Below are positions 1-64,000 of a DNA stretch of 64,000 nucleotides, in pieces. The notes below the pieces were generated by a model. The model had not been told where the DNA came from. It did not search any database and saw only the letters and a list, made by a program, of their open reading frames with translations. A program made the translations under genes and the position numbers. Within the stretch, counting starts at the first letter, position 1. The number at the start of each line of letters is the position of its first letter. Source of the stretch: Clostridia bacterium (GTDB lineage: Bacteria > Bacillota > Clostridia > Oscillospirales > CAG-272); contig JAFVUB010000014.1 in NCBI GenBank assembly GCA_017502915.1, positions 10,777 through 74,776 of the forward strand. The letters are read 5' to 3'.

Positions 1-773
1 TACAAACCGGTTTTTTTCTTTATCTCGTTATCCGAGAGGGAAACGGCTTCTCTTTGGAATTTTGCAAGATACTCAACGTTACCGTCACCTCCCGTTATAG
101 GAGAAACTGTTATGTCGGTCATATAAAGCCCCGATGCTGCGGCACTGTCACGTACGCGAAGTATTGACATAAATCGGTCCTTTTTATTCTTAACGATGCC
201 TCCCTTGCCGATCGCCGCGCGTCCGGCTTCAAACTGAGGCTTGATAAGCGTGACGGCAAGTCCTCCGCTCCTTATAAGATCTGCGAAATTTGGAAGAATA
301 AGCGTTTGCGAGATGAACGAAACGTCCATTACGGCAATGTCAACTCCGTTTGTAACGAGCTCTCTCGAGAGCTGTCTTGCATTATATTTTTCTATGTTGG
401 TTACGCGTTCATCGTTTGCAAGACGGGCATCAAGCTGTCCTTCGCCGGAATCAACGGCAATAACGCTTTTGGCGCCTCTTTGCAAAAGACAATCGGTAAA
501 ACCTCCGGTCGACGCGCCGACGTCTATGGCGTCAAGCCCTGTTACGTCTATATTGAACTGTTCGAGGGCGGCTTCGAGCTTCAAGCCTCCGCGACCGACG
601 AACCGTTCTTTTTGTGTGATGACCACCGAATGCTCGGCGTTTTCGTCTATTTCAAGCGATGGCTTACTTATCATCTCTCCGTCAAGCATGACGGCGCCCG
701 ACTCGATGAGAGCCTTTGCCGCGCTGCGGCTCTTGACGTGACCACTTTTGAAAAGATAAAGATCAACTCTCAT
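1..773 (-). CDS. tlyA: TlyA-family rRNA 2'-O-methyltransferase (S4 domain + FtsJ-like SAM methyltransferase); 3' end runs off the window
   Basis: Absent from the ORF track because it is open to the window edge. Manual translation from ATG at 773 gives MRVDLYLFKSGHVKSRSAAKALIESGAVMLDGE...ERFVGRGGLKLEAALEQFNIDVTGLDAIDVGASTGGFTDCLLQRGAKSVIAVDSGEGQLD. I checked for in-frame stops over nt 3-182 and found none. ATGA overlap with the ispA stop. Classic xseAB-ispA-tlyA order. Confidence 0.8.
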   Translation of the reverse strand, partial: MRVDLYLFKSGHVKSRSAAKALIESGAVMLDGEMISKPSLEIDENAEHSVVITQKERFVGRGGLKLEAALEQFNIDVTGLDAIDVGASTGGFTDCLLQRGAKSVIAVDSGEGQLDARLANDERVTNIEKYNARQLSRELVTNGVDIAVMDVSFISQTLILPNFADLIRSGGLAVTLIKPQFEAGRAAIGKGGIVKNKKDRFMSILRVRDSAAASGLYMTDITVSPITGGDGNVEYLAKFQREAVSLSDNEIKKKTGL

Positions 774-1624
774 TTTTTTCTGTGAAGCAGAAATTCTGCC
801 AGAGAGGCGAGCATTTCGCCGCCCTCATATCTATTTGCAATTGAAATAGCTTCGTTCGTCAGTCTTTCGGCGTATTCGAATGCCGATCTTCTGTCCATAA
901 AGGTCAAAAACGTGGTCTTGTTTTCGTTTTCGCTTCCCTCCTCGTCGTCGAGAAGATCGTCTATTATCTGGAACGTAAGACCTATGCTTTCCGAGTATGC
1001 CATAGCGTCGGCAAAACGAGAGTCGTTTCCTTTAACTCCTGCGGCAAGACAACCTAATGCCGATGCCGCCTTGATAAGCGCTCCGGTCTTGAGCCTTTGA
1101 ATTTTCAAAAGCGTTTCAAAATCGATCTCGTGAGTGTCGCCGTAAAGGTCCAGAACTTGTCCGCCTATCATGCCGAACGTTCCTGCCGCACGTGAAAGAC
1201 AGGAGATACAAGAGAGGCGTGTGTGGGCATCCACCTCAGAGTTGTCGGCGCAAAGCGAGAATGCTCGTGTAAGAAGCGAGTCTCCCGTCAAAAGAGCGTT
1301 GGCTTCGCCGAAGGCGGCGTGGCAGGACGGCTTCCCGCGGCGCATAAGATCGTTATCCATGCAAGGCAGGTCGTCGTGAACCAAGGAATAGCTGTGTATC
1401 AGCTCAACGGCACAGGCAAACGGTATTGCTGCGCTATCATTGCCCCCGAAAAGACGGCAAAAGGCGAGCGTTAGATAAGGTCGTATACGTTTACCGCCCG
1501 ACATGACCGCATATCTTTCCGACTCGGTTATTATCTCAAGACCCTCTTGAGATTCGGAGAGATATTCACTCAGTGCGGCGTCGATAAGCAGTGCCGCGCG
1601 TTCCATGTCCTTCAGAATATCCAT
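770..1624 (-). CDS. ispA: Farnesyl/geranylgeranyl diphosphate synthase (polyprenyl synthetase)
   Basis: 284 aa. Both Asp-rich motifs are visible (LVHDDLPCMDNDLMRRGKPS and FQIIDDLLD). Start abuts the xseB stop. Confidence 0.85.
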   Translation of the reverse strand: MDILKDMERAALLIDAALSEYLSESQEGLEIITESERYAVMSGGKRIRPYLTLAFCRLFGGNDSAAIPFACAVELIHSYSLVHDDLPCMDNDLMRRGKPSCHAAFGEANALLTGDSLLTRAFSLCADNSEVDAHTRLSCISCLSRAAGTFGMIGGQVLDLYGDTHEIDFETLLKIQRLKTGALIKAASALGCLAAGVKGNDSRFADAMAYSESIGLTFQIIDDLLDDEEGSENENKTTFLTFMDRRSAFEYAERLTNEAISIANRYEGGEMLASLAEFLLHRKK

Positions 1625-1851
1625 TAGCTTTTGAACTCGGTTTCGTCCATGCTACCGTCCTTGTTTTGACGGAGCAGCTTTATCTTTTGCTCGGCACTGT
1701 CAAGGCGGCTTGAGCAAACGCGGACGAGAGATATTCCTTTTTCGTAAAGCTTCAGCGCCTCGTCAAGCGGAGTATCACTGCTTTCAAGCTTTTCTATTAT
1801 TTTTTCGAGCTCCGACAGAGCCGTTTCGAATTTTATATTTCTATTATCCAT
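1624..1851 (-). CDS. xseB: Exodeoxyribonuclease VII small subunit
   Basis: 75 aa helical protein (FETALSELEKIIEKLESSDTPLDEALKLYEKGISLV). Overlaps the xseA 3' end by 8 nt. Confidence 0.85.
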   Translation of the reverse strand: MDNRNIKFETALSELEKIIEKLESSDTPLDEALKLYEKGISLVRVCSSRLDSAEQKIKLLRQNKDGSMDETEFKS

Positions 1852-3064
1852 CGTAAACCTCTTTTCTGACTATCTCGGCAACGGCGTGACCGTCCGACAA
1901 ACGGACGTAAATTTCCTGACCGATATCGAGATCGGCTACTGATTTGACTATTTTCCCTTTAGTATCGGTAACTGCTCCGTACCCGCGAGACAGAATTGCG
2001 AGCGGATCAAGCGCACTCAACGACGCCGCAACCTCGCGAAGATCAGCGCGTTTGGCTGAGCTTTTGGCTTCTATAGCTCGGTCAAGGGCGTCAAGCGTGC
2101 GGTCAAGTCTAACGAGGCGTTCGTTCAAGATCGTATCGGGATCTGATAACGCTCTTGATCCTGCGATCAGCTCAAGCTGACGGCGGCTTTGGGAAATACG
2201 GTTCATGAGCTGCGCCGCATAGCGATCGGTCAAGGACGAAATCTTATAACGAAGCTCGGACGTATCGGGTACGGCAAGCTCGGCGGCGGCAGACGGAGTG
2301 GGAGCGCGGCGGTCGGCGACGAAATCACAAATCGTGAAATCGGTTTCGTGACCAACCGCAGATATAACGGGAACTCGGCAGGCAGATATAGCGCGAGCGA
2401 GCTGCTCGTTGTTAAACGCCCAAAGGTCTTCAAGAGAGCCTCCTCCGCGTCCGATTATTACAACGTCAACGCTGCGTGTATTGCTGAAATAGTTAATTCC
2501 CGAAATAAGCTGAGGAACGGCTTCGCTTCCCTGCACGGCGGAGGGATATATGACCAGCTCTGCCGACGGGTAGCGTCTTCCGGCTACGTTTATCATATCC
2601 TTTACTGCAGCACCGCTGGGCGAGGTCACGATACCTACTCTTGACGGAAATGCGGGTAAAGGCTGCTTGTACGACTCGTCGAAGAGCCCCTCTTCGGCAA
2701 GCTTTGCTTTCAATTGCTCAAAGGCTAAATACAGAGCGCCAACACCGTCGGGATCAATGCTTTCGGCATAAAGCTGATACTGACCGTCTCGAGGATATAC
2801 CGACACGTTGCCGCATATCACGACCTTCATGCCGTTTTCAGGGCGGAATTTAAGCCTTGCGGCGTGACCGCGGAACATTACTGCCCGAATAAGGCTATCC
2901 TCGTCCTTTAAGGTGAAGTACATATGCCCCGACGAATATTCCTTGAAGTTCGATATTTCACCGCGGACGTATATCCGATGCAGAGTCGGTTGACTGTCCA
3001 ACAGCATTTTGATATATTCATTTAACTGTGAAACGGTTACCGTTGTGCTCTGTTCGGTTCTCAT
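1844..3064 (-). CDS. xseA: Exodeoxyribonuclease VII large subunit
   Basis: 406 aa. N-terminal OB fold (VSQLNEYIKMLLD...VRGEISNFKEYSSGHMYFTLKDE) and catalytic region GRGGGSLEDLWAFN. Confidence 0.9.
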   Translation of the reverse strand: MRTEQSTTVTVSQLNEYIKMLLDSQPTLHRIYVRGEISNFKEYSSGHMYFTLKDEDSLIRAVMFRGHAARLKFRPENGMKVVICGNVSVYPRDGQYQLYAESIDPDGVGALYLAFEQLKAKLAEEGLFDESYKQPLPAFPSRVGIVTSPSGAAVKDMINVAGRRYPSAELVIYPSAVQGSEAVPQLISGINYFSNTRSVDVVIIGRGGGSLEDLWAFNNEQLARAISACRVPVISAVGHETDFTICDFVADRRAPTPSAAAELAVPDTSELRYKISSLTDRYAAQLMNRISQSRRQLELIAGSRALSDPDTILNERLVRLDRTLDALDRAIEAKSSAKRADLREVAASLSALDPLAILSRGYGAVTDTKGKIVKSVADLDIGQEIYVRLSDGHAVAEIVRKEVYDG

Positions 3065-3067
3065 AGA

Positions 3068-4009
3068 TTATCTTTCGTTTAAATGTTTTTTTCGGCAAAG
3101 CAGAGCGATTCCGGCGGCGTTGTCTGCCGAAAGCTCAGGTCTTGCGAAGTATACTCCTTGTTCTTCAAGGCGCAATCTGATATAGTTACTGCTCATAACG
3201 CCACCGGCGTAAATGACGGGTATCTTGGGATAAAGCTCTCGAAGATTGTCGGTCAGCTTTTTTATGGTCTTGGCAACGTATTCAAACACGAAGGCGCTGA
3301 CGATACGGGTGTCCTGCGTTTCTTGCCAAAGCTTTGAGGCAAGATTTTCAGCTCCAGAAAGATTGCAGGAAAGCCCCTTGACCGATATTTTGATCGGAGG
3401 AAGCTTTGCTCGATTTTCGTCAGCGAGACGGTCCATTGCAGCCCCACAAGGAAATTTCATCCCCATCATAACTCCGGCGCGGTCTATCGACTGCCCGGCG
3501 TTGAGATCCTCGGTTCCTCCTATGAGCTCGACTGAAAATCCGTCGTCCTGTCTTTTGACGTACAGGATCTCGGTTGTTCCACCCGAAACGTGGAAGGCGG
3601 CGAAGTCTCCCTCAAGATCTGCGCCCGAGGAATGGTATGCCGCCTCAACGTGGCCGTCTTGATGCGAAAACTCATATATCGGCAGAGCTCTCGCGGCAGC
3701 AAAGCTATGCGCGGCGACCTCACCGGACAGAAAGCAAGGCATATACGAGCCTTCAACGCTTCTCGGTCGACTTGAAACTCCGACGGCGACCGGCTCGTAT
3801 TCTGAAAGTATTTCCTTTAGCTCGTCGCAAAGCTCGGGGAGATTCTTTACGTGGGCAAAAACGGCATCGCTTTGTCTCAGCCCTCTTGCTCCCGGTGCCA
3901 CCGGCAAAGGCGCTTTGAGGTTTGCAATTATCTCACCCTCGTAATTTACAACGGCAACTGATGTGGTATAATTACTTGTATCAAAGCCGACGAAGCAGCG
4001 TCTTTCCAT
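3068..4009 (-). CDS. TsaD/Kae1-like (Peptidase M22, ASKHA fold) family protein
   Basis: 313 aa with motifs GFDTSNYTTSVAVV, SHQDGHVEAA (HxxxH), HVSGGTTE and C-terminal SADNAAGIAL. Start codon shares 1 nt with the nusB stop codon. Confidence 0.6.
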   Translation of the reverse strand: MERRCFVGFDTSNYTTSVAVVNYEGEIIANLKAPLPVAPGARGLRQSDAVFAHVKNLPELCDELKEILSEYEPVAVGVSSRPRSVEGSYMPCFLSGEVAAHSFAAARALPIYEFSHQDGHVEAAYHSSGADLEGDFAAFHVSGGTTEILYVKRQDDGFSVELIGGTEDLNAGQSIDRAGVMMGMKFPCGAAMDRLADENRAKLPPIKISVKGLSCNLSGAENLASKLWQETQDTRIVSAFVFEYVAKTIKKLTDNLRELYPKIPVIYAGGVMSSNYIRLRLEEQGVYFARPELSADNAAGIALLCRKKHLNER

Positions 4010-4419
4010 TATTCCTTTGCCTCAGGGAGAGCGTTCTTTACAGCATTCAGAACGCCGTTGACAAAGGGTCGGGCCTTTTCATCGTCAAAGCTCTTACAAA
4101 GCTCGATAGCTTCGTTGATCGAAACACGTGCCGGGATGTCGTTAAGGAAGAGCATCTCATAAACGGCTATGCGCAGAACAGTTCTCGATACGCGGGAGAT
4201 ACGGTCGAGCTTCCAGCCGTGAGAGTGCTTACTTATCGTCTCGTCGATCAGATCAAGATTCTCAAGAACTCCGAAGAAGACTCCGCGAACGTAGGTGTCG
4301 TTGTCCAGCTCACGGTTGTCAGACGATATTTCGTAAATATCAAACGGCTTTTCGTCAGATCGGAATCCGCTTTCAAACAAAAGCTCAAATACTGCCTTAC
4401 GCGCTTCTTTTCTTGTCAT
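4009..4419 (-). CDS. nusB: Transcription antitermination factor NusB
   Basis: 136 aa (MTRKEARKAVFELLFE...RTVLRIAVYEMLF...PARVSINEAIELCK). Confidence 0.85.
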   Translation of the reverse strand: MTRKEARKAVFELLFESGFRSDEKPFDIYEISSDNRELDNDTYVRGVFFGVLENLDLIDETISKHSHGWKLDRISRVSRTVLRIAVYEMLFLNDIPARVSINEAIELCKSFDDEKARPFVNGVLNAVKNALPEAKE

Positions 4420-4473
4420 TTTGTTTCCTTTCGGTCAGTTCAGGACACTAACCCTATTATATATATCCTTAAT

Positions 4474-4501
4474 ATTATACAACATATTTGCCGAATGTCA
4501 A
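4474..4501 (-). promoter_or_regulatory. Sigma-A-type promoter candidate for the nusB operon (TTGACA-16-TATAAT)
   Basis: Minus strand reads cTTGACAttcggcaaatatgttgTATAATatt. The -10 lies about 55 nt upstream of the nusB ATG. Confidence 0.6.
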
Positions 4502-4508
4502 GAAAAAA

Positions 4509-4534
4509 ATGAATATTTGCATGTAAATATTCAT
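4509..4534. promoter_or_regulatory. Perfect 10-bp inverted repeat (ATGAATATTT-N6-AAATATTCAT); operator candidate between divergent promoters
   Basis: Arms at 4509-4518 and 4525-4534 are exact reverse complements. The repeat lies between the two -35 boxes (4496-4501 minus, 4549-4554 plus). Confidence 0.35.
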
Positions 4535-4548
4535 TTACAAATTACTTA

Positions 4549-4577
4549 TTGCAATTTTTTTTGAAATGTGTTATATT
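4549..4577 (+). promoter_or_regulatory. Sigma-A-type promoter candidate (TTGCAA-17-TATATT, TGn extended -10)
   Basis: ttgcaa at 4549-4554, 17-nt spacer ending in TGT, tatatt at 4572-4577. The RBS and ATG at 4605 follow. Confidence 0.55.
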
Positions 4578-4604
4578 ATAGGCATCAAAAAATCGGAGTT
4601 TTTT

Positions 4605-5075
4605 ATGAAAAAGGGATTTTGGACCAAGGTTTTCGAAGATACGTGCCTTTATTTCACCGTTGCTTCTGCCGTTATATTCGTTATCTGCTTGATGATGACT
4701 CGATCGACGGTATACGGACAGCTTTTCTCGGCTTTTCGCATGCTTATGTTGCTTGGCTTTTGCTTTGTTTCGGCTATTGCAAATCGCTCGCTCGCCTCTG
4801 AAAAAACAAATGAATTTACTAAGCTTTTGATCCACGCCACACTGACTTTTTCGGGCTTTTTCCTGCTTATATACAAGCCGCTGATCGATGACAATATCTA
4901 CCAAGCAGAGCTTGCTTCAGGCAGCTACGTCGCCCCGAACGTATTCGTGGTTTTCGGCATCGTGGCGGTGGTTTATTCGCTGATATACGGTATCTCCTTT
5001 TCGATCAGATCAAAGGAAAAGAAGACCAAAAATAAAAATTCCGAGTATAAATCGGTGTATAAATCCTCAAAATAA
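4605..5075 (+). CDS. Hypothetical polytopic membrane protein
   Basis: The track ORF 4566-5075 would start inside the promoter. ATG at 4605 (MKKGFWTKVF) has an upstream cggag RBS. Several hydrophobic segments and a Lys-rich tail. Confidence 0.6.
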   Translation: MKKGFWTKVFEDTCLYFTVASAVIFVICLMMTRSTVYGQLFSAFRMLMLLGFCFVSAIANRSLASEKTNEFTKLLIHATLTFSGFFLLIYKPLIDDNIYQAELASGSYVAPNVFVVFGIVAVVYSLIYGISFSIRSKEKKTKNKNSEYKSVYKSSK

Positions 5076-5085
5076 TAACAACGTT

Positions 5086-5118
5086 GCCGCGCAATTTCGG
5101 TTGCGCGGCTTTTTCTTT
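5086..5118 (+). terminator. Intrinsic terminator
   Basis: gccgcgcaa-tttcgg-ttgcgcggc hairpin followed by tttttcttt. Confidence 0.7.
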
Positions 5119-5128
5119 GAGGATATTT

Positions 5129-5848
5129 ATGTTAAAAAGGCTTTTTGTGTGCTTTTTTCTTGCGAGCGCTTTTCTGTGCGGTTGTGCGTCGCCTGTTTCG
5201 TCGGTCGAAGCAACGACCGATACCACTGTCAAATCCACGACTTTCCCGGCACCCTTTTCGCTGGAAGATGCCGTGTTTCTCGGGGATTCAAACATCGCGC
5301 ATCTTTCGAGCTACGGTCTTTTGCCCGAAGAGCAGATCTGGACGGGAAGTCAACGGTATCTGACGCTTGAGCCCGACGTTTGTCACAAATATATTGTCTA
5401 TCCCGACACCGGGACGGAAATGACGGTCTGCGATGCCGTTTCTTTGAAAAAACCGAAATTTTTGGTTATAACCTTAGGTACTGACGGAGCGTTGGGACTT
5501 GATCGCGAAGGTGTTCGTCTGTCTTATGTTTCACTCATAGAGTCAATACGAAACGCGTCTTCAGACACAAAAATTCTTATCCAGTCGATCTTTCCGATAA
5601 GACCTGCTATTCTTAACGGGCGGTTTGATAGCGTTGATGCAGTCAACCAAAAGTTTGATCTGGTAAATCTATGGCTTGCCGAGATAGCCGATGAATATGG
5701 TATCGTTTATCTTGACACTCGATCGGTTTTGACAGATAAGCACGGTATGCTTCGCGAGGAATACAACACGGACCATCTTGACGGATACCACCTTAACCGT
5801 GCAGGACTTGAAGCCGTGCTTGAATATATTTTAGAAAATGCAAAGTGA
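5129..5848 (+). CDS. SGNH/GDSL-family hydrolase lipoprotein
   Basis: ATG at 5129 follows a GAGGA RBS (the track start 5084 is a TTG inside the terminator). Lipobox LASAFLCGC. Block I is FLGDSNIAH and block V is DHLDGYHLN. Confidence 0.75.
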   Translation: MLKRLFVCFFLASAFLCGCASPVSSVEATTDTTVKSTTFPAPFSLEDAVFLGDSNIAHLSSYGLLPEEQIWTGSQRYLTLEPDVCHKYIVYPDTGTEMTVCDAVSLKKPKFLVITLGTDGALGLDREGVRLSYVSLIESIRNASSDTKILIQSIFPIRPAILNGRFDSVDAVNQKFDLVNLWLAEIADEYGIVYLDTRSVLTDKHGMLREEYNTDHLDGYHLNRAGLEAVLEYILENAK

Positions 5849-5855
5849 GAAAAAG

Positions 5856-6338
5856 ATGAAAAACATGACGATGTTGTTTGCTGTTTTGATCCTGATATGC
5901 CTGAGCGCCGTTTCTTGCTCCACCCCTAAAGCAACCGACAAAAGCGCCGCCGCGTTGATGGAGGCGACAGTTGGCGCAGTGCCGCTTGACGCGGGATATT
6001 ACGCGGTGTCTGATGCTTATTTTAATTATTATTTTGCATCTGATGGCGTTCTCGAATGGTCGGTCGTAAGATCGAAGAGTCAGTCGTCGGAAAACGAGAT
6101 CGGAATTGTTATTGCTGAGCCCGGTCGTGTTGGCGAGGTCGAAAGGTCTTGCCGTGAATATCTTGAGGAGCAAAGAAGAGCGTATCTTGAAGCCAAGGCG
6201 GCGTATACTCCCGAGGAATACGAAAAATACCGTGATGCCGAGGTCTTGGTGTATGGAAACTGTGTCGTGTATTTTATTCTCGGCACTGAGGAGCGAGCTG
6301 CGGCAATTTCTGCCGTTGAATCCTGCCTGTCGAATTAA
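5856..6338 (+). CDS. DUF4358-like lipoprotein
   Basis: Signal peptide plus lipobox (MKNMTMLFAVLILICLSAVSCS). The start could instead be 5838 or 5865. Family assignment is recalled from memory. Confidence 0.6.
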   Translation: MKNMTMLFAVLILICLSAVSCSTPKATDKSAAALMEATVGAVPLDAGYYAVSDAYFNYYFASDGVLEWSVVRSKSQSSENEIGIVIAEPGRVGEVERSCREYLEEQRRAYLEAKAAYTPEEYEKYRDAEVLVYGNCVVYFILGTEERAAAISAVESCLSN

Positions 6339-6443
6339 ATGCTGGTCTACAAAGCAGAAATTACAATAATTCAAACGATTCTTTCGTGTCAAACTAATTA
6401 AGCAAACCGACACTCTGTCGGCTTGCCGAAAGGAGAGACTGAC

Positions 6444-7226
6444 ATGAAAAGGTTTTTGATTGCGGTGCTTTGTGCCGCTTTATTGATCCCCTGCTTTGCG
6501 CTCTCGGTCTTTGCCGAAAGCGGCGTTCACAACTGGTATTGTGTTCGGCGAGCGGGAAACCTTCAGCCGAGCTGCGAGCCGGCTATGAGCTTTATTGAAA
6601 AATACGGTGGGTACTATATAGATCACAGTCACGGTGACAATTCCGCCGAAAAGGTGGTCTATCTCACCTTTGACGCCGGATATGAAAACGGAAATATTTC
6701 GAAAATTCTCAATACCTTGAAAAGCGAAGGAGTTACGGCTGCCTTTTTCGTTCTTTCCCATTTGATAGAAAGCCAGACCGAGTTGATCAGCAGAATGGCT
6801 GACGAAGGGCATCTTGTTTGTAATCATACCGCAAGTCACAAGGATATGAGCGCCGTTCACAGTAAGGAAGCGTTTGCCGCGGAGCTTTCGGCATTGGAAA
6901 AGGTATACTTCGAAAAGACGGGTAAAACGCTTGCAAAATATTACCGACCGCCCTGCGGTCGCTTCAGCGAGGAAAATCTGAAATTTGCATACGAGTTAGG
7001 ATATAAGACTATCTTTTGGAGCTTTGCTTACGCCGACTGGGATAACGATCATCAGATGTCTCCTGCCGCTGCCGAGAAAAAGATACTCGACAACGTTCAC
7101 AACGGCGCGATACTGCTCTTGCATCCCACCTCGGCAACCAACGCGGCAATACTCGGCAGTGTTATTCGAATTTTGCGCGCAAAGGGATACCGATTTGGAA
7201 CGCTTGACGAGCTGACGAAGAGATGA
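6444..7226 (+). CDS. Polysaccharide deacetylase, PdaA-like (delta-lactam-biosynthetic de-N-acetylase type)
   Basis: ATG at 6444 after an AAAGGAGAG RBS. Signal peptide. NodB motifs YLTFDAGYENG and CNHTASH. Confidence 0.75.
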   Translation: MKRFLIAVLCAALLIPCFALSVFAESGVHNWYCVRRAGNLQPSCEPAMSFIEKYGGYYIDHSHGDNSAEKVVYLTFDAGYENGNISKILNTLKSEGVTAAFFVLSHLIESQTELISRMADEGHLVCNHTASHKDMSAVHSKEAFAAELSALEKVYFEKTGKTLAKYYRPPCGRFSEENLKFAYELGYKTIFWSFAYADWDNDHQMSPAAAEKKILDNVHNGAILLLHPTSATNAAILGSVIRILRAKGYRFGTLDELTKR

Positions 7227-7903
7227 AGAGGATCATTTGCGCCCTGCTCTGCTTGGCGATGTTGCCTATTCTTCCGATTTGCGGAGAAGGTGCCGTTAAG
7301 GTTTACGGAGGACAGGATAATTCTCAAATGAAGATCGCCTTGAGCTTTGACGACGGTCCTCATCCGAGAAACACCGAACGGATACTTGATATTTTAGCCG
7401 AATATAGCATTAAAGCAACCTTTTTCGTAGTGGGAGAGAACGTTGAATATTACTCTGCCGCCGCGATCCGTGCCGTACGCGAGGGACACGAGATCGGGAA
7501 CCACACCTATACTCACCCTCATATTGCAAAGCTTGACCGTGTCTCGCTTGACCTTGAGGTGGCGAAATGTCAAGAGACCGTCAAGAGGGTTCTCGGTTAC
7601 GATATGCGTTTGTTTAGACCGCCCGAGGGTGTGGTTGACGATGCCGTAAAGGTTATGGCAGGAGAGCAAGACTACTCGGTTATCCTTTGGCGGATAGACA
7701 CGCGCGACTGGGCGGGAACGTCAAGCTCAGATATTTGCGCTAACGTTTCGAGAAACATCAAATCCGGAGATATTATTTTGATGCACGATTATTTTTCAAA
7801 GGGCTGTCACACTGTTGAGGCGCTTGAAAAAATGATCCCTATGCTGCTTGAGCGAGGATATAACTTCGTCACGGTTGGCGAGCTTATAGGAATAGAAAAA
7901 TGA
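7223..7903 (+). CDS. Polysaccharide deacetylase (NodB homology domain), secreted
   Basis: ATGA overlap with the upstream gene. Motifs LSFDDGPHP and GNHTYTHPH. Confidence 0.8.
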   Translation: MKRIICALLCLAMLPILPICGEGAVKVYGGQDNSQMKIALSFDDGPHPRNTERILDILAEYSIKATFFVVGENVEYYSAAAIRAVREGHEIGNHTYTHPHIAKLDRVSLDLEVAKCQETVKRVLGYDMRLFRPPEGVVDDAVKVMAGEQDYSVILWRIDTRDWAGTSSSDICANVSRNIKSGDIILMHDYFSKGCHTVEALEKMIPMLLERGYNFVTVGELIGIEK

Positions 7904-7934
7904 CAAAACCGGCGAGTTTTCTCGTCGGTTTTGC
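7904..7934. terminator. Intrinsic terminator between convergent genes
   Basis: caaaaccggcgag-tttt-ctcgtcggtttt hairpin with flanking A and T runs. Confidence 0.65.
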
Positions 7935-7943
7935 AATTAAAAA

Positions 7944-9506
7944 TTAAAATTTACGCTTTACTATGAATAGCGTTGCCGTTGCAATTATCAGCACCAAAAA
8001 GGCGGCTATGCTTGACTTTGCGGGCATGGGCTTGCTTTGGCTTTCGGTTATCGGGGCTTCGTTGGGAAGCTCGGGAGAGCCGTTTTCCGGAGAGGGACTC
8101 TCGACGGTCGTGTCGTTTGGAATATCGCCGTCGTTTTCTTGGCTTGTATTGTTGTTCGAGCTTGACGGCGGAAGCGTCTTTTCGACTGCGCGGTAAACGG
8201 CGGTGTAGCTTCGGTCAGCTCTTGCGGTGGAGATAAACGACTTGTCCCAGCCAACGAAAACATAGTCGAATTTTTCGTCGGAGGCTCTTTCGGGTGCGGA
8301 CGGCTCAAGCACCGTATCTCCGTACTTATAAACGGTTTTGCCTATCAGAGTTCCGTCCCAATCGTAGAAGCTCACGGTTATCGGCTTAGCTTTCAGAACG
8401 GCATAGAGCGTTACGTTTCCCGTCACGGTCAGACTGTCGCTTGGCGAAAGCTCGGCAGAGCTCGACGACTGCTTGCGAGACCAGCCGAGAAATTCGTACC
8501 CGATCGGGATCTCGTCAAGCGGCAGTATTTTTGCTGTGCTGCCTGCCCTTGCCGTTTGACTGTCGACTTTATCATTTCCGACTCGGTAGGTGATCGTATA
8601 GTCCGCAACGTCTTTTGGCGTGACGTAATGTAGAGATATCCAAACGGTTTTGCCGTTATAGACCGTTTTGCCCCAATCGCCCGATGCCTCACTGATATAA
8701 AGCTCGGTTGATTTTTTGACAGTGTGGACGATCGAGGACGACGTTGTGGGGCTGCTTCGAAGATTCAACGTATCCGACGTGACCTTGTATATTCCTATCT
8801 CAACGTAGCCGTTCTTCAACTCGAAATCTCCGTAATTTCCGGTCGTTCCGGTGTATGCGGGAACGGCGTAGCCGACGATTCGACTGTTTCCGAGATCGTA
8901 GCTTCGGTAATTGACCATATCGCGAGACGTGTTTCCCTCAATGGTATAGACCTTGCCGCCCGAAACTCCGACGACGATTCCTATATGCGATGCATAGGTT
9001 CGATTGGCTCCGCTATCCAAAAAGAAGATGAAATCTCCTGCAACCGGAGTGTATCCCGAAGCGCGGGTCTTATATCTTCCTTGGCTTTTGAAATTCACCA
9101 CGAAATTATCACAGCTCACAGAGTTTATCACCGTTGAGGTCGAAATCCCTGCCTGACGGGCGCAAAAGGTCACGAACGAGGCACACCAATAGTAGGATCC
9201 GCCGGCATCGAGCGTGTTTTTGTTCGCATAGTTGTATTCAACGTAATTCTGACTTCCCAAATAATTCATACCGTGGAACTCTGATCTACTGTTGCCCTCG
9301 TGATAGCCGAGCTGGGAGATGGCAACGTTCAGTATGTCCCGTCGTTGGTCGCCGGTCAGCTTCAGGTTGACGAGACGTTCATAAAATATACTGCTTTTGT
9401 AGGCGTCTGTTGGAGAATATGTAAGCTTCAACGCGCTGATCGGCAGGATCAGTGTGGGAAGAATCAGAAGCACTGCCACAAAAAGCAAAACGAGTTTTTT
9501 TCTCAT
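7944..9506 (-). CDS. Secreted CHAP-domain cell-wall hydrolase with SH3 domain, two Listeria/Bacteroides-type repeats and a C-terminal membrane anchor
   Basis: Signal peptide. CHAP Cys (YYWCASFVTFCARQAG) and His (SHIGIVVG...YTIEGN). SH3-like segment YKVTSDTLNLRSSPTT...GKTVWISLHYV. Repeats ...YEFLGWS and ...YVFVGWDK. Pro/Ser linker and a terminal TM helix ending KRKF. Confidence 0.75.
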   Translation of the reverse strand: MRKKLVLLFVAVLLILPTLILPISALKLTYSPTDAYKSSIFYERLVNLKLTGDQRRDILNVAISQLGYHEGNSRSEFHGMNYLGSQNYVEYNYANKNTLDAGGSYYWCASFVTFCARQAGISTSTVINSVSCDNFVVNFKSQGRYKTRASGYTPVAGDFIFFLDSGANRTYASHIGIVVGVSGGKVYTIEGNTSRDMVNYRSYDLGNSRIVGYAVPAYTGTTGNYGDFELKNGYVEIGIYKVTSDTLNLRSSPTTSSSIVHTVKKSTELYISEASGDWGKTVYNGKTVWISLHYVTPKDVADYTITYRVGNDKVDSQTARAGSTAKILPLDEIPIGYEFLGWSRKQSSSSAELSPSDSLTVTGNVTLYAVLKAKPITVSFYDWDGTLIGKTVYKYGDTVLEPSAPERASDEKFDYVFVGWDKSFISTARADRSYTAVYRAVEKTLPPSSSNNNTSQENDGDIPNDTTVESPSPENGSPELPNEAPITESQSKPMPAKSSIAAFLVLIIATATLFIVKRKF

Positions 9507-9550
9507 AACTCCTCCTTTCTGTTTAGTGGAAATAGGGGGGCGTTATGCAA

Positions 9551-9580
9551 ATTATATCATGCTTTTCCTATGCTTGTAAA
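9551..9580 (-). promoter_or_regulatory. Sigma-A-type promoter candidate for the CHAP gene (TTTACA-18-TATAAT, TGn)
   Basis: Minus strand reads gTTTACAagcataggaaaagcatgaTATAATttg. Confidence 0.5.
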
Positions 9581-9664
9581 CCGCTTCTGCGCATTTGGCA
9601 GATATTACCGATCGCGTAGCCTGAGATTAATCGCGCTGTTTGATAAAAAGATTTTGCATAGCTA

Positions 9665-9693
9665 TTGTAAAATGACGAGATAAATGTTATAAT
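9665..9693 (+). promoter_or_regulatory. Sigma-A-type promoter candidate (TTGTAA-17-TATAAT, TGn extended -10)
   Basis: ttgtaa at 9665-9670 and tgtTATAAT ending at 9693. The RBS GGGGAGG and ATG at 9756 lie downstream. Confidence 0.55.
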
Positions 9694-9755
9694 GTATTAT
9701 TATATGCGGACGAACTGTCGGTATAGCATCAAAAGGTTATTTGGGGAGGTATTAT

Positions 9756-10559
9756 ATGACCGAAAATAACGCATATACTACTGCCACGACCTTTAAGGAG
9801 ATCAGAAAAGGCGCGCGTGGGATCATCTCGCATCAAGGGGTGCGCCTCAAGCTCGTTTTTGCAACTCTGATCTGCGCCTCGGCTTTTATTATGGTCGAGT
9901 ACTTCCTCTCATACGCTATACTGAACCCCGTGTATTATTTCTTACCTTGGCTTGATGCTTGGGGATCGTTTGGCGTTGATCAAGCGTATTTCGTGATCGA
10001 GTTTTTGATCTTCTCTCCACTTGCGGTAGGCTTTTATATCATTGCTTCGAGAGCTGCGCGTCAAGAGAATTTCGAGCTTTCCGATATGTTTGACTTTTAC
10101 CGCTCCTTCGGACGGGCCGTCCGCGCGTGGGGCGTGTCGGCGATAGTCTTTTTGCCGATCAAGCTCTGCTTGGTTTTGGTCGACGTGCTGCTTCTGCTTG
10201 AGATAACGAACGTTCTTATCGTTGTTTTTGTGATGGTAAATCTTTTTAAGATGTTCGTTCTTGGGGCGCTGGTGTACGGAAGACTATACACCTTTATAGA
10301 CGTTGCCGTCTGTCAAGAGGATATGAAGTTCAGTCGTTGCCTCGGTGTGGCGATCCGTTCAACAAAAGGACGGGTGTGCGAAATTTTTTGCTTCCGAATG
10401 TGTTTTGTGCCGTGGGTTCTTTTGTCGGTTGCAACAGTCGGCGTGCTTTTCATAATCTTCACCATTCCGTATATTGCAGTGGCGCACTGTCACTATTCAT
10501 CATATCTCATTACCGGTGAGCACCGGATACAAGATTCGGAGGACTTTCATAATGAATAA
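9756..10559 (+). CDS. Polytopic membrane protein (possibly DUF975-like)
   Basis: ATG at 9756 after a GGGGAGG RBS. Multiple TM segments. The family call is tentative. Confidence 0.55.
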   Translation: MTENNAYTTATTFKEIRKGARGIISHQGVRLKLVFATLICASAFIMVEYFLSYAILNPVYYFLPWLDAWGSFGVDQAYFVIEFLIFSPLAVGFYIIASRAARQENFELSDMFDFYRSFGRAVRAWGVSAIVFLPIKLCLVLVDVLLLLEITNVLIVVFVMVNLFKMFVLGALVYGRLYTFIDVAVCQEDMKFSRCLGVAIRSTKGRVCEIFCFRMCFVPWVLLSVATVGVLFIIFTIPYIAVAHCHYSSYLITGEHRIQDSEDFHNE

Positions 10560-12543
10560 TTTTTACGTAACAACAGCTATTGCTTACGCCTCGAAGAAGC
10601 CGCACTTCGGTAACACCTACGAGGCTATAATGACCGACGCAGTGGCTCGCTATAAGCGCGCTCGCGGCTACGACGTGTTCTTCTGCACGGGAACTGACGA
10701 GCACGGTCAGAAGATCGAAAATCTCGCGAACGATGCCAAGATCACGCCCCAGGCATACGTTGACCGAGTTGCCGGAGAGGTTCGCGCTCTTTGGGACAAG
10801 ATGAACACGAGCTACGATTATTTCGTTCGAACCACCGACAAGTATCACGTTGACGCCGTGACTAAGATGTTCAAGCGTTTTTTCGACCAGGGCGACATTT
10901 ATAAGGGTTACTACGAGGGCTGGTACTGCACTCCCTGCGAGTCGTTCCTGACCGATACCCAGATCGTCGACGGCAAGTGCCCCGATTGCGGACGCGAGGT
11001 CCAGAGAGCAAGCGAGGAGTCGTACTACTTTAAGATGAGCAAGTACGTTGACCGTCTTATGAAGCATATTGAGGATCACCCCGAGTTTATCGAGCCCGAG
11101 TCTAACAAAAAGGAAATGGTGAACAACTTCATCAAGGCGGGACTCCAAGATCTTTGCGTTTCAAGAACCACCTTTAAGTGGGGCGTACCCACCTTTGATG
11201 AAAACCACGTTATATACGTTTGGCTTGACGCTCTTTCAAACTATATCACCGCTATAGGATACGATCCCGACAAGTCGTACGACGAGCAGTCCGAGCATTT
11301 TAAGAAGAACTGGCCGGCAGACGTTCATATAATCGGCAAGGACATTGCTCGCTTCCATACCATCTATTGGCCCATCTTCCTGATGGCGCTCGATCTTCCG
11401 CTTCCGAAAAAGGTCTTCTGTCATCCGTGGTTCAACTTTGGAACCGATAAGATGTCTAAGTCCAAAGGAAACGTTATCTACGCTGACGAGCTTGCGGATC
11501 GCTTCACCGTTGACGGAGTTCGTTACTATGCACTCTCTGAAATGCCCTATTCGTCTGACGGATCTATAACCTACGAAACGGTTATCAATCGCTTCAACGG
11601 CGACCTTGTGAACAATCTCGGAAACCTCGTCAAGCGTACGCTTGACATGCAGAAGAAGTATTTTGATAAGGTCGTTCAGGCTCCGAACGCCACTGACGTT
11701 CTTGATGATGAGCTGAGGAATGCGGCGAGCGAGGCGTTTGAGAAGTATTGCTCCAATATGGATAGCTATCATATTGCAGATGCGATCGACGCCGTTGTTT
11801 CGTTGCTCCGTCGCGCGAACAAATACATCGACGAGACGGCTCCCTGGGTGCTTGCAAGAGACGAGGCTCAGAAGGAGAGGCTCGGAACGGTGCTTTACAA
11901 CCTGCTTGAGACCATTCGCAAGGCGGCGTTGATGCTCTTCCCCATTATCCCCGATACAGCCGAGGAGATACTGCGCCAGCTGAACTGCGAGGACGAGCTT
12001 TCGTTGCTTGATGCCAAGAGACGCTCGGGCGAGCACGCCTTCCTTCTCTTTGAGGACTTTATGGATAAGGCTATCGTTGCAGGACGTGCCGTCAACGACT
12101 CCAAGGTGCTCTTTGCCAGAATTGATGAAGCCAAGATGCTCTCCGAGATCGCCGCAGAGCGCGAGGCTGCTGCCGCCGCTGCCGAGAAGGCCGAGAAAAA
12201 GATAGAAAAGCCCGAGGGTTGTGCACTTATCGGTATTGACGACTTTATGAATGTTGAGCTCAGAACCGCAAGGATCGTTGAGTGCGAAAAGCTTCCCAAG
12301 GCAAAGAAGCTTCTCAAGCTCAAAATAGACCTTGGATACGAGGAGCGACAGGTCGTTTCCGGTATTGCAAAGTTCTATGAGCCCGCCGATCTTATCGGAC
12401 GAAAGATAATCGTTGTTGCTAACCTCAAGCCCGCAACCCTTTGCGGTGTTGAAAGCAACGGTATGATCCTTGCTTCGGGTGAGGAGCAGGTTCGCGTCGT
12501 CTTCCTTGCCGAAGACACCCCGCTCGGCGAAAGAGTAAGATAA
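10552..12543 (+). CDS. metG: Methionine--tRNA ligase with C-terminal tRNA-binding (EMAP/Trbp111-like) domain
   Basis: True start is MNNFYVTTAIAYASKKPHFGNTYE (a HIGH-type motif) after a GGAGG RBS. KMSKS is present. The C-terminus is ...VELRTARIVECEKLPKAKKLLKLKIDLG. The track's 5' extension is read-through of the upstream gene. Confidence 0.92.
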   Translation: MNNFYVTTAIAYASKKPHFGNTYEAIMTDAVARYKRARGYDVFFCTGTDEHGQKIENLANDAKITPQAYVDRVAGEVRALWDKMNTSYDYFVRTTDKYHVDAVTKMFKRFFDQGDIYKGYYEGWYCTPCESFLTDTQIVDGKCPDCGREVQRASEESYYFKMSKYVDRLMKHIEDHPEFIEPESNKKEMVNNFIKAGLQDLCVSRTTFKWGVPTFDENHVIYVWLDALSNYITAIGYDPDKSYDEQSEHFKKNWPADVHIIGKDIARFHTIYWPIFLMALDLPLPKKVFCHPWFNFGTDKMSKSKGNVIYADELADRFTVDGVRYYALSEMPYSSDGSITYETVINRFNGDLVNNLGNLVKRTLDMQKKYFDKVVQAPNATDVLDDELRNAASEAFEKYCSNMDSYHIADAIDAVVSLLRRANKYIDETAPWVLARDEAQKERLGTVLYNLLETIRKAALMLFPIIPDTAEEILRQLNCEDELSLLDAKRRSGEHAFLLFEDFMDKAIVAGRAVNDSKVLFARIDEAKMLSEIAAEREAAAAAAEKAEKKIEKPEGCALIGIDDFMNVELRTARIVECEKLPKAKKLLKLKIDLGYEERQVVSGIAKFYEPADLIGRKIIVVANLKPATLCGVESNGMILASGEEQVRVVFLAEDTPLGERVR

Positions 12544-12606
12544 ATATGACCTTTGGCAGAGCCGTTCCACCAAACGCGCTCTGCCAATGATTTAACGGAG
12601 AATAAA

Positions 12607-13395
12607 ATGAGATTTTTTGATACGCACGCGCACTACATTGATTCCCGCTATGGTGAGGAGTTCCCCGGAGGGGCAGACGCTCTTTTGAAAGAGGTCTTTT
12701 CGTCCGAAGTTGAGCGGATAGTAAACGTCGGCACGAATATTGAAAACTCCCAAAGCGCCTGCGAAATGGCGTCTCGCTATAACGGTATGTATGCCGCGGT
12801 GGGAATACACCCCATGGATTGCCGTGATCTTCCCGACGTTGACGCAACTCTTGCAGAACTTGAGAAGCTGCTTGAAAGGCGCGACGAGCTTAAGATAGTT
12901 GCTCTTGGTGAGATAGGTCTTGATTATTATTGGGATACGAGCTATAAGGAGCTTCAGCAGATATATTTTGAGCGTCAGCTGGAGCTTTCTGTGAAGTATG
13001 ATCTTCCGGTGCTTATTCACGACCGAGAGGCGCACGGCGATTGCTTTGAAACGGTGTTGCACCACCCCAATGTACGCGGAGTTTTTCATAGCTTCAGCGG
13101 AAGTCCGGAGCTGGCGCTGGAGCTGACTCGACGTGGATGGTATATTTCATTTTCGGGGGTCATAAGCTTCAAAAATGCGAGAAAATCACGCGAGGCAGCT
13201 GCAGCCGTTCCGGTAGAAAAAATACTTATCGAAACAGACTGTCCCTACCTTGCGCCGCATCCCTTCAGAGGTAAGCTTAATCGTTCGGATTATCTGAAAT
13301 ATACGCTGGAGGCTCTGGCTGATGCAAGAAACGAAGATGCGGAGGCTCTTTCAGAGACGGTTTTTCAAAATTCGTTGAACTTTTTTAGCATTTAA
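12607..13395 (+). CDS. tatD: TatD-family metal-dependent hydrolase/DNase
   Basis: MRFFDTHAHY start and the motifs GEIGLDYYW, LIHDREAH and ETDCPYLAP. Confidence 0.85.
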   Translation: MRFFDTHAHYIDSRYGEEFPGGADALLKEVFSSEVERIVNVGTNIENSQSACEMASRYNGMYAAVGIHPMDCRDLPDVDATLAELEKLLERRDELKIVALGEIGLDYYWDTSYKELQQIYFERQLELSVKYDLPVLIHDREAHGDCFETVLHHPNVRGVFHSFSGSPELALELTRRGWYISFSGVISFKNARKSREAAAAVPVEKILIETDCPYLAPHPFRGKLNRSDYLKYTLEALADARNEDAEALSETVFQNSLNFFSI

Positions 13396-13418
13396 GACAA
13401 AAAAATATAAAAAAGCTA

Positions 13419-13447
13419 TTGCAATTTGTGCAATTTTGTTGTATAAT
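13419..13447 (+). promoter_or_regulatory. Sigma-A-type promoter candidate (TTGCAA-17-TATAAT)
   Basis: ttgcaa at 13419-13424 and tataat at 13442-13447, about 90 nt upstream of the EF-G-like ATG. Confidence 0.6.
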
Positions 13448-13536
13448 TACCATTGTGGTTGTTCTTAAAAACTAATCATGTATAAATATATTCATCCCGA
13501 GTATTTTGCGTCGGGAAAACAAGGAGGAACATATCA

Positions 13537-15603
13537 ATGGCGAAAATCCCAACCGACAAAATCAGAAACGTCGCACTGCTGGGCCACGGCGGAAGCGGTA
13601 AAACTTCTCTTGCAGAAGCAATGCTCTACGTCAGCGGTGCTGTTGACCGTCTCGGAAAGACTTCCGACGGAAATACCGTCTGTGACTACGATCCCGAGGA
13701 GCAGAAGCGCGGTTTCTCTATTTCTACCGCTCTCGCACCCGTAAGCTGGAAGGATATTAAGATCAATATACTCGACACCCCCGGATACCTTGATTTTGTT
13801 GGTGAGGTTGCTCAGGCTCTTCGCGTTGCAGGTCTTGCGGTTATTACCGTTGACGGTAAGGCAGGTATCGAGGTGGGAACCGAGCTGGCTTGGAATTACG
13901 CCAGCGACGCAGGCCTTCCCAAGGCGTTCTTCGTTAACAAGTTTGACGATCCCGAGGCTCGCTTTAAGAGAGTTCTTAATCAGCTTCACGATGCATACGG
14001 AACTGCCGTCTGTCCTATCACCGTTCCCGCCGTTGAAAACGGTCAGGTCTCAGGATTCCTTGACCTTATGGATATGAAGGTCTACAACTATGACAATAAG
14101 GGTAATTATACCGCTAAGGATATACCCGCTGAGTTTGCCGAGGACGCCGAGTATTTCCGTAATATGCTGCTTGAAGCGGTTGCCGGAACCGACGAAGAGC
14201 TTATGATGAAGTTCTTCGAGGGTGAAGAGATAACGCGCGACGAAGCCGTTAAGGCGTTGCACCACGGTATTATGAAGGGTGAGATCGTTCCCGTATTCTG
14301 CGGCTCTGCCGGCAAGCTTTGGGGTGTTCGTAACCTGCTCGATACCATCGTCGGATCCTTCCCCACCTTCCTTGCTCGCGTTAACGAAAAGGCAGCTGAC
14401 GGCTCGGCTATCAAGATTGAGGAAAACGGCGACACTGCTCTCTTCGTCTTCAAGACAGTTGCAGACCCGTTCGTTGGTAAGATGTCCTTCTTCAAGGTCA
14501 TGAACGGAACCGTTAAGCGCGATATGATCTTGAAGAACATAAACTCGGGTGCTCAGGAAAAGATGTCTCACATCTACGTTATGAAGGGTAAGAATCAGAC
14601 CGAGGTCGATGAGCTGGCTTGCGGAGATATCGGTATGATAGCAAAGCTTTCGAACACTAATACCAACGACACTCTCACCTCCGGCAAGGAAGTTTCCTAC
14701 GCTCCTACCGTTTACCCCAGACCCTATATGGAAATGGCTATAAAGCCGCTTGCCAAGGGCGACGAGGATAAGATCTCGCAGGGTATCACCAAACTTCTTG
14801 AGGAGGACAGAACCCTTAAATATACCAACAACCCCGAAACCAAGCAGATGACCATTCGCGGTATTGCCGATATGCATCTTGACGTTGTTGTTTCGAAGCT
14901 TAAGACCCGTTTCGGTACGTCTGTCAAGCTTGAGACTCCCAAGATCCCCTATCGCGAGACCATTAAGAAGACTGTTGAGGTCGAAGGTAAGCATAAGAAG
15001 CAGTCGGGCGGACACGGACAGTACGGTCACGTTCGCATCAAGTTCTCGCCCGGAGAGGCAGAGGGACTGACCTTTACCGAGTCGGTATTCGGCGGCGTCG
15101 TTCCGAAGAACTTCTTCCCTGCCGTTGAAAAGGGACTTCTTGAGGCAATGCAGACCGGTGTTGCAGGATACCCGATGGTAAACCTTGCCGCCAATCTGTA
15201 CGACGGTTCGTATCACCCCGTTGACTCGAATGAGCTCTCCTTTAAGGTTGCAGCCTCGCTGGCATACAAGAAGTGCCTGGAGCTTGCAAATCCCGTTCTG
15301 CTTGAGCCGGTTGGTGAGCTGAAGGTCACTGTTCCCGAAAGTATGGTCGGTGACGTTATGGGAGACCTTAACAAGCGTCGTGGACGCGTTATGGGTATGA
15401 CTCCTGCCGAGAGAAAGGGATATACCGTTGTTGATGCAGAGGCGCCGAAGTCCGAGATGCTGGAATACCCCATCTCTCTCCGTGCTATGACTCAGGGACG
15501 CGGATCGTACGAGTATCACTTCGTTCGCTACGAAGAGGTACCTGCCGCCACTGCGCAGAAGATCGTTGAGGCTTACAAGAAGTCTCAGGAAGAGTCGAAG
15601 TAA
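13537..15603 (+). CDS. Elongation factor G paralogue (EF-G-like translational GTPase)
   Basis: 688 aa with an AAGGAGGA RBS. G1 is GHGGSGKT, G3 is DTPGYLDF, G4 is NKFD. EF-G domains III-V are recognisable (...GGHGQYGHV...). Confidence 0.85.
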   Translation: MAKIPTDKIRNVALLGHGGSGKTSLAEAMLYVSGAVDRLGKTSDGNTVCDYDPEEQKRGFSISTALAPVSWKDIKINILDTPGYLDFVGEVAQALRVAGLAVITVDGKAGIEVGTELAWNYASDAGLPKAFFVNKFDDPEARFKRVLNQLHDAYGTAVCPITVPAVENGQVSGFLDLMDMKVYNYDNKGNYTAKDIPAEFAEDAEYFRNMLLEAVAGTDEELMMKFFEGEEITRDEAVKALHHGIMKGEIVPVFCGSAGKLWGVRNLLDTIVGSFPTFLARVNEKAADGSAIKIEENGDTALFVFKTVADPFVGKMSFFKVMNGTVKRDMILKNINSGAQEKMSHIYVMKGKNQTEVDELACGDIGMIAKLSNTNTNDTLTSGKEVSYAPTVYPRPYMEMAIKPLAKGDEDKISQGITKLLEEDRTLKYTNNPETKQMTIRGIADMHLDVVVSKLKTRFGTSVKLETPKIPYRETIKKTVEVEGKHKKQSGGHGQYGHVRIKFSPGEAEGLTFTESVFGGVVPKNFFPAVEKGLLEAMQTGVAGYPMVNLAANLYDGSYHPVDSNELSFKVAASLAYKKCLELANPVLLEPVGELKVTVPESMVGDVMGDLNKRRGRVMGMTPAERKGYTVVDAEAPKSEMLEYPISLRAMTQGRGSYEYHFVRYEEVPAATAQKIVEAYKKSQEESK

Positions 15604-15610
15604 TAAAATT

Positions 15611-15640
15611 AAAGCGGAGTCCGAAAGGACTCCGCTTTTC
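15611..15640. terminator. Intrinsic terminator
   Basis: aaagcggagtcc-gaaa-ggactccgcttt hairpin followed by a T run. It lies between convergent genes. Confidence 0.75.
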
Positions 15641-15651
15641 ATCGTGTTAAA

Positions 15652-16497
15652 TTAAAGCACTACGTCGACGAATGCAGGTGAGTGGTCGGACAACGGGAGA
15701 TAGTAATCCGGCGTATATCTCTCGAAGCGACGAACGAAGCCTTCGGGGGCAAATTTCACCAGAATGTGGTCGAGAGCCAACTCAAAAGGGCGCTCAACGT
15801 AAGGTTTGTAGCCGTCGCCGAAGCAGTAATGATAACCCCAATCGTTATCTGCAAATTCAGTGGCAATATTATGGGCGTGCAAAAAGCCTCTCTCAAGGGC
15901 ACTCTGAATCGCAGGCTTATTGTATTCGGCATTAAGGTCTCCCACTAAAATAACCGGGCAATCATATTTGCGATTAAACTCCTCAAGGCGATCCATTGCC
16001 ATATTTAGCTGATAAACGCGAGCCTCGTGCGATCCCTCCTGGTAATTGTATGCACCCGGGTCACCGTTCTTCCACCACAGGTGGGTCGACATAAACGCGA
16101 ACTTCTTGCCGTCTGTTTTATCTCGCAATACGGCTATACACCAAGACTTTGTTCCGCCGTTGTTGAATTTACCTTCAAATCCGGGAACTTCCTTGGGATA
16201 CACAAGAAAATCGGAATCCAGGAGCTCAAACCTATCCGGACGGTACATAATGGGCGTGTCTCTTCCCCACAAAAGCGCATAATGCTCTCCCTGCGCAGCA
16301 AGTCCTCGAAGGATCTCGTCTGCCATAAGGGGCGACATTTCCTGACAACCGATGACATCCGGCTTCGTGTCCATATATACTTGAACCATACCCTTTGCAC
16401 GTACCGGCGCCGAGCAGTCATCTCCCTTAGCCTCCCAAGCAGGCTGATTCTCGTCGCGCTTCCAGACGTTATGTGTCATAATGCGAAGCTTTCCCAT
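15652..16497 (-). CDS. Endonuclease/exonuclease/phosphatase (EEP) family protein
   Basis: 281 aa (LRIMTHNVW..., GCQE, GDLN, SDHSP at the C-terminus). Confidence 0.75.
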   Translation of the reverse strand: MGKLRIMTHNVWKRDENQPAWEAKGDDCSAPVRAKGMVQVYMDTKPDVIGCQEMSPLMADEILRGLAAQGEHYALLWGRDTPIMYRPDRFELLDSDFLVYPKEVPGFEGKFNNGGTKSWCIAVLRDKTDGKKFAFMSTHLWWKNGDPGAYNYQEGSHEARVYQLNMAMDRLEEFNRKYDCPVILVGDLNAEYNKPAIQSALERGFLHAHNIATEFADNDWGYHYCFGDGYKPYVERPFELALDHILVKFAPEGFVRRFERYTPDYYLPLSDHSPAFVDVVL

Positions 16498-16532
16498 AAT
16501 AGAGTCTCCCTTTTATTTGTTATCTTTTGTTT

Positions 16533-16814
16533 TTATTTCATTCCGTTGAAATAAACTATTTCATCCGGAAAATATAATCCAAGCTTTTCGCGGGCAACGC
16601 GTTCTATGTATGCATCGTCTATCGGGGAGTTCAGGCGGTACTTAAGCTCGTCAACGCGATACTGTAGCTCCTCTTTTTCGAGAGCGAGCCTTATTGCCTC
16701 GTTTTGTATCTGGTTGAGTCTCATAAGATTCAGTACCGCAATGGTTACTGAAACAAGCAACAAGAGAGCTACTATCCAAAGAGCTATTCGATTTTTCTTT
16801 TTTACGTCGAGCAT
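16533..16814 (-). CDS. divIC: Septum formation initiator family protein (DivIC/FtsB-like)
   Basis: 93 aa with an N-terminal TM helix then a coiled coil (NQIQNEAIRLALEKEELQYRVDELKYRL). It has its own RBS (agaggg). yabP-yabQ-divIC synteny. Confidence 0.8.
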   Translation of the reverse strand: MLDVKKKNRIALWIVALLLLVSVTIAVLNLMRLNQIQNEAIRLALEKEELQYRVDELKYRLNSPIDDAYIERVAREKLGLYFPDEIVYFNGMK

Positions 16815-17430
16815 CTTTTTTACCCTCTACTGTTATTTTTACATTCAAAAAACCAATATCAGCTAAATACAGCAACCGTTTTTTCTCACGTTTAGAATAT
16901 GTATTCAGATATATTCTGAAGATAAAGTTCCTTGCTTTTTGTATAAGTACGGCTACGCTTTTTACAATAAACCGAACAGGAAGTGCCAATGCATGTATAA
17001 CATATGCTAACACGCATTGAGCCGCAAATCTCAATATCTCGAACAACGCAAGGATGACTTTTCGAAATATCACGCGATATAGAGAAAAACCGACTATAAT
17101 TCCTATAAAAAAACCTGACCTCGCGATGCCGTCGTTGAAACGGTATATTGTTATTGCGGTTAAAGCTCCCGCTTCAAGCATAAAAACAAGGTCATGCACG
17201 AATATCGCGGTGTTTCGGAAAAATTCGCGTGGGACTGTCTTTTTTGCACGCAGAGTTCTTTTTATCCACGGCAAATTGATACCGTACAGCCGTTCGTGCA
17301 GCTTTAGATCAAAAACACGACCACAAACGGCGGGCAATATTGCCGTCAGATCGTATAACGCTCCAAGTATTGCACCGCAGGCGGCGGATATCAGCAAGAA
17401 AAGAGCAAGAGAGAGTTGAGAAATCTCCAT
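16651..17430 (-). CDS. yabQ: Spore cortex biosynthesis protein YabQ-like membrane protein (3' end overlaps divIC by 164 nt)
   Basis: 259-aa ORF starting directly after the yabP stop. The N-terminal ~165 aa are hydrophobic and TM-rich. The C-terminal tail is basic and low-complexity. The true 3' end is uncertain. Confidence 0.6.
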   Translation of the reverse strand: MEISQLSLALFLLISAACGAILGALYDLTAILPAVCGRVFDLKLHERLYGINLPWIKRTLRAKKTVPREFFRNTAIFVHDLVFMLEAGALTAITIYRFNDGIARSGFFIGIIVGFSLYRVIFRKVILALFEILRFAAQCVLAYVIHALALPVRFIVKSVAVLIQKARNFIFRIYLNTYSKREKKRLLYLADIGFLNVKITVEGKKDARRKKEKSNSSLDSSSLVACFSNHCGTESYETQPDTKRGNKARSRKRGATVSR

Positions 17431-17715
17431 TTATTTAAGCAGTCTTCCAAGCTTTCCTCGGCGTTCGTTCGGGCTTTGGTCGTAATATGTAAGCGATTGA
17501 ACGGTTCCGTCTATTGCAACAACGCCCTTTGCGGTATCAAGCGTTGATATTCGAAGCCCCTGCCCATCAATGATCAGCTCGCCACAAACCGTTTTCAGCA
17601 CGATTGAACAATCGTCAAAGCTGACGACCTCGGTAACCCCGTTGATGCCGAGCGATTTGCGCTCCGAAAGCTGAAGGACGTGAGAGGTCTTTTCTCCCTG
17701 TTTTATATCAGACAT
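17431..17715 (-). CDS. yabP: Sporulation protein YabP
   Basis: 94 aa (HVLQLSERKSLGINGVTEVVSFDDCSIVLKTVCGELIIDGQGLRIS). Confidence 0.85.
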   Translation of the reverse strand: MSDIKQGEKTSHVLQLSERKSLGINGVTEVVSFDDCSIVLKTVCGELIIDGQGLRISTLDTAKGVVAIDGTVQSLTYYDQSPNERRGKLGRLLK

Positions 17716-17766
17716 AGCTGCCTCCGAAAAATATTTTTATAAATATTTATGCGGAGAGCTTTTAGT

Positions 17767-18009
17767 TTATTCTATTATTTCATACATTTCCGAGGCATCG
17801 TCCTTTTTTACGTGCTCACGGACATCTTTAACACGAAACTTAAGAGCTCGCTGACCGAAGGTCACCTCTATTATATCATTTTCTTTAACTGCGTACGATG
17901 CCTTTGCGGGTCTTCCGTTGACGGTTACGTGATCTGCATCGCAGGCGTCGTTGGCGACCGTTCTGCGCTTTATTATGCGCGAAACCTTCAAGAATTTATC
18001 AAGTCTCAT
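17767..18009 (-). CDS. yabO: S4-domain RNA-binding protein (YabO/Hsp15-like)
   Basis: 80 aa (MRLDKFLKVSRIIKRRTVANDACDADHVTVNGRPAK). Confidence 0.8.
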   Translation of the reverse strand: MRLDKFLKVSRIIKRRTVANDACDADHVTVNGRPAKASYAVKENDIIEVTFGQRALKFRVKDVREHVKKDDASEMYEIIE

Positions 18010-18072
18010 AGTTTCCCTTTCGCGATTGTTTACTGCACATATTGTACAACAAAATCATCGAATTGTCAAGAT

Positions 18073-18103
18073 AAAAGGCTGACACAATACGTGTCAGCCT
18101 TTT
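18073..18103 (-). terminator. Intrinsic terminator downstream of hup
   Basis: aaaaggctgacac-aatac-gtgtcagcctttt, a perfect 13-bp stem with A and T runs on both sides. Confidence 0.75.
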
Positions 18104-18113
18104 AAAAATGTTT

Positions 18114-18386
18114 TCAGTTAACGGCGTCCTTAAGAGCCTTGCCTGCAGAGAATGCGGGGAGCTTGGAAGCGGCGATCTGGATGGTCTCTCCGGTCTGAGG
18201 ATTGCGTCCGGTGCGAGCGCCTCTCTCCTTAACCTCGAAGGTTCCGAAACCAACGATCTGGACCTTCTCTCCTGCTTTCAGAGTCTCAACGATGACCTCG
18301 AGAGCGGCGTTGACGGCTGCCTCTGCGTCCTTCTTCTTGAGATTGCCCTTTGCGGCGACGGCGTCGATGAGTTGAGTCTTGTTCAT
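18114..18386 (-). CDS. hup: DNA-binding protein HU
   Basis: 90 aa ([11 protein letters not shown]...[43 protein letters not shown]). Confidence 0.92.
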
Positions 18387-18434
18387 CTCGATAATCCTTT
18401 CTATTAATAGTATTTGGGTCTAACTACACTATAT

Positions 18435-18463
18435 ATAATACCATTAATTTGTCAAAATTTCAA
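18435..18463 (-). promoter_or_regulatory. Sigma-A-type promoter candidate for hup (TTGAAA-17-TATTAT, TGn)
   Basis: Minus strand reads cTTGAAAttttgacaaattaatggTATTATat. Confidence 0.5.
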
Positions 18464-18491
18464 GAGTTTTTTTTATTTTTTTTGCATATTT

Positions 18492-19304
18492 TTACTGATT
18501 TTTTGACTTATTTTTATCCCAAATGTCGTCAAGCTGTGCCATAGTGAGATTTTCCGGGACAAGTCCTTTTTGAGACAGTTCTATCTCTATGGATTCGAAG
18601 CGATTTATGAATTTGTCGGTTGCTCGGTTCAAGGCGTTTTCGGGCTTTACGTCGAGCTTTCGGCAAAGAGACGTTACCGTGAGAAGCAAATCTCCGAGCT
18701 CCTCTTCTATCTTACATCGGTCTCCTGAGGCCTTGGCTTCGATGACCTCAAGCTTCTCTTCCTCAAGCTTTGCAAGAACCTCGTCGGCATCCTTGAAATC
18801 GAAGCATTTCGCCTTTTTGCCAACCTTTTCGGCGCGCATCAGTGCGGGAAGCTGACGAGGAATAGAACGAAGCTTTGAGGTGACTGTTTCGCGTTGCTTT
18901 TCCTCGCTCTTTATCTTGTCCCAATTTACCAGAACCTCATCGCTGTTCTCTACCGATATCTCGCCGAAAACATGAGGATGTCGATGTATGAGCTTTGAGC
19001 ATATTCCGTCCAAGACGTTATTTATGTCAAAAACGCCGGCTTCGCGCTCGATCTGAGCGTGAAACACGACCTGCAAAAGCACGTCGCCAAGCTCTTCACA
19101 AAGCAGGTCTCGGTCTCCGTTGTCTATGGCTTCTATGACCTCGTAGGTCTCTTCAATGAAATCTTCACGAATCGATTCATGAGTCTGCTCTGCGTCCCAT
19201 GGGCAGCCTCCGGGAGCGCGTAGCAGCTCCACAACGGTCAAAAGGTCATCAAACGAATAATGCTCGTTATCGTTTAGTTTTTTGATCTTTTCTTCTCTGT
19301 TCAT
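18492..19304 (-). CDS. mazG: MazG nucleoside triphosphate pyrophosphohydrolase (tandem MazG domains)
   Basis: 270 aa. EExYEVIEAIDxGD and EELGDLLL motifs occur twice. Confidence 0.85.
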   Translation of the reverse strand: MNREEKIKKLNDNEHYSFDDLLTVVELLRAPGGCPWDAEQTHESIREDFIEETYEVIEAIDNGDRDLLCEELGDVLLQVVFHAQIEREAGVFDINNVLDGICSKLIHRHPHVFGEISVENSDEVLVNWDKIKSEEKQRETVTSKLRSIPRQLPALMRAEKVGKKAKCFDFKDADEVLAKLEEEKLEVIEAKASGDRCKIEEELGDLLLTVTSLCRKLDVKPENALNRATDKFINRFESIEIELSQKGLVPENLTMAQLDDIWDKNKSKNQ

Positions 19305-19318
19305 TTGTTATTCCTCGT

Positions 19319-20932
19319 CTATTTCAAAAGTTTTATTTTTTGCAGTGCTTTTGCAAGCTTTTCTCCCTTGGGAAGGGCTTCAAGGTCAAGCGCCGTTACT
19401 GCTCCGAGCTTTGCGGCGGTAAAAAGATATATCAGCACGTCAAGAGAGATAACCGACATCATCATTATCGCTCCGCTTATTGCCTGCTTTGACATAACGT
19501 GCGCGATCGGTATAACGAGAACGGTTGATATAGTTGCGGCAGACAGAGAACGATAGAACAAGCTTGCCGTTCGTTCCGTTCCGCAGGTGTACTTTTTTAT
19601 AAAGTACAAATTACTGATCACTATAGTCAGGTCGCACAGAAGAGTGCTTATCGGAGCGCCCAAGATATTGACATCAGGACGACCGATAAGTAAAAACTCC
19701 GATATTATTTTTATCGATACGCCAAGTGCCATAGAGATTATGGGTCTGTTTGCCTTGCCGTATGCTTGAAGTGCGGCGTTTGTTACAGTTATCAGGCAGG
19801 AAAAGAATATCGCAGGAGACAGGACCGACAACAATGGCGCGGCAATGTTGATAGCTACCGCTTGATCTGAAAAGATAAGGCAGAGTATCTCTTTGCCGAA
19901 TACGCTTATTCCCAGTGAAGCCGGCAACGCTATGAGCGAGCAAAGTCTGAACGAGGAGGACAATAGCTCCTGCTCTCGCTCTCTTCTGCCCTGTTGTGCC
20001 GCCTCTGCGATCATTGGCGCCATGGATAGCGCGATCGGTGAAATGAACGCCGGCACGAGATTGAAAATCGGTATGGCAAGATTACCGTAGCTTGAATACA
20101 TCGCATTGGCAACCGACGGAGAAAAGCCGGCTGACTGAAGTCGCGAAGAGATCAACGCTGTGTCGGTAAGGCTGGTCACGCTTATGATTGCTGCACCGAG
20201 CGTTATCGGCGCAGATATCGCGGCGAGCTTTCTAAGTATGGTTCTTGATTTTAATGAGACAGGCGAGCCTATCGTTTCTCTCTGTTGGGTCGATAGCTTT
20301 ATTATGAAGAGATAGGCTGTTGAAATAACAACTCCTGCGGTAAGCCCGGATATAGCGTATGCCGCCGTCAAATGAAGCGGTAGGTTTTGTGAAATTGCGC
20401 GGTAGGTGAAAAGAAGCCCCAGCCCAAGCTTGCCGACCGATTCAATGACCTGCGAAACGGCAGTCGGCTTCATGTTTTGAAGTCCTTGAAAATATCCTTT
20501 GACCGCACTGCCTGCAGATACCAACAAAAGCGCCGGAGAGACGGCTCGAATACACGCAGAAGCCTGCGGTATCTCAATCGACTCGGCGATAGCATCGGCG
20601 CCAAACCAAAGCACCGCCGTGCTGACAGCGCCGATGACGGTAAAAAGAGTCAGCGATACTCGGTATATCTGCGCTGCCGTTGACCTGTCGTTATCGGCAA
20701 TGCTCTTTGAGACCAGAATTGACACTGCAACCGGAAGCCCGGCGTTTGATAGCGTGAATAACAGCGTATAGATATGATACGCCGCCAAAAAATACGCCAT
20801 ACCGTCGATTCCGACAAGCTGTATCAGCGGAATTTTATAAAAAAGCCCAATAATTTTAACGGCGGCGGTCGATGCCGTTAGCACCGCGACGCCGCCTATG
20901 AACTTTTTGCGGCTGTTGTCGTCAAAGGACAC
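19319..20932 (-). CDS. MOP-superfamily flippase (SpoVB/YabM-like polysaccharide biosynthesis protein)
   Basis: 537 aa, polytopic, GTG start. Its position upstream of mazG matches the Bacillus yabM-yabN arrangement. Confidence 0.7.
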   Translation of the reverse strand: MSFDDNSRKKFIGGVAVLTASTAAVKIIGLFYKIPLIQLVGIDGMAYFLAAYHIYTLLFTLSNAGLPVAVSILVSKSIADNDRSTAAQIYRVSLTLFTVIGAVSTAVLWFGADAIAESIEIPQASACIRAVSPALLLVSAGSAVKGYFQGLQNMKPTAVSQVIESVGKLGLGLLFTYRAISQNLPLHLTAAYAISGLTAGVVISTAYLFIIKLSTQQRETIGSPVSLKSRTILRKLAAISAPITLGAAIISVTSLTDTALISSRLQSAGFSPSVANAMYSSYGNLAIPIFNLVPAFISPIALSMAPMIAEAAQQGRREREQELLSSSFRLCSLIALPASLGISVFGKEILCLIFSDQAVAINIAAPLLSVLSPAIFFSCLITVTNAALQAYGKANRPIISMALGVSIKIISEFLLIGRPDVNILGAPISTLLCDLTIVISNLYFIKKYTCGTERTASLFYRSLSAATISTVLVIPIAHVMSKQAISGAIMMMSVISLDVLIYLFTAAKLGAVTALDLEALPKGEKLAKALQKIKLLK

Positions 20933-20943
20933 CGAGAGTTACC

Positions 20944-22224
20944 TCAATCTTCGAAAAATCCTTTCAACTTCCGAGCCTCGGCTTTTATTTTTTCGATATC
21001 TATAGTCTTGAATTCTTTGTTATGATAAAGCACGCGTCCGTCAACCATAGTCATTGTGACGTCGGAGGACATCGCACTGTATGCCAGCATTGAATACGGA
21101 TCGTAGAGCGGAATGTTATGCGGCGCGTTGCAGTCGATTAGAATGAGATCTGCGCGGTTTCCGATCTTTATCTCACCGCAATCGCTTCTGCGCTGAGCGT
21201 TTGCTCCGTTTTTCGTTGCGATATTAAAGAGATCTTTCGCCGGAGCCATAATGGGGTCACAGTTGACTCCCTTGTGCAGTATCGCGGCGGTCTGCATCTC
21301 TCGCATCATATCGAGGCGATTGTTTGACGAAGCTCCGTCTGTTCCAAGCGCCACGTTTATCTTTGCATCAAGCAGCCTCTGAAGCGGAAGAACGCCGCTT
21401 CCCAGCTTGAGGTTGCTTATAGGACAGTGAGCTATAGACGTTCCCTTTTCGGAGAGAATCTGCATATCGCTATCGGTGACATAGACGCAGTGGGCGGCGG
21501 TGACGGGTGTGTCAAGGACGCCGAGCTTTTCGAACCACTCGGTCGGTGTGACCCCGTGACGTGCGATACATTCCTCATGCTCCGATCGGGTCTCGGAGAG
21601 ATGAAGCTGTATTCCAAGCCCTGCTTCTGTTGCATAGTCCGCAATAGTACGGACAGGCTTTTCGGCGTTCGTATATTCGGCGTGCACGCACATCTCACAT
21701 ACGATACGACCGTCGTCGTATCCGTTATAATCCGAGACCAACTGCTTTGATTCGGCAAATCGAAGGTCGGTAGACATATCGGTATCCTCGCCGGATGTGA
21801 ATCCGCGGCAGAGATTTGCCTTGATTCCGCTTTCGATAACGGCGCGTGCCGTATCGTTCATGAAGAAGTACATATCCGAGAAGGACACCGTTCCGCTGGC
21901 AAGCATTTCAGCGATGGCGAGCATTGAAGCGTTGTACACGACCTCGGCAGTCAGCTTATCCTCTGCCGGAAAGATCTTTTCAAAGAGCCAGCGGTGAAGC
22001 GGAAGATCGTCTGCATAACCGCGCAGAGCGGTCATAGCGCTATGACCGTGGGCGTTATAAAAGCCTGACGTGAGAAGATTGCCCTTCCCTTCAATGACTT
22101 CATCTCCGAGGCATACTATCGGATTGCCTTCAATTATTTGACTTATTCTTTTGTTTTCTATTATCACCGAATAGCGCTTGTCAACGCTGTCGGCGAGAAT
22201 TACGTCTTTGATTATAGTTCTCAT
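20944..22224 (-). CDS. Amidohydrolase, MTA/SAH deaminase (MtaD)-like
   Basis: 426 aa with motifs GFYNAHGHSAMT, HLSET and ALGTDGASSNN. Confidence 0.7.
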   Translation of the reverse strand: MRTIIKDVILADSVDKRYSVIIENKRISQIIEGNPIVCLGDEVIEGKGNLLTSGFYNAHGHSAMTALRGYADDLPLHRWLFEKIFPAEDKLTAEVVYNASMLAIAEMLASGTVSFSDMYFFMNDTARAVIESGIKANLCRGFTSGEDTDMSTDLRFAESKQLVSDYNGYDDGRIVCEMCVHAEYTNAEKPVRTIADYATEAGLGIQLHLSETRSEHEECIARHGVTPTEWFEKLGVLDTPVTAAHCVYVTDSDMQILSEKGTSIAHCPISNLKLGSGVLPLQRLLDAKINVALGTDGASSNNRLDMMREMQTAAILHKGVNCDPIMAPAKDLFNIATKNGANAQRRSDCGEIKIGNRADLILIDCNAPHNIPLYDPYSMLAYSAMSSDVTMTMVDGRVLYHNKEFKTIDIEKIKAEARKLKGFFED

Positions 22225-23123
22225 GTTCGTTTTATAAATTCATAATAGAGTGAATTGTCCGGTATCATTGACTGCGGCACGGCTTCAACGCCCTCGGTCT
22301 TGCTCAAAAGATTATTTACCTCGTCTATATACTCGCTGTCCTCGGGGACCGACAACAGCAGAGGTCGCAAAAATTGAGAAAGCAGATTGATCTCGTACGC
22401 CATTGTTGAGTCTATCTTTATCTCGCAGCTGTCAGCGTTCGGAAAGATGTTCTTTTCCTCGTTTGCGCGAACGCTTTGCCACAAGAACATACTGTACTCA
22501 GGATCCGCTCCGCGGAAGTTATAGTCGCGAACGATCCTTCGCATAAGGCGTATTTCGTTCCCTTCGAAAACCGTTCCGTCAAGAGATATGGCTGAATTTG
22601 CCCTGATATAGATGCTGATGCTTTTGAAGCGTTGCAGCATAGACGTTACTTCGGGATATACCGCCTGAATGCCCTCAAAAATATAAAGATCGGTAGGGTC
22701 GCTCTGTATCTCTGTGTATCCCGTACGCTTTCCCGTTATGAAATCAAAATGAGGTATGTGCGTTGGTTCACAGTTAACTATCTCGTTGATGCACTTCTCA
22801 AATGCCTCAAGATCAAGAGCATTGATCGAGTCAAAGTCCACCGACTCATCATCGTCTGAGGGCTTGGTCGTATCCTTGAAGAAGTTGTCTATGGACACGA
22901 GATGAACCTCTCTGCCCATTTTTGAAAGGGTGTCGATAAGCTTCTTCGCCGTTGTAGTCTTTCCCGAGCAGGAGGGACCCGACAGTCCTATGACCTTGAT
23001 ACCCTCGACGTTGCAGACCTGCTCGACTGCGGCTGAAAGCTTTTCTTCAAATTCACGTTCGCAAGCGTTTACGAACGAGAGCTGTTCGTCGTAGCTTGAA
23101 AACGCTTTTTTGCAATATTTCAT
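22221..23123 (-). CDS. Uridine-kinase/phosphoribulokinase-family P-loop nucleoside kinase
   Basis: Walker A is GLSGPSCSGKTTTAKKL. The ATG at 23123 overlaps the upstream stop (ATGA). The track's TTG start at 23168 is less likely. Confidence 0.65.
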   Translation of the reverse strand: MKYCKKAFSSYDEQLSFVNACEREFEEKLSAAVEQVCNVEGIKVIGLSGPSCSGKTTTAKKLIDTLSKMGREVHLVSIDNFFKDTTKPSDDDESVDFDSINALDLEAFEKCINEIVNCEPTHIPHFDFITGKRTGYTEIQSDPTDLYIFEGIQAVYPEVTSMLQRFKSISIYIRANSAISLDGTVFEGNEIRLMRRIVRDYNFRGADPEYSMFLWQSVRANEEKNIFPNADSCEIKIDSTMAYEINLLSQFLRPLLLSVPEDSEYIDEVNNLLSKTEGVEAVPQSMIPDNSLYYEFIKRT

Positions 23124-24610
23124 ATATCGCCGAAATTCTCCTTGTAAAACTCCTCGTACTGACGGCAAAGATCTGCAGTCTTATTATCGCTCAAATATTC
23201 ATAGGGATATTTTTGATTAAAAAGGCGCAGAATGGTTGCCTTTTCACCGTCATTTTCGGGGTATTTCATCATTTTTGAGACGGCTCCGGCACCAACCGAG
23301 AAGATGCTGTGGACTTCTTCCATCATATAGATGTTGTAGCGTCCCTCAGCACCAGGAAGCGCAAAGCCTACGTTCTCAAAATTGCCGACTGTGTTCTTTT
23401 GTCGGTACATATAATAAGGCTTATAGCCCGCCTGCCCCGACTTTATCTGTGAATAGTCGACACATTTGCCAACGTCACCGCCTCGAAGTGAATATACCTT
23501 ACTTCCGCGACGCAGATAATCGGACGATTTCTTGACACAGAAGGTATGAACGGTTATGTTATCGGGACGAAGCTGAAGTATCTTGTCAAAGGTTGCTGAG
23601 AATGATTTGAAATTATCCCCGGGAAGACCGGCTATCAGGTCGGTATTGATATATTTTATGCCGGAGGCGCGTGCAATATCATAAGCTCTGAAAAATTCTG
23701 CGCTATTATGCTCGCGTCCTATCATTTTAAGAACGTCGTCCGAAAGCGTTTGCGGATTTATGCAAACACGAGTAACGCCATACTCCTTTGCTACGGCAAA
23801 TTTCTTGGCAGTAACGGTGTCGGGGCGTCCCGATTCAAGCGTGAACTCCTCAAGAGCTGAGACGTCGGTACATTCGTTTATAGTCGACAAAAGCATTCTG
23901 AGCTGATCGGCAGACAGTATTGTCGGCGTTCCGCCGCCTATGTAGACCGTCTTTATGTTCAGCCCGATACGCTTTATGGTTGCAAACACCTGCTTTGTGT
24001 CCTCAATCAAAGTTTCAAGATACTTTGGTATCAGCGAAAGCAAACGATCCGAGGTGTAAGAAACAAACGAACAATAAGCACAACGCGAGGGGCAGAACGG
24101 GATCGCTATGTATACGCTGCAATCGCGCCGTGATGGCGTTCCGATGATATTCATCTCGTTCAGCGCAACCTCGGTGGCAAGAGAGGCCTTCTTCGTGGTT
24201 ACAAGATAATCGCTGTTGAGCAGCTTTTTGACTCTCGTTTTACTGTATCCTAGATGGAGCAGCTCGGTTGCCACCTTCGACGGGCGAACTCCGGTCAGCA
24301 TTCCCCACGACGGGCGGTAACCGACCAGCTCTCCCGCTGCCGCCAAAACTGCCGCGCCAACGGCAAGCTTGACCGTACGGTCGTGCGGGACCTCTACCTT
24401 ATAGCTCTCGGTCTTCGTCGCTTCGGTATGCTTATTGTCGACGTTTAAGCTAACGAAGGCTTCAACTCCGTCCTCGACATCTCTGACCGTTACGTCGATA
24501 GAGCTATTATCCTCTGCCTCGTCGCCCGAAAATTTTATCCCCGGGAAAAAGATCATACAAAGGGTCTGAACGTAATATTTATTTATGCTTCCATTGACGT
24601 TGACTATCAT
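23120..24610 (-). CDS. Radical SAM protein, HemN/HemZ (oxygen-independent coproporphyrinogen dehydrogenase-like) family
   Basis: 496 aa. CxxxCxxC cluster motif is IPFCPSRCAYCSF, followed by YIGGGTPT. Confidence 0.75.
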   Translation of the reverse strand: MIVNVNGSINKYYVQTLCMIFFPGIKFSGDEAEDNSSIDVTVRDVEDGVEAFVSLNVDNKHTEATKTESYKVEVPHDRTVKLAVGAAVLAAAGELVGYRPSWGMLTGVRPSKVATELLHLGYSKTRVKKLLNSDYLVTTKKASLATEVALNEMNIIGTPSRRDCSVYIAIPFCPSRCAYCSFVSYTSDRLLSLIPKYLETLIEDTKQVFATIKRIGLNIKTVYIGGGTPTILSADQLRMLLSTINECTDVSALEEFTLESGRPDTVTAKKFAVAKEYGVTRVCINPQTLSDDVLKMIGREHNSAEFFRAYDIARASGIKYINTDLIAGLPGDNFKSFSATFDKILQLRPDNITVHTFCVKKSSDYLRRGSKVYSLRGGDVGKCVDYSQIKSGQAGYKPYYMYRQKNTVGNFENVGFALPGAEGRYNIYMMEEVHSIFSVGAGAVSKMMKYPENDGEKATILRLFNQKYPYEYLSDNKTADLCRQYEEFYKENFGDI

Positions 24611-25077
24611 TTTACGTCATATCCTTTCTTTAACAGAACGTTGCTGTCCATTACTATCGTGACAGGCCCGTCGTTTATAAGCTCGACCTCCATATCAGCT
24701 CCGAAAATGCCGGTTTCGGCACGCCTGACTCCGGCGGAGATACGGCTAACGAAATACTCGTACAGTCGGTTAGCTTCTGCGGGTTTTGCCGATGAGAGAA
24801 AATCGGGACGATTGCCGTGAGAATAGTTTGCCATCAGAGTGAATTGCGATATTACGAGAAGCTCGCCGTCTATATCGCAAATCGAAAGGTTCATTTTTTG
24901 ATTCTGATCTTCAAAGATGCGTAGCTTGAGTATTTTATCTGCAAGAGCGGCAGCATCCTTTTCGGTGTCACCATCGGCAACTCCGAGCAAGATCATAAGC
25001 CCCTTGCCACACTGACCGACTATCCTTTCGTCAACCTTGACAGATGCGCGGCTGACTCTTTGAAGCACTGCTTTCAT
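24607..25077 (-). CDS. dtd: D-aminoacyl-tRNA deacylase
   Basis: 156 aa (MKAVLQRVSRASV..., SQFTLMA, GPVTI). Confidence 0.9.
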   Translation of the reverse strand: MKAVLQRVSRASVKVDERIVGQCGKGLMILLGVADGDTEKDAAALADKILKLRIFEDQNQKMNLSICDIDGELLVISQFTLMANYSHGNRPDFLSSAKPAEANRLYEYFVSRISAGVRRAETGIFGADMEVELINDGPVTIVMDSNVLLKKGYDVK

Positions 25078-27296
25078 TACGAAAAACCTCGTCTTACATC
25101 TTCAACGTCGCGCAGAGAGCGCAGGCGTGAAACGATGGATTTGAAATGATCTATATTTTTACATCCGACCTTGAGATTGATAACGATACTATCGTCAGGC
25201 TTGATCTGCGAGTTGATCTGAAGTATCGAAACGCGCATATCGGCAAGTGCCGTCGTAATATCGGCGATCAGCATCATTGTATTGCGCGCTACAATCTGGA
25301 TCATGGCGTCGTAGGTCTCGGTCGTGTTGGTTTCGGTGCTGTATTCCCACATAGCATCGACCCAACGATCGGAGCTTTCGGGATTGCTGACGCCCACGAT
25401 CGCATTCGGGCAGTCGCGCTTGTGGATCGAAACGCCGTATCCCTTTGTGATAAATCCGATAATATTGTCACCGGGAAGCGGATTGCAGCATTTTGCGAAC
25501 TTGACCATACATCCCGTTTCGCCGTCGACGATAACGCCGCCGCGTCCCTTTCCTTCACTTCCGCTTTTTACCGTCTTGACCTGATCAACGTTGGTGATAG
25601 CAGGCTGTGTCGGCTCGGGTTTAACGATCCTTTCAAACTCGTCGCGGAGCTTGCTTGCGATCTTTGAAACGGCAAGTCCGCCGTATCCCAAGGTGTTGTA
25701 GACGTCGTCTGCAGAGTTGAAGCCCGAGCGTTTGCCGACGTTTTCAACGATCTCATTTCGCTGAGCTTCGGTATAGCTCGTTCCCAGGCGACGAAGCTCG
25801 GAATCAACCGCCGATTTACCTACTATGATATTATCTGCGCGCTTTTCCTTCTTGAACCACTGACGTATTTTATTTCTTGCCTCGGACGTCTTGACTATTT
25901 TCAACCAATCTCGGCTGGGGCCCTTTGAGGACGATGATGTCAGTATCTCAACTATCTCGCCGTTTTGCGGAACTCGGTCTATAGGAACGATCATTCCGTT
26001 GATCTTTCCGCCGATCATTTTATTGCCGACCGCCGAGTGAATGGCGTATGCGAAGTCTATGACCGTCGAGCCGCTGGGCAATGCAATAACGTCACCTTTG
26101 GGAGTGAAAACGAAGGTCTCGTCGTGATAAATATCGGTTTTGAGAGCCGACATGAATTCGTCGGGGTCTCGAGTCCCATCCTCGGTCTCGATAAGCCTTG
26201 CGATCCACTCAAGCTTTTTGTCGATCTCTTCTTTTGCACGGTCGCCGGACTTATATTTCCAGTGCGCCGCGATACCGTACTCAGCTATTTGATGCATCTC
26301 GCGCGTTCTGATCTGAACCTCGAACGGAACTCCGTCGCGACCTATAACTGTTGTATGCAACGAGCGGTAAAGGTTGGGCTTTGGCGTCGAGATATAGTCC
26401 TTGAAGCGACCCGGTATAGACTTGAACATCTCATGTATTAGACCCAGGACGGTATAGCATTCAAGCTCGGTCTCAACTATGACTCGGAGGGCGTAAAAAT
26501 CGTATATCTCGTCAAAGCTCTTGTTTTGAGTGTACATCTTTTTGTAGATGCTATATACCGACTTTATACGACCCTCAAGCGTGAAATCTATGTTGTTCTC
26601 GCGCAGACAGGCATCAACGCCGCCGCGAATGTTCTCAATGAAGTTGAGATTTTGACCGTAACGCTTTTCAATATCGTTTTTAACCTCGGCGTATCCAATA
26701 GGATCGAGATACTGCAGACCGATATTCTCAAGATCGTGCTTGACGCGCTGCATACCGAGCCTGTGAGCCAGAGGCGCATAGACCTGCATCGTTTCAAGCG
26801 CAATTATTCTCTGCTTGCTCTCCGATTTTGCCGAGAGAGTTTTCATATTGTGTAGACGGTCGCAGAGCTTTATGAGGATAACTCGAATGTCCTTCGACAT
26901 TGCGAGCAGCATCTTTCGAAGATTCTCGATATGCTCGTCTTCTTTGTCATCTACCGCGAGCGCAACGATCTTGGTAAGACCGTCAACAAGAAGGGCGACG
27001 TCCTTGCCAAATAGCTTTTCTATCTCACTGAGATTGGTCTTGTCGGCGCAGTCCTCAACCGTGTCGTGCAGAAGCGCGGCACAGATCGAGTCGGTGTCAA
27101 GCTCAAGGCCCGCAACGATCTGCGCGACGGCTACGGGATGAGATATATACGGCTCTCCGCTGAGACGGAACTGCCCCTCGTGCAGCTGTGCAGCATACTC
27201 GTAAGCTCGCTCTATCTTTTGCGTGTCATATTTTTTGCCGGTGGCTCTTAAAGTGCTGAGCAGCCTTTTGAAATCGCTGATAGGATCTAAACTCAT
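25077..27296 (-). CDS. relA: Bifunctional (p)ppGpp synthetase/hydrolase (RelA/SpoT homologue)
   Basis: 739 aa. HD domain (HPVAVA...LLHDTVED), synthetase region (YRSLHTTV), then TGS and ACT regions. Confidence 0.92.
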   Translation of the reverse strand: MSLDPISDFKRLLSTLRATGKKYDTQKIERAYEYAAQLHEGQFRLSGEPYISHPVAVAQIVAGLELDTDSICAALLHDTVEDCADKTNLSEIEKLFGKDVALLVDGLTKIVALAVDDKEDEHIENLRKMLLAMSKDIRVILIKLCDRLHNMKTLSAKSESKQRIIALETMQVYAPLAHRLGMQRVKHDLENIGLQYLDPIGYAEVKNDIEKRYGQNLNFIENIRGGVDACLRENNIDFTLEGRIKSVYSIYKKMYTQNKSFDEIYDFYALRVIVETELECYTVLGLIHEMFKSIPGRFKDYISTPKPNLYRSLHTTVIGRDGVPFEVQIRTREMHQIAEYGIAAHWKYKSGDRAKEEIDKKLEWIARLIETEDGTRDPDEFMSALKTDIYHDETFVFTPKGDVIALPSGSTVIDFAYAIHSAVGNKMIGGKINGMIVPIDRVPQNGEIVEILTSSSSKGPSRDWLKIVKTSEARNKIRQWFKKEKRADNIIVGKSAVDSELRRLGTSYTEAQRNEIVENVGKRSGFNSADDVYNTLGYGGLAVSKIASKLRDEFERIVKPEPTQPAITNVDQVKTVKSGSEGKGRGGVIVDGETGCMVKFAKCCNPLPGDNIIGFITKGYGVSIHKRDCPNAIVGVSNPESSDRWVDAMWEYSTETNTTETYDAMIQIVARNTMMLIADITTALADMRVSILQINSQIKPDDSIVINLKVGCKNIDHFKSIVSRLRSLRDVEDVRRGFS

Positions 27297-27342
27297 AAAA
27301 ATGATTTGCTTTCTTCAAAAGCATTCCTTTCTTGGGGGTATG

Positions 27343-29574
27343 TCAGTCATTCTTGCACTGACTGCGAAGCTTTCGCAGAATGGAGGATTTTTCTATGCTG
27401 GTTTTCGACGAGTTGAAATACATATTGAACTCGTACATATCATCGTATAGCTTCTCAACTCCGCATATCTTCAGCTCATAAAGAATAACTATGATGAATT
27501 TCAGCTTTACATATCCAATATTTCGTCCGCATTTGCTCTGGTTTATCAAGGCGAGCAGACGGCGAACGGTGAGTATCGTTCTATCTCCTCCTGCTTGACG
27601 ACGCAGAATATTGTAGACCGCGGCGAAGTCTTCTCTGTCGGGAATCACGTTTTCGTCGGGGCGGAAGGTTTCTCCTGCGCGGATAGACTCAAATCTGTTC
27701 ATTTCGGCGTCGCGGACGTCGACCATCTTCTGAGATAGCTTGCAGTCTTGAACGAGAAGCTGAACGCTTTTCACGTTCATAAACTCGTTGATATCTACGG
27801 TAAAGAGGAGATCTACCCTCTCTCCCTCGAGAACGTCAAACTTCGCTTCTCCCATGCCGAAATATATGGCAGTCAATGAAACGTCTCCGTCGGTTACGAC
27901 CAGCTTAGTATGTTTTCCGTTGCCAATAGAGGTTATTCTCTGCACTGTGACGTCTCGCAGAATAAACTGCGGCACCGGATTTGCAACACCGAACGGCTCC
28001 AGTCGATATATCTCTTGCGCAAACGGCATGGTTATATCCTTCAGTGAGACCTCGTAGTCAGCTTCAAGACAAACGACGAGCTTTTCATCACTCAGCGCCT
28101 CCTTGGCGTATTCGTTTATCTTTTTTGTAAACGCCGGAATCTTGTCTCTTTCTATTGAAAAGCCCGCGGCAAGCTCGTGACCGCCGTACTTAAAGAGCTG
28201 GTCCGAGCAATGAGTCAGCGCATTGACAAGGTTCATTCCCTTGACAGAACGTCCAGATCCCTTTCCGAGATCGTCCGGGCCGGGATAACCGCGAGTTGCG
28301 CCGTCAAACGATATGAGCAGAGACGGCAGACCGTAGCGCTCGGTGATGCGAGAGGCAACGATTCCGATGATGCCGTGCTGCCAGTTGTCGTCCTCGATAA
28401 CTATAACCCTATCGTTTTCGGGATCAAAGCTATGCTCGATCTGGCGATATGCTTGATCTGCTATGCGATTTTCTTCGATCTGGCGCTGACGGTTTATATC
28501 GCAAAGCTCCTTCGCGTATTCACGGGCCGACTCAACTGTGTCCGCCAAAAGCAGCTCGACTGCCTTTGTGGCAGTGCTGATGCGTCCTGCTGCGTTGATT
28601 CGCGGTGCGATACCGTAGCCTATAAAGCTTGAGGTTATCTTGCGCTTTTTCGGTGCTTGTCCCGAGCTGGCAGCCGGCGTATTTGCCGCCTCTATAAGTG
28701 CGGCAAGGCCGAGTCGTTTAGTGGATTCTATCATTTTCAGACCGATCGTTACTATGAGACGGTTTTCGTCTATTATCGGCATAACGTCGGCTATCGTTCC
28801 GATAGCGGCGAGATCGGCGTATTCGTTGCAGATACGTCTGACACCGTTTATCTCGGGCTCGCCCGATTCACGGCAACGCATCATTTCATAAGCGCAAATG
28901 AGCTTGAATACAACACCGACGCCGGCAAGCTCAGCAAAGGGATAGCTACAATCGTTTCTGTGTGGGTTTATTACTGCACAGCATTCGGGCAGCTCTGGGC
29001 GGCACTCGTGGTGGTCTGTTATGACCATCTCGATTCCGAGCGAGCGCGCATAATCGGCTTCCTCGTAAGCAGTTATTCCGGTGTCGACGGTTATGATAAG
29101 GCTGACCCCTCGTGCCGCCAGCTTATCTATTGCCGAACAAGAAAGTCCGTAACCCTCGCCGTCGCGGCTGGGTATGTAGTAGCCTATCTCTCCGCCGCCA
29201 AGAGAGGACAAATACAGATAAAGCATACTGACCGACGTTACTCCGTCAACGTCGTAGTCTCCGTATATAGCTATGGTCTCACGATCCTCTATCGCCTTCT
29301 TAATGCGCTCAATGGCAGGAACTATGTCCTTGAGTAAGAAAGGATCATGCAGAATCGCTTCTTCGTTGTTAAGGAATTTCTTTGCTCCTTCGGCAGTCTT
29401 GAATCCTCGGTTAAAAATAAGTCTTGAGCAAAGCTCGGAAAGCCCGGTTTCTTTCGATATGTCTTTTATGACACCGTCTGTTTCGGAATTGCCGGGGCAG
29501 TACTTGGCTTGCCATACCTTGTTTCTTTTTATTTCTTGCATTAGTAAGTGTTTCTTTCTCCTGTTCTTTGACAC
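27343..29574 (-). CDS. recJ: Single-stranded-DNA-specific exonuclease RecJ
   Basis: DHH motifs (IYGDYDVDGVTS, VDTGI, ITDHH) and DHHA1 (GGHELAAGF). The start is ambiguous: GTG at 29574 or ATG at 29541. Confidence 0.88.
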   Translation of the reverse strand: MSKNRRKKHLLMQEIKRNKVWQAKYCPGNSETDGVIKDISKETGLSELCSRLIFNRGFKTAEGAKKFLNNEEAILHDPFLLKDIVPAIERIKKAIEDRETIAIYGDYDVDGVTSVSMLYLYLSSLGGGEIGYYIPSRDGEGYGLSCSAIDKLAARGVSLIITVDTGITAYEEADYARSLGIEMVITDHHECRPELPECCAVINPHRNDCSYPFAELAGVGVVFKLICAYEMMRCRESGEPEINGVRRICNEYADLAAIGTIADVMPIIDENRLIVTIGLKMIESTKRLGLAALIEAANTPAASSGQAPKKRKITSSFIGYGIAPRINAAGRISTATKAVELLLADTVESAREYAKELCDINRQRQIEENRIADQAYRQIEHSFDPENDRVIVIEDDNWQHGIIGIVASRITERYGLPSLLISFDGATRGYPGPDDLGKGSGRSVKGMNLVNALTHCSDQLFKYGGHELAAGFSIERDKIPAFTKKINEYAKEALSDEKLVVCLEADYEVSLKDITMPFAQEIYRLEPFGVANPVPQFILRDVTVQRITSIGNGKHTKLVVTDGDVSLTAIYFGMGEAKFDVLEGERVDLLFTVDINEFMNVKSVQLLVQDCKLSQKMVDVRDAEMNRFESIRAGETFRPDENVIPDREDFAAVYNILRRQAGGDRTILTVRRLLALINQSKCGRNIGYVKLKFIIVILYELKICGVEKLYDDMYEFNMYFNSSKTSIEKSSILRKLRSQCKND

Positions 29575-29641
29575 AATACACCATCTGCCTGCATTGCGCC
29601 ATCAATTTCCTCAAAATATATGTTTTATAATTTTGACTTGT

Positions 29642-31237
29642 TTACTGTGCGAATCTTGATATGATCCGCTCCGCCACGCGTATTCCGTCAACCGCGGCAC
29701 TGGTTATGCCCCCGGCATATCCCGCTCCCTCACCGCAGGGATACACGAGATCATTTCCGAGAGCCGTCAGCTCTTCCCCTCTCGGCATACGAACCGGAGA
29801 CGAGGTTCTGGTCTCAACACCTGTGAGCAGAGCGCTTGCCGAGTCAAAGCCGTGGAGACGGCGACCGAAGCTGACGATACCTCTCTTCAGCTCGGCGGTT
29901 ATATAAGACGGGAAAATGCTTGAAAGATCGGCAACCTTACAGCGTCCACCACCCATGTACGACGGCTGTACCCTTGTCGGTTCAGTACCGTAACTTCCCG
30001 AAAGGAAATCTCCGACTGTTTGCATCGGAGCGGTGTAATTCCCTCCTCCGAGCTCAAATGCCGCCCTCTCGAGATTGCGCTGATAGCTTATCGCCGAAAC
30101 CACGTCTCCGCCGTAATCCTCGCGATTGACGCTTACGGCTATTGCCGAGTTTGAGTTAACTCCGTCACGTGCGCGACAGCTCATGCCGTTAACAACGACG
30201 CCTCCGTCCTCGGTTGCACCTGCAACGACCTCGCCACCGGGGCACATACAGAAGGTATAGACTCCTCTTCCTGTGGTATCCGAAAAGTTATATTCGGCGT
30301 GCCCGAGACGAGTATCTCCGGCTGCATCTCCGTATAGCGCACGGTCTATATCTTCTCTTAAATGCTCGATACGAACACCAACCGAGAAGGGCTTGGCTTC
30401 AAGAACAAATCCCTCGTTCATAAGCATAGTATAGGTGTCTCTTGCGCTATGTCCCGTTGCCAGAACAGCACAACCGCAGACGATCTCTCCCCTGCCGGTT
30501 ATAGCAGTCAGAGAACCGTCGGTGTTTTTGAAGATTCTGTCGAGCCTGCAGCCGAGGTGGATCTCTCCGCCCGCACTTCTTATTCTGTTGTAAAGATTTT
30601 CAACAACAGAACGCAAAACGTCAGTTCCGATATGCGGCTTGGCTTTCACCGTAACATCGTCGGGTGCGCCAAATTCACGCAAGCGTTCAAGAACGTACGT
30701 GCAACGCGGATCGCTTATGCGAGTGGTCAGCTTTCCGTCAGAAAAGGTTCCGGCACCGCCGGCGCCGAACTGTATATTGTTTTCTTTATCAAGTATTCCG
30801 TTCTTGCAAAATTTATCGTAAGCCGCCGCTCGTTCTGTGACCGAACCGCCCCGATCAATAAGTATAGGTCTGTATCCGTTCTCGGCAAGAATAAGCGCGC
30901 AGAACATTCCTGCAGGACCTCCGCCAACGATCAACGGTCGTCCGAGGAGCTTTTCACTTCCGGGCTTGGGGCTTTGCACGTTGTCGTCGTACGCTTTGAA
31001 TCCTGCCGATGCGATCCTCTTTGCGATCGATGCCGAAACAACGTCTCTGCTTTGCGCCAGAACGGTGCAAACAAATCGAATATCTCCGCGTCTACGTGCG
31101 TCTACCGATTTCTTATAAATGCAAAAATGAAACTGTGCGGGGTCAGCCGCACGTTTCATTTTTTGCTTTGCAATATCAATAAAATCAGCGTCGTTAGCAG
31201 TATACGGAAGGCTGACACCGTTTAACAAATATTTCAT
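29642..31237 (-). CDS. FAD-dependent oxidoreductase (NAD(FAD)-utilising dehydrogenase family)
   Basis: 531 aa. Rossmann motif is LIVGGGPAGMFCAL, with C-terminal CGEGAGYAGGI. Confidence 0.7.
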   Translation of the reverse strand: MKYLLNGVSLPYTANDADFIDIAKQKMKRAADPAQFHFCIYKKSVDARRRGDIRFVCTVLAQSRDVVSASIAKRIASAGFKAYDDNVQSPKPGSEKLLGRPLIVGGGPAGMFCALILAENGYRPILIDRGGSVTERAAAYDKFCKNGILDKENNIQFGAGGAGTFSDGKLTTRISDPRCTYVLERLREFGAPDDVTVKAKPHIGTDVLRSVVENLYNRIRSAGGEIHLGCRLDRIFKNTDGSLTAITGRGEIVCGCAVLATGHSARDTYTMLMNEGFVLEAKPFSVGVRIEHLREDIDRALYGDAAGDTRLGHAEYNFSDTTGRGVYTFCMCPGGEVVAGATEDGGVVVNGMSCRARDGVNSNSAIAVSVNREDYGGDVVSAISYQRNLERAAFELGGGNYTAPMQTVGDFLSGSYGTEPTRVQPSYMGGGRCKVADLSSIFPSYITAELKRGIVSFGRRLHGFDSASALLTGVETRTSSPVRMPRGEELTALGNDLVYPCGEGAGYAGGITSAAVDGIRVAERIISRFAQ

Positions 31238-31246
31238 ACGTTAAAT

Positions 31247-32350
31247 TTATGACGTTGCTTCGTTTGTCACAATCTTTTCTTTGGTGACGGTGACCGTAAG
31301 GACCTTTGCCTTGTCGTCTGCATTAACGGTCAGCCCCTTTTCCTCGTAGTCAGCAACTATATCGGCAACGTTGACGGTAAACGTAGTTCCGGCTTTATCG
31401 GTTATGTCTCCAAAATCATATGCCAGTCTGTCATCCGGCGGGAACTCAAGCGAATCTCCGCTCAGACGGATAACGACGTCGGTGCTTCCCGCAAATGAAA
31501 GCTCAACGTGATACTTATATTCGTCAGAGTCGGCAGCGTTGAATTTAGAGTATATCGAAACCGCCTTGCTCGAATAATTTATCACCAAATTGACGTCGAC
31601 CTCCGACGGTTTTACCGTTATGTAGTTATTATCGTTCTTATATTCAACGCCGTACGCGTCAAAGAACTCAAAGGTCCGGCTCTTTACGATGGTGCTCTTT
31701 GAATAGTTGGCAACCGAGACCTTGACGTCGACCATATCAATAGCGTCGATCGTGGATTTAGGACCGCTTATCGTGACTTTTTCAAGTACAACGCTTTTGT
31801 CATTTGCCGATGCAATCGGATAAATATCGAGCGTTCCGTCTGAAATGCCTCCCTCGCTGACCGATGCTGTTACGTCCACCTGCTTGGTTATAAGTTTGTC
31901 GACAAAGGCATCAAAATATGCTGGCTCCATTGAATTAAGCGTCAAGCTTTGGTCGGGAAGCACAGGGTCACTGAATCGCAAGGTGTACTTTCCGGCTCCG
32001 CCTTCCTTAATGGGATCGGTTTGTACGCGGATAATATAATCGTCGTCACTGTATTTATCCAGAGTGCTTTGCATTCCGGAAACCTTAAGCGTAACCTTGA
32101 ACTGTGAATAATCGGTCATATCAAGTCCGTTGATGATTGAGAGACCGGTATCATCCTCTATTTGAGATTTCGCATCGACCGTAACTATTATGGTCTTTTC
32201 AACGACCGCTCGGCTACTGTTCGCAACGAAGAGCCAGATCAAAAATGCGGCAATGAGGCAAAGGATCAGCGCGACGATGTCGAGAGTATGGTTTTTCTTA
32301 AAGCTTTTGTTGGGCTTGATTGGCGCAAAGCTTTTTTCAAGATCATTCAT
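31247..32350 (-). CDS. cdaR: YbbR-domain protein (CdaR, regulator of diadenylate cyclase CdaA)
   Basis: 367 aa with an N-terminal TM helix and repeated beta-rich YbbR-like modules. Overlaps the cdaA 3' end by 8 nt. Confidence 0.7.
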   Translation of the reverse strand: MNDLEKSFAPIKPNKSFKKNHTLDIVALILCLIAAFLIWLFVANSSRAVVEKTIIVTVDAKSQIEDDTGLSIINGLDMTDYSQFKVTLKVSGMQSTLDKYSDDDYIIRVQTDPIKEGGAGKYTLRFSDPVLPDQSLTLNSMEPAYFDAFVDKLITKQVDVTASVSEGGISDGTLDIYPIASANDKSVVLEKVTISGPKSTIDAIDMVDVKVSVANYSKSTIVKSRTFEFFDAYGVEYKNDNNYITVKPSEVDVNLVINYSSKAVSIYSKFNAADSDEYKYHVELSFAGSTDVVIRLSGDSLEFPPDDRLAYDFGDITDKAGTTFTVNVADIVADYEEKGLTVNADDKAKVLTVTVTKEKIVTNEATS

Positions 32351-33290
32351 TTATGCTGTCCTCCTTGTCGGTTATTTTTCTGACGATGGCCGGCACAGAG
32401 GTCATAAGTCTTACAAGGTCACGGCGCAGAGCTTCGCGGTCGAGACCGCGGCGAAGCTTGCCGTCAACGGCAAGCGAGATCTTTCCTGTCTCCTCCGAAA
32501 CGACGATTACAATAGCATCGCTGACCTCGGTAACGCCTAAAGCTGCGCGATGACGTGTTCCGAGAGCCGAGTCAAGACCTTCTTGCTCGGAAATGCGAAG
32601 GAAGCATCCTGCGGCGCAGACCTTAAAGTCGCGAATAATGACAGCACCGTCGTGAAGTGGGGCGTTTTTGAAGAATATGTTCTGAATAAGCTCGTCTGAT
32701 ATTTTGGCGTCAAGACGGGTTCCCGAACCAATGTATTCACCGAGCTTGGTGGTGCGTTCGATGACGATGAGCGCTCCGACCTTGTGCTTGGACATAGCAG
32801 CTACGGCATTGCAGATGCTGTTTACCGATGCATCGAGCATTGCGCGGTACTGACGGCGGTCACCTGATGCCATGTTTTTAATGCCGCTGATAAAGGAGGT
32901 GTTGCCGACCTTTTCGAGTGCAGCGCGAAGCTCGGGCTGAAAAACGATGATGATGGCAAGAATACCGACCTGATAGAAGTTCTGCAAAAGATATCCGATC
33001 GCGCGGAGCTGCAGGATATTACTTAGCACCAAAACCAACATAAACAGCAAAAGACCGAGAGCGAGTTTACCGGCTCTTCGGTTTCTGATGAATTTATAGA
33101 GCGCAAAAAGCGCAAGCGTCAGTATTAAGATGTCTATTATATCAATTATGCCAAATCCGGACAGCGGCTCTAAAACGTAAGTTCTAAAAAACTCCGGAAA
33201 ATCGGCGAAAAATTCAACGATAGTATTCGTGGCTCTGACCTCCCACACAAGTATTTTATATATTATAACACATCTTGAGTTAAATTTCAA
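32343..33290 (-). CDS. cdaA: Diadenylate cyclase CdaA (membrane-anchored DAC domain)
   Basis: N-terminal TM helices. DAC motifs are HDGAVII, GTRHRAALG and VIVVSEETG. The 5' end is uncertain (the track start is a TTG, and a GGGAGG lies ~50 nt downstream of it). Confidence 0.85.
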   Translation of the reverse strand: MKFNSRCVIIYKILVWEVRATNTIVEFFADFPEFFRTYVLEPLSGFGIIDIIDILILTLALFALYKFIRNRRAGKLALGLLLFMLVLVLSNILQLRAIGYLLQNFYQVGILAIIIVFQPELRAALEKVGNTSFISGIKNMASGDRRQYRAMLDASVNSICNAVAAMSKHKVGALIVIERTTKLGEYIGSGTRLDAKISDELIQNIFFKNAPLHDGAVIIRDFKVCAAGCFLRISEQEGLDSALGTRHRAALGVTEVSDAIVIVVSEETGKISLAVDGKLRRGLDREALRRDLVRLMTSVPAIVRKITDKEDSINE

Positions 33291-33503
33291 ATACTATTTC
33301 AAATATTTTATCGCTTTTTGCGAGTTTTTTAGAACAAATTCTTGGAATCTCGTTATGCGTTTTGTCTCGAAACAACCGACAGAGCGTCTCACGGTAAAAA
33401 TATAAAAATAAAAACGCGAAAAATTTCAAAAAACCCTTTATTTTTCGGAAAATGTGTGGTATAATCATAAAATAATTGTTTTCAGAGGAGAAAGGAGCGC
33501 AAC

Positions 33504-34193
33504 ATGAAATTCAACTATGGTCCGTCGTCACGCTTGATAGTCGTTTGCGGTCATTTCGGCTCGGGCAAAACAAACGTTTCGGTTGCTTTAGCGCTCTCGC
33601 TTAAGGCGGCGGGCAAGAAGGTCACCTTGATCGACCTTGATATCGTGAACCCTTATTTCAGAGCGGCAGATGCAGAGGAGTTAATGCATAAAAATAACAT
33701 AAAATGTATAAATCCTCAATTTGCGAACACGAACGTGGACGTTCCCTCACTGGGAGCTGAGGTTCGGTCGGTCTTTCTTGATAACGATCCGAACAGCGTT
33801 GCTATATTTGACGTTGGCGGAGATAACGGCGCGGCGGCGCTCGGACAGTACAAGCGTGATTTCGATCGCCTTGGTTACGATATGATCTGTGTGATCAACA
33901 AGTATCGCCCTCTGACCGACACGCCCGGTGCGGCTCTCGAGGATCTGCGTGAAATCGAGTATTATTCAAGGCTCAAATTCACACATATTGTTAACAACAG
34001 TAATCTGGGAGCTGAGACCGACATTGAGATCGTCGAATCTTCGTTTGAGTTTGCCGACAAAACTGCAAGGCTTGCCGATTTGCCGCTTTTTTGCGACACC
34101 GTTGTTAACGCCGCGTACATAACCGAGCTTTATGAGAAGCACCCCGAGCGAACGTTTTTCTTTATTGACAACACAACAAAAAAACTATTTTAA
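33504..34193 (+). CDS. Stand-alone P-loop NTPase (MinD/ParA/CooC-like SIMIBI-class ATP-binding protein)
   Basis: 229 aa with an AAAGGAG RBS. Walker A is VCGHFGSGKTNVS, followed by LIDLDIVNPY. The next gene's start codon is 19 nt after the stop. Confidence 0.6.
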   Translation: MKFNYGPSSRLIVVCGHFGSGKTNVSVALALSLKAAGKKVTLIDLDIVNPYFRAADAEELMHKNNIKCINPQFANTNVDVPSLGAEVRSVFLDNDPNSVAIFDVGGDNGAAALGQYKRDFDRLGYDMICVINKYRPLTDTPGAALEDLREIEYYSRLKFTHIVNNSNLGAETDIEIVESSFEFADKTARLADLPLFCDTVVNAAYITELYEKHPERTFFFIDNTTKKLF

Positions 34194-34212
34194 TAAAACG
34201 GAGGAACAAACA

Positions 34213-34425
34213 ATGAATAAGGTCACTTTCAGGACCGAGCTTTGTAAGGGCTGCGGACTTTGCGTTGATGCCTGCCCGAAGAAGATTTTGGCGCTGAACA
34301 CCGACGTGCTTAACGAAAAAGGATATCACCCTGCCGGAATTACCGATCAGGATAAGTGCATCGCTTGCGCTATGTGCGCTATGATGTGCCCCGACGTCGT
34401 TATCAAGGTCGAGAAAAACATCTGA
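34213..34425 (+). CDS. 2-oxoacid:ferredoxin oxidoreductase delta subunit (2x[4Fe-4S] ferredoxin)
   Basis: ATG at 34213 after a GGAGGA RBS. CKGCGLCVDACP and CIACAMCAMMCP motifs. Confidence 0.85.
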   Translation: MNKVTFRTELCKGCGLCVDACPKKILALNTDVLNEKGYHPAGITDQDKCIACAMCAMMCPDVVIKVEKNI

Positions 34426-34448
34426 TCAAAGTCAAAGGAGATACATAA

Positions 34449-35519
34449 ATGTCTAACAAAGTTTTAATGAAGGGTAACGAGGCGTTGGCTGAGGCGGCTA
34501 TTCGCAACGGCTGTATTTATTTCTTCGGCTACCCTATAACCCCTCAGACCGAGCTTGCCGAGTATATGGCGAAAAGACTCCCCAAGGTAAACGGAGTTTG
34601 CCTTCAGGCGGAGAGCGAGGTCGCCGCAATAAACATGGTTCTCGGTGCTGCATCGTCGGGAGTTCGCGCTATGACGTCGTCCTCGTCGCCCGGAATCTCT
34701 CTCAAGAGCGAGGGCATCAGCTATATGGTCGGTTCAGACCTTCCCTGCCTTATCTGTAACGTTCAGCGCGGAGGTCCCGGACTCGGCGGTATTCAGCCGG
34801 CTCAGCAGGACTATCTTCAGGCAACCAAGGCAAACGGACACGGAGACCTGCATCTTTTCGTCGTTGCTCCCGCATCGGTTCAGGAAATGGTCTCGCTCGT
34901 CGGACGCGCATTTGACGTTGCCGACACCTACCGCGTTCCCGCTATGATCCTTGCAGACGGTGCACTCGGACAGATGATGGAGCCTGTTGATTTCGACGCC
35001 GCACTTTCCGAGCGTCGTGAGCTTCCCGAAAAGACCTGGGCGACAAACGGTCACGGTGGCAAGCGCAAAAAGAACATCGTCAACTCGCTCTTCATCAACC
35101 CCGACGAGCTTGAAAAGTCGGTTCTTGAGCGTTACCAGCGTTATGCCAAGATCGAAGAGAACGAGGTCCTTTACGAGGAGACGATGGTTGAAGATGCCGA
35201 TATCGTTATCGTTGCTTACGGCATCACCTCGCGTATTTGCAAATCTGCTATAGAGATGGCAAGAGCCGAGGGCATTAAGGTCGGTCTTGTCCGTCCCATA
35301 ACCCTTTGGCCGTATCCGAAGGCAGCTCTGGCAAAGGCCGCTGAAACGGCAAAGCATTTCCTTGTTGTTGAGCTTAATATGGGTCAGATGGTTGACGACG
35401 TCAAGGTTGCCACCAATTGCCGCAGACCGGTCTCCTTCTTCGGACGTACCGGCGGTATGCTCCCCACGGCTGAGGACGTTCTCGCCGAGATCAGAAAGAT
35501 AAACGGAGGTATAAGATAA
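34449..35519 (+). CDS. 2-oxoacid:ferredoxin oxidoreductase alpha subunit
   Basis: 356 aa (MKGNEALAEAAIRNGC..FFGYPITPQTE). Confidence 0.88.
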   Translation: MSNKVLMKGNEALAEAAIRNGCIYFFGYPITPQTELAEYMAKRLPKVNGVCLQAESEVAAINMVLGAASSGVRAMTSSSSPGISLKSEGISYMVGSDLPCLICNVQRGGPGLGGIQPAQQDYLQATKANGHGDLHLFVVAPASVQEMVSLVGRAFDVADTYRVPAMILADGALGQMMEPVDFDAALSERRELPEKTWATNGHGGKRKKNIVNSLFINPDELEKSVLERYQRYAKIEENEVLYEETMVEDADIVIVAYGITSRICKSAIEMARAEGIKVGLVRPITLWPYPKAALAKAAETAKHFLVVELNMGQMVDDVKVATNCRRPVSFFGRTGGMLPTAEDVLAEIRKINGGIR

Positions 35520-36262
35520 TGGCTGTTGTTTTTGATAAGCCCCACGCACTCTCTCCTGTGCCGTTTCATTATTGCCCCGGATGCACCCACGGTATAGTTC
35601 ACCGTCTCGTTGCCGAGGCAATAGACTCGCTCGGTATCGAGGGAGATACGATCGGTATCGCGCCGGTCGGATGCTCGGTATTCGCATATAATTATTTTGA
35701 ATGTGATATGATCGAGGCAGCTCACGGACGTGCGCCCGCCGTTGCAACCGGTGTTAAGCGCACCAATCCCGACAAGATCGTATTTACGTATCAGGGAGAC
35801 GGTGACCTTGCCGCTATCGGTACTGCCGAAACGGTCCACGCCGTTACCCGCGGAGAAAACATTACTATAATCTTCATAAATAACGCGATCTACGGTATGA
35901 CCGGCGGACAGATGGCTCCGACCACTCTGCCCGGTCAGGTCACCACCACCTCGCCCTACGGAAGAAACCCCATCGTTCAGGGTAACCCGATCCGCGTTTG
36001 CGAGATGCTCTCAACGCTTGACGGACTTGCCTTTGCACAGAGAGTTGCGGTAGACACGCCGGCTCACGTAAATCAGGCAAAGAAGGCTATTGAAAAGGCG
36101 TTCAAGAATCAGATTGAGAAGAAGGGACTTTCGATAGTTGAGGTTCTTTCTACCTGCCCCACCAACTGGGGAATGACTCCCGGAGATGCTCTCCAGTGGA
36201 TGCGCGATAATATGATGCCTTATTACCCTCTCGGTGTATACAAGGACGTTGACGCCAAATAA
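35519..36262 (+). CDS. 2-oxoacid:ferredoxin oxidoreductase beta subunit (TPP-binding)
   Basis: 247 aa with motifs CPGCTHG and GDGDLAAIG. TAATG junction with the alpha subunit. Confidence 0.88.
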   Translation: MAVVFDKPHALSPVPFHYCPGCTHGIVHRLVAEAIDSLGIEGDTIGIAPVGCSVFAYNYFECDMIEAAHGRAPAVATGVKRTNPDKIVFTYQGDGDLAAIGTAETVHAVTRGENITIIFINNAIYGMTGGQMAPTTLPGQVTTTSPYGRNPIVQGNPIRVCEMLSTLDGLAFAQRVAVDTPAHVNQAKKAIEKAFKNQIEKKGLSIVEVLSTCPTNWGMTPGDALQWMRDNMMPYYPLGVYKDVDAK

Positions 36263-36291
36263 TTCGACAGAAAGGAAATCGGTACTATAAA

Positions 36292-36825
36292 ATGACAACT
36301 GAAATACTTCTCGCCGGATTTGGCGGTCAGGGCATACTTTTTGCCGGCAAGCAGCTTGCAAAAACGGCTATGCACGAGGATAAATGTGTTTCGTGGCTTC
36401 CGTCTTACGGCCCGGAAATGCGCGGCGGATCGGCAAACTGCTCGGTCATCATCTCGGACAAGGAGATCGGCTCTCCGATCATCAACCGTCCCGACGTTCT
36501 CATCGCCTTCAATCTTCCCTCTTTCGATAAGTTTGAGTCCAAGATAAAGAGCGGAGGAATTCTGATCGCGAACAGTACGTTGATCTCTACCAAGAGCACC
36601 AGAGACGACATTAACGCTTATTACATTCCCGCAACTCAGATGGCGTCCGAAAACGGGCTTGAGGGAGGCGCGAACGTTATTATTCTGGGATACTTCCTTA
36701 AGCTCACAAAGCTTTTTGACTACGATAAGTTCGTTGATCTTATGGTCGCGGGCATTCCCGCAACCAAGACCAAGCTGATCGAGAACAACAAAAAGGCTCT
36801 CAAGCTGGGCTACGATTACAACTAA
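36292..36825 (+). CDS. 2-oxoacid:ferredoxin oxidoreductase gamma subunit
   Basis: 177 aa (LAGFGGQGILFAGK...YGPEMRGG). Confidence 0.85.
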   Translation: MTTEILLAGFGGQGILFAGKQLAKTAMHEDKCVSWLPSYGPEMRGGSANCSVIISDKEIGSPIINRPDVLIAFNLPSFDKFESKIKSGGILIANSTLISTKSTRDDINAYYIPATQMASENGLEGGANVIILGYFLKLTKLFDYDKFVDLMVAGIPATKTKLIENNKKALKLGYDYN

Positions 36826-36860
36826 AAAAACAGGTCACGGAGAGATCTCCGTGACCTTTC
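36824..36860. terminator. Bidirectional intrinsic terminator
   Basis: An A run, then aggtcacggag-agat-ctccgtgacct, then ttc. Lies between convergent genes. Confidence 0.7.
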
Positions 36861-36873
36861 AATTTATGAATAA

Positions 36874-37458
36874 TTATGCGTGCTCTTTTGCTCGGGGCTT
36901 GAGCGTTTTGGGGTCTATTATACTGCAAAGCAGACCAAGCACAACAGCCGCAATAATGGTGTTGGGCAACATATAGCTTCCATTGTAGGTCAGCGAGTAC
37001 AGCCAAACCGGGACGCCCTCGGGAGCGTATTCACCCCAAAGCACGATGCCGGACAAGAAGCTACATATAAATCTCAAAGCTCCTGCTGCGAGCGCGCCGA
37101 CGATATATCCTGCTGTTTTGAATTTTCCGCAGAGCTTGGCAAATATATTTGCCGTTCCGAAAACTGTGAAAGCAAGGATATAGTCAAGCAAAAGGCATAT
37201 GACGACCGAGCCGAAGGTCTTTGCGGCTGGCAAAGACAGCCCCATTACCATCTGAACACAGGAAAGCACGAATCCCGAGGCAAGACCCCATTTGGTTCCG
37301 TTACGGTAGGCGCAAAAGACTATCGGTATCATACATAGTGAGACCGAGCCGCCCTGCGGCCACTTGGGAAAAGGTATAAGATCGACGGCAACGGCAACGG
37401 CTACCAGCAGTGCCGCCTCAACCATTTTGAGCATTTCTCTTTTTGTTTGTTTTTTCAA
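36874..37458 (-). CDS. thiT: Energy-coupling-factor transporter S component for thiamine (ThiT)
   Basis: Polytopic protein (MLKMVEAALLVAVAVAVDLIPFPKWPQGGSVSL...). The track start (TTG 37473) is itself part of the GGAGG RBS, so the TTG at 37458 (8 nt after GGAGG) or a downstream ATG is more likely. A TPP riboswitch lies upstream. Confidence 0.8.
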   Translation of the reverse strand: MKKQTKREMLKMVEAALLVAVAVAVDLIPFPKWPQGGSVSLCMIPIVFCAYRNGTKWGLASGFVLSCVQMVMGLSLPAAKTFGSVVICLLLDYILAFTVFGTANIFAKLCGKFKTAGYIVGALAAGALRFICSFLSGIVLWGEYAPEGVPVWLYSLTYNGSYMLPNTIIAAVVLGLLCSIIDPKTLKPRAKEHA

Positions 37459-37521
37459 GTTAATTACCTCCAAAATTGTATTTCGTCAGCGTTCTCTCAT
37501 ATGTGCACCTGTGAAAGACGC

Positions 37522-37567
37522 CGACAACAAAAACCGACCCTGCGGAAAAAGCCCGTAAGGTCGGTTT
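37522..37567 (-). terminator. Riboswitch expression-platform terminator
   Basis: Minus strand reads aaaccgacc...ggtcggttt followed by tttttgttgt. It sits between the THI-box aptamer and the thiT RBS. Confidence 0.65.
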
Positions 37568-37571
37568 CTTG

Positions 37572-37665
37572 TTGACTTCCTACGCCGGTATTATCCGTAT
37601 CAGGTTAAAGGGTTTGAAGCCATGCCTCATCTCAGCCGACGAATGTCAGCACCCCTGCGAATATT
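37572..37665 (-). promoter_or_regulatory. TPP (THI-box) riboswitch aptamer
   Basis: Minus strand reads CGCAGGGGTGCTGACATTCGTCGGCTGAGATGAGGCATGGCTTCAAACCCTTTAACCTGATACGGATAATACCGGCGTAGGAAG. It contains the conserved GGGGTGC, CTGAGA, ACCCTTTnAACCTGAT.GGATAATaCC.GCGTAGG elements. Confidence 0.88.
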
Positions 37666-37688
37666 CAGTTGATGGGTCGTATGCCATT

Positions 37689-37716
37689 ATTATACTCGCT
37701 TTTCGCGAAAAGTCAA
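37689..37716 (-). promoter_or_regulatory. Sigma-A-type promoter candidate for the riboswitch-thiT unit (TTGACT-16-TATAAT)
   Basis: Minus strand reads taTTGACTtttcgcgaaaagcgagTATAATaatgg, about 25 nt upstream of the aptamer. Confidence 0.55.
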
Positions 37717-37722
37717 TAGTTT

Positions 37723-39126
37723 TTAATAAAAATTATAGTTGGGCGTTATGGTCGAGATGTCAACGTTGCTCTTATATTCCTCGTTGAAGGTTATCCCATC
37801 GACGTAAGGCCCAAGACGCTTCATGAAAAGATAGTTCACGATATCGGTGTTGAAATCGAAATTGAGGTTTTCGTCAACGAACCAGCCGGTGTACTTCGAC
37901 TCGGCGAATGCCTTCTCCTCAGGCTCGTATCTCATGATAATATGGAAGCCGTAATCTGACTTATAGAGAGTGAAATCCCCTACCTCGAGCTTGGCGACCT
38001 CCTTGCAAACGTCTTCAAGCATTTTTCCGTTGGTGGTATATCCCGAATAGGACTTACCTATTGCAAGATAGCACATCTCGCCGACGGTATTGTCGGCAAC
38101 AGAACCGTAATTGTTATCGTAAAGATTGATAAGATCCAAAAAGCCGTCGCCGTCGCCCTTAACGATGAGCTTCATCGTGTCCTCGGCTTCCTTTTTCAGT
38201 TTGGAAACCTTCTCTGCCGAGAAGTTTTCAATGATCTTGTTTCCCTTTTCGTCAAGCGCGTTCTTGCGTGCAACGAGTCCGGTCTTGCGATAAGCTATTT
38301 TAAGCTCGTCGCTTCCGGTATTGGCAACGAAATAGATCTTGTTGCCGTTGGCGTCGATGCCGTTCTCACCGTCAACTCTCACTCCGTTTTCGGTGTCGTA
38401 GGCTATAACGTCGTACGACTTTCCGTCGGCTGTTACTGCGGTCTTTATCTTTCCGTCAGCATCGGTTTCGTAATAAACGTCGTCGCCAAGGCTATCCTTG
38501 ACGTAGAGATAGTCGTAAGTTGGGATAAGGATCTGTCTGAACGCGACGTAATTTGCTTCCAAGTAATCCTGCTTTACGTTCTCGCCGACCTTAGAGGCAT
38601 TCGTTCCGTAAAGATGCTCCGAAAGCTTGGCAATCTTGGCGTTCATGATCTTGTAGTCGCGCAGGGTCTGATAGTTTGCACCGTACTGTGCGAGAATGCC
38701 GTTTAGTGTGTTCTTCGAGCCGTCACCGTCGTTCTTTACGAAGTCGTTCATTTCCTCATCAACAGCGGCGATCTCATCTGGCGTCAGCGACAGACCAAGC
38801 TCGTCAAAAAGGTTGAGCGCTGCCAGGCAGGTCTTGACCTTTTCGTCAACGATGTAGGTATAATATTCCTTGTACGTCATCTGGGTATCACCGTCGGTGA
38901 TGGTGTTCCAGAATACCGAACTGTTATAGTTGCCGTAGTTCGAGGTGATATAGAACGACAGATTTCCCTTCATGAGAGACGTCATAAGAGAATAGGTCGC
39001 GGTCGAGATCGTGTTGTTGCCGCCGCTTGCCAAAACCTGATCGTTCGTTGAGCAGGAAGCAAGTATTGCGGAACACATAACGATCGCCAGAAGCAATGAC
39101 AGTAGCTTTATTGCCTTGTTTTTCAT
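37723..39126 (-). CDS. PrsA/SurA-like peptidyl-prolyl isomerase lipoprotein (parvulin-type)
   Basis: ATG at 39126 after an acGGAGat RBS. Lipobox LASCS. The C-terminal parvulin-like end is KSDYGFHIIM. Its position downstream of mfd is typical of Firmicutes. Confidence 0.65.
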   Translation of the reverse strand: MKNKAIKLLSLLLAIVMCSAILASCSTNDQVLASGGNNTISTATYSLMTSLMKGNLSFYITSNYGNYNSSVFWNTITDGDTQMTYKEYYTYIVDEKVKTCLAALNLFDELGLSLTPDEIAAVDEEMNDFVKNDGDGSKNTLNGILAQYGANYQTLRDYKIMNAKIAKLSEHLYGTNASKVGENVKQDYLEANYVAFRQILIPTYDYLYVKDSLGDDVYYETDADGKIKTAVTADGKSYDVIAYDTENGVRVDGENGIDANGNKIYFVANTGSDELKIAYRKTGLVARKNALDEKGNKIIENFSAEKVSKLKKEAEDTMKLIVKGDGDGFLDLINLYDNNYGSVADNTVGEMCYLAIGKSYSGYTTNGKMLEDVCKEVAKLEVGDFTLYKSDYGFHIIMRYEPEEKAFAESKYTGWFVDENLNFDFNTDIVNYLFMKRLGPYVDGITFNEEYKSNVDISTITPNYNFY

Positions 39127-39173
39127 TAATTTTATCTCCGTATCTTTATTAGCTTCGATTATTCTACCATATT

Positions 39174-42100
39174 TCACTCGGATTGTCTACCTTTGTTTCG
39201 TGAAATTTGAGTATATTTTTCAAATAATCTGTTAAGGGTTTCAACCACTGAGCTTTTTTGCGAGATCCTACAGACAATAGACGGCTCAGCGGACATTACA
39301 ACTCGAAGCTTGCCTATCTCGTTGACATCTGCAAGCTCCTGCCAAACGTCAAGCTCAAATTTTTCGGGCGTTATGGTCACTTCTCCGCCGTTTTGGGTTA
39401 TCTTGGTAAATCCGCAGCTTATGGCGTCAGAGCGCAAAATCGCGATGTCCAAGAGATTTTGAACCTCGACGGGAACGTCGCCGTAACGGTCCGAAAGCTC
39501 GTCGATAAGGTCGTCTCGGTCTGCAGGGGTCGTAACGGTGGCTATTCGCTTATAAAGCGTCATGCGCTGGGGTTGGAACCTGACGTACTTTTCGGGAATA
39601 AAGGCGTTTATGTCGAGGCTGACGGTGCAGTCTGCCTTTGCCTTTTGCGGCTTTCCCTGCTCTTCAAGCACGGCATCGTGCAGCAGCTTGATATAAAGCT
39701 CGTATCCGATGGCGTCAAGGTGACCGTGCTGCTCGGCTCCGAGCAGATTTCCGGCTCCGCGAAGCTCAAGATCCCGTAGAGCTATACGGAATCCGGCGCC
39801 AAACTCCGAATATTCTCTTAGGGCTTCAAGACGCTTTTCGGCGATCTCGGACAGTGCTCGATTTTTTGGGAAAGTGAAATATGCATACGCTCGGCGAGAT
39901 GAGCGTCCGACTCGTCCGCGTATCTGATGAAGCTGAGAAAGACCCAGGCGGTGAGCGTTGTCAACTATCAAGGTGTTGGCGTTTGGAACGTCAACGCCCG
40001 TCTCGATTATGCTCGTGCAGATCAAAATGTCGGTTTCTCCAACCAGCATTGAATGCCAAATGTCCTCAAGACGGTCCTTGTCCATTCTTCCGTGAGCTGT
40101 GGTTATTCGGGCGTCGGGAAACGCGGCTAAGAGCTTTGAGGCTACGTTGTCGATGGTTTCTATGTTGTTATGCAGGTAAAACACCTGCCCTCCACGCTGA
40201 AGCTCGCGTCGAATGGCTTCAAATATTATTAGATCGTCGTCTTCAAGAACATAGGTCTGTATCGGCAAGCGATCTCCCGGCGCTTCGTCAAGGATAGAGA
40301 TATCGCGTATTCCTCCCATCGCCATATTCAGAGTTCGCGGAATGGGGGTTGCGGTCAGGGTCAGAACGTCGATATTACCCGACATCTGCTTGATCTTTTC
40401 CTTCTGTGTGACACCGAAGCGCTGCTCCTCGTCGACTATGAGAAGTCCGAGATCGTTGAACTCAACGTCCTTCGAAAGCAGACGGTGCGTTCCTATTATG
40501 ACGTCAACGTCACCGCGCTTAAGCGCGCGAAGCGTTGCAGCTTGCTGCTTGGGGGTCCTGAATCGCGAGACCATATCGACGCTGACCGCAAAGGATCGCA
40601 TACGTGACAGAGCGGTCTGATAGTGCTGAAGCGCGAGGATCGTTGTGGGGACAAGGATCGCCACTTGTTTACCCCCGAGAACTGCCTTGTACGCAGCTCG
40701 CAGAGCCACTTCGGTCTTGCCAAAGCCAACGTCTCCGCACAGAAGGCGGTCCATTGGAACGGGCTTTATCATGTCGTCCTTGATCTCATCGGTGACCGTA
40801 AGCTGAGAGTCGGTCTCCTCGTATTCAAAAGATGCTTCAAAGTCGCGCTGAAGATCGTCGTCTGCCGGGAAAGCATAGCCCGGTCGACGTGAGCGCTCGG
40901 CATACAGCTTGATGAGATCCTTTGCAATCTCTTTGACCGCCGCTTTTGCGCGCGCCTTTGCCTTTCCCCACTCGGCACCGCCGAATTTTGAGAGCTTTAC
41001 AAGTCCGTCCTCGGTACGTGCGCCAATATACTTTGAGAGCATTCCGATCTTTTCGGTAGGAAGATACAAACGGTCTGCCCCTGCAAAGCGAATGTTTATA
41101 TAGTCGCGGCTCGTGCCGTTGACGGTTAGGTTTTCGATACCCTCGTACTGTCCGATACCGTAGTTTTCGTGAACGACGTAGTCGCCGACCGAAAGCTCGG
41201 AATAAGAGAGTATGCTATCGTTAGACTTTTTCTTGGCGCTCTTTTTTCTTAATTTAGATGCGGCGGCTCCGGCAATGCGCTCGTCCTGAAGGGTCGACAG
41301 AACTGCAACGCGTGGCGTGATAAGCTCAAATCCGCGAACGGCGGAGCTGTGAGATACCGAGACCTCGCCGGGCTCCAGCTCGTCGACAGACGCGTTCTGC
41401 TTGGCGGAAAACCCGTTGTCCTTGAGATACCCGCAAAGGTTGGTCGATTCGGTCTCGTTCTCGGTTTCGATAAGAACCTTCCAGCTTCCCCGTTCATAGG
41501 CAACGAGATCCTCAAGAAGGAGCTTATAGTTTCCGGCGTAGGACGCCGTGTGGCGCGTTCTGAAATTGAACATGCCGCCGAGCTTTCTACCCGAAAGACC
41601 GCGGGCAAGAGAGTCTATATGAAGCGTTACGTTCCTATCAAAAAAGGCGTCGATCGCCGAGGGATCGCGGGAATATTCGGCGTATTTCGGCGAGATCATA
41701 CCCGATGCAACCAGCTCTTGTATGTTGTGGTCCGAATGCCATTTCGTTGCCTTTATTCGATCGTTTACGTCTTCGGTGTTCTTTACGAAAACCGTTGATC
41801 TCGACGGAAAATAGTCTAACAGAGTTGCTTTTTTGGGATAAATTTTGACGATGTATTTGTCCACGAATCCAACGTCGGCACTGCCGGAAATAGCGGCGGT
41901 CAGAGTGCTCTCCTCGCTTTGGAGCTCGGCGCGCACACGCTCGTCTGTGGCATTTTTTATCAGGTGTATAACCGACCGACGTATGTCCGCAAGATCATCG
42001 GCGTTTGCCAGGACCTCGCGCGACGGCGGAAGCTCGGCGTGTGAAACGTTGGTCGTGACTCGTTGCGTTGAGGGGTCGAAAAGCCCCATACGGTCGATCT

Positions 42101-42749
42101 CATTTCCGAAAAGCTCAACTCGTATCGGATACGAGCCACGAAGCGTGTTTCCGTCGTGGTCAACGTAATGACCGCGCGGCGGAAAGATATCAACGATTCC
42201 TCCGCGGCAAGCAAACTGTCCTGCCGAATCAACGAGATCGACACGTTTGTATCCCGAATCAACCAACCGCTTTGCAAGCTCGTTCAGTTCTATATCGGTC
42301 GAAAAATCGAGCTTGACGGTCGAGCTTTGAAGACGGTCGGGCGGTATCGTATATCCAAGAGCGGCATCAGGGGTGGTTACGACGGCATCAAGACCGCCGC
42401 AAAGTAACCCGTAAAGCACCATAAGCCTCTCATGCTCATAGTCATGGGAGGCTGAAATATTATAAAACGTAAGGTCTCTCGGAAGATAAAACGCGGCGTT
42501 TAGCGAGTTGACTCGCAAAAGATCGCAAAGTCTTGAGCATTCGCGCTCGTCTCGGCAGATGATAAGCGATGCTCCGCGCTGGTTGGTGAGATCTCGTATG
42601 AGCGAAACGAACAACGAATCGGATGCGCCGTCGCAAAGTCCCGTCAGTAACAACGGTGAGGGCTTAGATGTCGAAAATTCCCTCTTTAGCGCGTCGATGA
42701 CGGCGCCGTATTCGCGGTCTTGACGAATAGAATCGGTGAGATTTGGCAT
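39174..42749 (-). CDS. mfd: Transcription-repair coupling factor Mfd
   Basis: Start MPNLTDSI overlaps the pth stop (TGATG). Helicase motifs are GDVGFGKTEVA, DEEQRFGV and QLHQIRGRVGRS. The CarD-like segment VGDYVVHENYGIGQY is present. Confidence 0.93.
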   Translation of the reverse strand: MPNLTDSIRQDREYGAVIDALKREFSTSKPSPLLLTGLCDGASDSLFVSLIRDLTNQRGASLIICRDERECSRLCDLLRVNSLNAAFYLPRDLTFYNISASHDYEHERLMVLYGLLCGGLDAVVTTPDAALGYTIPPDRLQSSTVKLDFSTDIELNELAKRLVDSGYKRVDLVDSAGQFACRGGIVDIFPPRGHYVDHDGNTLRGSYPIRVELFGNEIDRMGLFDPSTQRVTTNVSHAELPPSREVLANADDLADIRRSVIHLIKNATDERVRAELQSEESTLTAAISGSADVGFVDKYIVKIYPKKATLLDYFPSRSTVFVKNTEDVNDRIKATKWHSDHNIQELVASGMISPKYAEYSRDPSAIDAFFDRNVTLHIDSLARGLSGRKLGGMFNFRTRHTASYAGNYKLLLEDLVAYERGSWKVLIETENETESTNLCGYLKDNGFSAKQNASVDELEPGEVSVSHSSAVRGFELITPRVAVLSTLQDERIAGAAASKLRKKSAKKKSNDSILSYSELSVGDYVVHENYGIGQYEGIENLTVNGTSRDYINIRFAGADRLYLPTEKIGMLSKYIGARTEDGLVKLSKFGGAEWGKAKARAKAAVKEIAKDLIKLYAERSRRPGYAFPADDDLQRDFEASFEYEETDSQLTVTDEIKDDMIKPVPMDRLLCGDVGFGKTEVALRAAYKAVLGGKQVAILVPTTILALQHYQTALSRMRSFAVSVDMVSRFRTPKQQAATLRALKRGDVDVIIGTHRLLSKDVEFNDLGLLIVDEEQRFGVTQKEKIKQMSGNIDVLTLTATPIPRTLNMAMGGIRDISILDEAPGDRLPIQTYVLEDDDLIIFEAIRRELQRGGQVFYLHNNIETIDNVASKLLAAFPDARITTAHGRMDKDRLEDIWHSMLVGETDILICTSIIETGVDVPNANTLIVDNAHRLGLSQLHQIRGRVGRSSRRAYAYFTFPKNRALSEIAEKRLEALREYSEFGAGFRIALRDLELRGAGNLLGAEQHGHLDAIGYELYIKLLHDAVLEEQGKPQKAKADCTVSLDINAFIPEKYVRFQPQRMTLYKRIATVTTPADRDDLIDELSDRYGDVPVEVQNLLDIAILRSDAISCGFTKITQNGGEVTITPEKFELDVWQELADVNEIGKLRVVMSAEPSIVCRISQKSSVVETLNRLFEKYTQISRNKGRQSE

Positions 42750-43399
42750 CAGTCGGTCACCTTTTTTGCGGCGTTGCAAAGCGCCATAGCTCCGTCGATA
42801 TCTCCTGCGATGATTTTTTCGATACCCGCCATCGCTCGGTCAAACCCTTCAAATATGATCTTTTGCTCATCCGATGTGAACTTCGAAAGAACCCAATCTG
42901 CCATGTCGTAGTTGGGATTGGGCTTTTCACCAACTCCGATCCGAAGACGCGGGAAAGCGTCTGAGCCGAGCTGATAGATGATATCTCTCAAACCGCGCTG
43001 TCCTCCGTCCGAGCCGCTTTTGCGAACTCTCATGCGTCCGACGGCAAGGGCTGTGTCATCTGAGATAACGATCAGGTTTTCAAGCGGTATCTTGTAAAAG
43101 TCCACTATCTGACGAACGGCACGTCCCGATGCATTCATATAGGTTTGCGGCTTAACCAGCAGAACCCGAGCTCCGCCAAGCCTCGCTTCGCAAAAAAGAG
43201 CATCGTATTTGGCTCGGTTGATCTTAACTTCAAGCTTTTGAGCGATGTAATCAAGTGTCAAAAACCCGGCGTTATGGCGCGTGAAAGCATACTGCTCTCC
43301 GGGATTTCCAAGGCCGACGATCACATGGGTTATAGGAGCTTGCTCGATCTCCGATCTTTCGGCTTCGATTTTTTTGAAAAGGTCAAGAATACTTGACAT
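42749..43399 (-). CDS. pth: Peptidyl-tRNA hydrolase
   Basis: Motifs VGLGNPGEQYAFTRHNAGF and SDDTALAVGRMRVR. There is a ~22-aa N-terminal extension before the conserved core. Confidence 0.9.
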   Translation of the reverse strand: MSSILDLFKKIEAERSEIEQAPITHVIVGLGNPGEQYAFTRHNAGFLTLDYIAQKLEVKINRAKYDALFCEARLGGARVLLVKPQTYMNASGRAVRQIVDFYKIPLENLIVISDDTALAVGRMRVRKSGSDGGQRGLRDIIYQLGSDAFPRLRIGVGEKPNPNYDMADWVLSKFTSDEQKIIFEGFDRAMAGIEKIIAGDIDGAMALCNAAKKVTD

Positions 43400-43552
43400 A
43401 ATTTCTCCAAACTAATTAGATTTTATATAGGTATTATACTCCCAAACGCTCGTCTTGTCAATCGAATTTTACTTTGATAGGGAGTTTTTGCTCGTATTTA
43501 AGAAAAAAGCTAAAATATTTTCAAAAAACACGAAAAAAATACCGCAAACCCC

Positions 43553-43582
43553 TTGAAAAATATGGACGTGTTGTGGTATAAT
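43553..43582 (+). promoter_or_regulatory. Sigma-A-type promoter candidate for ppdK (TTGAAA-18-TATAAT, TGn)
   Basis: ttgaaa at 43553-43558 and tggTATAAT ending at 43582. Confidence 0.55.
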
Positions 43583-43632
43583 AACCGATGAATGTATGAA
43601 TACAAAAACAAATTCAACATAGGAGAGAGAAT

Positions 43633-46263
43633 ATGAAGAAAAAGTATGTTTATCTCTTTACCGAAGGCAACGCCAATATGCGCGAACTGCTCGGAGGTAA
43701 AGGCGCTAACCTCGCCGAAATGACCAATATCGGTCTGCCGGTTCCCCAGGGATTCACCATTTCCACTGAGGCCTGCACCCAGTATTACGAGGACGGCAAG
43801 CAGATCAACCCCGACATCATGGCCGAGATTATGGAGAACATCGACAAGATGGAAGCCATCACCGGCAAGAAGTTCGGAGATCTTGAGAACCCGCTTCTCG
43901 TTTCGGTCCGTTCCGGCGCTCGCGCTTCGATGCCCGGTATGATGGACACCATTCTTAACCTTGGTCTTAACGAGGAAGTCGTTGAGGTTATGGCTAAGAA
44001 GTCCGGAAACCCCCGTTGGGCTTACGACTGTTACAGAAGATTTATTCAGATGTACTCCGACGTCGTTATGGAAGTCGGTAAGAAGTACTTCGAAGAGCTC
44101 ATCGATAAGATGAAAGAGGAAAAGGGCGTTACCCTTGACGTTGATCTGACTGCTGATGATCTTAAGGAGCTTGCAAATCAGTTCAAGGCTGAGTACAAGT
44201 CCAAGATCGGCGCAGACTTCCCGAGCGATCCTAAGGAGCAGCTCATGGGAGCCGTTAAGGCTGTTTTCCGTTCGTGGGACAACCCCCGTGCAAATGTTTA
44301 TCGCCGTGACAACGATATTCCCTACAGCTGGGGTACTGCCGTTAACGTACAGGCTATGGCGTTCGGTAACATGGGTGACGACTGCGGAACCGGTGTTGCC
44401 TTTACCCGTGACCCCGCTACCGGCGAGAAGAAGCTCATGGGTGAGTTCCTCACCAACGCTCAGGGCGAAGACGTCGTTGCTGGCGTTCGTACCCCGATGC
44501 CCATCGCCGAGATGGCAAACAAGTTCCCTGCAGCCTTCGAGCAGTTCCAGAAGGTCTGCCAGATCCTTGAGAATCACTATCACGATATGCAGGATATGGA
44601 GTTCACTGTTGAGAACGAGAAGCTCTATATGCTCCAGACCAGAAACGGCAAGAGAACCGCTCAGGCTGCTCTCCAGATCGCCGTTGACCTCGTTGCCGAG
44701 GGTCACAAGACCAAGGCTGAGGCTGTCAGCATGATCGATCCCCGTAACCTTGACACCCTGCTTCACCCGCAGTTCGACACCAAGGCTCTGAAGGCTGCAA
44801 CTCCTATGGGTCGCGGTCTCGGCGCATCTCCCGGTGCTGCTTGCGGACAGGTCGTCTTCTCCGCTGAGGATGCCGAGGCTTGGAACAACGCCGGCAAGAA
44901 GGTTATTCTTGTCCGTCTTGAGACCTCGCCTGAGGACATCACCGGCATGAAGGCTGCTCAGGGTATCCTCACCGTTCGCGGCGGTATGACCTCTCACGCG
45001 GCTGTTGTTGCCCGCGGTATGGGTAAGTGCTGCGTTTCGGGCTGTGGCGAGATCGCCATGGACGAGGAGAACAAGAAGTTCACACTCAACGGTAAGACCT
45101 ACAACGAGGGTGATTATATCTCGATCGACGGTTCTACGGGTAACATCTACGACGGTATCATCGCTACCGTTGACGCTGAGATCTCGGGCAACTTCGGCAC
45201 TATCATGGGATGGGCTGACGAGTTCCGTAAGCTCAAGGTCAGAACCAACGCTGACACTCCCGCAGACGCCAAGAAGGCTCGCGAACTGGGCGCTGAGGGT
45301 ATCGGTCTTTGCCGTACCGAGCACATGTTCTTTGAGGCTGAGAGAATCGCAGCATTCCGCGAGATGATCTGCTCTGACACTGCTGAGGAGAGAGAGATCG
45401 CTCTTGCCAAGATCCTGCCCTACCAGCAGGGTGACTTCGAGGCTCTCTACGAGGCTCTCGAGGGTGCTCCTGTTTGCATTCGTTTCCTTGATCCCCCGCT
45501 CCACGAGTTCGTACCCACCACTGAGGAGGATATAGCTCTTCTTGCAAAGGCACAGAACAAGACCGTTGAGGAGATCAAGACCATTATCGCATCGCTCCAC
45601 GAGTTCAACCCCATGATGGGTCACCGTGGCTGCCGTCTCGCAGTTACCTACCCCGAGATCGCAAAGATGCAGACCGCTGCCGTTATCCGCGCTGCTATCA
45701 ACGTTCAGAAGAAGCACGCTGATTGGAACGTCAAGCCCGAGATCATGATCCCGCTGGTTGGCGACGTTAAGGAGCTTAAGTACGTTAAGTCGGTCGTTGT
45801 TGCAACTGCCGATGCCGAGATCGCTGCCGCAGGCGTCAAGCTCGATTACGAGGTTGGTACCATGGTTGAGATCCCGAGAGCCTGCCTCACTGCTGATGAC
45901 ATTGCTGCCAACGCAGACTTCTTCTGCTTCGGTACCAACGACCTCACTCAGATGACCTACGGCTTCTCGCGTGACGATGCCGGTAAGTTCCTCAATGCTT
46001 ACTACGATGCAAAAATCTTCGAGAACGATCCCTTCGCAAAGCTTGACCAGACCGGTGTTGGTAAGCTGATGCAGATGGCTATCACCCTTGGTAAGCCCGT
46101 AAATCCCAACCTCCACGTTGGTATCTGCGGTGAGCACGGCGGTGACCCGTCCTCTGTTGAGTTCTGCCACAAGATCGGCCTTGACTACGTCTCCTGCTCG
46201 CCCTTCAGAGTTCCGATTGCAAGACTTGCAGCGGCTCAGGCAGCTATTGCAGAGAGCAAGTAA
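43633..46263 (+). CDS. ppdK: Pyruvate, phosphate dikinase
   Basis: 876 aa (GGKGANLAEM, phospho-His region GGMTSHAAVVARGMG, C-terminal PEP/pyruvate domain ...GICGEHGGDP). Confidence 0.95.
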   Translation: MKKKYVYLFTEGNANMRELLGGKGANLAEMTNIGLPVPQGFTISTEACTQYYEDGKQINPDIMAEIMENIDKMEAITGKKFGDLENPLLVSVRSGARASMPGMMDTILNLGLNEEVVEVMAKKSGNPRWAYDCYRRFIQMYSDVVMEVGKKYFEELIDKMKEEKGVTLDVDLTADDLKELANQFKAEYKSKIGADFPSDPKEQLMGAVKAVFRSWDNPRANVYRRDNDIPYSWGTAVNVQAMAFGNMGDDCGTGVAFTRDPATGEKKLMGEFLTNAQGEDVVAGVRTPMPIAEMANKFPAAFEQFQKVCQILENHYHDMQDMEFTVENEKLYMLQTRNGKRTAQAALQIAVDLVAEGHKTKAEAVSMIDPRNLDTLLHPQFDTKALKAATPMGRGLGASPGAACGQVVFSAEDAEAWNNAGKKVILVRLETSPEDITGMKAAQGILTVRGGMTSHAAVVARGMGKCCVSGCGEIAMDEENKKFTLNGKTYNEGDYISIDGSTGNIYDGIIATVDAEISGNFGTIMGWADEFRKLKVRTNADTPADAKKARELGAEGIGLCRTEHMFFEAERIAAFREMICSDTAEEREIALAKILPYQQGDFEALYEALEGAPVCIRFLDPPLHEFVPTTEEDIALLAKAQNKTVEEIKTIIASLHEFNPMMGHRGCRLAVTYPEIAKMQTAAVIRAAINVQKKHADWNVKPEIMIPLVGDVKELKYVKSVVVATADAEIAAAGVKLDYEVGTMVEIPRACLTADDIAANADFFCFGTNDLTQMTYGFSRDDAGKFLNAYYDAKIFENDPFAKLDQTGVGKLMQMAITLGKPVNPNLHVGICGEHGGDPSSVEFCHKIGLDYVSCSPFRVPIARLAAAQAAIAESK

Positions 46264-46291
46264 GTTTACAAGCTGATATAAAAAAGCAAAT

Positions 46292-46330
46292 AAAACCCGT
46301 GCAGCCTCTCGGCTGCACGGGTTTTATTAT
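46292..46330. terminator. Bidirectional intrinsic terminator
   Basis: aaaacccgtgcagcc-tctc-ggctgcacgggtttt, a 15-bp stem, followed by attattt. Confidence 0.8.
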
Positions 46331-46867
46331 TTAAAATCTTATTTTGTTTCTCAACTTTATTATATAGAGGCTTACGACTCGCGTTAATAGAAGGTCGTAA
46401 AGAAGGAATATCACGTTTCCTAAAGCAAACGTTAATATATGGTTCAGAACAGCGTTGTTGTCGGGTAAGATAGAAATGTCTATTGACGTAAACAAAAAGC
46501 GAACGATTACTAAAAGCAGAACAAGTGATATGTTAAAGCTCGCGAGCTTAATGATCCAAACGACTGTACGACTGCGAATACGCTCAAGCTTTTCTTTTAC
46601 TATAGGATAATATCCCGACAGTATAAACGCGACTGCTGCAAACTTGTTCGGTAAGAGCAGCAATGATATCAAAGCCACGACCGCATAGGTCAGCCATGGC
46701 CAATATCCCCCGCCCTCAATTACTGCAACTGTTATCAAAAGTGATGCAAGCATTGCCGCCGAGAGGTCAAGAGATTCGATAATGGAACCGAGTGACAGAA
46801 GCACTACGCCAAGCGCTGCAAGAACGGCGCAGAGTGCCGTAAGCCGTATTCTTTGCTTTCGCTTCAT
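46331..46867 (-). CDS. Hypothetical polytopic membrane protein
   Basis: ATG at 46867 ([16 protein letters not shown]...) overlaps the upstream stop (ATGA). At least four hydrophobic segments. Confidence 0.6.
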
Positions 46868-47496
46868 CGGCAACCACCGCACATACAATCAAGGCACATC
46901 AAAGTCGTGCAAATATCACAAACACTACATGAATTTGCCTGAGTTGTATAGTAACCGCCGTTATAACGTTGAGTGTGTGCGCGGAGGTTGTCTCTTATCT
47001 GTCTGTATTCACCGTTATATGGGTCGCGGGCGCAGGCGCGGTCAAAGTAGCTTTGAGCATCAACGTAATGTCCGCGAGAGACAAGTATAGTTCCGTAAAG
47101 GAAATCCCATTCGGCGTCGCGACGGTCGGACGGAACGCTCATCAGCATAGATTCCGCCTCGGCAATCTGGCGGCTGTTTATGGCTATACGGATATGTCGG
47201 TAAAGCTCGTTACCGGTAGCTCCTTCGTTGTCCACCCTTGGCCCTGCGTTGTACGAAGAATATCCGTATGAATTAGTGTTTCCGGACGAAGCCCCGGCGC
47301 CTCGGTTTGCGCGATCACTCTGTATCTGCTCGTAGGCGGCGTTGATCTCTTTCATCTTCTCCCCTGCAAGGTCGGCAAGATCAGAATCGCGGTATTTGTC
47401 GGGATGATATTTGCGAGCCAGCTCGCGATATGCTTTTTTTATTTCGTCGTCGCTTGCCTGGGGCGAAACGCCGAGAGTCTTATAAGGATCGGTCAT
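46864..47496 (-). CDS. J-domain (DnaJ-like) protein with Cys-rich C-terminal tail
   Basis: Starts [34 protein letters not shown] (HPD motif). Gly/Ser/Asn linker. The C-terminus is [20 protein letters not shown]. Confidence 0.8.
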
Positions 47497-48367
47497 CCTT
47501 TCGTTCCTTTCCGTTACATTCGAGGACCATATGTGCCGTATGTGGCATGCCAAGATGTAAAATGTTGTCTATAATTGAAAATATCTCGCCCTGCCCTGCA
47601 TCCTGAGTGAGGAGGTCGAGCGCCGCTTCAAGCTCTATAAGCTCAGCGGTCAGGGCGTTTAAAATGTCGGATCTTTTTGCTTCGTCAAGCTTATCCCTGT
47701 TGTATAGCAGGAGAAAAGGATTGAAGCGTCCCTTTTCACGGTCGGATTCAAAGTCGTCTGCGGCGTCTATGATATAGAGCCAACGTCCGAGATGAAAGCC
47801 TGCAGCATAGAGAATACGGCGCTGTGTTGCGTCGCAATCAAGCGATAGCAATCGACCCATTAGCTCACCGAAGCAATCGGCAGGAAGGTCCACAGAAGGG
47901 AGACCTTGACCTTCTATTTCAGCAAGCTTTGTGAGCCCATCGGCAATAATGTCGTCGGCTTTACGAAGCTGTTTCTTTACTCGACGGCGCATGCCCTTGA
48001 GCAATTGGCGCAGCAGCTTGGCTTGTAAGCGCTTAGCTCCCTTTTCATCACGAGCGTCGTCGTCTGCTTTGTGATACGACAAAAGCACGCTGACCCTCGC
48101 ACAGAAATCGAGCTCGGGGGTTCGCTCGGCGCAGGGACGCTTTGTTAGCGGATGCACTACACAACGGCGCGCTTTGTATTTGGGGGCATTGTCGCTTGAG
48201 GCTATTCGCAAAAGCGCGGCAAACACGAAATCATAGTTAAGAGTCAGTCTCGACACTTGACCCGTGCAATGCTTTAACGAACGGCAAAGACCGCAATACA
48301 AAGCCCTGTAGCACTCGTTTTCACGGACGCGAAGCTCCGGCGAGTACGGTTTTACGTAGCCAAACAT
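47480..48367 (-). CDS. Uncharacterised protein (DUF5685-like, assignment from memory)
   Basis: 295 aa with N-terminus [31 protein letters not shown]. Overlaps the J-domain gene by 17 nt. Confidence 0.55.
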
Positions 48368-48370
48368 ATT

Positions 48371-49576
48371 TTAGCTTTTCGACTCTTTATCGAGAAGGTG
48401 CTTATAGGTATCGTAATCCGAAACTATCTCGATCTCTTCGATCAGCTTTTTAAGGGTCAGTTCCTTTGTGATATGAAGCTTGAGATAGTCGTTTCCGTAT
48501 TCCTTGATCATAGCGTCCACCGAGGCAAATCCGCCGTCGGCGGCAAGCTTTGCAAGCTCTGCTTGATATTCTTCCTCTGTTTCGGGAATGCAACCGAGCT
48601 TTTTAGCCGCGGAGACAAGCAAGACATCCTCCAGCGCCATAAGCTTTGCTTCGTCCTTCATAAGATCATCGGAAAGACCCATCTGCGAGATATATTGCTC
48701 ATACGAGGTTATTCCGTAGTAGAGTTGGAAAAAAGACTTATTCTTGTTGTAAGAGTCCTCGTAGTAGTATTTCATATCATAGTAGTAGTAATTTACCTGG
48801 TCTTCAGGGATCAAAACTACTTCAGACACATTTTTTAGCTCAACTATGATCTTTGAGTTTAGCTGCTTTTCGTAATTCTTTAGATTATTGAGTATCCTAT
48901 CCTCTCGGTAAGCTTCTTTAAGCTCGGCGTAGGAGTTATACTCGTCGTCTGTCAACTTCTTTATGTTTTCGTCGGTGGGGTCGAAACCGTAAATGCCGTT
49001 GACCTTGATCTCAAAAACGGCTTCCTTGCCGGCAAGATCAGCAGCACCGTAGTTTTTAGGGAAAGTTACGGTCGTGCTGACGGTGGTTCCGGGCATGATG
49101 CCGTAAAGGTCGGCGTCAAAGCCGTCGATATATCCGGTTTTGTCACTTAGCGTTATTTTCTGGTTTTCTGCAGTTCCTCCCTTGAATGCAACGTCATCTA
49201 TTTTTCCAACGTAGTTTATGTCAAGGGTATCGCCCTTTGCGGTTGCACGGTCGGTGACAAGAGTATATAGCTTCTTATCTATTGCAGCAGACAGCATTTC
49301 GGCTTCGAGCGCGGACGTGATCTCTTCGTCGCTGACGTCAACACTTATTTCAATCTTTATACCGGTATGATCACCAAGGGTCACATACTGGCCAAGCTGA
49401 GCGGAAATAAGGTTCATTATGGGGTGCAGAACGCGATCCTTGGTAGGGTCGGTTGTGCCGGAGGACGGAGATGTGGTGGTGCCATCTTCGATCGGATCAA
49501 GCGGTATTCTTTGGCAAGCTGTAAAAAAAGTTGCAAAGCAGACGATCATTGCGATCGCGGCAAGTATTTTTTTCAT
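48371..49576 (-). CDS. Trigger-factor-like lipoprotein with FKBP-type PPIase domain
   Basis: Lipobox FFTAC. FKBP-like block is GDTLDINYVGKIDDVAFKGGTAENQ...DGFDADLYGIMPG...AGKEAVFEIKVNGIY. Confidence 0.65.
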   Translation of the reverse strand: MKKILAAIAMIVCFATFFTACQRIPLDPIEDGTTTSPSSGTTDPTKDRVLHPIMNLISAQLGQYVTLGDHTGIKIEISVDVSDEEITSALEAEMLSAAIDKKLYTLVTDRATAKGDTLDINYVGKIDDVAFKGGTAENQKITLSDKTGYIDGFDADLYGIMPGTTVSTTVTFPKNYGAADLAGKEAVFEIKVNGIYGFDPTDENIKKLTDDEYNSYAELKEAYREDRILNNLKNYEKQLNSKIIVELKNVSEVVLIPEDQVNYYYYDMKYYYEDSYNKNKSFFQLYYGITSYEQYISQMGLSDDLMKDEAKLMALEDVLLVSAAKKLGCIPETEEEYQAELAKLAADGGFASVDAMIKEYGNDYLKLHITKELTLKKLIEEIEIVSDYDTYKHLLDKESKS

Positions 49577-49631
49577 TTTTGGCTCCTGATTTTATTAAAT
49601 CTGACGTTGAACATCAATAATAACTTATTAT

Positions 49632-49660
49632 ATTATACCATATATTGCGCTATCTTGCAA
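49632..49660 (-). promoter_or_regulatory. Sigma-A-type promoter candidate (TTGCAA-17-TATAAT, TGn) for the lipoprotein/J-domain operon
   Basis: Minus strand reads cTTGCAAgatagcgcaatatatggTATAATat. Confidence 0.6.
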
Positions 49661-49707
49661 GGCAAAGAAAAACATTTCATTAATAAAACACATAAACGTC
49701 AAATAAT

Positions 49708-49736
49708 TTGACAAACGAACTATATTGTGATATAAT
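49708..49736 (+). promoter_or_regulatory. Perfect consensus sigma-A promoter (TTGACA-17-TATAAT with TGn) for the three-gene TerB/ATPase/helicase operon
   Basis: ttgaca at 49708-49713, a 17-nt spacer ending tga, tataat at 49731-49736. RBS AAGGAGGGG at 49754-49762 and a TTG start at 49769. Confidence 0.7.
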
Positions 49737-49768
49737 TTATATTTACAGAACACAAGGAGGGGAAAGGC

Positions 49769-51373
49769 TTGGATAACGAAAATTACAAGAAAAAAGATGA
49801 TTTTTGGGCAATAGAAAAGCTTGTTCCCCGCAGGGAGAAGCCTAAGTTTGTTCGTCAGACCACCGACACGTCTGCCGTTGAATTTGAGCTTTCGGCAGGA
49901 AACGAAAAGAAGGACGTCGAACAACTTTCGCTGAGCTTTGATAAAGCTACGTCACAGCAGTATGAGGTCAAAAGACCGCAAGAAGAGCCGGACGATGAAT
50001 ATTCGCCTGCCTGCCCGCTAATCGAGAAGGTTTGCATCTATCGTTGGAAAAACAATTACAATTATTATGAGGAGTTTCGGCGAGACGCAAGGAGGTTTTA
50101 CCGAGCAAGCATCGAGTCTGCCCTTCCCGTCCCCTATTTTTCATACGTTCCGCAGTACGTTCAGCTTTCGAGAGATCAACTGAAATGGTACGTTTACTGG
50201 CGAGGATGCGTTAGAAGAGGAAGCTATCCCGCAACCGATTACAGCTATATTTTGCTGTTGATAACCGAAATAATCAATCTTGGTGATGAAGTTGATACCC
50301 TTGAAGGTCAGCGCATTCTTTGTGAGCTTCACCGAAACTATCGCGATAGCTATCCGCGGTTGAACAGTTATCTCAGCGATTGGATATGTGATTATTCTTT
50401 GATACATCACCTCCCCCCGCCGAGAGATATTGACCAAAGCCTGACCGAGCACTGCAGCTTGCGCGAGTTTTACGTGTTCTTTGAGGGGGACAATGCCGCG
50501 GATAACTATGCAAGCCTTCTGATAAAGTATTGCTCAAGTTATGACTATAAAAAGAGCAAATTTGCTGTGGAAGATAATCGCAAGGTTTATGACCGACATG
50601 TTTCGGGGGCACTTGCATATACGATTGAGCGTTGTTCCGAGTCGGGAAGCATACTTTCAAGAGCGGGACTTGAAAGTAATATGATAACCAGGGATGCTTA
50701 TAGTGGCGCGCTTTGCGCGTCGGAGATGAAACGGAAATTAAAGATACACTTTCTCTCGTTTTCACGTTCTCACGAACTACGCTTTTTGATTGCAGATATA
50801 ATAAAATATTCAGAAAATAAGATAAGGGCGTATCTTGGGATCAAGTCTCGTTTAAGCGTTTTCGGCATACCAAGTGTCATAACGCAGACCCTTGATGAAT
50901 ATTTTTCTGAGCAGTTACCGGTTATAAAGCGTGCTCCGTTTGAGGCGGAGGCTGCGCTTGAGGAGTATGACCGGCTTTACGAGCAACCTAAGACAGAGCT
51001 TTCTTTTGAAAATGCTGCCGATATCGAGCAACGATCTTGGAGTACTACTCAAATGCTTGTTGAAGCATTTGAGGAAGAGATAGCGAACGAACCAGCCGAA
51101 CAGCCGACGGTTGCAAGTATCAACAGTGAAGCAGATGGTCAAAACGATCTTCGCAGTGCGCTTGGAGATAGTTATGAGTTCGTTTTGCTTGCCTTGTCCG
51201 AGGATTTTGCGGGACAAGCACGCCTTGCAAAGCGCACGGGTGTTATGACTGATGCTATTGCCGACAAGATAAACGATATTGCCGTTGAGCTTTTGGGAGA
51301 TATAATTTTAGAGGATAGCAACGGCGGTTACACGATAATTGAAAATTATAAGGGGTTATTTAATGATGAATGA
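49769..51373 (+). CDS. sngA: TerB-N + TerB-C domain protein (Shango SngA-like)
   Basis: 534 aa. The TTG start is the only start codon near the strong RBS. TerB-N signature is LPVPYFSYVPQYVQLSRDQLKWYVYWRGCVRRGSYPATDYSYILLLITEIINLG (aa ~119-172). The TerB-C-like C-terminus is ...RTGVMTDAIADKINDIAVELLGDIILEDSNGGYTII. Confidence 0.75.
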   Translation: MDNENYKKKDDFWAIEKLVPRREKPKFVRQTTDTSAVEFELSAGNEKKDVEQLSLSFDKATSQQYEVKRPQEEPDDEYSPACPLIEKVCIYRWKNNYNYYEEFRRDARRFYRASIESALPVPYFSYVPQYVQLSRDQLKWYVYWRGCVRRGSYPATDYSYILLLITEIINLGDEVDTLEGQRILCELHRNYRDSYPRLNSYLSDWICDYSLIHHLPPPRDIDQSLTEHCSLREFYVFFEGDNAADNYASLLIKYCSSYDYKKSKFAVEDNRKVYDRHVSGALAYTIERCSESGSILSRAGLESNMITRDAYSGALCASEMKRKLKIHFLSFSRSHELRFLIADIIKYSENKIRAYLGIKSRLSVFGIPSVITQTLDEYFSEQLPVIKRAPFEAEAALEEYDRLYEQPKTELSFENAADIEQRSWSTTQMLVEAFEEEIANEPAEQPTVASINSEADGQNDLRSALGDSYEFVLLALSEDFAGQARLAKRTGVMTDAIADKINDIAVELLGDIILEDSNGGYTIIENYKGLFNDE

Positions 51374-52727
51374 GGAAAATATAAAGAAAGTTCCGAAAAG
51401 ATTGCTCACCTCGCTTTTGGCGTCGGTGTCAGCAGGAGTTGTTCCACGCGCGGGAGCACCGTACATTGCGATAGGCAGGCAGGATGAGATATCAGCTCTG
51501 CTTTCCGACCTTGAACTGGTTAACGACGGCGGTGGAACTATGCGCTTTCTTATCGGTCGTTACGGAAGCGGTAAAAGCTTTTTGATGCAGCTCATGCGCG
51601 GATATGCGCTTGAGCGCGGTTTCATTACCGCAGACGCCGACCTCTCTCCCGAGCGCCGTCTCTATGGCACGGGAGGATCGGGCGTTGCCACCTACCGTGA
51701 GCTAATGAAAAACCTCGCTTCTAAATCAGCACCTGAGGGCGGCGCGCTTCCCAAAATAATTGCGCGCTGGATATCCGAGCTTCAATCGAATATTGTTGAG
51801 TCGGGAGTGTCCTCTGATAGCGACAAGTTTGCTCATGCACTGAATTCGAAGGTTCTTTCAGAGCTTCGCGAGATAGAATTCTTGGTTGGCGGCTTTGATT
51901 TTGCGAAGGTCGTGTCGGAATATTACCTGGCGTATACGACGGACGACGATGCGAAAAAGAGCGCCTGCTTGCGTTGGCTTCGCGGCGAATTCGCAACTAA
52001 GACCGAGGCAAGACGTGAGCTTGGATTTAACATCTCAGTGATCATCGATGACGAAAACTGGTATGATTTTCTCAAGCTTTGGGCAGCTCTCGTACGCCGC
52101 ATGGGATATCGGGGCTTAGTTGTATTCATTGACGAATGTGTTAACCTTTATAAAATAACTCACCGCGTCAGCCGTGAGAACAATTACGAAAAGATACTGG
52201 CTATGTTCAACGATACCCTTCAGGGTCGCGCTCCCGGACTTGACATAATACTTGGAGGAACTCCTCAGTTTCTTGAGGACCCGCGTCGAGGGCTATTTGG
52301 TTATGAAGCGCTGCGCTCAAGGCTTTGCGACAGTAGATTTGCCACAGATGGATTTAAGAATCTTATAGGTCCTGTTATCAGGCTGCGCCGTCTTTCGGAT
52401 GACGAGCTGTTTGCGCTGATCGTTCGAGTTACTAATCTTCACGGGCAGAACTATTCTTGGACGCCGCGCATCACTCGTGAGGAGATGGTTGATTTCCTGA
52501 AGATATGCATATCTCGTGCCGGAGCTGATGCGATGATAACTCCCCGTGAAATGCTTCGCGACTATATGACGGTCCTAAACATTCTTATGCAGAACGAAGC
52601 CGTCAGCTTTTCCGATATTGCGGGAACTGTCGTTACCCTCAAAAAGGATGACGACGAAAAAGAGCCGATATTGAGCACGCCTCCCCGCCCTTCGGCAAAA
52701 TTCGACCCTAACGACATTGATATCTAA
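51363..52727 (+). CDS. sngB: DUF2791-family P-loop ATPase (BrxD-like; Shango SngB-like)
   Basis: ATGATG at 51363 follows an AAGGGG RBS and overlaps the upstream gene by ~11 nt. Walker A is IGRYGSGKSF and Walker B is LVVFIDECVNL. Confidence 0.75.
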   Translation: MMNEENIKKVPKRLLTSLLASVSAGVVPRAGAPYIAIGRQDEISALLSDLELVNDGGGTMRFLIGRYGSGKSFLMQLMRGYALERGFITADADLSPERRLYGTGGSGVATYRELMKNLASKSAPEGGALPKIIARWISELQSNIVESGVSSDSDKFAHALNSKVLSELREIEFLVGGFDFAKVVSEYYLAYTTDDDAKKSACLRWLRGEFATKTEARRELGFNISVIIDDENWYDFLKLWAALVRRMGYRGLVVFIDECVNLYKITHRVSRENNYEKILAMFNDTLQGRAPGLDIILGGTPQFLEDPRRGLFGYEALRSRLCDSRFATDGFKNLIGPVIRLRRLSDDELFALIVRVTNLHGQNYSWTPRITREEMVDFLKICISRAGADAMITPREMLRDYMTVLNILMQNEAVSFSDIAGTVVTLKKDDDEKEPILSTPPRPSAKFDPNDIDI

Positions 52728-52744
52728 AAAGAAAGGAGAACGGT

Positions 52745-54982
52745 ATGACCGAGGCAGATCGCGTATTTTTGCGCTTTCCCGATTTTATTCGAGAATATAT
52801 CTATAATCACTCTTGGGAATCCTTGAGAGAGGTTCAGATTGCGGCGGCAAAAACAATTTTTGAAAGCGACCACGATCTCCTTCTTACTTCTTCTACCGCC
52901 AGCGGTAAAACAGAGGCAGCGTTCTTCCCTGTTCTTGCTGAGCTTTGCCGAGATATGCCGCAAAGTGTTGGAGTTCTGTATATCGCACCGCTGAAATCGC
53001 TTATAAACGATCAGTTTTTGAGAATAGAGGATCTTCTTGACGAAACCGGCATATCCGTCACGCATTGGCACGGTGACGTTGCTCAGTCGCATAAGCGCAA
53101 GCTGCTGGAAAATCCTCGAGGCATCCTGCAGATAACCCCTGAGTCGCTTGAAAGTATGCTGGTAAACCGATCGAACGACGTTGTTCGCATCTTTTCGGAT
53201 CTGCGCTTCGTTATAATCGACGAGATACACACCTTGACCGGATCGGACCGCGGAAACCAGATAATATGTCAGCTATTGAGGATAGAGCGTCTTATTGGGC
53301 GTTCTCCGCGCCGTATCGGTCTTTCCGCAACCGTTGGAGATCCCGAAAAGGCTGCTGAATGGCTTGCCGGCGGACGAAATGTTATCGTTGATATACCCAA
53401 GCTGACCGAGCCGAAGCTTCGCTGGAGACTCGGACTTGAGCATTTCTATATTCAGAATCTCAATCCTATACAAGATGACACAGCAAAGGTCAAATTCAAG
53501 CCTCCAAAGTCTCCGGCGGCAGAGATCGATGCGGGATTTGAATATATGTACGACTGTGTCAGCGACAAAAAGGCTCTCGTTTTCTCAAATTCAAGAGAGG
53601 AGACCGAATATATAACCGCAACTCTTCGTCAAATTGCAAAAAATCGCGGAGATCGCGATGTGTTTTTGATACATCACGGAAATCTTTCGGCATCGCTTCG
53701 TGAGGAAGCCGAAGCAAAGATGAAGGACAAGGATATTCGTGCCGTAACCTGCGCCACCGTTACGATGGAGCTGGGTATTGATATTGGCAGACTTGAGCGA
53801 ATAGGTCATATGGGAGCTCCCTGCTCGGTTACAAGCTTTCTGCAGCGATTGGGACGCTCGGGACGCCGTGGTTCTCCTCCCGAGATGATGATGGTATTTC
53901 GCGAGGAAGAGCCGTTGCCAAACGCACCGCTTCCCCAGCTTATTCCGTGGGAGTTGCTTCGCGCCATAGCTATTGTGCAGCTCTATATTGAAGAGAGGTT
54001 TATAGAGCCACCCTCTCGCAAAAAGCTGCCGTTTAGCCTTTTGTTCCATCAGACCTTAAGCACTCTGGCATCGTCGGGAGAGCTTACGTCCCGTCGTCTT
54101 TCCGACCGAGTTCTTTCTCTGCCCCCCTTCTTTGAGGTCAGTAGAGAGGATTATAGGGCTCTTATTCTTTCAATGCTTGAAAACGATTTTCTGCAGTTGA
54201 CCGAAGAAAAAGGTCTTATCGTTGGCCTTGCCGGCGAGCGCTTGTTGGCAAGCTTCAAATTCTATGCCGTTTTCAAGGACACCGAGGATTTTACCGTCCG
54301 TTGTGGATCGGATGAGATCGGTACTATAACGACCCCTCCGCCGATCGGAGACCGATTTGCTCTTGCGGGACGGGTATGGGAGGTAGAAGAACTTGACGTC
54401 AAGCGACGCTTGATATACGTGAAAGCTGTTGAGGGCAAGATGGAGGTCTCGTGGCCTGGAGATTTCGGCGAAATAAACACCAAGATCCTTCAGAGAATGA
54501 GAAGAGTTCTTGAGGAGGATACGGTGTATCCGTATCTCAAGCAAAATGCGCAGACTCGACTTGAAGCCGCGCGCGCAGTAGCTCGCAACAGCGGTATGCT
54601 TGAGCATTCGCTTATCTGCCTTGGTGGATATACCTGGTGTCTCTTCCCCTGGCTTGGAACGCGGTCGTTCCGAACCCTTCGCAAGTTGATATCCCATAAT
54701 GCCGGTCGCTTTAGAATAAGTAACATTGAGTTTGACGGTTGTTGCTATATGACCTTCAAGATGGAGGGTGCCAATGACTATGAGCTTATTTCCGAGTTGC
54801 TTGATACAGTTAACCGATATGGGATTGATACAGAAGAGCTTGTTGCAAAGGGGGAGGTCCCGTTGTTTGAAAAATACGACACCTTCATCCCGGACTCTCT
54901 TCTGCGCCGTCAGTACGCTGCAGACCGACTGCGAACCGATGAGCTTGAGACCCGATTGAACGAAATATTTTCGGAATACTAA
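52745..54982 (+). CDS. sngC: Lhr-like DEAD/DEAH-box (SF2) helicase (BrxHI-like; Shango SngC-like)
   Basis: 745 aa with an AAAGGAGAA RBS. Motif I is SSTASGKTEAAF, Ia is YIAPLKSL, II is VIIDEIH, III is LSATVG, VI is QRLGRSGRR. The ~350-aa C-terminal half is unassigned. Confidence 0.8.
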   Translation: MTEADRVFLRFPDFIREYIYNHSWESLREVQIAAAKTIFESDHDLLLTSSTASGKTEAAFFPVLAELCRDMPQSVGVLYIAPLKSLINDQFLRIEDLLDETGISVTHWHGDVAQSHKRKLLENPRGILQITPESLESMLVNRSNDVVRIFSDLRFVIIDEIHTLTGSDRGNQIICQLLRIERLIGRSPRRIGLSATVGDPEKAAEWLAGGRNVIVDIPKLTEPKLRWRLGLEHFYIQNLNPIQDDTAKVKFKPPKSPAAEIDAGFEYMYDCVSDKKALVFSNSREETEYITATLRQIAKNRGDRDVFLIHHGNLSASLREEAEAKMKDKDIRAVTCATVTMELGIDIGRLERIGHMGAPCSVTSFLQRLGRSGRRGSPPEMMMVFREEEPLPNAPLPQLIPWELLRAIAIVQLYIEERFIEPPSRKKLPFSLLFHQTLSTLASSGELTSRRLSDRVLSLPPFFEVSREDYRALILSMLENDFLQLTEEKGLIVGLAGERLLASFKFYAVFKDTEDFTVRCGSDEIGTITTPPPIGDRFALAGRVWEVEELDVKRRLIYVKAVEGKMEVSWPGDFGEINTKILQRMRRVLEEDTVYPYLKQNAQTRLEAARAVARNSGMLEHSLICLGGYTWCLFPWLGTRSFRTLRKLISHNAGRFRISNIEFDGCCYMTFKMEGANDYELISELLDTVNRYGIDTEELVAKGEVPLFEKYDTFIPDSLLRRQYAADRLRTDELETRLNEIFSEY

Positions 54983-55026
54983 AAAAACAATGCTGTGTGA
55001 CTTAGGTCACACAGCATTGTTTTTTA
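54981..55026. terminator. Strong bidirectional intrinsic terminator
   Basis: aaaaaaa-caatgctgtgtgac-ttag-gtcacacagcattg-tttttt, a perfect 14-bp stem. It sits between the helicase stop and the convergent DUF3899-like gene. Confidence 0.85.
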
Positions 55027-55416
55027 TAGTTTGATCCATATAAGGAATATCGCGGCGATTGCTATAAATGCAAGTCCCACCAAGAGAAGATAAGCACAAC
55101 TATGCTTGTTTTCGTCTTTCGCCTTTTTATATTCGTAATAGTCCTTATACTTTCTGTCTTTGATATTCCATTTGCGCGCGGTAAAGACCATAGAAATGCC
55201 GTAACCGAGCATACGAAACATTCCGCCATCGCTGACAAAAACCAATCCACCGGCACAAACAAGGCATATTCCGCTGATGAAAAATGCATCGTTCAGAATC
55301 ACCAAGATCCTGTTTATATCGGTTTCTTCAAAAATATTTCTTGTCAGCATAACCACGCACGCAATGAAAAGTCCAACAGAAATGGAAATTACGTAGCGTT
55401 TTGTGTTGGGTTTCAT
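55024..55416 (-). CDS. DUF3899-like small membrane protein
   Basis: 130 aa with 3-4 TM segments and a central basic stretch (RKWNIKDRKYKDYYEYKKAKDE). ATGA overlap with the oppF-like stop. Confidence 0.6.
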   Translation of the reverse strand: MKPNTKRYVISISVGLFIACVVMLTRNIFEETDINRILVILNDAFFISGICLVCAGGLVFVSDGGMFRMLGYGISMVFTARKWNIKDRKYKDYYEYKKAKDENKHSCAYLLLVGLAFIAIAAIFLIWIKL

Positions 55417-56672
55417 TCTCTCACCTTATCGTTCTCTGCGATCTCCGCCTTGTATTTTTCAAACTCGGCATCGTTGCAAAGAATAAAGTGTCCCGGCAAA
55501 ATCTCTCTCATTGTGGGCTTGTCTACGGTATAGTCATGCTCCGCAAGTGGGTTATAGATAATTCTCTTTCTGTCCTTTTCGTAATCGGGGTCAGGAAGAG
55601 GGATTGCCGAAAGAAGCGACTTTGTATAGGGGTGGAGCGGATGTGCAAACAGCTCATCTGAGGTTGCAAGCTCTACCATCTTTCCGTAGTACATAACGCC
55701 GATTCTGTCTGAAAAGTATTTTACGACAGAAAGGTCATGTGCAATGAAGAGAATTGTCAGTCCGAGCTGCTTACGCAGATCATTAAGAAGGTTAATTACC
55801 TGCGCCTGGATCGAAACGTCAAGAGCTGAGATTGGCTCGTCTGCAATGATAAGGTCAGGATTAAGGATAATAGCTCTTGCTATACCGATACGCTGACGCT
55901 GACCGCCCGAGAACTCGTGGGGATATCTACCGGCATGCTCTTTAACAAGTCCGACAAGATCAAGTACTCTGTAAACCTGCTCGTCAATGTATTTTTCATC
56001 CTTGATCTTTCTGATGAGAAGTCCCTCTGCGATGATCTCACGTACCGTCATACGGGGATTAAGGCTTGCAATAGGATCTTGAAAGATCATTTGCATGCTA
56101 TTCATTATGCGATCTTTTTTCGCAAGACTAATCTTTTCCTTTTTCTCCTTCAAAAGAGCCTTTATAGCGTTTTCGTCGGTTTGTGCTGCAATACGTTCGG
56201 CGTATTCCGCTTCTATTTTCTTAACCTGCTCTTCGGCATAAAGCTTGTTGCAGTTTTTATGATCGTAACGTGCCGACTTGATCTTTTCGTTCAGCTCTCT
56301 TACTGTATCGAGATATTCCTTCTCAAGGCGAGAAAGCTCTTCTCGCGATTTTTCATCCCCGACCGCCTTCAACTCTGCAGCTTTGGCGTCGAACTCTTTT
56401 TTTGCCTCTTTTATGGCGTTTTTGTAAGCGCGGGTTCCGGCGCAAATTCTCTGCCCCTTGAAATAAACACTGCCCGAGGTAATATCATAAAGTCTTATTA
56501 CCGAGCGTCCCGTAGTGGTTTTTCCGCATCCGGATTCACCAACAAGACCGAAAACCTCACCTTTTTTAATGTCAAAGCTGACATTATCGACTGCGCGAAG
56601 CTCATTACCGGGACCTATTTTGAAATACTGGCAAAGGTTTTCTACTTTCAACAAAGTTTCTTTGTTTTCCAT
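55413..56672 (-). CDS. Oligopeptide/dipeptide-type ABC transporter ATP-binding protein (OppF-like) with ~100-aa coiled-coil insertion
   Basis: Walker A is GESGCGKTTTG, Q-loop MIFQDPIASLNP, signature FSGGQRQR, Walker B IIADEPISALD. Walker A and the Q-loop are ~146 aa apart. Confidence 0.85.
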   Translation of the reverse strand: MENKETLLKVENLCQYFKIGPGNELRAVDNVSFDIKKGEVFGLVGESGCGKTTTGRSVIRLYDITSGSVYFKGQRICAGTRAYKNAIKEAKKEFDAKAAELKAVGDEKSREELSRLEKEYLDTVRELNEKIKSARYDHKNCNKLYAEEQVKKIEAEYAERIAAQTDENAIKALLKEKKEKISLAKKDRIMNSMQMIFQDPIASLNPRMTVREIIAEGLLIRKIKDEKYIDEQVYRVLDLVGLVKEHAGRYPHEFSGGQRQRIGIARAIILNPDLIIADEPISALDVSIQAQVINLLNDLRKQLGLTILFIAHDLSVVKYFSDRIGVMYYGKMVELATSDELFAHPLHPYTKSLLSAIPLPDPDYEKDRKRIIYNPLAEHDYTVDKPTMREILPGHFILCNDAEFEKYKAEIAENDKVRE

Positions 56673-58885
56673 TAGCTTTTCCTCCTTGCCGATTTCATTC
56701 TGTTTATTCTGTCTGTAACTGCCTTGGGCGGGTCAATTTTCGGCGCATCAGGATGCAGCAGCCATGTTGCGGCATAGTGGGTATCCGAAATTTTGAACAT
56801 CGGGGGCTGCAGCTCGAAATCAATTTCCATAGCGTACTTGTTTCGCTCTGCAAACGCATCTCCCTTGGGAGGATAGATCATGTTCGGAGGAGTACCCGGT
56901 ATGGATTCCAGCTTTTCGTTTGTGTCCAGATCGGGCATAGACGAAAGGAGAGCCCATGTGTACGGGTGAGCCGGCGAATAGAATACATCATCTGCGGTTC
57001 CGATCTCAACGATCTTTCCTGCATACATAACTGCAACTCTGTCTGCCATGTTTGCAACGACGCCGAGGTCATGAGTTATGAATATTACGGAAAGCTGACG
57101 CTCTGCCTTAACCTTATTGATAAGCTCAAGGATCTGCGACTGGATCGTAACGTCAAGTGCCGTTGTAGGCTCGTCACAAACAAGGATATCGGGCGCGGCA
57201 GAAAGAGCGATCGCGATAACGATTCTCTGTCTCATACCGCCCGAGAACTCAAAGGGATACTGCGAGAATCTCTTTACGGGGTCAGGGATTCCGACCTCCT
57301 TAAGAAGTTTGATCGCGCGCATCTTTGCCATGCTCTTTGTGACACGGTAAGCAACACCCGAAGCCTTCTCTTTCAAATAGTCGATTACGTCAACGGTTGC
57401 GGCACCAATATCAAAATCAGTCTGAGCGATTCTCTTCTCATAGCTGGCGCAAAGAGTGTCGAATATTCTAATAATAGACGCCTTGAGCAGATCAAGATCC
57501 ACAATATTCTTTTCAGAGATCTCATATGACGGCTCCTTGCCCTTTGCGATCAAAGCATCACGCTTAGCCGTTTCCTTAGAATAACGTACGTTCTCCTTCT
57601 CGTTGGCGACAACGGCGTTGAAATACTGATCAACTGCAGATTTCAAGCTTGAGGTGAAGGTATAGGACAGATTATCCTTGACCACGTCGAACGGATCTAT
57701 GGTTTTTTCAACGGCTTTGATGAGAATTGCAGAAGCGTTTGCAACGTCCTTTTTGTTAAGGCTATCGACACTGAACACCGCAGAATGCTCTTTGACGAGC
57801 GCGATCACCTGACGGCGTGCTTCCATTGCCTTCTCTCTTGAATAAGCAATACCCTTTTTCGCTCTCTCGATAAAGTTCAACATGAAGTGCTCGTCGAGAT
57901 ATTTGCGAAGGAATGCGTTAAGCTCTTCGATGGGCATTTCGGGGAGAGGCTCGTTTGCAAAGGTAAGATAATAACCGAGTGCAAAGAAATTCGGCTTTGT
58001 CTTTGCTACAGCTCTTGTAAGTATTTCCTTGACCTCGGAAAGCTTGGCATATGCAGCTTCAAAATCTGCGCCCTTGTTCGTGGGTTCTCTGTTAACGAGT
58101 ATCTTTGCTGCATTTCCAACGTTCTCACCAACAGAGAGCCTAATGTCATTTTTAATGCCATCAAGAAGGCTCTTTAATCTTTCTGCATCCTCTTTTACCA
58201 CGTATTGATCATACGTAAGAGAGGAAAGATGTACTATCTCGGAAATATTTGCGATCATTCCCTTATACGACTTCTTCTCAATACGGAAAAGTACGTCGTC
58301 AAGGTCTTCGAGCGCATAGTTTGCCGCAGTCGTGGCACGGTTGTACAGATTTTCGTGCTCAAGATGCTTGTGCTCAAACGTATCAAAGTCAAGGCAAAGC
58401 TGCTTATTGATACGGCACTCCTCTTCATTCTGACCATAAGCCTCATCCATACAGCTTCTGAGGCTCTCAAGAGTGAAGTTAAAATCCTTTCTGGACTGCT
58501 TACGCTTCAGCTTACCCTTTATTATCATAGCCTCGGTAAGCTGCTTACCTACGCGCATGATGGGGTTCAAGCTGGACATGGGGTCCTGGAAGATCATTGC
58601 GATCTTATCACCGCGGATGTTGTGGAACTCCTCCTCGGTGATCTTCATCAGATCTTGTCCGTCGTAAATTATCTCTCCGCCTTCCTTTATGGCGTTACCG
58701 GCAAGTATGCCCATTACGGCGCGGTTGGTTACCGATTTACCCGATCCGGATTCACCAACTATCGCAAGAGTTTCACCCTTATAGAGATCAAAGGAAATAT
58801 CACGAACCGCCTGAACGTTTCCGTTATCGGTGCGGAAGGATATCTTCAAATTTTTAACTGAAAGCTTTATTTCTCTTTTTGACAT
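56672..58885 (-). CDS. Oligopeptide/dipeptide-type ABC transporter ATP-binding protein (OppD-like) with ~390-aa insertion
   Basis: 737 aa. Walker A is GESGSGKSVT, Q-loop MIFQDPMSSLNP at aa ~98-109, signature FSGGMRQR only at aa 547, Walker B ILVCDEPTTALD. Confidence 0.85.
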   Translation of the reverse strand: MSKREIKLSVKNLKISFRTDNGNVQAVRDISFDLYKGETLAIVGESGSGKSVTNRAVMGILAGNAIKEGGEIIYDGQDLMKITEEEFHNIRGDKIAMIFQDPMSSLNPIMRVGKQLTEAMIIKGKLKRKQSRKDFNFTLESLRSCMDEAYGQNEEECRINKQLCLDFDTFEHKHLEHENLYNRATTAANYALEDLDDVLFRIEKKSYKGMIANISEIVHLSSLTYDQYVVKEDAERLKSLLDGIKNDIRLSVGENVGNAAKILVNREPTNKGADFEAAYAKLSEVKEILTRAVAKTKPNFFALGYYLTFANEPLPEMPIEELNAFLRKYLDEHFMLNFIERAKKGIAYSREKAMEARRQVIALVKEHSAVFSVDSLNKKDVANASAILIKAVEKTIDPFDVVKDNLSYTFTSSLKSAVDQYFNAVVANEKENVRYSKETAKRDALIAKGKEPSYEISEKNIVDLDLLKASIIRIFDTLCASYEKRIAQTDFDIGAATVDVIDYLKEKASGVAYRVTKSMAKMRAIKLLKEVGIPDPVKRFSQYPFEFSGGMRQRIVIAIALSAAPDILVCDEPTTALDVTIQSQILELINKVKAERQLSVIFITHDLGVVANMADRVAVMYAGKIVEIGTADDVFYSPAHPYTWALLSSMPDLDTNEKLESIPGTPPNMIYPPKGDAFAERNKYAMEIDFELQPPMFKISDTHYAATWLLHPDAPKIDPPKAVTDRINRMKSARRKS

Positions 58886-58887
58886 GA

Positions 58888-60450
58888 TTATTCAGCTCCT
58901 CTCAGTGAAGGGTTAAATGCATCGCGGAGTCCGTTGCCGAAGAGGTTGAAGCTGAGCATCAACAAAGCAAGGAAGATCGCCGGGAAGAGCGCAATAAATG
59001 CCGCGGTGGTAAGGTTTTCTTGGCCGTTTGCAATCAGCGTACCAACGGTAGTCATGTTCATCGCAGTGAGATCGATGATATTAAGATAGGTGAGGTTGGT
59101 TTCGGTATAGATCATGGAAGGAATTACGAGCGCGCAGCTTGTAACGATCGTTCCGAGGGCGTTCGGGAATATATGTTTGAAGATAAGTCTTCTGTCCTTA
59201 GCTCCAAGTGTTCTCGCAGCGAGAACGTACTCCTGGTTCTTGTATCTATAGAACTGCATACGGGTCGTTGACGCCATACCGATCCAGCCGGTTGCAAAGA
59301 AGGCAATGAACAGAACGAGCATATCAGTTGCGGGACCGGCGTCTATATGGCGCTTCAAAAGTGTAATGACGATCATTGTCGGAACTGCCGACAAAACGTC
59401 TGTGATTCGCTCCATGATAAGGTCGGTCTTTCCGCCGTAGTAGCCGGCGGTGGAGCCGTAGAACGCGCCAATGAGGAAGTTAACGACTGCAACTACCAAT
59501 CCGAAAACGAAGGAGAATCTTGCTCCTGAGAAGAGGCAGGTAAAGACGTCCTGACCCTCACTCGTGGTTCCGAAAAGGAAGCTCGGAGTCGTGATTCCGT
59601 CCTTGAGGACCTCCGTGTGCTGATAAACGTAATACTCGTAGTAATTTACACGGACCTCATATCCCGTGGAATTAGGAAGAGCATACGAATAATAGCACTT
59701 CTGACCGTTTTCGTTAATAAAACCGTCCTCGCCCTCAATACGCAACGAATTATAGCCATCGTTGGGTGTTTGCGTTGCGAGGTAGTAATCATATACCGGG
59801 ATTATATCGCCGTTTTCATCGTAAACGATATTGATCTTGTTTCCCTTGGTGGTCGTCTTGAAATAATAATCGGCGTCGTTCTTTCTTCCGTCAATAACCT
59901 GAGGTCTGTCGCTCTTGGCAACCACAGGATAGAGAACCTGAATACCGGTTCTGTTCTGATATTCCTGAAGCGCCTCGTACTTTTCAAATGTAAGAGAAAC
60001 GTATTCAGCTCCAACCGAATGGACCGAGTCAAGGCGGTAGCTGTACATATCGTTCTCAAGGCTATACTCTTGATTTTTAACCGCATTTTTTCCGGTTTCA
60101 AGACCCATAGCATAGTACTTCATAAAGGTTGCCTTGTTGTCTTCCCTCGGCTCGCAGCCGTCCCAAAAAGGAAGAGAGACAAAGAGCTCGTTCCTCGGGA
60201 AGCAGCTCTTATAGTTTGCATCCATATACTTAACCGTATAAGGCGTGCACATAGGAGCTATAATGGCGGCAAGAACGAGAATAATGATAATGATTGCACC
60301 AACAATGGCTCCCTTGTTCTTACAGAAACGGGCAAATGCATCTGCCATATAGCCGCGGGGCTTCGTTGCCAGCTGCTTATCGTGGATAAGATCGTTTTTC
60401 TGAACAAAGTTAAATTTTTCTTTTGGAATATTCGGTATAGTGCGTTCCAT
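58888..60450 (-). CDS. ABC transporter permease (OppC-like) with ~225-aa extracytoplasmic loop after TM1
   Basis: 520 aa. TM1 is at aa ~48-66. The conserved FGTTSEGQDVF...G segment appears only at aa ~292. BPD-type permease core lies C-terminal. Confidence 0.85.
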   Translation of the reverse strand: MERTIPNIPKEKFNFVQKNDLIHDKQLATKPRGYMADAFARFCKNKGAIVGAIIIIILVLAAIIAPMCTPYTVKYMDANYKSCFPRNELFVSLPFWDGCEPREDNKATFMKYYAMGLETGKNAVKNQEYSLENDMYSYRLDSVHSVGAEYVSLTFEKYEALQEYQNRTGIQVLYPVVAKSDRPQVIDGRKNDADYYFKTTTKGNKINIVYDENGDIIPVYDYYLATQTPNDGYNSLRIEGEDGFINENGQKCYYSYALPNSTGYEVRVNYYEYYVYQHTEVLKDGITTPSFLFGTTSEGQDVFTCLFSGARFSFVFGLVVAVVNFLIGAFYGSTAGYYGGKTDLIMERITDVLSAVPTMIVITLLKRHIDAGPATDMLVLFIAFFATGWIGMASTTRMQFYRYKNQEYVLAARTLGAKDRRLIFKHIFPNALGTIVTSCALVIPSMIYTETNLTYLNIIDLTAMNMTTVGTLIANGQENLTTAAFIALFPAIFLALLMLSFNLFGNGLRDAFNPSLRGAE

Positions 60451-60451
60451 A

Positions 60452-61462
60452 TTACTTTGCCCCCATTCTTATTCTCGGATCGATAAAGCCATAGCTTATA
60501 TCGACGATAATTCCCGCTGACAAGCCTACGAGAGTATAGAATCCCGAAAGCAGCATAAAGAAGTCGTAGTCAAGTGAATTGATAGCGCTGAGATAAAGTC
60601 CTCCAACTCCGGGAATCGAGAACATCTGCTCGATGATCAGCGAGCCGGAGAGAACTCCGATAAACTCACCGAGTATCATCGGGAAGATCGGAACCATTGA
60701 ATTGCGGAGCGCATGACGCACGGTAGCCTGACTGCGCGTGAGTCCCTTGGTCCTTGCAAGAAGCATAAACTCGCTTGTCAGAACCTCGGTCAGCTCTGCG
60801 CGTGTATATCTCGTATAAGCGGCGATAGAGCCCAAGCAGAGCGACAGAACTGCAGGAAGCATTGAGCGGAACATATCCCACGTGAAATAGTCATAGCCAC
60901 TCTTCATAGTGATCGGGAACCACTGAAGCTTAAAGCAGAGGAAATACTGCACCAAAAGTCCAAAAACAAGAGACGGCAACGAGATCATCAATATAACGAC
61001 TACGTTAATGAGCTGGTCCTGCCATTTGTTCTTCTTAAGTGCTGCAAAAATACCCAAGCCGAGACCGATGGGAACACCGATAAGGGATGAGTAAATATTT
61101 ATTAAAATTGTTGGAGGAAGCTTCTCAACAAAGACGTCCCAGACCGGCTGGTTCGCAAACTGAACCATAGACGTTCCGATTCCGAAATCACCTTCGGTGA
61201 AGATCCTCGTCAAATAATTTCCAAGCTGAATCATAACGGGTACATTATCAAAGGTGTAAGTTCCCGCAACGGGATCTCTTACAACATTCATAATATATCC
61301 GCGCGCCTCGAGCTGCGCATACATTATGTCCGCGGCATCGCCGGTTGCGGCGCTCACCACGATAGGAAGCATCTTGATAAGAACGAAGCACATAACGAAT
61401 ATAATGCTGAACGTCATTATCATGAGCCCAAGACGCTTCAAAACATATTTGAACATATACAT
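60452..61462 (-). CDS. ABC transporter permease (OppB-like)
   Basis: ATG at 61462 lies 7 nt after an AAAGGAGAA RBS (MYMFKYVLKRLGLMI...). Contains the ARTKGL permease motif. Confidence 0.85.
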   Translation of the reverse strand: MYMFKYVLKRLGLMIMTFSIIFVMCFVLIKMLPIVVSAATGDAADIMYAQLEARGYIMNVVRDPVAGTYTFDNVPVMIQLGNYLTRIFTEGDFGIGTSMVQFANQPVWDVFVEKLPPTILINIYSSLIGVPIGLGLGIFAALKKNKWQDQLINVVVILMISLPSLVFGLLVQYFLCFKLQWFPITMKSGYDYFTWDMFRSMLPAVLSLCLGSIAAYTRYTRAELTEVLTSEFMLLARTKGLTRSQATVRHALRNSMVPIFPMILGEFIGVLSGSLIIEQMFSIPGVGGLYLSAINSLDYDFFMLLSGFYTLVGLSAGIIVDISYGFIDPRIRMGAK

Positions 61463-61596
61463 AAGGTCTTTCTCCTTTAGAATAAACAAGCGTGTCAATC
61501 GTTCAAAAATCCCGCGCTTTGTTTATCCGTTAGTATATAACCGTTTCTTTCGGCATGTACTCAACGCAAAACGTTGAATTTATATAGACAACAACC

Positions 61597-61622
61597 CCGG
61601 TGGGGCAATTCTGCCCCACCGG
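61597..61622 (-). other. GC-rich intercistronic stem-loop between the SBP and permease genes
   Basis: ccggtggggca-attc-tgccccaccgg, an 11-bp perfect stem. On the minus strand it is followed only by a weak U tract (ggttgttgtc). Confidence 0.5.
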
Positions 61623-61694
61623 TGGCGTTAAATCTTACGATTTAATTGTTCCAGTATTGTTTTTATAAGATTACTGTTTCTTGTGCGGTTGAAA

Positions 61695-64000
61695 TTACTC
61701 AGCCTTCTTGTACTCGTTGGTAAGATCGCCGTTGTTGGCGCTTACGAAGGCATCCCACTCAGCATCGGTGTAGTTAACGATGTTGTATCTGATTCCGCCG
61801 TAACCCATGAAGGTGTTGTAATCGTCGCTTACGCTCGAGAACTTAGCACCGTCAAGAGCCATCTCTGCGTCGAAGGAGCACTGGAGCGAGAAGAACTTAG
61901 CAAGTACGTACTCTTCGAGCATTGCAAGGATCTCAAGTCTTGCTTCGTAAGGAGCAAAGCCCTCACCCCAGTTGTAGGTGAATTCCTGCTCTTCGTTTGC
62001 GGCGTTACCGTTGAGGCAGAAGTACCAGTTAACAACGCTCATAGTGTGAGCCTGGCCGGCGCCCTCGTAATCACCTGCGGGCATCGTGAAGGTGATGTTT
62101 TCCTTCGAGGAATCCCACCAAGAGGAGAACTTAAGCGAATCGTTGGGGTCAACGAAAGCTCCGATGGTGTTGAAGGGGTTAAAGATGTTACCGCCGATAC
62201 CTGCAACGATGCAGAGATCGTAAGAACCTGCCTTGAAGGAATCAGACCAGGTGGAGCCGTACTTGGTATCCATAGTGATCTTGATCTTACCAGCAAGAGG
62301 AGTATCCTTGGTCAGCTCGTCGACCAGACCCTGCATGAAGTTGAGCTTCTTGGTGCTGGTCTCGGAAGCGTTGGTTGCGCCGTAAAGCAGGGTGATATTC
62401 TGAGTTGCATCGTAGCCGTACTTTTCAGCGTTGGCGGTCAGCTCCTGGTAAGCGCTGAGGAGAAGCTCCTTAGCCTTTGCAGGATTATAACCGTTCATTG
62501 CATCGTATGCCTTGTCGGTGTCGGCATAAGTGTGAGTACCGTCGGTCCAGGTGCCGTCTGCGTTCTCGGTGAATCCGTAGGTGCGGAGGAGAGCCTTCTT
62601 AGCCTGAGGAGTGTTTCTGTAAACAACACCGTTCTCAACGTCGGAGAAGTAGCCCTCACCGATGAGACCGTAAGAAGGAGGCAGAGTTCCGAAAACGGTC
62701 TTGTTGAAGTCAGCTCTGTCAAGCGAGAGCGAGAGAGCCTGTCTGAAGTCCTGAATGGCAAGAATACCGTTGTTTCTGCCGCTGACCTTCAGAACGTCAA
62801 GGTTAGAATAGATCTGGATACCGTAAGCGGTAGAAGCGTAGTTAACGACTGCATACTTGGAGTCAACGAACTCAAGGTGGTCGGAATCGATTCCGATGCC
62901 GTCGTACTTACCGGACAGGAAGCCCATCCACTGAGTCTCAAGCTTTTCAACAAGCTCACAGGTGATCTTGGTAATGTTGTACTGATTCTTGTTGGTCTCG
63001 AGACCGTAACCGAACCAGTTGTCGTTTCTAACAAGCTCATAGGACTTGCCGCTCTGGAAAGAGGCGAGCTTATAGGGTCCCCAGCTTGCAGAGGTTGCGA
63101 TAGAGGAGTTGTAGTTGGTGGTCCAAAGAGTGGAGCCTGCGGCAGGCTGCTTCTTGCAGGACTCGTAGAGATCCTTCTTTACGAGCGGCAGGCTGGACAT
63201 ATAGTATGCAGCGAGGTAGGAGAGAGTGCCGTCTTCCTTGAGGAGCTTCTGAGGAGCATCAAGGCAAACTACAAGCTCGTACTTCGAGGGAGCGTAGAGA
63301 CCTACGTTATCGAAGGAGAACTCATCGTTCTTATAGTACATAACTGCGAATGCATATGCGCCGTAGTCGCCCTCGTCCCACCACTCAACGAGATAATCGA
63401 AGGTGGCCTTCAGAGCGGGATCAGCCTTGATCTCTGCAAAGGTCTTGCCTTCGAGAGCGTTGATCTGATCTGCGGTGACCGAAACGGGAGCACCAAATGC
63501 AGCGCTAAGGGTAACGAGGTAGTCACCGGCGTTCTGATTTGCGTTCATACCGTAAGACTCGTAACCGCTGTTGTATGCAGCACGAAGGCTACTCATAATA
63601 GTTCCGGTCTTGGCATCGTTAACGGAAGAGCTGTTCAGCTTCCAAATGGTGATCTCGTCGAGAGCAGCATCATAAGCAGATGCAACGGAGTCAGCTGCAT
63701 CGTAACCCTCTTTACCGTTGTAAAGATAGGTCTTGGAATTCTTGATAAGAATGTTGTTATAGTAGGTGCTGGCGCGATAGTTCATGAAGTCAGGGTTGAG
63801 CTGTTCCTTCATGGAATATACGAAATCGTTTGCATCAATGGGCGTGCCGTCATCCCACTTGAGGTCTTCGCGAAGGGTGATCTTCCAAGCATATCCACCC
63901 TCTACGATCTGATCAGTGGTATATCCCCACTTTTTATCAACGGTAGCGGTTACGTCCTCGAGCTTGGTAGCTGCCGAGAAGTTGGTGGTAAAGCTTCCGG
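61695..64000 (-). CDS. Family-5 (OppA/DppA-like) ABC substrate-binding protein, oversized; 5' end beyond the window
   Basis: The track ORF starts at an internal Met (63812). The frame stays open to nt 64000: manual translation upstream reads ...GYAWKITLREDLKWDDGTPIDANDFVYSMKEQ, a typical SBP_bac_5 motif. More than 768 aa are visible. Confidence 0.8.
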   Translation of the reverse strand, partial: GSFTTNFSAATKLEDVTATVDKKWGYTTDQIVEGGYAWKITLREDLKWDDGTPIDANDFVYSMKEQLNPDFMNYRASTYYNNILIKNSKTYLYNGKEGYDAADSVASAYDAALDEITIWKLNSSSVNDAKTGTIMSSLRAAYNSGYESYGMNANQNAGDYLVTLSAAFGAPVSVTADQINALEGKTFAEIKADPALKATFDYLVEWWDEGDYGAYAFAVMYYKNDEFSFDNVGLYAPSKYELVVCLDAPQKLLKEDGTLSYLAAYYMSSLPLVKKDLYESCKKQPAAGSTLWTTNYNSSIATSASWGPYKLASFQSGKSYELVRNDNWFGYGLETNKNQYNITKITCELVEKLETQWMGFLSGKYDGIGIDSDHLEFVDSKYAVVNYASTAYGIQIYSNLDVLKVSGRNNGILAIQDFRQALSLSLDRADFNKTVFGTLPPSYGLIGEGYFSDVENGVVYRNTPQAKKALLRTYGFTENADGTWTDGTHTYADTDKAYDAMNGYNPAKAKELLLSAYQELTANAEKYGYDATQNITLLYGATNASETSTKKLNFMQGLVDELTKDTPLAGKIKITMDTKYGSTWSDSFKAGSYDLCIVAGIGGNIFNPFNTIGAFVDPNDSLKFSSWWDSSKENITFTMPAGDYEGAGQAHTMSVVNWYFCLNGNAANEEQEFTYNWGEGFAPYEARLEILAMLEEYVLAKFFSLQCSFDAEMALDGAKFSSVSDDYNTFMGYGGIRYNIVNYTDAEWDAFVSANNGDLTNEYKKAE

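Follow-up and report, generated by a model that had tools for sequence, protein, structure and literature searches.

A chromosomal sngABC operon of a Clostridia bacterium as a probable Shango anti-phage system

The window, i.e. the whole 64,000-nucleotide stretch of a Clostridia bacterium contig (JAFVUB010000014.1) that was analysed, contains three genes on the (+) strand, sngA, sngB and sngC, which encode proteins of 534, 454 and 745 aa according to the ORF list and our reading of the sequence. Upstream of them lies a sigma-70-type promoter (49708-49736, + strand), TTGACA-17-TATAAT with a TG extension, that scores 12/12 against the consensus and is the sole perfect site over the 8 kb covered by the scan (48500-56500). 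The ribosome-binding site of sngA, read from the sequence as AAGGAGGGG (49754-49762, + strand), is located 6 nt 5' of the TTG start of the gene (49769-51373, + strand). With the sngA stop codon (TGA) at 51371-51373, sngA and sngB overlap by 11 nt with ATG 51363 as the sngB start and by 8 nt with the neighbouring ATG at 51366. The stop codon of sngB (TAA, 52725-52727) is separated from the sngC start (52745) by a 17-nt gap that contains AAAGGAGAA.

The unit ends at a bidirectional intrinsic terminator (54982-55025, assigned to neither strand), a perfect inverted repeat (54982-55001 and 55006-55025) with 20-nt arms, in which a 14-bp mixed-sequence core sits between A and T runs and the loop is 4 nt long. 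The hairpin was not picked up by a simple terminator scan and was found as an inverted repeat; it folds with an energy of -32.9 kcal/mol (z = -9.7 versus shuffles), and it is common to sngC and the convergent downstream DUF3899 gene (55024-55416, minus strand). The initial annotation had described three co-directional genes of 534, ~454 and 745 aa, a perfect promoter, an 11-nt overlap between the first two genes, a 17-nt gap between the second and the third and a perfect 14-bp hairpin. All of these are borne out, the hairpin being the core of the longer inverted repeat. Judged from the sequence, sngABC is very probably transcribed as a single unit, from the consensus promoter to the strong terminator.

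SngA is composed of, in order, a DDFWAIEKLVP segment (aa 10-20), a disordered linker, a TerB_N domain (aa 100-214), a conserved middle, an acidic linker and a TerB_C region (aa 405-527). The TerB_N domain (50066-50410, + strand; PF13208, 3.9e-12) scores 46.8 bits against a Pfam cut-off of 25 and is predicted to form an all-helical bundle (pLDDT 90-97), with a loop, FSYVPQ, that is invariant in the homologue columns. The TerB_C region (50981-51349, + strand; PF15615, 4e-9) scores 37.3 bits against a cut-off of 26.3. Its last ~75 residues are predicted, from the secondary structure of the model, to comprise three helices and a beta-hairpin in a winged-helix-like shape, and the model yields weak Foldseek matches, with a probability of about 0.5, to LysR DNA-binding domains. 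Since both Pfam domains exceed their cut-offs, the initial TerB-N/TerB-C call for the first gene is upheld; the motifs FSYVPQYVQ and GDIILED are both found in SngA. The TerB domain proper (PF05099) gives no match in the window SngA or in 29 clade members at E values up to 1, and the window SngA has no membrane helix. A Ter tellurite-resistance or TerB stress system was considered for the locus and rejected, as the TerB domain is not found and the neighbourhood contains no ter genes. The middle region (aa 215-405) carries the invariant charged residues E233, K264, R308, E336, R338, D343, K346, E349 and R353. Foldseek finds no significant structural neighbour of the SngA model, and none that is nuclease-like.

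The second gene, sngB (51363-52727, + strand), encodes an AAA+ ATPase of the BrxC_BrxD family (former DUF2791). The ORF list opens it at TTG 51339 (462 aa); ATG 51363 (454 aa), with AAGGGG upstream, seems to be the likelier start, and gene callers give 454, 453 or 462 aa on identical contigs. SngB scores 523.6 bits on the Pfam BrxC_BrxD family (PF10923, 4.6e-157), and the Walker A (GRYGSGKS, 51555-51578) and Walker B (VVFIDEC, 52119-52139) motifs are both intact, in agreement with the P-loop ATPase of DUF2791/BrxD type proposed initially from these motifs.

The third gene, sngC (52745-54982, + strand), encodes an Lhr/BrxHI-like SF2 helicase with intact motifs I (TASGKTEA, 52895-52918), II (DEIH, 53219-53230), III (SAT) and VI (QRLGRSGRR, 53843-53869), in which Pfam detects DEAD and Helicase_C. 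In the SngC model, the confidence of which is low (mean pLDDT 61.9), a helicase core is followed by a winged helix, a five-strand beta-barrel and an alpha+beta C-terminal domain, and its top Foldseek match is Lhr 5v9x (E 6.8e-17), MrfA being also matched (3.4e-11). Lhr of M. smegmatis (5v9x) and MrfA/YprA of B. subtilis (6znp) are the nearest solved structures of SngC by sequence (about 1e-30) as well as by fold, and all three proteins combine a pair of RecA domains with a winged helix and additional domains at the C-terminus. However, the sequence similarity is confined to the motor domains (aa 23-385), and the operon partners of SngC differ from those of Lhr and MrfA. No DUF1998 domain is detected in SngC by Pfam. 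WH_Lhr is sub-threshold in the window SngC (16.2 vs 27), with sub-threshold matches in 32/32 homologues. Membership in the Lhr, ligase-associated DEXH or MrfA families was tried and rejected (TIGR04121, 214.6 vs 850; NF007284, 123.7 vs 1496). Because the likeness to the 5v9x fold is real and the scores fall below the equivalog cut-offs, we regard SngC as Lhr-like and not as an Lhr orthologue, so that the Lhr-like SF2 helicase of the initial annotation stands, with its motifs in place and Lhr 5v9x as the best fold match.

Shango has been defined and validated as a system in which a TerB protein is combined with an ATPase and a helicase, and in E. coli and P. aeruginosa homologous systems confer 10- to 100-fold protection (Millman 2022; Johnson 2022). 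In a scan of the three proteins with the PADLOC profiles, the best matches are SngA (PDLC03958, 1.1e-44, 152 bits; aa 95-527 on profile positions 75-519 of 528), SngB (PDLC03959, 6e-164, 544 bits; aa 8-429 on 4-423 of 439) and SngC (PDLC03960, 1.9e-237, 789 bits; aa 7-735 on 5-714 of 720). Together with the adjacency of the genes, these matches would be expected to pass the profile thresholds and the synteny rule that DefenseFinder and PADLOC apply in calling a system. The SngA profile does not require PF05099, which is present in some Shango members. The Shango-like reading given initially is thus supported. Of the families it had named, TerB_N, TerB_C, BrxC_BrxD, DEAD and Helicase_C are found by Pfam, the trio occurs together with its order kept in dozens of other genomes, and, as had been remarked, no recognisable nuclease, methylase or toxin is found in Pfam, PADLOC and NCBIfam profile searches. 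From these sequence comparisons we conclude that the cassette is almost certainly a complete Shango (SngABC) system against phages, and apparently a functional one.

Related gut-Clostridia loci preserve the order A-B-C and the strand, and 60 of 80 carry all three ORFs at near-full length. The pairwise distance matrices of SngA, SngB and SngC correlate (r about 0.89), which together with the recurrent gene order indicates that the unit is co-inherited. Median pairwise distances are 0.60 (SngA), 0.275 (SngB) and 0.283 (SngC); SngA diverges ~2.2 times faster than either partner, and its folded core alone still gives 0.56. SngB and SngC are highly conserved, with about 72% identity between species, a point against the Shango reading. 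Rapid change in SngA next to motor proteins under constraint would fit a phage-facing sensor. The N-terminal motif DDFWxIxxLxPxR is specific to the gut-Clostridia SngA clade, and the window cassette is a member of a large clade resident in gut-Clostridia chromosomes. Its Sng profile scores (152/544/789 bits for A/B/C) are below those of plasmid-borne relatives (350/618/935 in locus L095), implying that it belongs to a divergent branch. Gene structure, domains, catalytic motifs, family membership, co-inheritance and relative rates were all shown by the analysis.

Components and gene order are those of the Shango systems of E. coli and P. aeruginosa PA14. The E. coli comparison was drawn against an IncF plasmid homologue that scores 350/618/935 bits on the Sng profiles; SngC is 31% identical to this copy end to end and SngB about 38%, whereas the two SngA proteins have no detectable BLASTP similarity (E 0.23). 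At 769 aa, the SngA of the E. coli plasmid is longer and combines an N-terminal hydrophobic helix with TerB_N, TerB and TerB_C, in contrast to the 534-aa window SngA, which has neither the TerB domain nor the membrane helix. The same short form as in the window is found on the C. estertheticum plasmid pCF002-344 (NZ_CP086238.1), with SngA, SngB and SngC of 533, 443 and 744 aa. Its SngB is 48% identical to the window SngB, and its SngA, like that of the window, has TerB_N and TerB_C only, but does not carry the DDFW N-terminal motif. This copy is flanked by a relaxase gene upstream and by mad3-like ABC ATPase and IS110 transposase genes downstream. Since the TerB domain (PF05099) occurs in the SngA of the E. 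coli plasmid and not in that of C. estertheticum, it is a variable, non-defining feature of SngA.

The window cassette stands alone among housekeeping genes of a chromosomal region, and not in a defence hotspot or on a plasmid, with unremarkable base composition and with no repeats, tRNA genes, integrase or other mobile-element scars at its borders. For a defence system this is an unusual place; it would suit a module for housekeeping DNA repair or for R-loop/replication conflicts, centred on a helicase of Lhr/MrfA type and not serving primarily in phage defence. The repair helicases MrfA/YprA and Lhr as closest solved relatives of SngC, a ligase-associated DEXH helicase as its top NCBIfam match, a perfect-consensus promoter that suggests constitutive expression, metabolic genes interleaved within the operon in some relatives, and stronger conservation of SngB and SngC (81-87%) than of the adjacent housekeeping genes (38-70%) in the syntenic loci L007-L009 all point in the same direction. 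Every NCBIfam repair-helicase equivalog, however, scores far under its cut-off (e.g. 214.6 vs 850 bits); the Sng profiles, which represent a family proven to be anti-phage in E. coli and P. aeruginosa, fit far better, and rapid evolution of SngA would be unusual for a repair factor. The cassette is also patchy: the same FKBP-DUF5685-DnaJ block is found without it in L087 and in L090/L091, and L090 shares a genome with L012, whose Shango is on another contig. Its absence at the same site, together with plasmid-borne relatives whose neighbours are further defence genes, namely Lit (L095) and a mad3-like ATPase (L094), argues for an accessory nature of the cassette, and a repair module is highly improbable.

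The same pair of motor proteins recalls type 2 BREX, whose BrxD and BrxHI are a homologous, tightly linked ATPase-helicase pair. In published work (PMC12839542) BrxD is classed among the ORC/Cdc6 AAA+ ATPases and may serve to load or activate BrxHI; the latter, an SF2 helicase, carries a winged helix, a beta-barrel and a C-terminal domain resembling that of Lhr. The secondary-structure order of the SngC model agrees with this published BrxHI architecture. Were the locus a type 2 BREX (Pgl) remnant or satellite, i.e. the BrxD and BrxHI accessory pair next to an unrelated upstream gene, the assignment of SngB to BrxC_BrxD by Pfam and the matches of the BrxD profile to SngB (2e-50) and of BrxHI to SngC (1.2e-126) would be expected. 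The chance of this appears to be minimal, as the Sng profiles outscore the Brx profiles (544 vs 170 bits for SngB, 789 vs 422 bits for SngC) and SngB reaches 170 bits on the NCBIfam BrxD equivalog NF033438 against a cut-off of 350. PglZ/BrxZ, PglX, PglW and BrxC/PglY are absent within ~10 kb on either side and among the large ORFs of the window; instead of PglZ, PglX, BrxC and PglW, the partner of the pair is a TerB_N/TerB_C protein, the gene of which is linked to it in at least 60 genomes. A further possibility accepts Shango and concerns its action, namely that it is an abortive infection system, in which SngA or the complex has an unrecognised toxic activity, e.g. in the SngA middle region, and kills or arrests the cell after the helicase senses phage DNA. 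The abundance of invariant charged residues in aa 215-405, a region without an assigned fold, is compatible with such an activity, and Hachiman provides a precedent (PMC12278908), in that its helicase does the sensing and a distinct protein is the effector. Nevertheless, no Pfam, NCBIfam or PADLOC effector match was obtained among 29 SngA homologues, even at E = 1, and the lack of a nuclease-like neighbour of the SngA model described above also makes this outcome rather unlikely.

For the Shango cassette itself, we infer sensing, complex formation, substrate and outcome, and because no effector domain is visible the mechanism is drawn by analogy. We tentatively suggest, with somewhat less than even confidence, that SngA senses infection and that SngB loads or activates SngC on phage replication intermediates. 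The soluble, fast-evolving SngA would be the infection sensor or adaptor, and would be made in step with SngB via the overlapping reading frames. SngB, a stand-alone ORC/Cdc6-type AAA+ ATPase, would oligomerise and load or activate SngC, as BrxD may do with BrxHI. Lhr translocates 3'-to-5' on single-stranded DNA. SngC would move along phage intermediates of replication and recombination, made of single-stranded DNA or RNA:DNA, and take them apart, and the outcome would be a block of phage DNA replication that needs no dedicated nuclease or toxin. Taken jointly, the Shango identity and this mechanism are quite probably the best explanation of the locus.

Shango has already been named and tested, and the window cassette is an ordinary further copy of it. 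What is new for the gut-Clostridia clade is the faster divergence of SngA, an SngA without TerB or a membrane helix, and the solitary housekeeping setting. It is conceivable, though on balance doubtful, that Shango represents a nuclease-free form of immunity, in which a soluble, rapidly evolving SngA sensor and an ORC/Cdc6-like SngB loader would act with an Lhr-like SngC that stalls phage replication intermediates. A less likely variant is that the gut-Clostridia operons have taken on a domesticated role in host DNA maintenance. As both the TerB domain and a membrane anchor are missing from this clade, the idea of membrane surveillance would not fit the conserved core of the family.

The cassette at 49708-55026 on the forward strand encodes a TerB_N/TerB_C protein (SngA), a BrxC_BrxD-type ATPase (SngB) and an Lhr/BrxHI-like SF2 helicase (SngC), and the initial annotation had read it, from sequence alone, as a candidate Shango-type defence system. 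Profile searches bear this reading out. Among the Pfam families, TerB_N (residues 100-214) and TerB_C (residues 405-527) match SngA, each exceeding the Pfam cut-off; the BrxC_BrxD (former DUF2791) ATPase family covers SngB over its full length with 523.6 bits, and SngC contains DEAD and Helicase_C domains. The NCBI record of gene 1 reads 'MAG: TerB N-terminal domain-containing protein [Clostridia bacterium]'. The best PADLOC matches are the Sng profiles (1.1e-44 for SngA, 6e-164 for SngB and 1.9e-237 for SngC), and each alignment spans the greater part of both protein and profile. Since the literature defines Shango by three components, a TerB-type protein, an ATPase and a helicase (Millman 2022, Johnson 2022), these matches lead us to conclude that the cassette is a Shango system. 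Shango has been demonstrated to protect P. aeruginosa as well as E. coli, typically by a factor of 10 to 100 (Millman 2022, Johnson 2022). The cassette is thus a further copy of an already named and validated family and introduces no new principle; standard defence-finding tools would be expected to call it, and Shango has already been reported among the DefenseFinder-detected systems of rumen genomes.

An origin of the cassette as a remnant of BREX can be regarded as extremely improbable. The BREX type 2 profiles do recognise the ATPase and the helicase, but far more weakly than the Shango profiles (170 bits for BrxD vs 544 for SngB, and 422 bits for BrxHI vs 789 for SngC), SngB stays below the NCBI BrxD equivalog cut-off (170 vs 350 bits), and none of the genes neighbouring the cassette is a BREX core gene.

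The layout of the operon, as first described (three co-directional genes, promoter, 11-nt overlap, 17-nt gap and hairpin), agrees with the ORF list and the sequence, and every motif quoted for the three proteins was found in them. The promoter, TTGACA-17-TATAAT with a TG extension at 49708-49736, is the sole 12/12 site in the 8 kb scanned, and AAGGAGGGG stands 6 nt upstream of the TTG start of sngA (49769-51373, forward strand, 534 aa). The ORF listing begins sngB, on the same strand, at TTG 51339 (462 aa); its likely start is ATG 51363 (454 aa), which is preceded by AAGGGG and from which the gene overlaps the sngA stop by 11 nt. A spacing of 17 nt, with a ribosome-binding site within it, separates sngB from sngC (52745-54982, forward strand, 745 aa). 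An inverted repeat with perfectly paired arms (54982-55001 and 55006-55025) closes the unit; its folding energy is -32.9 kcal/mol (z = -9.7 vs shuffles), and a simple terminator scan did not pick it up.

Identical cassettes are present on 15 metagenome contigs. On one flank lie genes for peptidyl-tRNA hydrolase, Mfd, pyruvate phosphate dikinase, a DnaJ-domain protein, DUF5685 and an FKBP/trigger-factor-like protein, and on the other flank DUF3899, an Opp-type ABC transporter and EF-Ts; these flanking genes are housekeeping genes. Traces of mobility were sought at the cassette and rejected, as neither flanking direct repeats nor tRNA genes were found around it and there is no compositional anomaly, the G+C content being ordinary. 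The upstream synteny is retained in closer relatives (loci L007-L009 and the contigs of P0003-P0007). The FKBP-DUF5685-DnaJ block also occurs without the cassette, in locus L087 and in L090/L091; L090 shares a genome with L012, and Shango is located there on a different contig. The cassette is accessory despite its housekeeping flanks.

Three further features of the window were recorded. One is a TPP (thiamine pyrophosphate) riboswitch on the reverse strand at 37560-37666, which scores 69.8 bits (gathering score 54.3) and has no relation to the cassette. An open frame of 886 aa on the reverse strand (43510-46170) runs antisense within the pyruvate phosphate dikinase gene (43633-46263, forward strand) and is almost certainly a shadow ORF, not a gene. 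The OppD-like ABC ATPase on the reverse strand at 56672-58885 is unusually long (737 aa), and its Pfam order of ABC_tran, AAA_21, ABC_tran and oligo_HPY suggests that a large insert interrupts the ATPase domain.

The window copy differs from the Shango operon of an E. coli IncF plasmid, which adjoins a Lit exclusion gene. SngA of that plasmid (769 aa) carries a hydrophobic helix at its N-terminus, followed by TerB_N, TerB and TerB_C, whereas SngA of the C. estertheticum plasmid pCF002-344 has 533 aa with TerB_N and TerB_C only; the window SngA is of this short type. The TerB domain is absent from all 29 SngA members of the clade checked, and no membrane-spanning stretch was found in the window SngA, SngB or SngC. 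While BLASTP detects no similarity between the window and E. coli plasmid SngA proteins, the corresponding SngC proteins align end to end with 31% identity. The Sng profile scores of the window copy (152, 544 and 789 bits) are lower than those of the plasmid copies, implying that the window clade is a divergent branch that still lies inside the family.

At the position of the hydrophobic helix of the E. coli plasmid SngA, the window clade has a specific motif, DDFWxIxxLxPxR (window 49796-49828, SngA residues 10-20), followed by a disordered linker of about 45 residues. The motif is kept across the SngA proteins of gut Clostridia and is absent from those of the C. estertheticum and E. coli plasmids. 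With a hydrophobic moment of just 0.4-0.5 it is not strongly amphipathic, so that a membrane helix is unsupported; it may be a docking peptide.

SngB homologues were absent from 50,697 phage records and were found on 697 plasmids, mostly conjugative plasmids of Klebsiella and Salmonella, at about 38% identity. The one plasmid inspected, the IncF plasmid of E. coli, bears a complete Shango operon, and resistance plasmids of enterobacteria may commonly carry operons of this type. In the plasmid of C. estertheticum (locus L094), Shango is directly followed at 10596-13142 by a gene for an 848-aa UvrA-like double ABC ATPase matching the PADLOC candidate mad3 (5.3e-68), which may be a linked second defence gene.

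An exhaustive profile search for the SngA family returned 3031 representatives of 50%-identity clusters, of which 843 have E <= 1e-30; this is a large family, for which sampling is already good. A scan with the SngA alignment, limited to a single genome for each species, yielded 204 genomes, of which the best 80 are all MAGs of Clostridia, Eubacteriales or Oscillospiraceae, many from ruminant guts. The order SngA-SngB-SngC and the strand are constant in the related loci, with three near-full-length ORFs in 60 of the 80. Across 61 operons, the distance matrices of the three proteins correlate with r of about 0.89, so sngA, sngB and sngC travel together. The median pairwise distance in these operons is 0.60 for SngA, 0.275 for SngB and 0.283 for SngC, and SngA diverges about 2.2-fold faster than its partners. 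Because the folded core of SngA alone still gives 0.56, this excess extends beyond its two disordered linkers.

Exceptions to the compact operon are informative but minor. Unrelated genes lie inside sngABC in seven loci (L039, 10956-12940; L054, 5240-7260; L053, 11000-11872; L047, 4490-5287; L071, 9619-10467; L012, 4898-6661; L066, 8575-9510): a HisJ-family PHP phosphatase overlapping the end of sngB in three, accompanied by EutH in two of these, a GDSL hydrolase between sngA and sngB in two, an NAGPA lipoprotein in one and an opposite-strand metallophosphoesterase in another. Such insertions are unusual within a defence operon, and none recurs widely. As the inserted genes are miscellaneous and mostly metabolic, we rejected them as a hidden fourth component or effector; no recurrent fourth gene was found in the related operons. 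SngA homologues without SngB or SngC in the 8 kb and 2.3 kb downstream, respectively, occur in loci L062 (8001-9650) and L050 (8001-9650), where the following genes, judged by eye from ORF translations, resemble a ComEC-type metallo-beta-lactamase and NagB. These orphans could represent decayed systems, or the TerB_N/TerB_C protein could be used there on its own.

In the predicted SngA structure (mean pLDDT 78.6), TerB_N forms a bundle of helices. The conserved middle part that follows holds two beta-hairpins and one long helix, and a disordered, acidic linker connects it to a C-terminal unit whose three helices and beta-hairpin are predicted to be winged-helix-like. Foldseek found no significant solved-structure neighbours of the full-length model; its sole signal consists of weak winged-helix matches to LysR DNA-binding domains, which most likely fall on the C-terminal end of the model. 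Sequence searches of solved structures with SngB and the SngA profile likewise found nothing. The SngC model has low overall confidence (pLDDT 61.9), probably owing to an overly uniform alignment (73-89% identity), and was used solely for the family-level match; even so, Lhr 5v9x (6.8e-17) and MrfA remain its top matches. A WH_Lhr match, sub-threshold in each case, is present in 32 of 32 SngC homologues. Beyond the motor, the model has a winged helix, a five-strand barrel and an alpha+beta C-terminal domain, in the order described for BrxHI (PMC12839542).

The helicase clade that unites SngC with BrxHI, DruE and DpdJ is linked to immunity. Lhr itself has a preference for RNA:DNA hybrids. It is a 3'-to-5' translocase, according to the paper on its structure. 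BrxD is a stand-alone ORC/Cdc6-type AAA+ ATPase and a possible loader or activator of BrxHI (PMC12839542). Our literature search found no mechanistic study of Shango. We tentatively propose, with a confidence well short of even, a nuclease-free replication block. The proposal draws on three observations: the sngA and sngB frames overlap, the catalytic motifs are intact, and SngA evolves fast beside a conserved motor pair. SngA would be the phage-facing sensor or adaptor, SngB would load or switch on SngC, and SngC would strip or unwind single-stranded DNA or RNA:DNA intermediates of the phage, so that phage replication would be halted without a nuclease. In a rather unlikely alternative, Shango would act by abortive infection, through an activity of SngA that has escaped detection. 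We consider a housekeeping repair role of the operon in the window clade more doubtful still: its chromosomal neighbours are of that kind, but the operon is accessory, and SngC scores under the cut-off of all NCBI repair-helicase equivalogs. Membrane surveillance has also been raised for Shango (Johnson 2022); as the clade has no TerB domain and no membrane anchor, this idea cannot rest on those features here. The remaining probability belongs to Shango acting in a way outside all these schemes.

Shango is widespread and validated by experiment. The window clade represents a compact, all-soluble form, with neither TerB domain nor membrane helix, which should suit biochemical and structural work. 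The contrast between a fast SngA and its slow partners SngB and SngC singles out SngA for the search for phage recognition and escape mutants. Shango is documented as common in gut and rumen Clostridia, and is thus relevant to the phage ecology of the gut.
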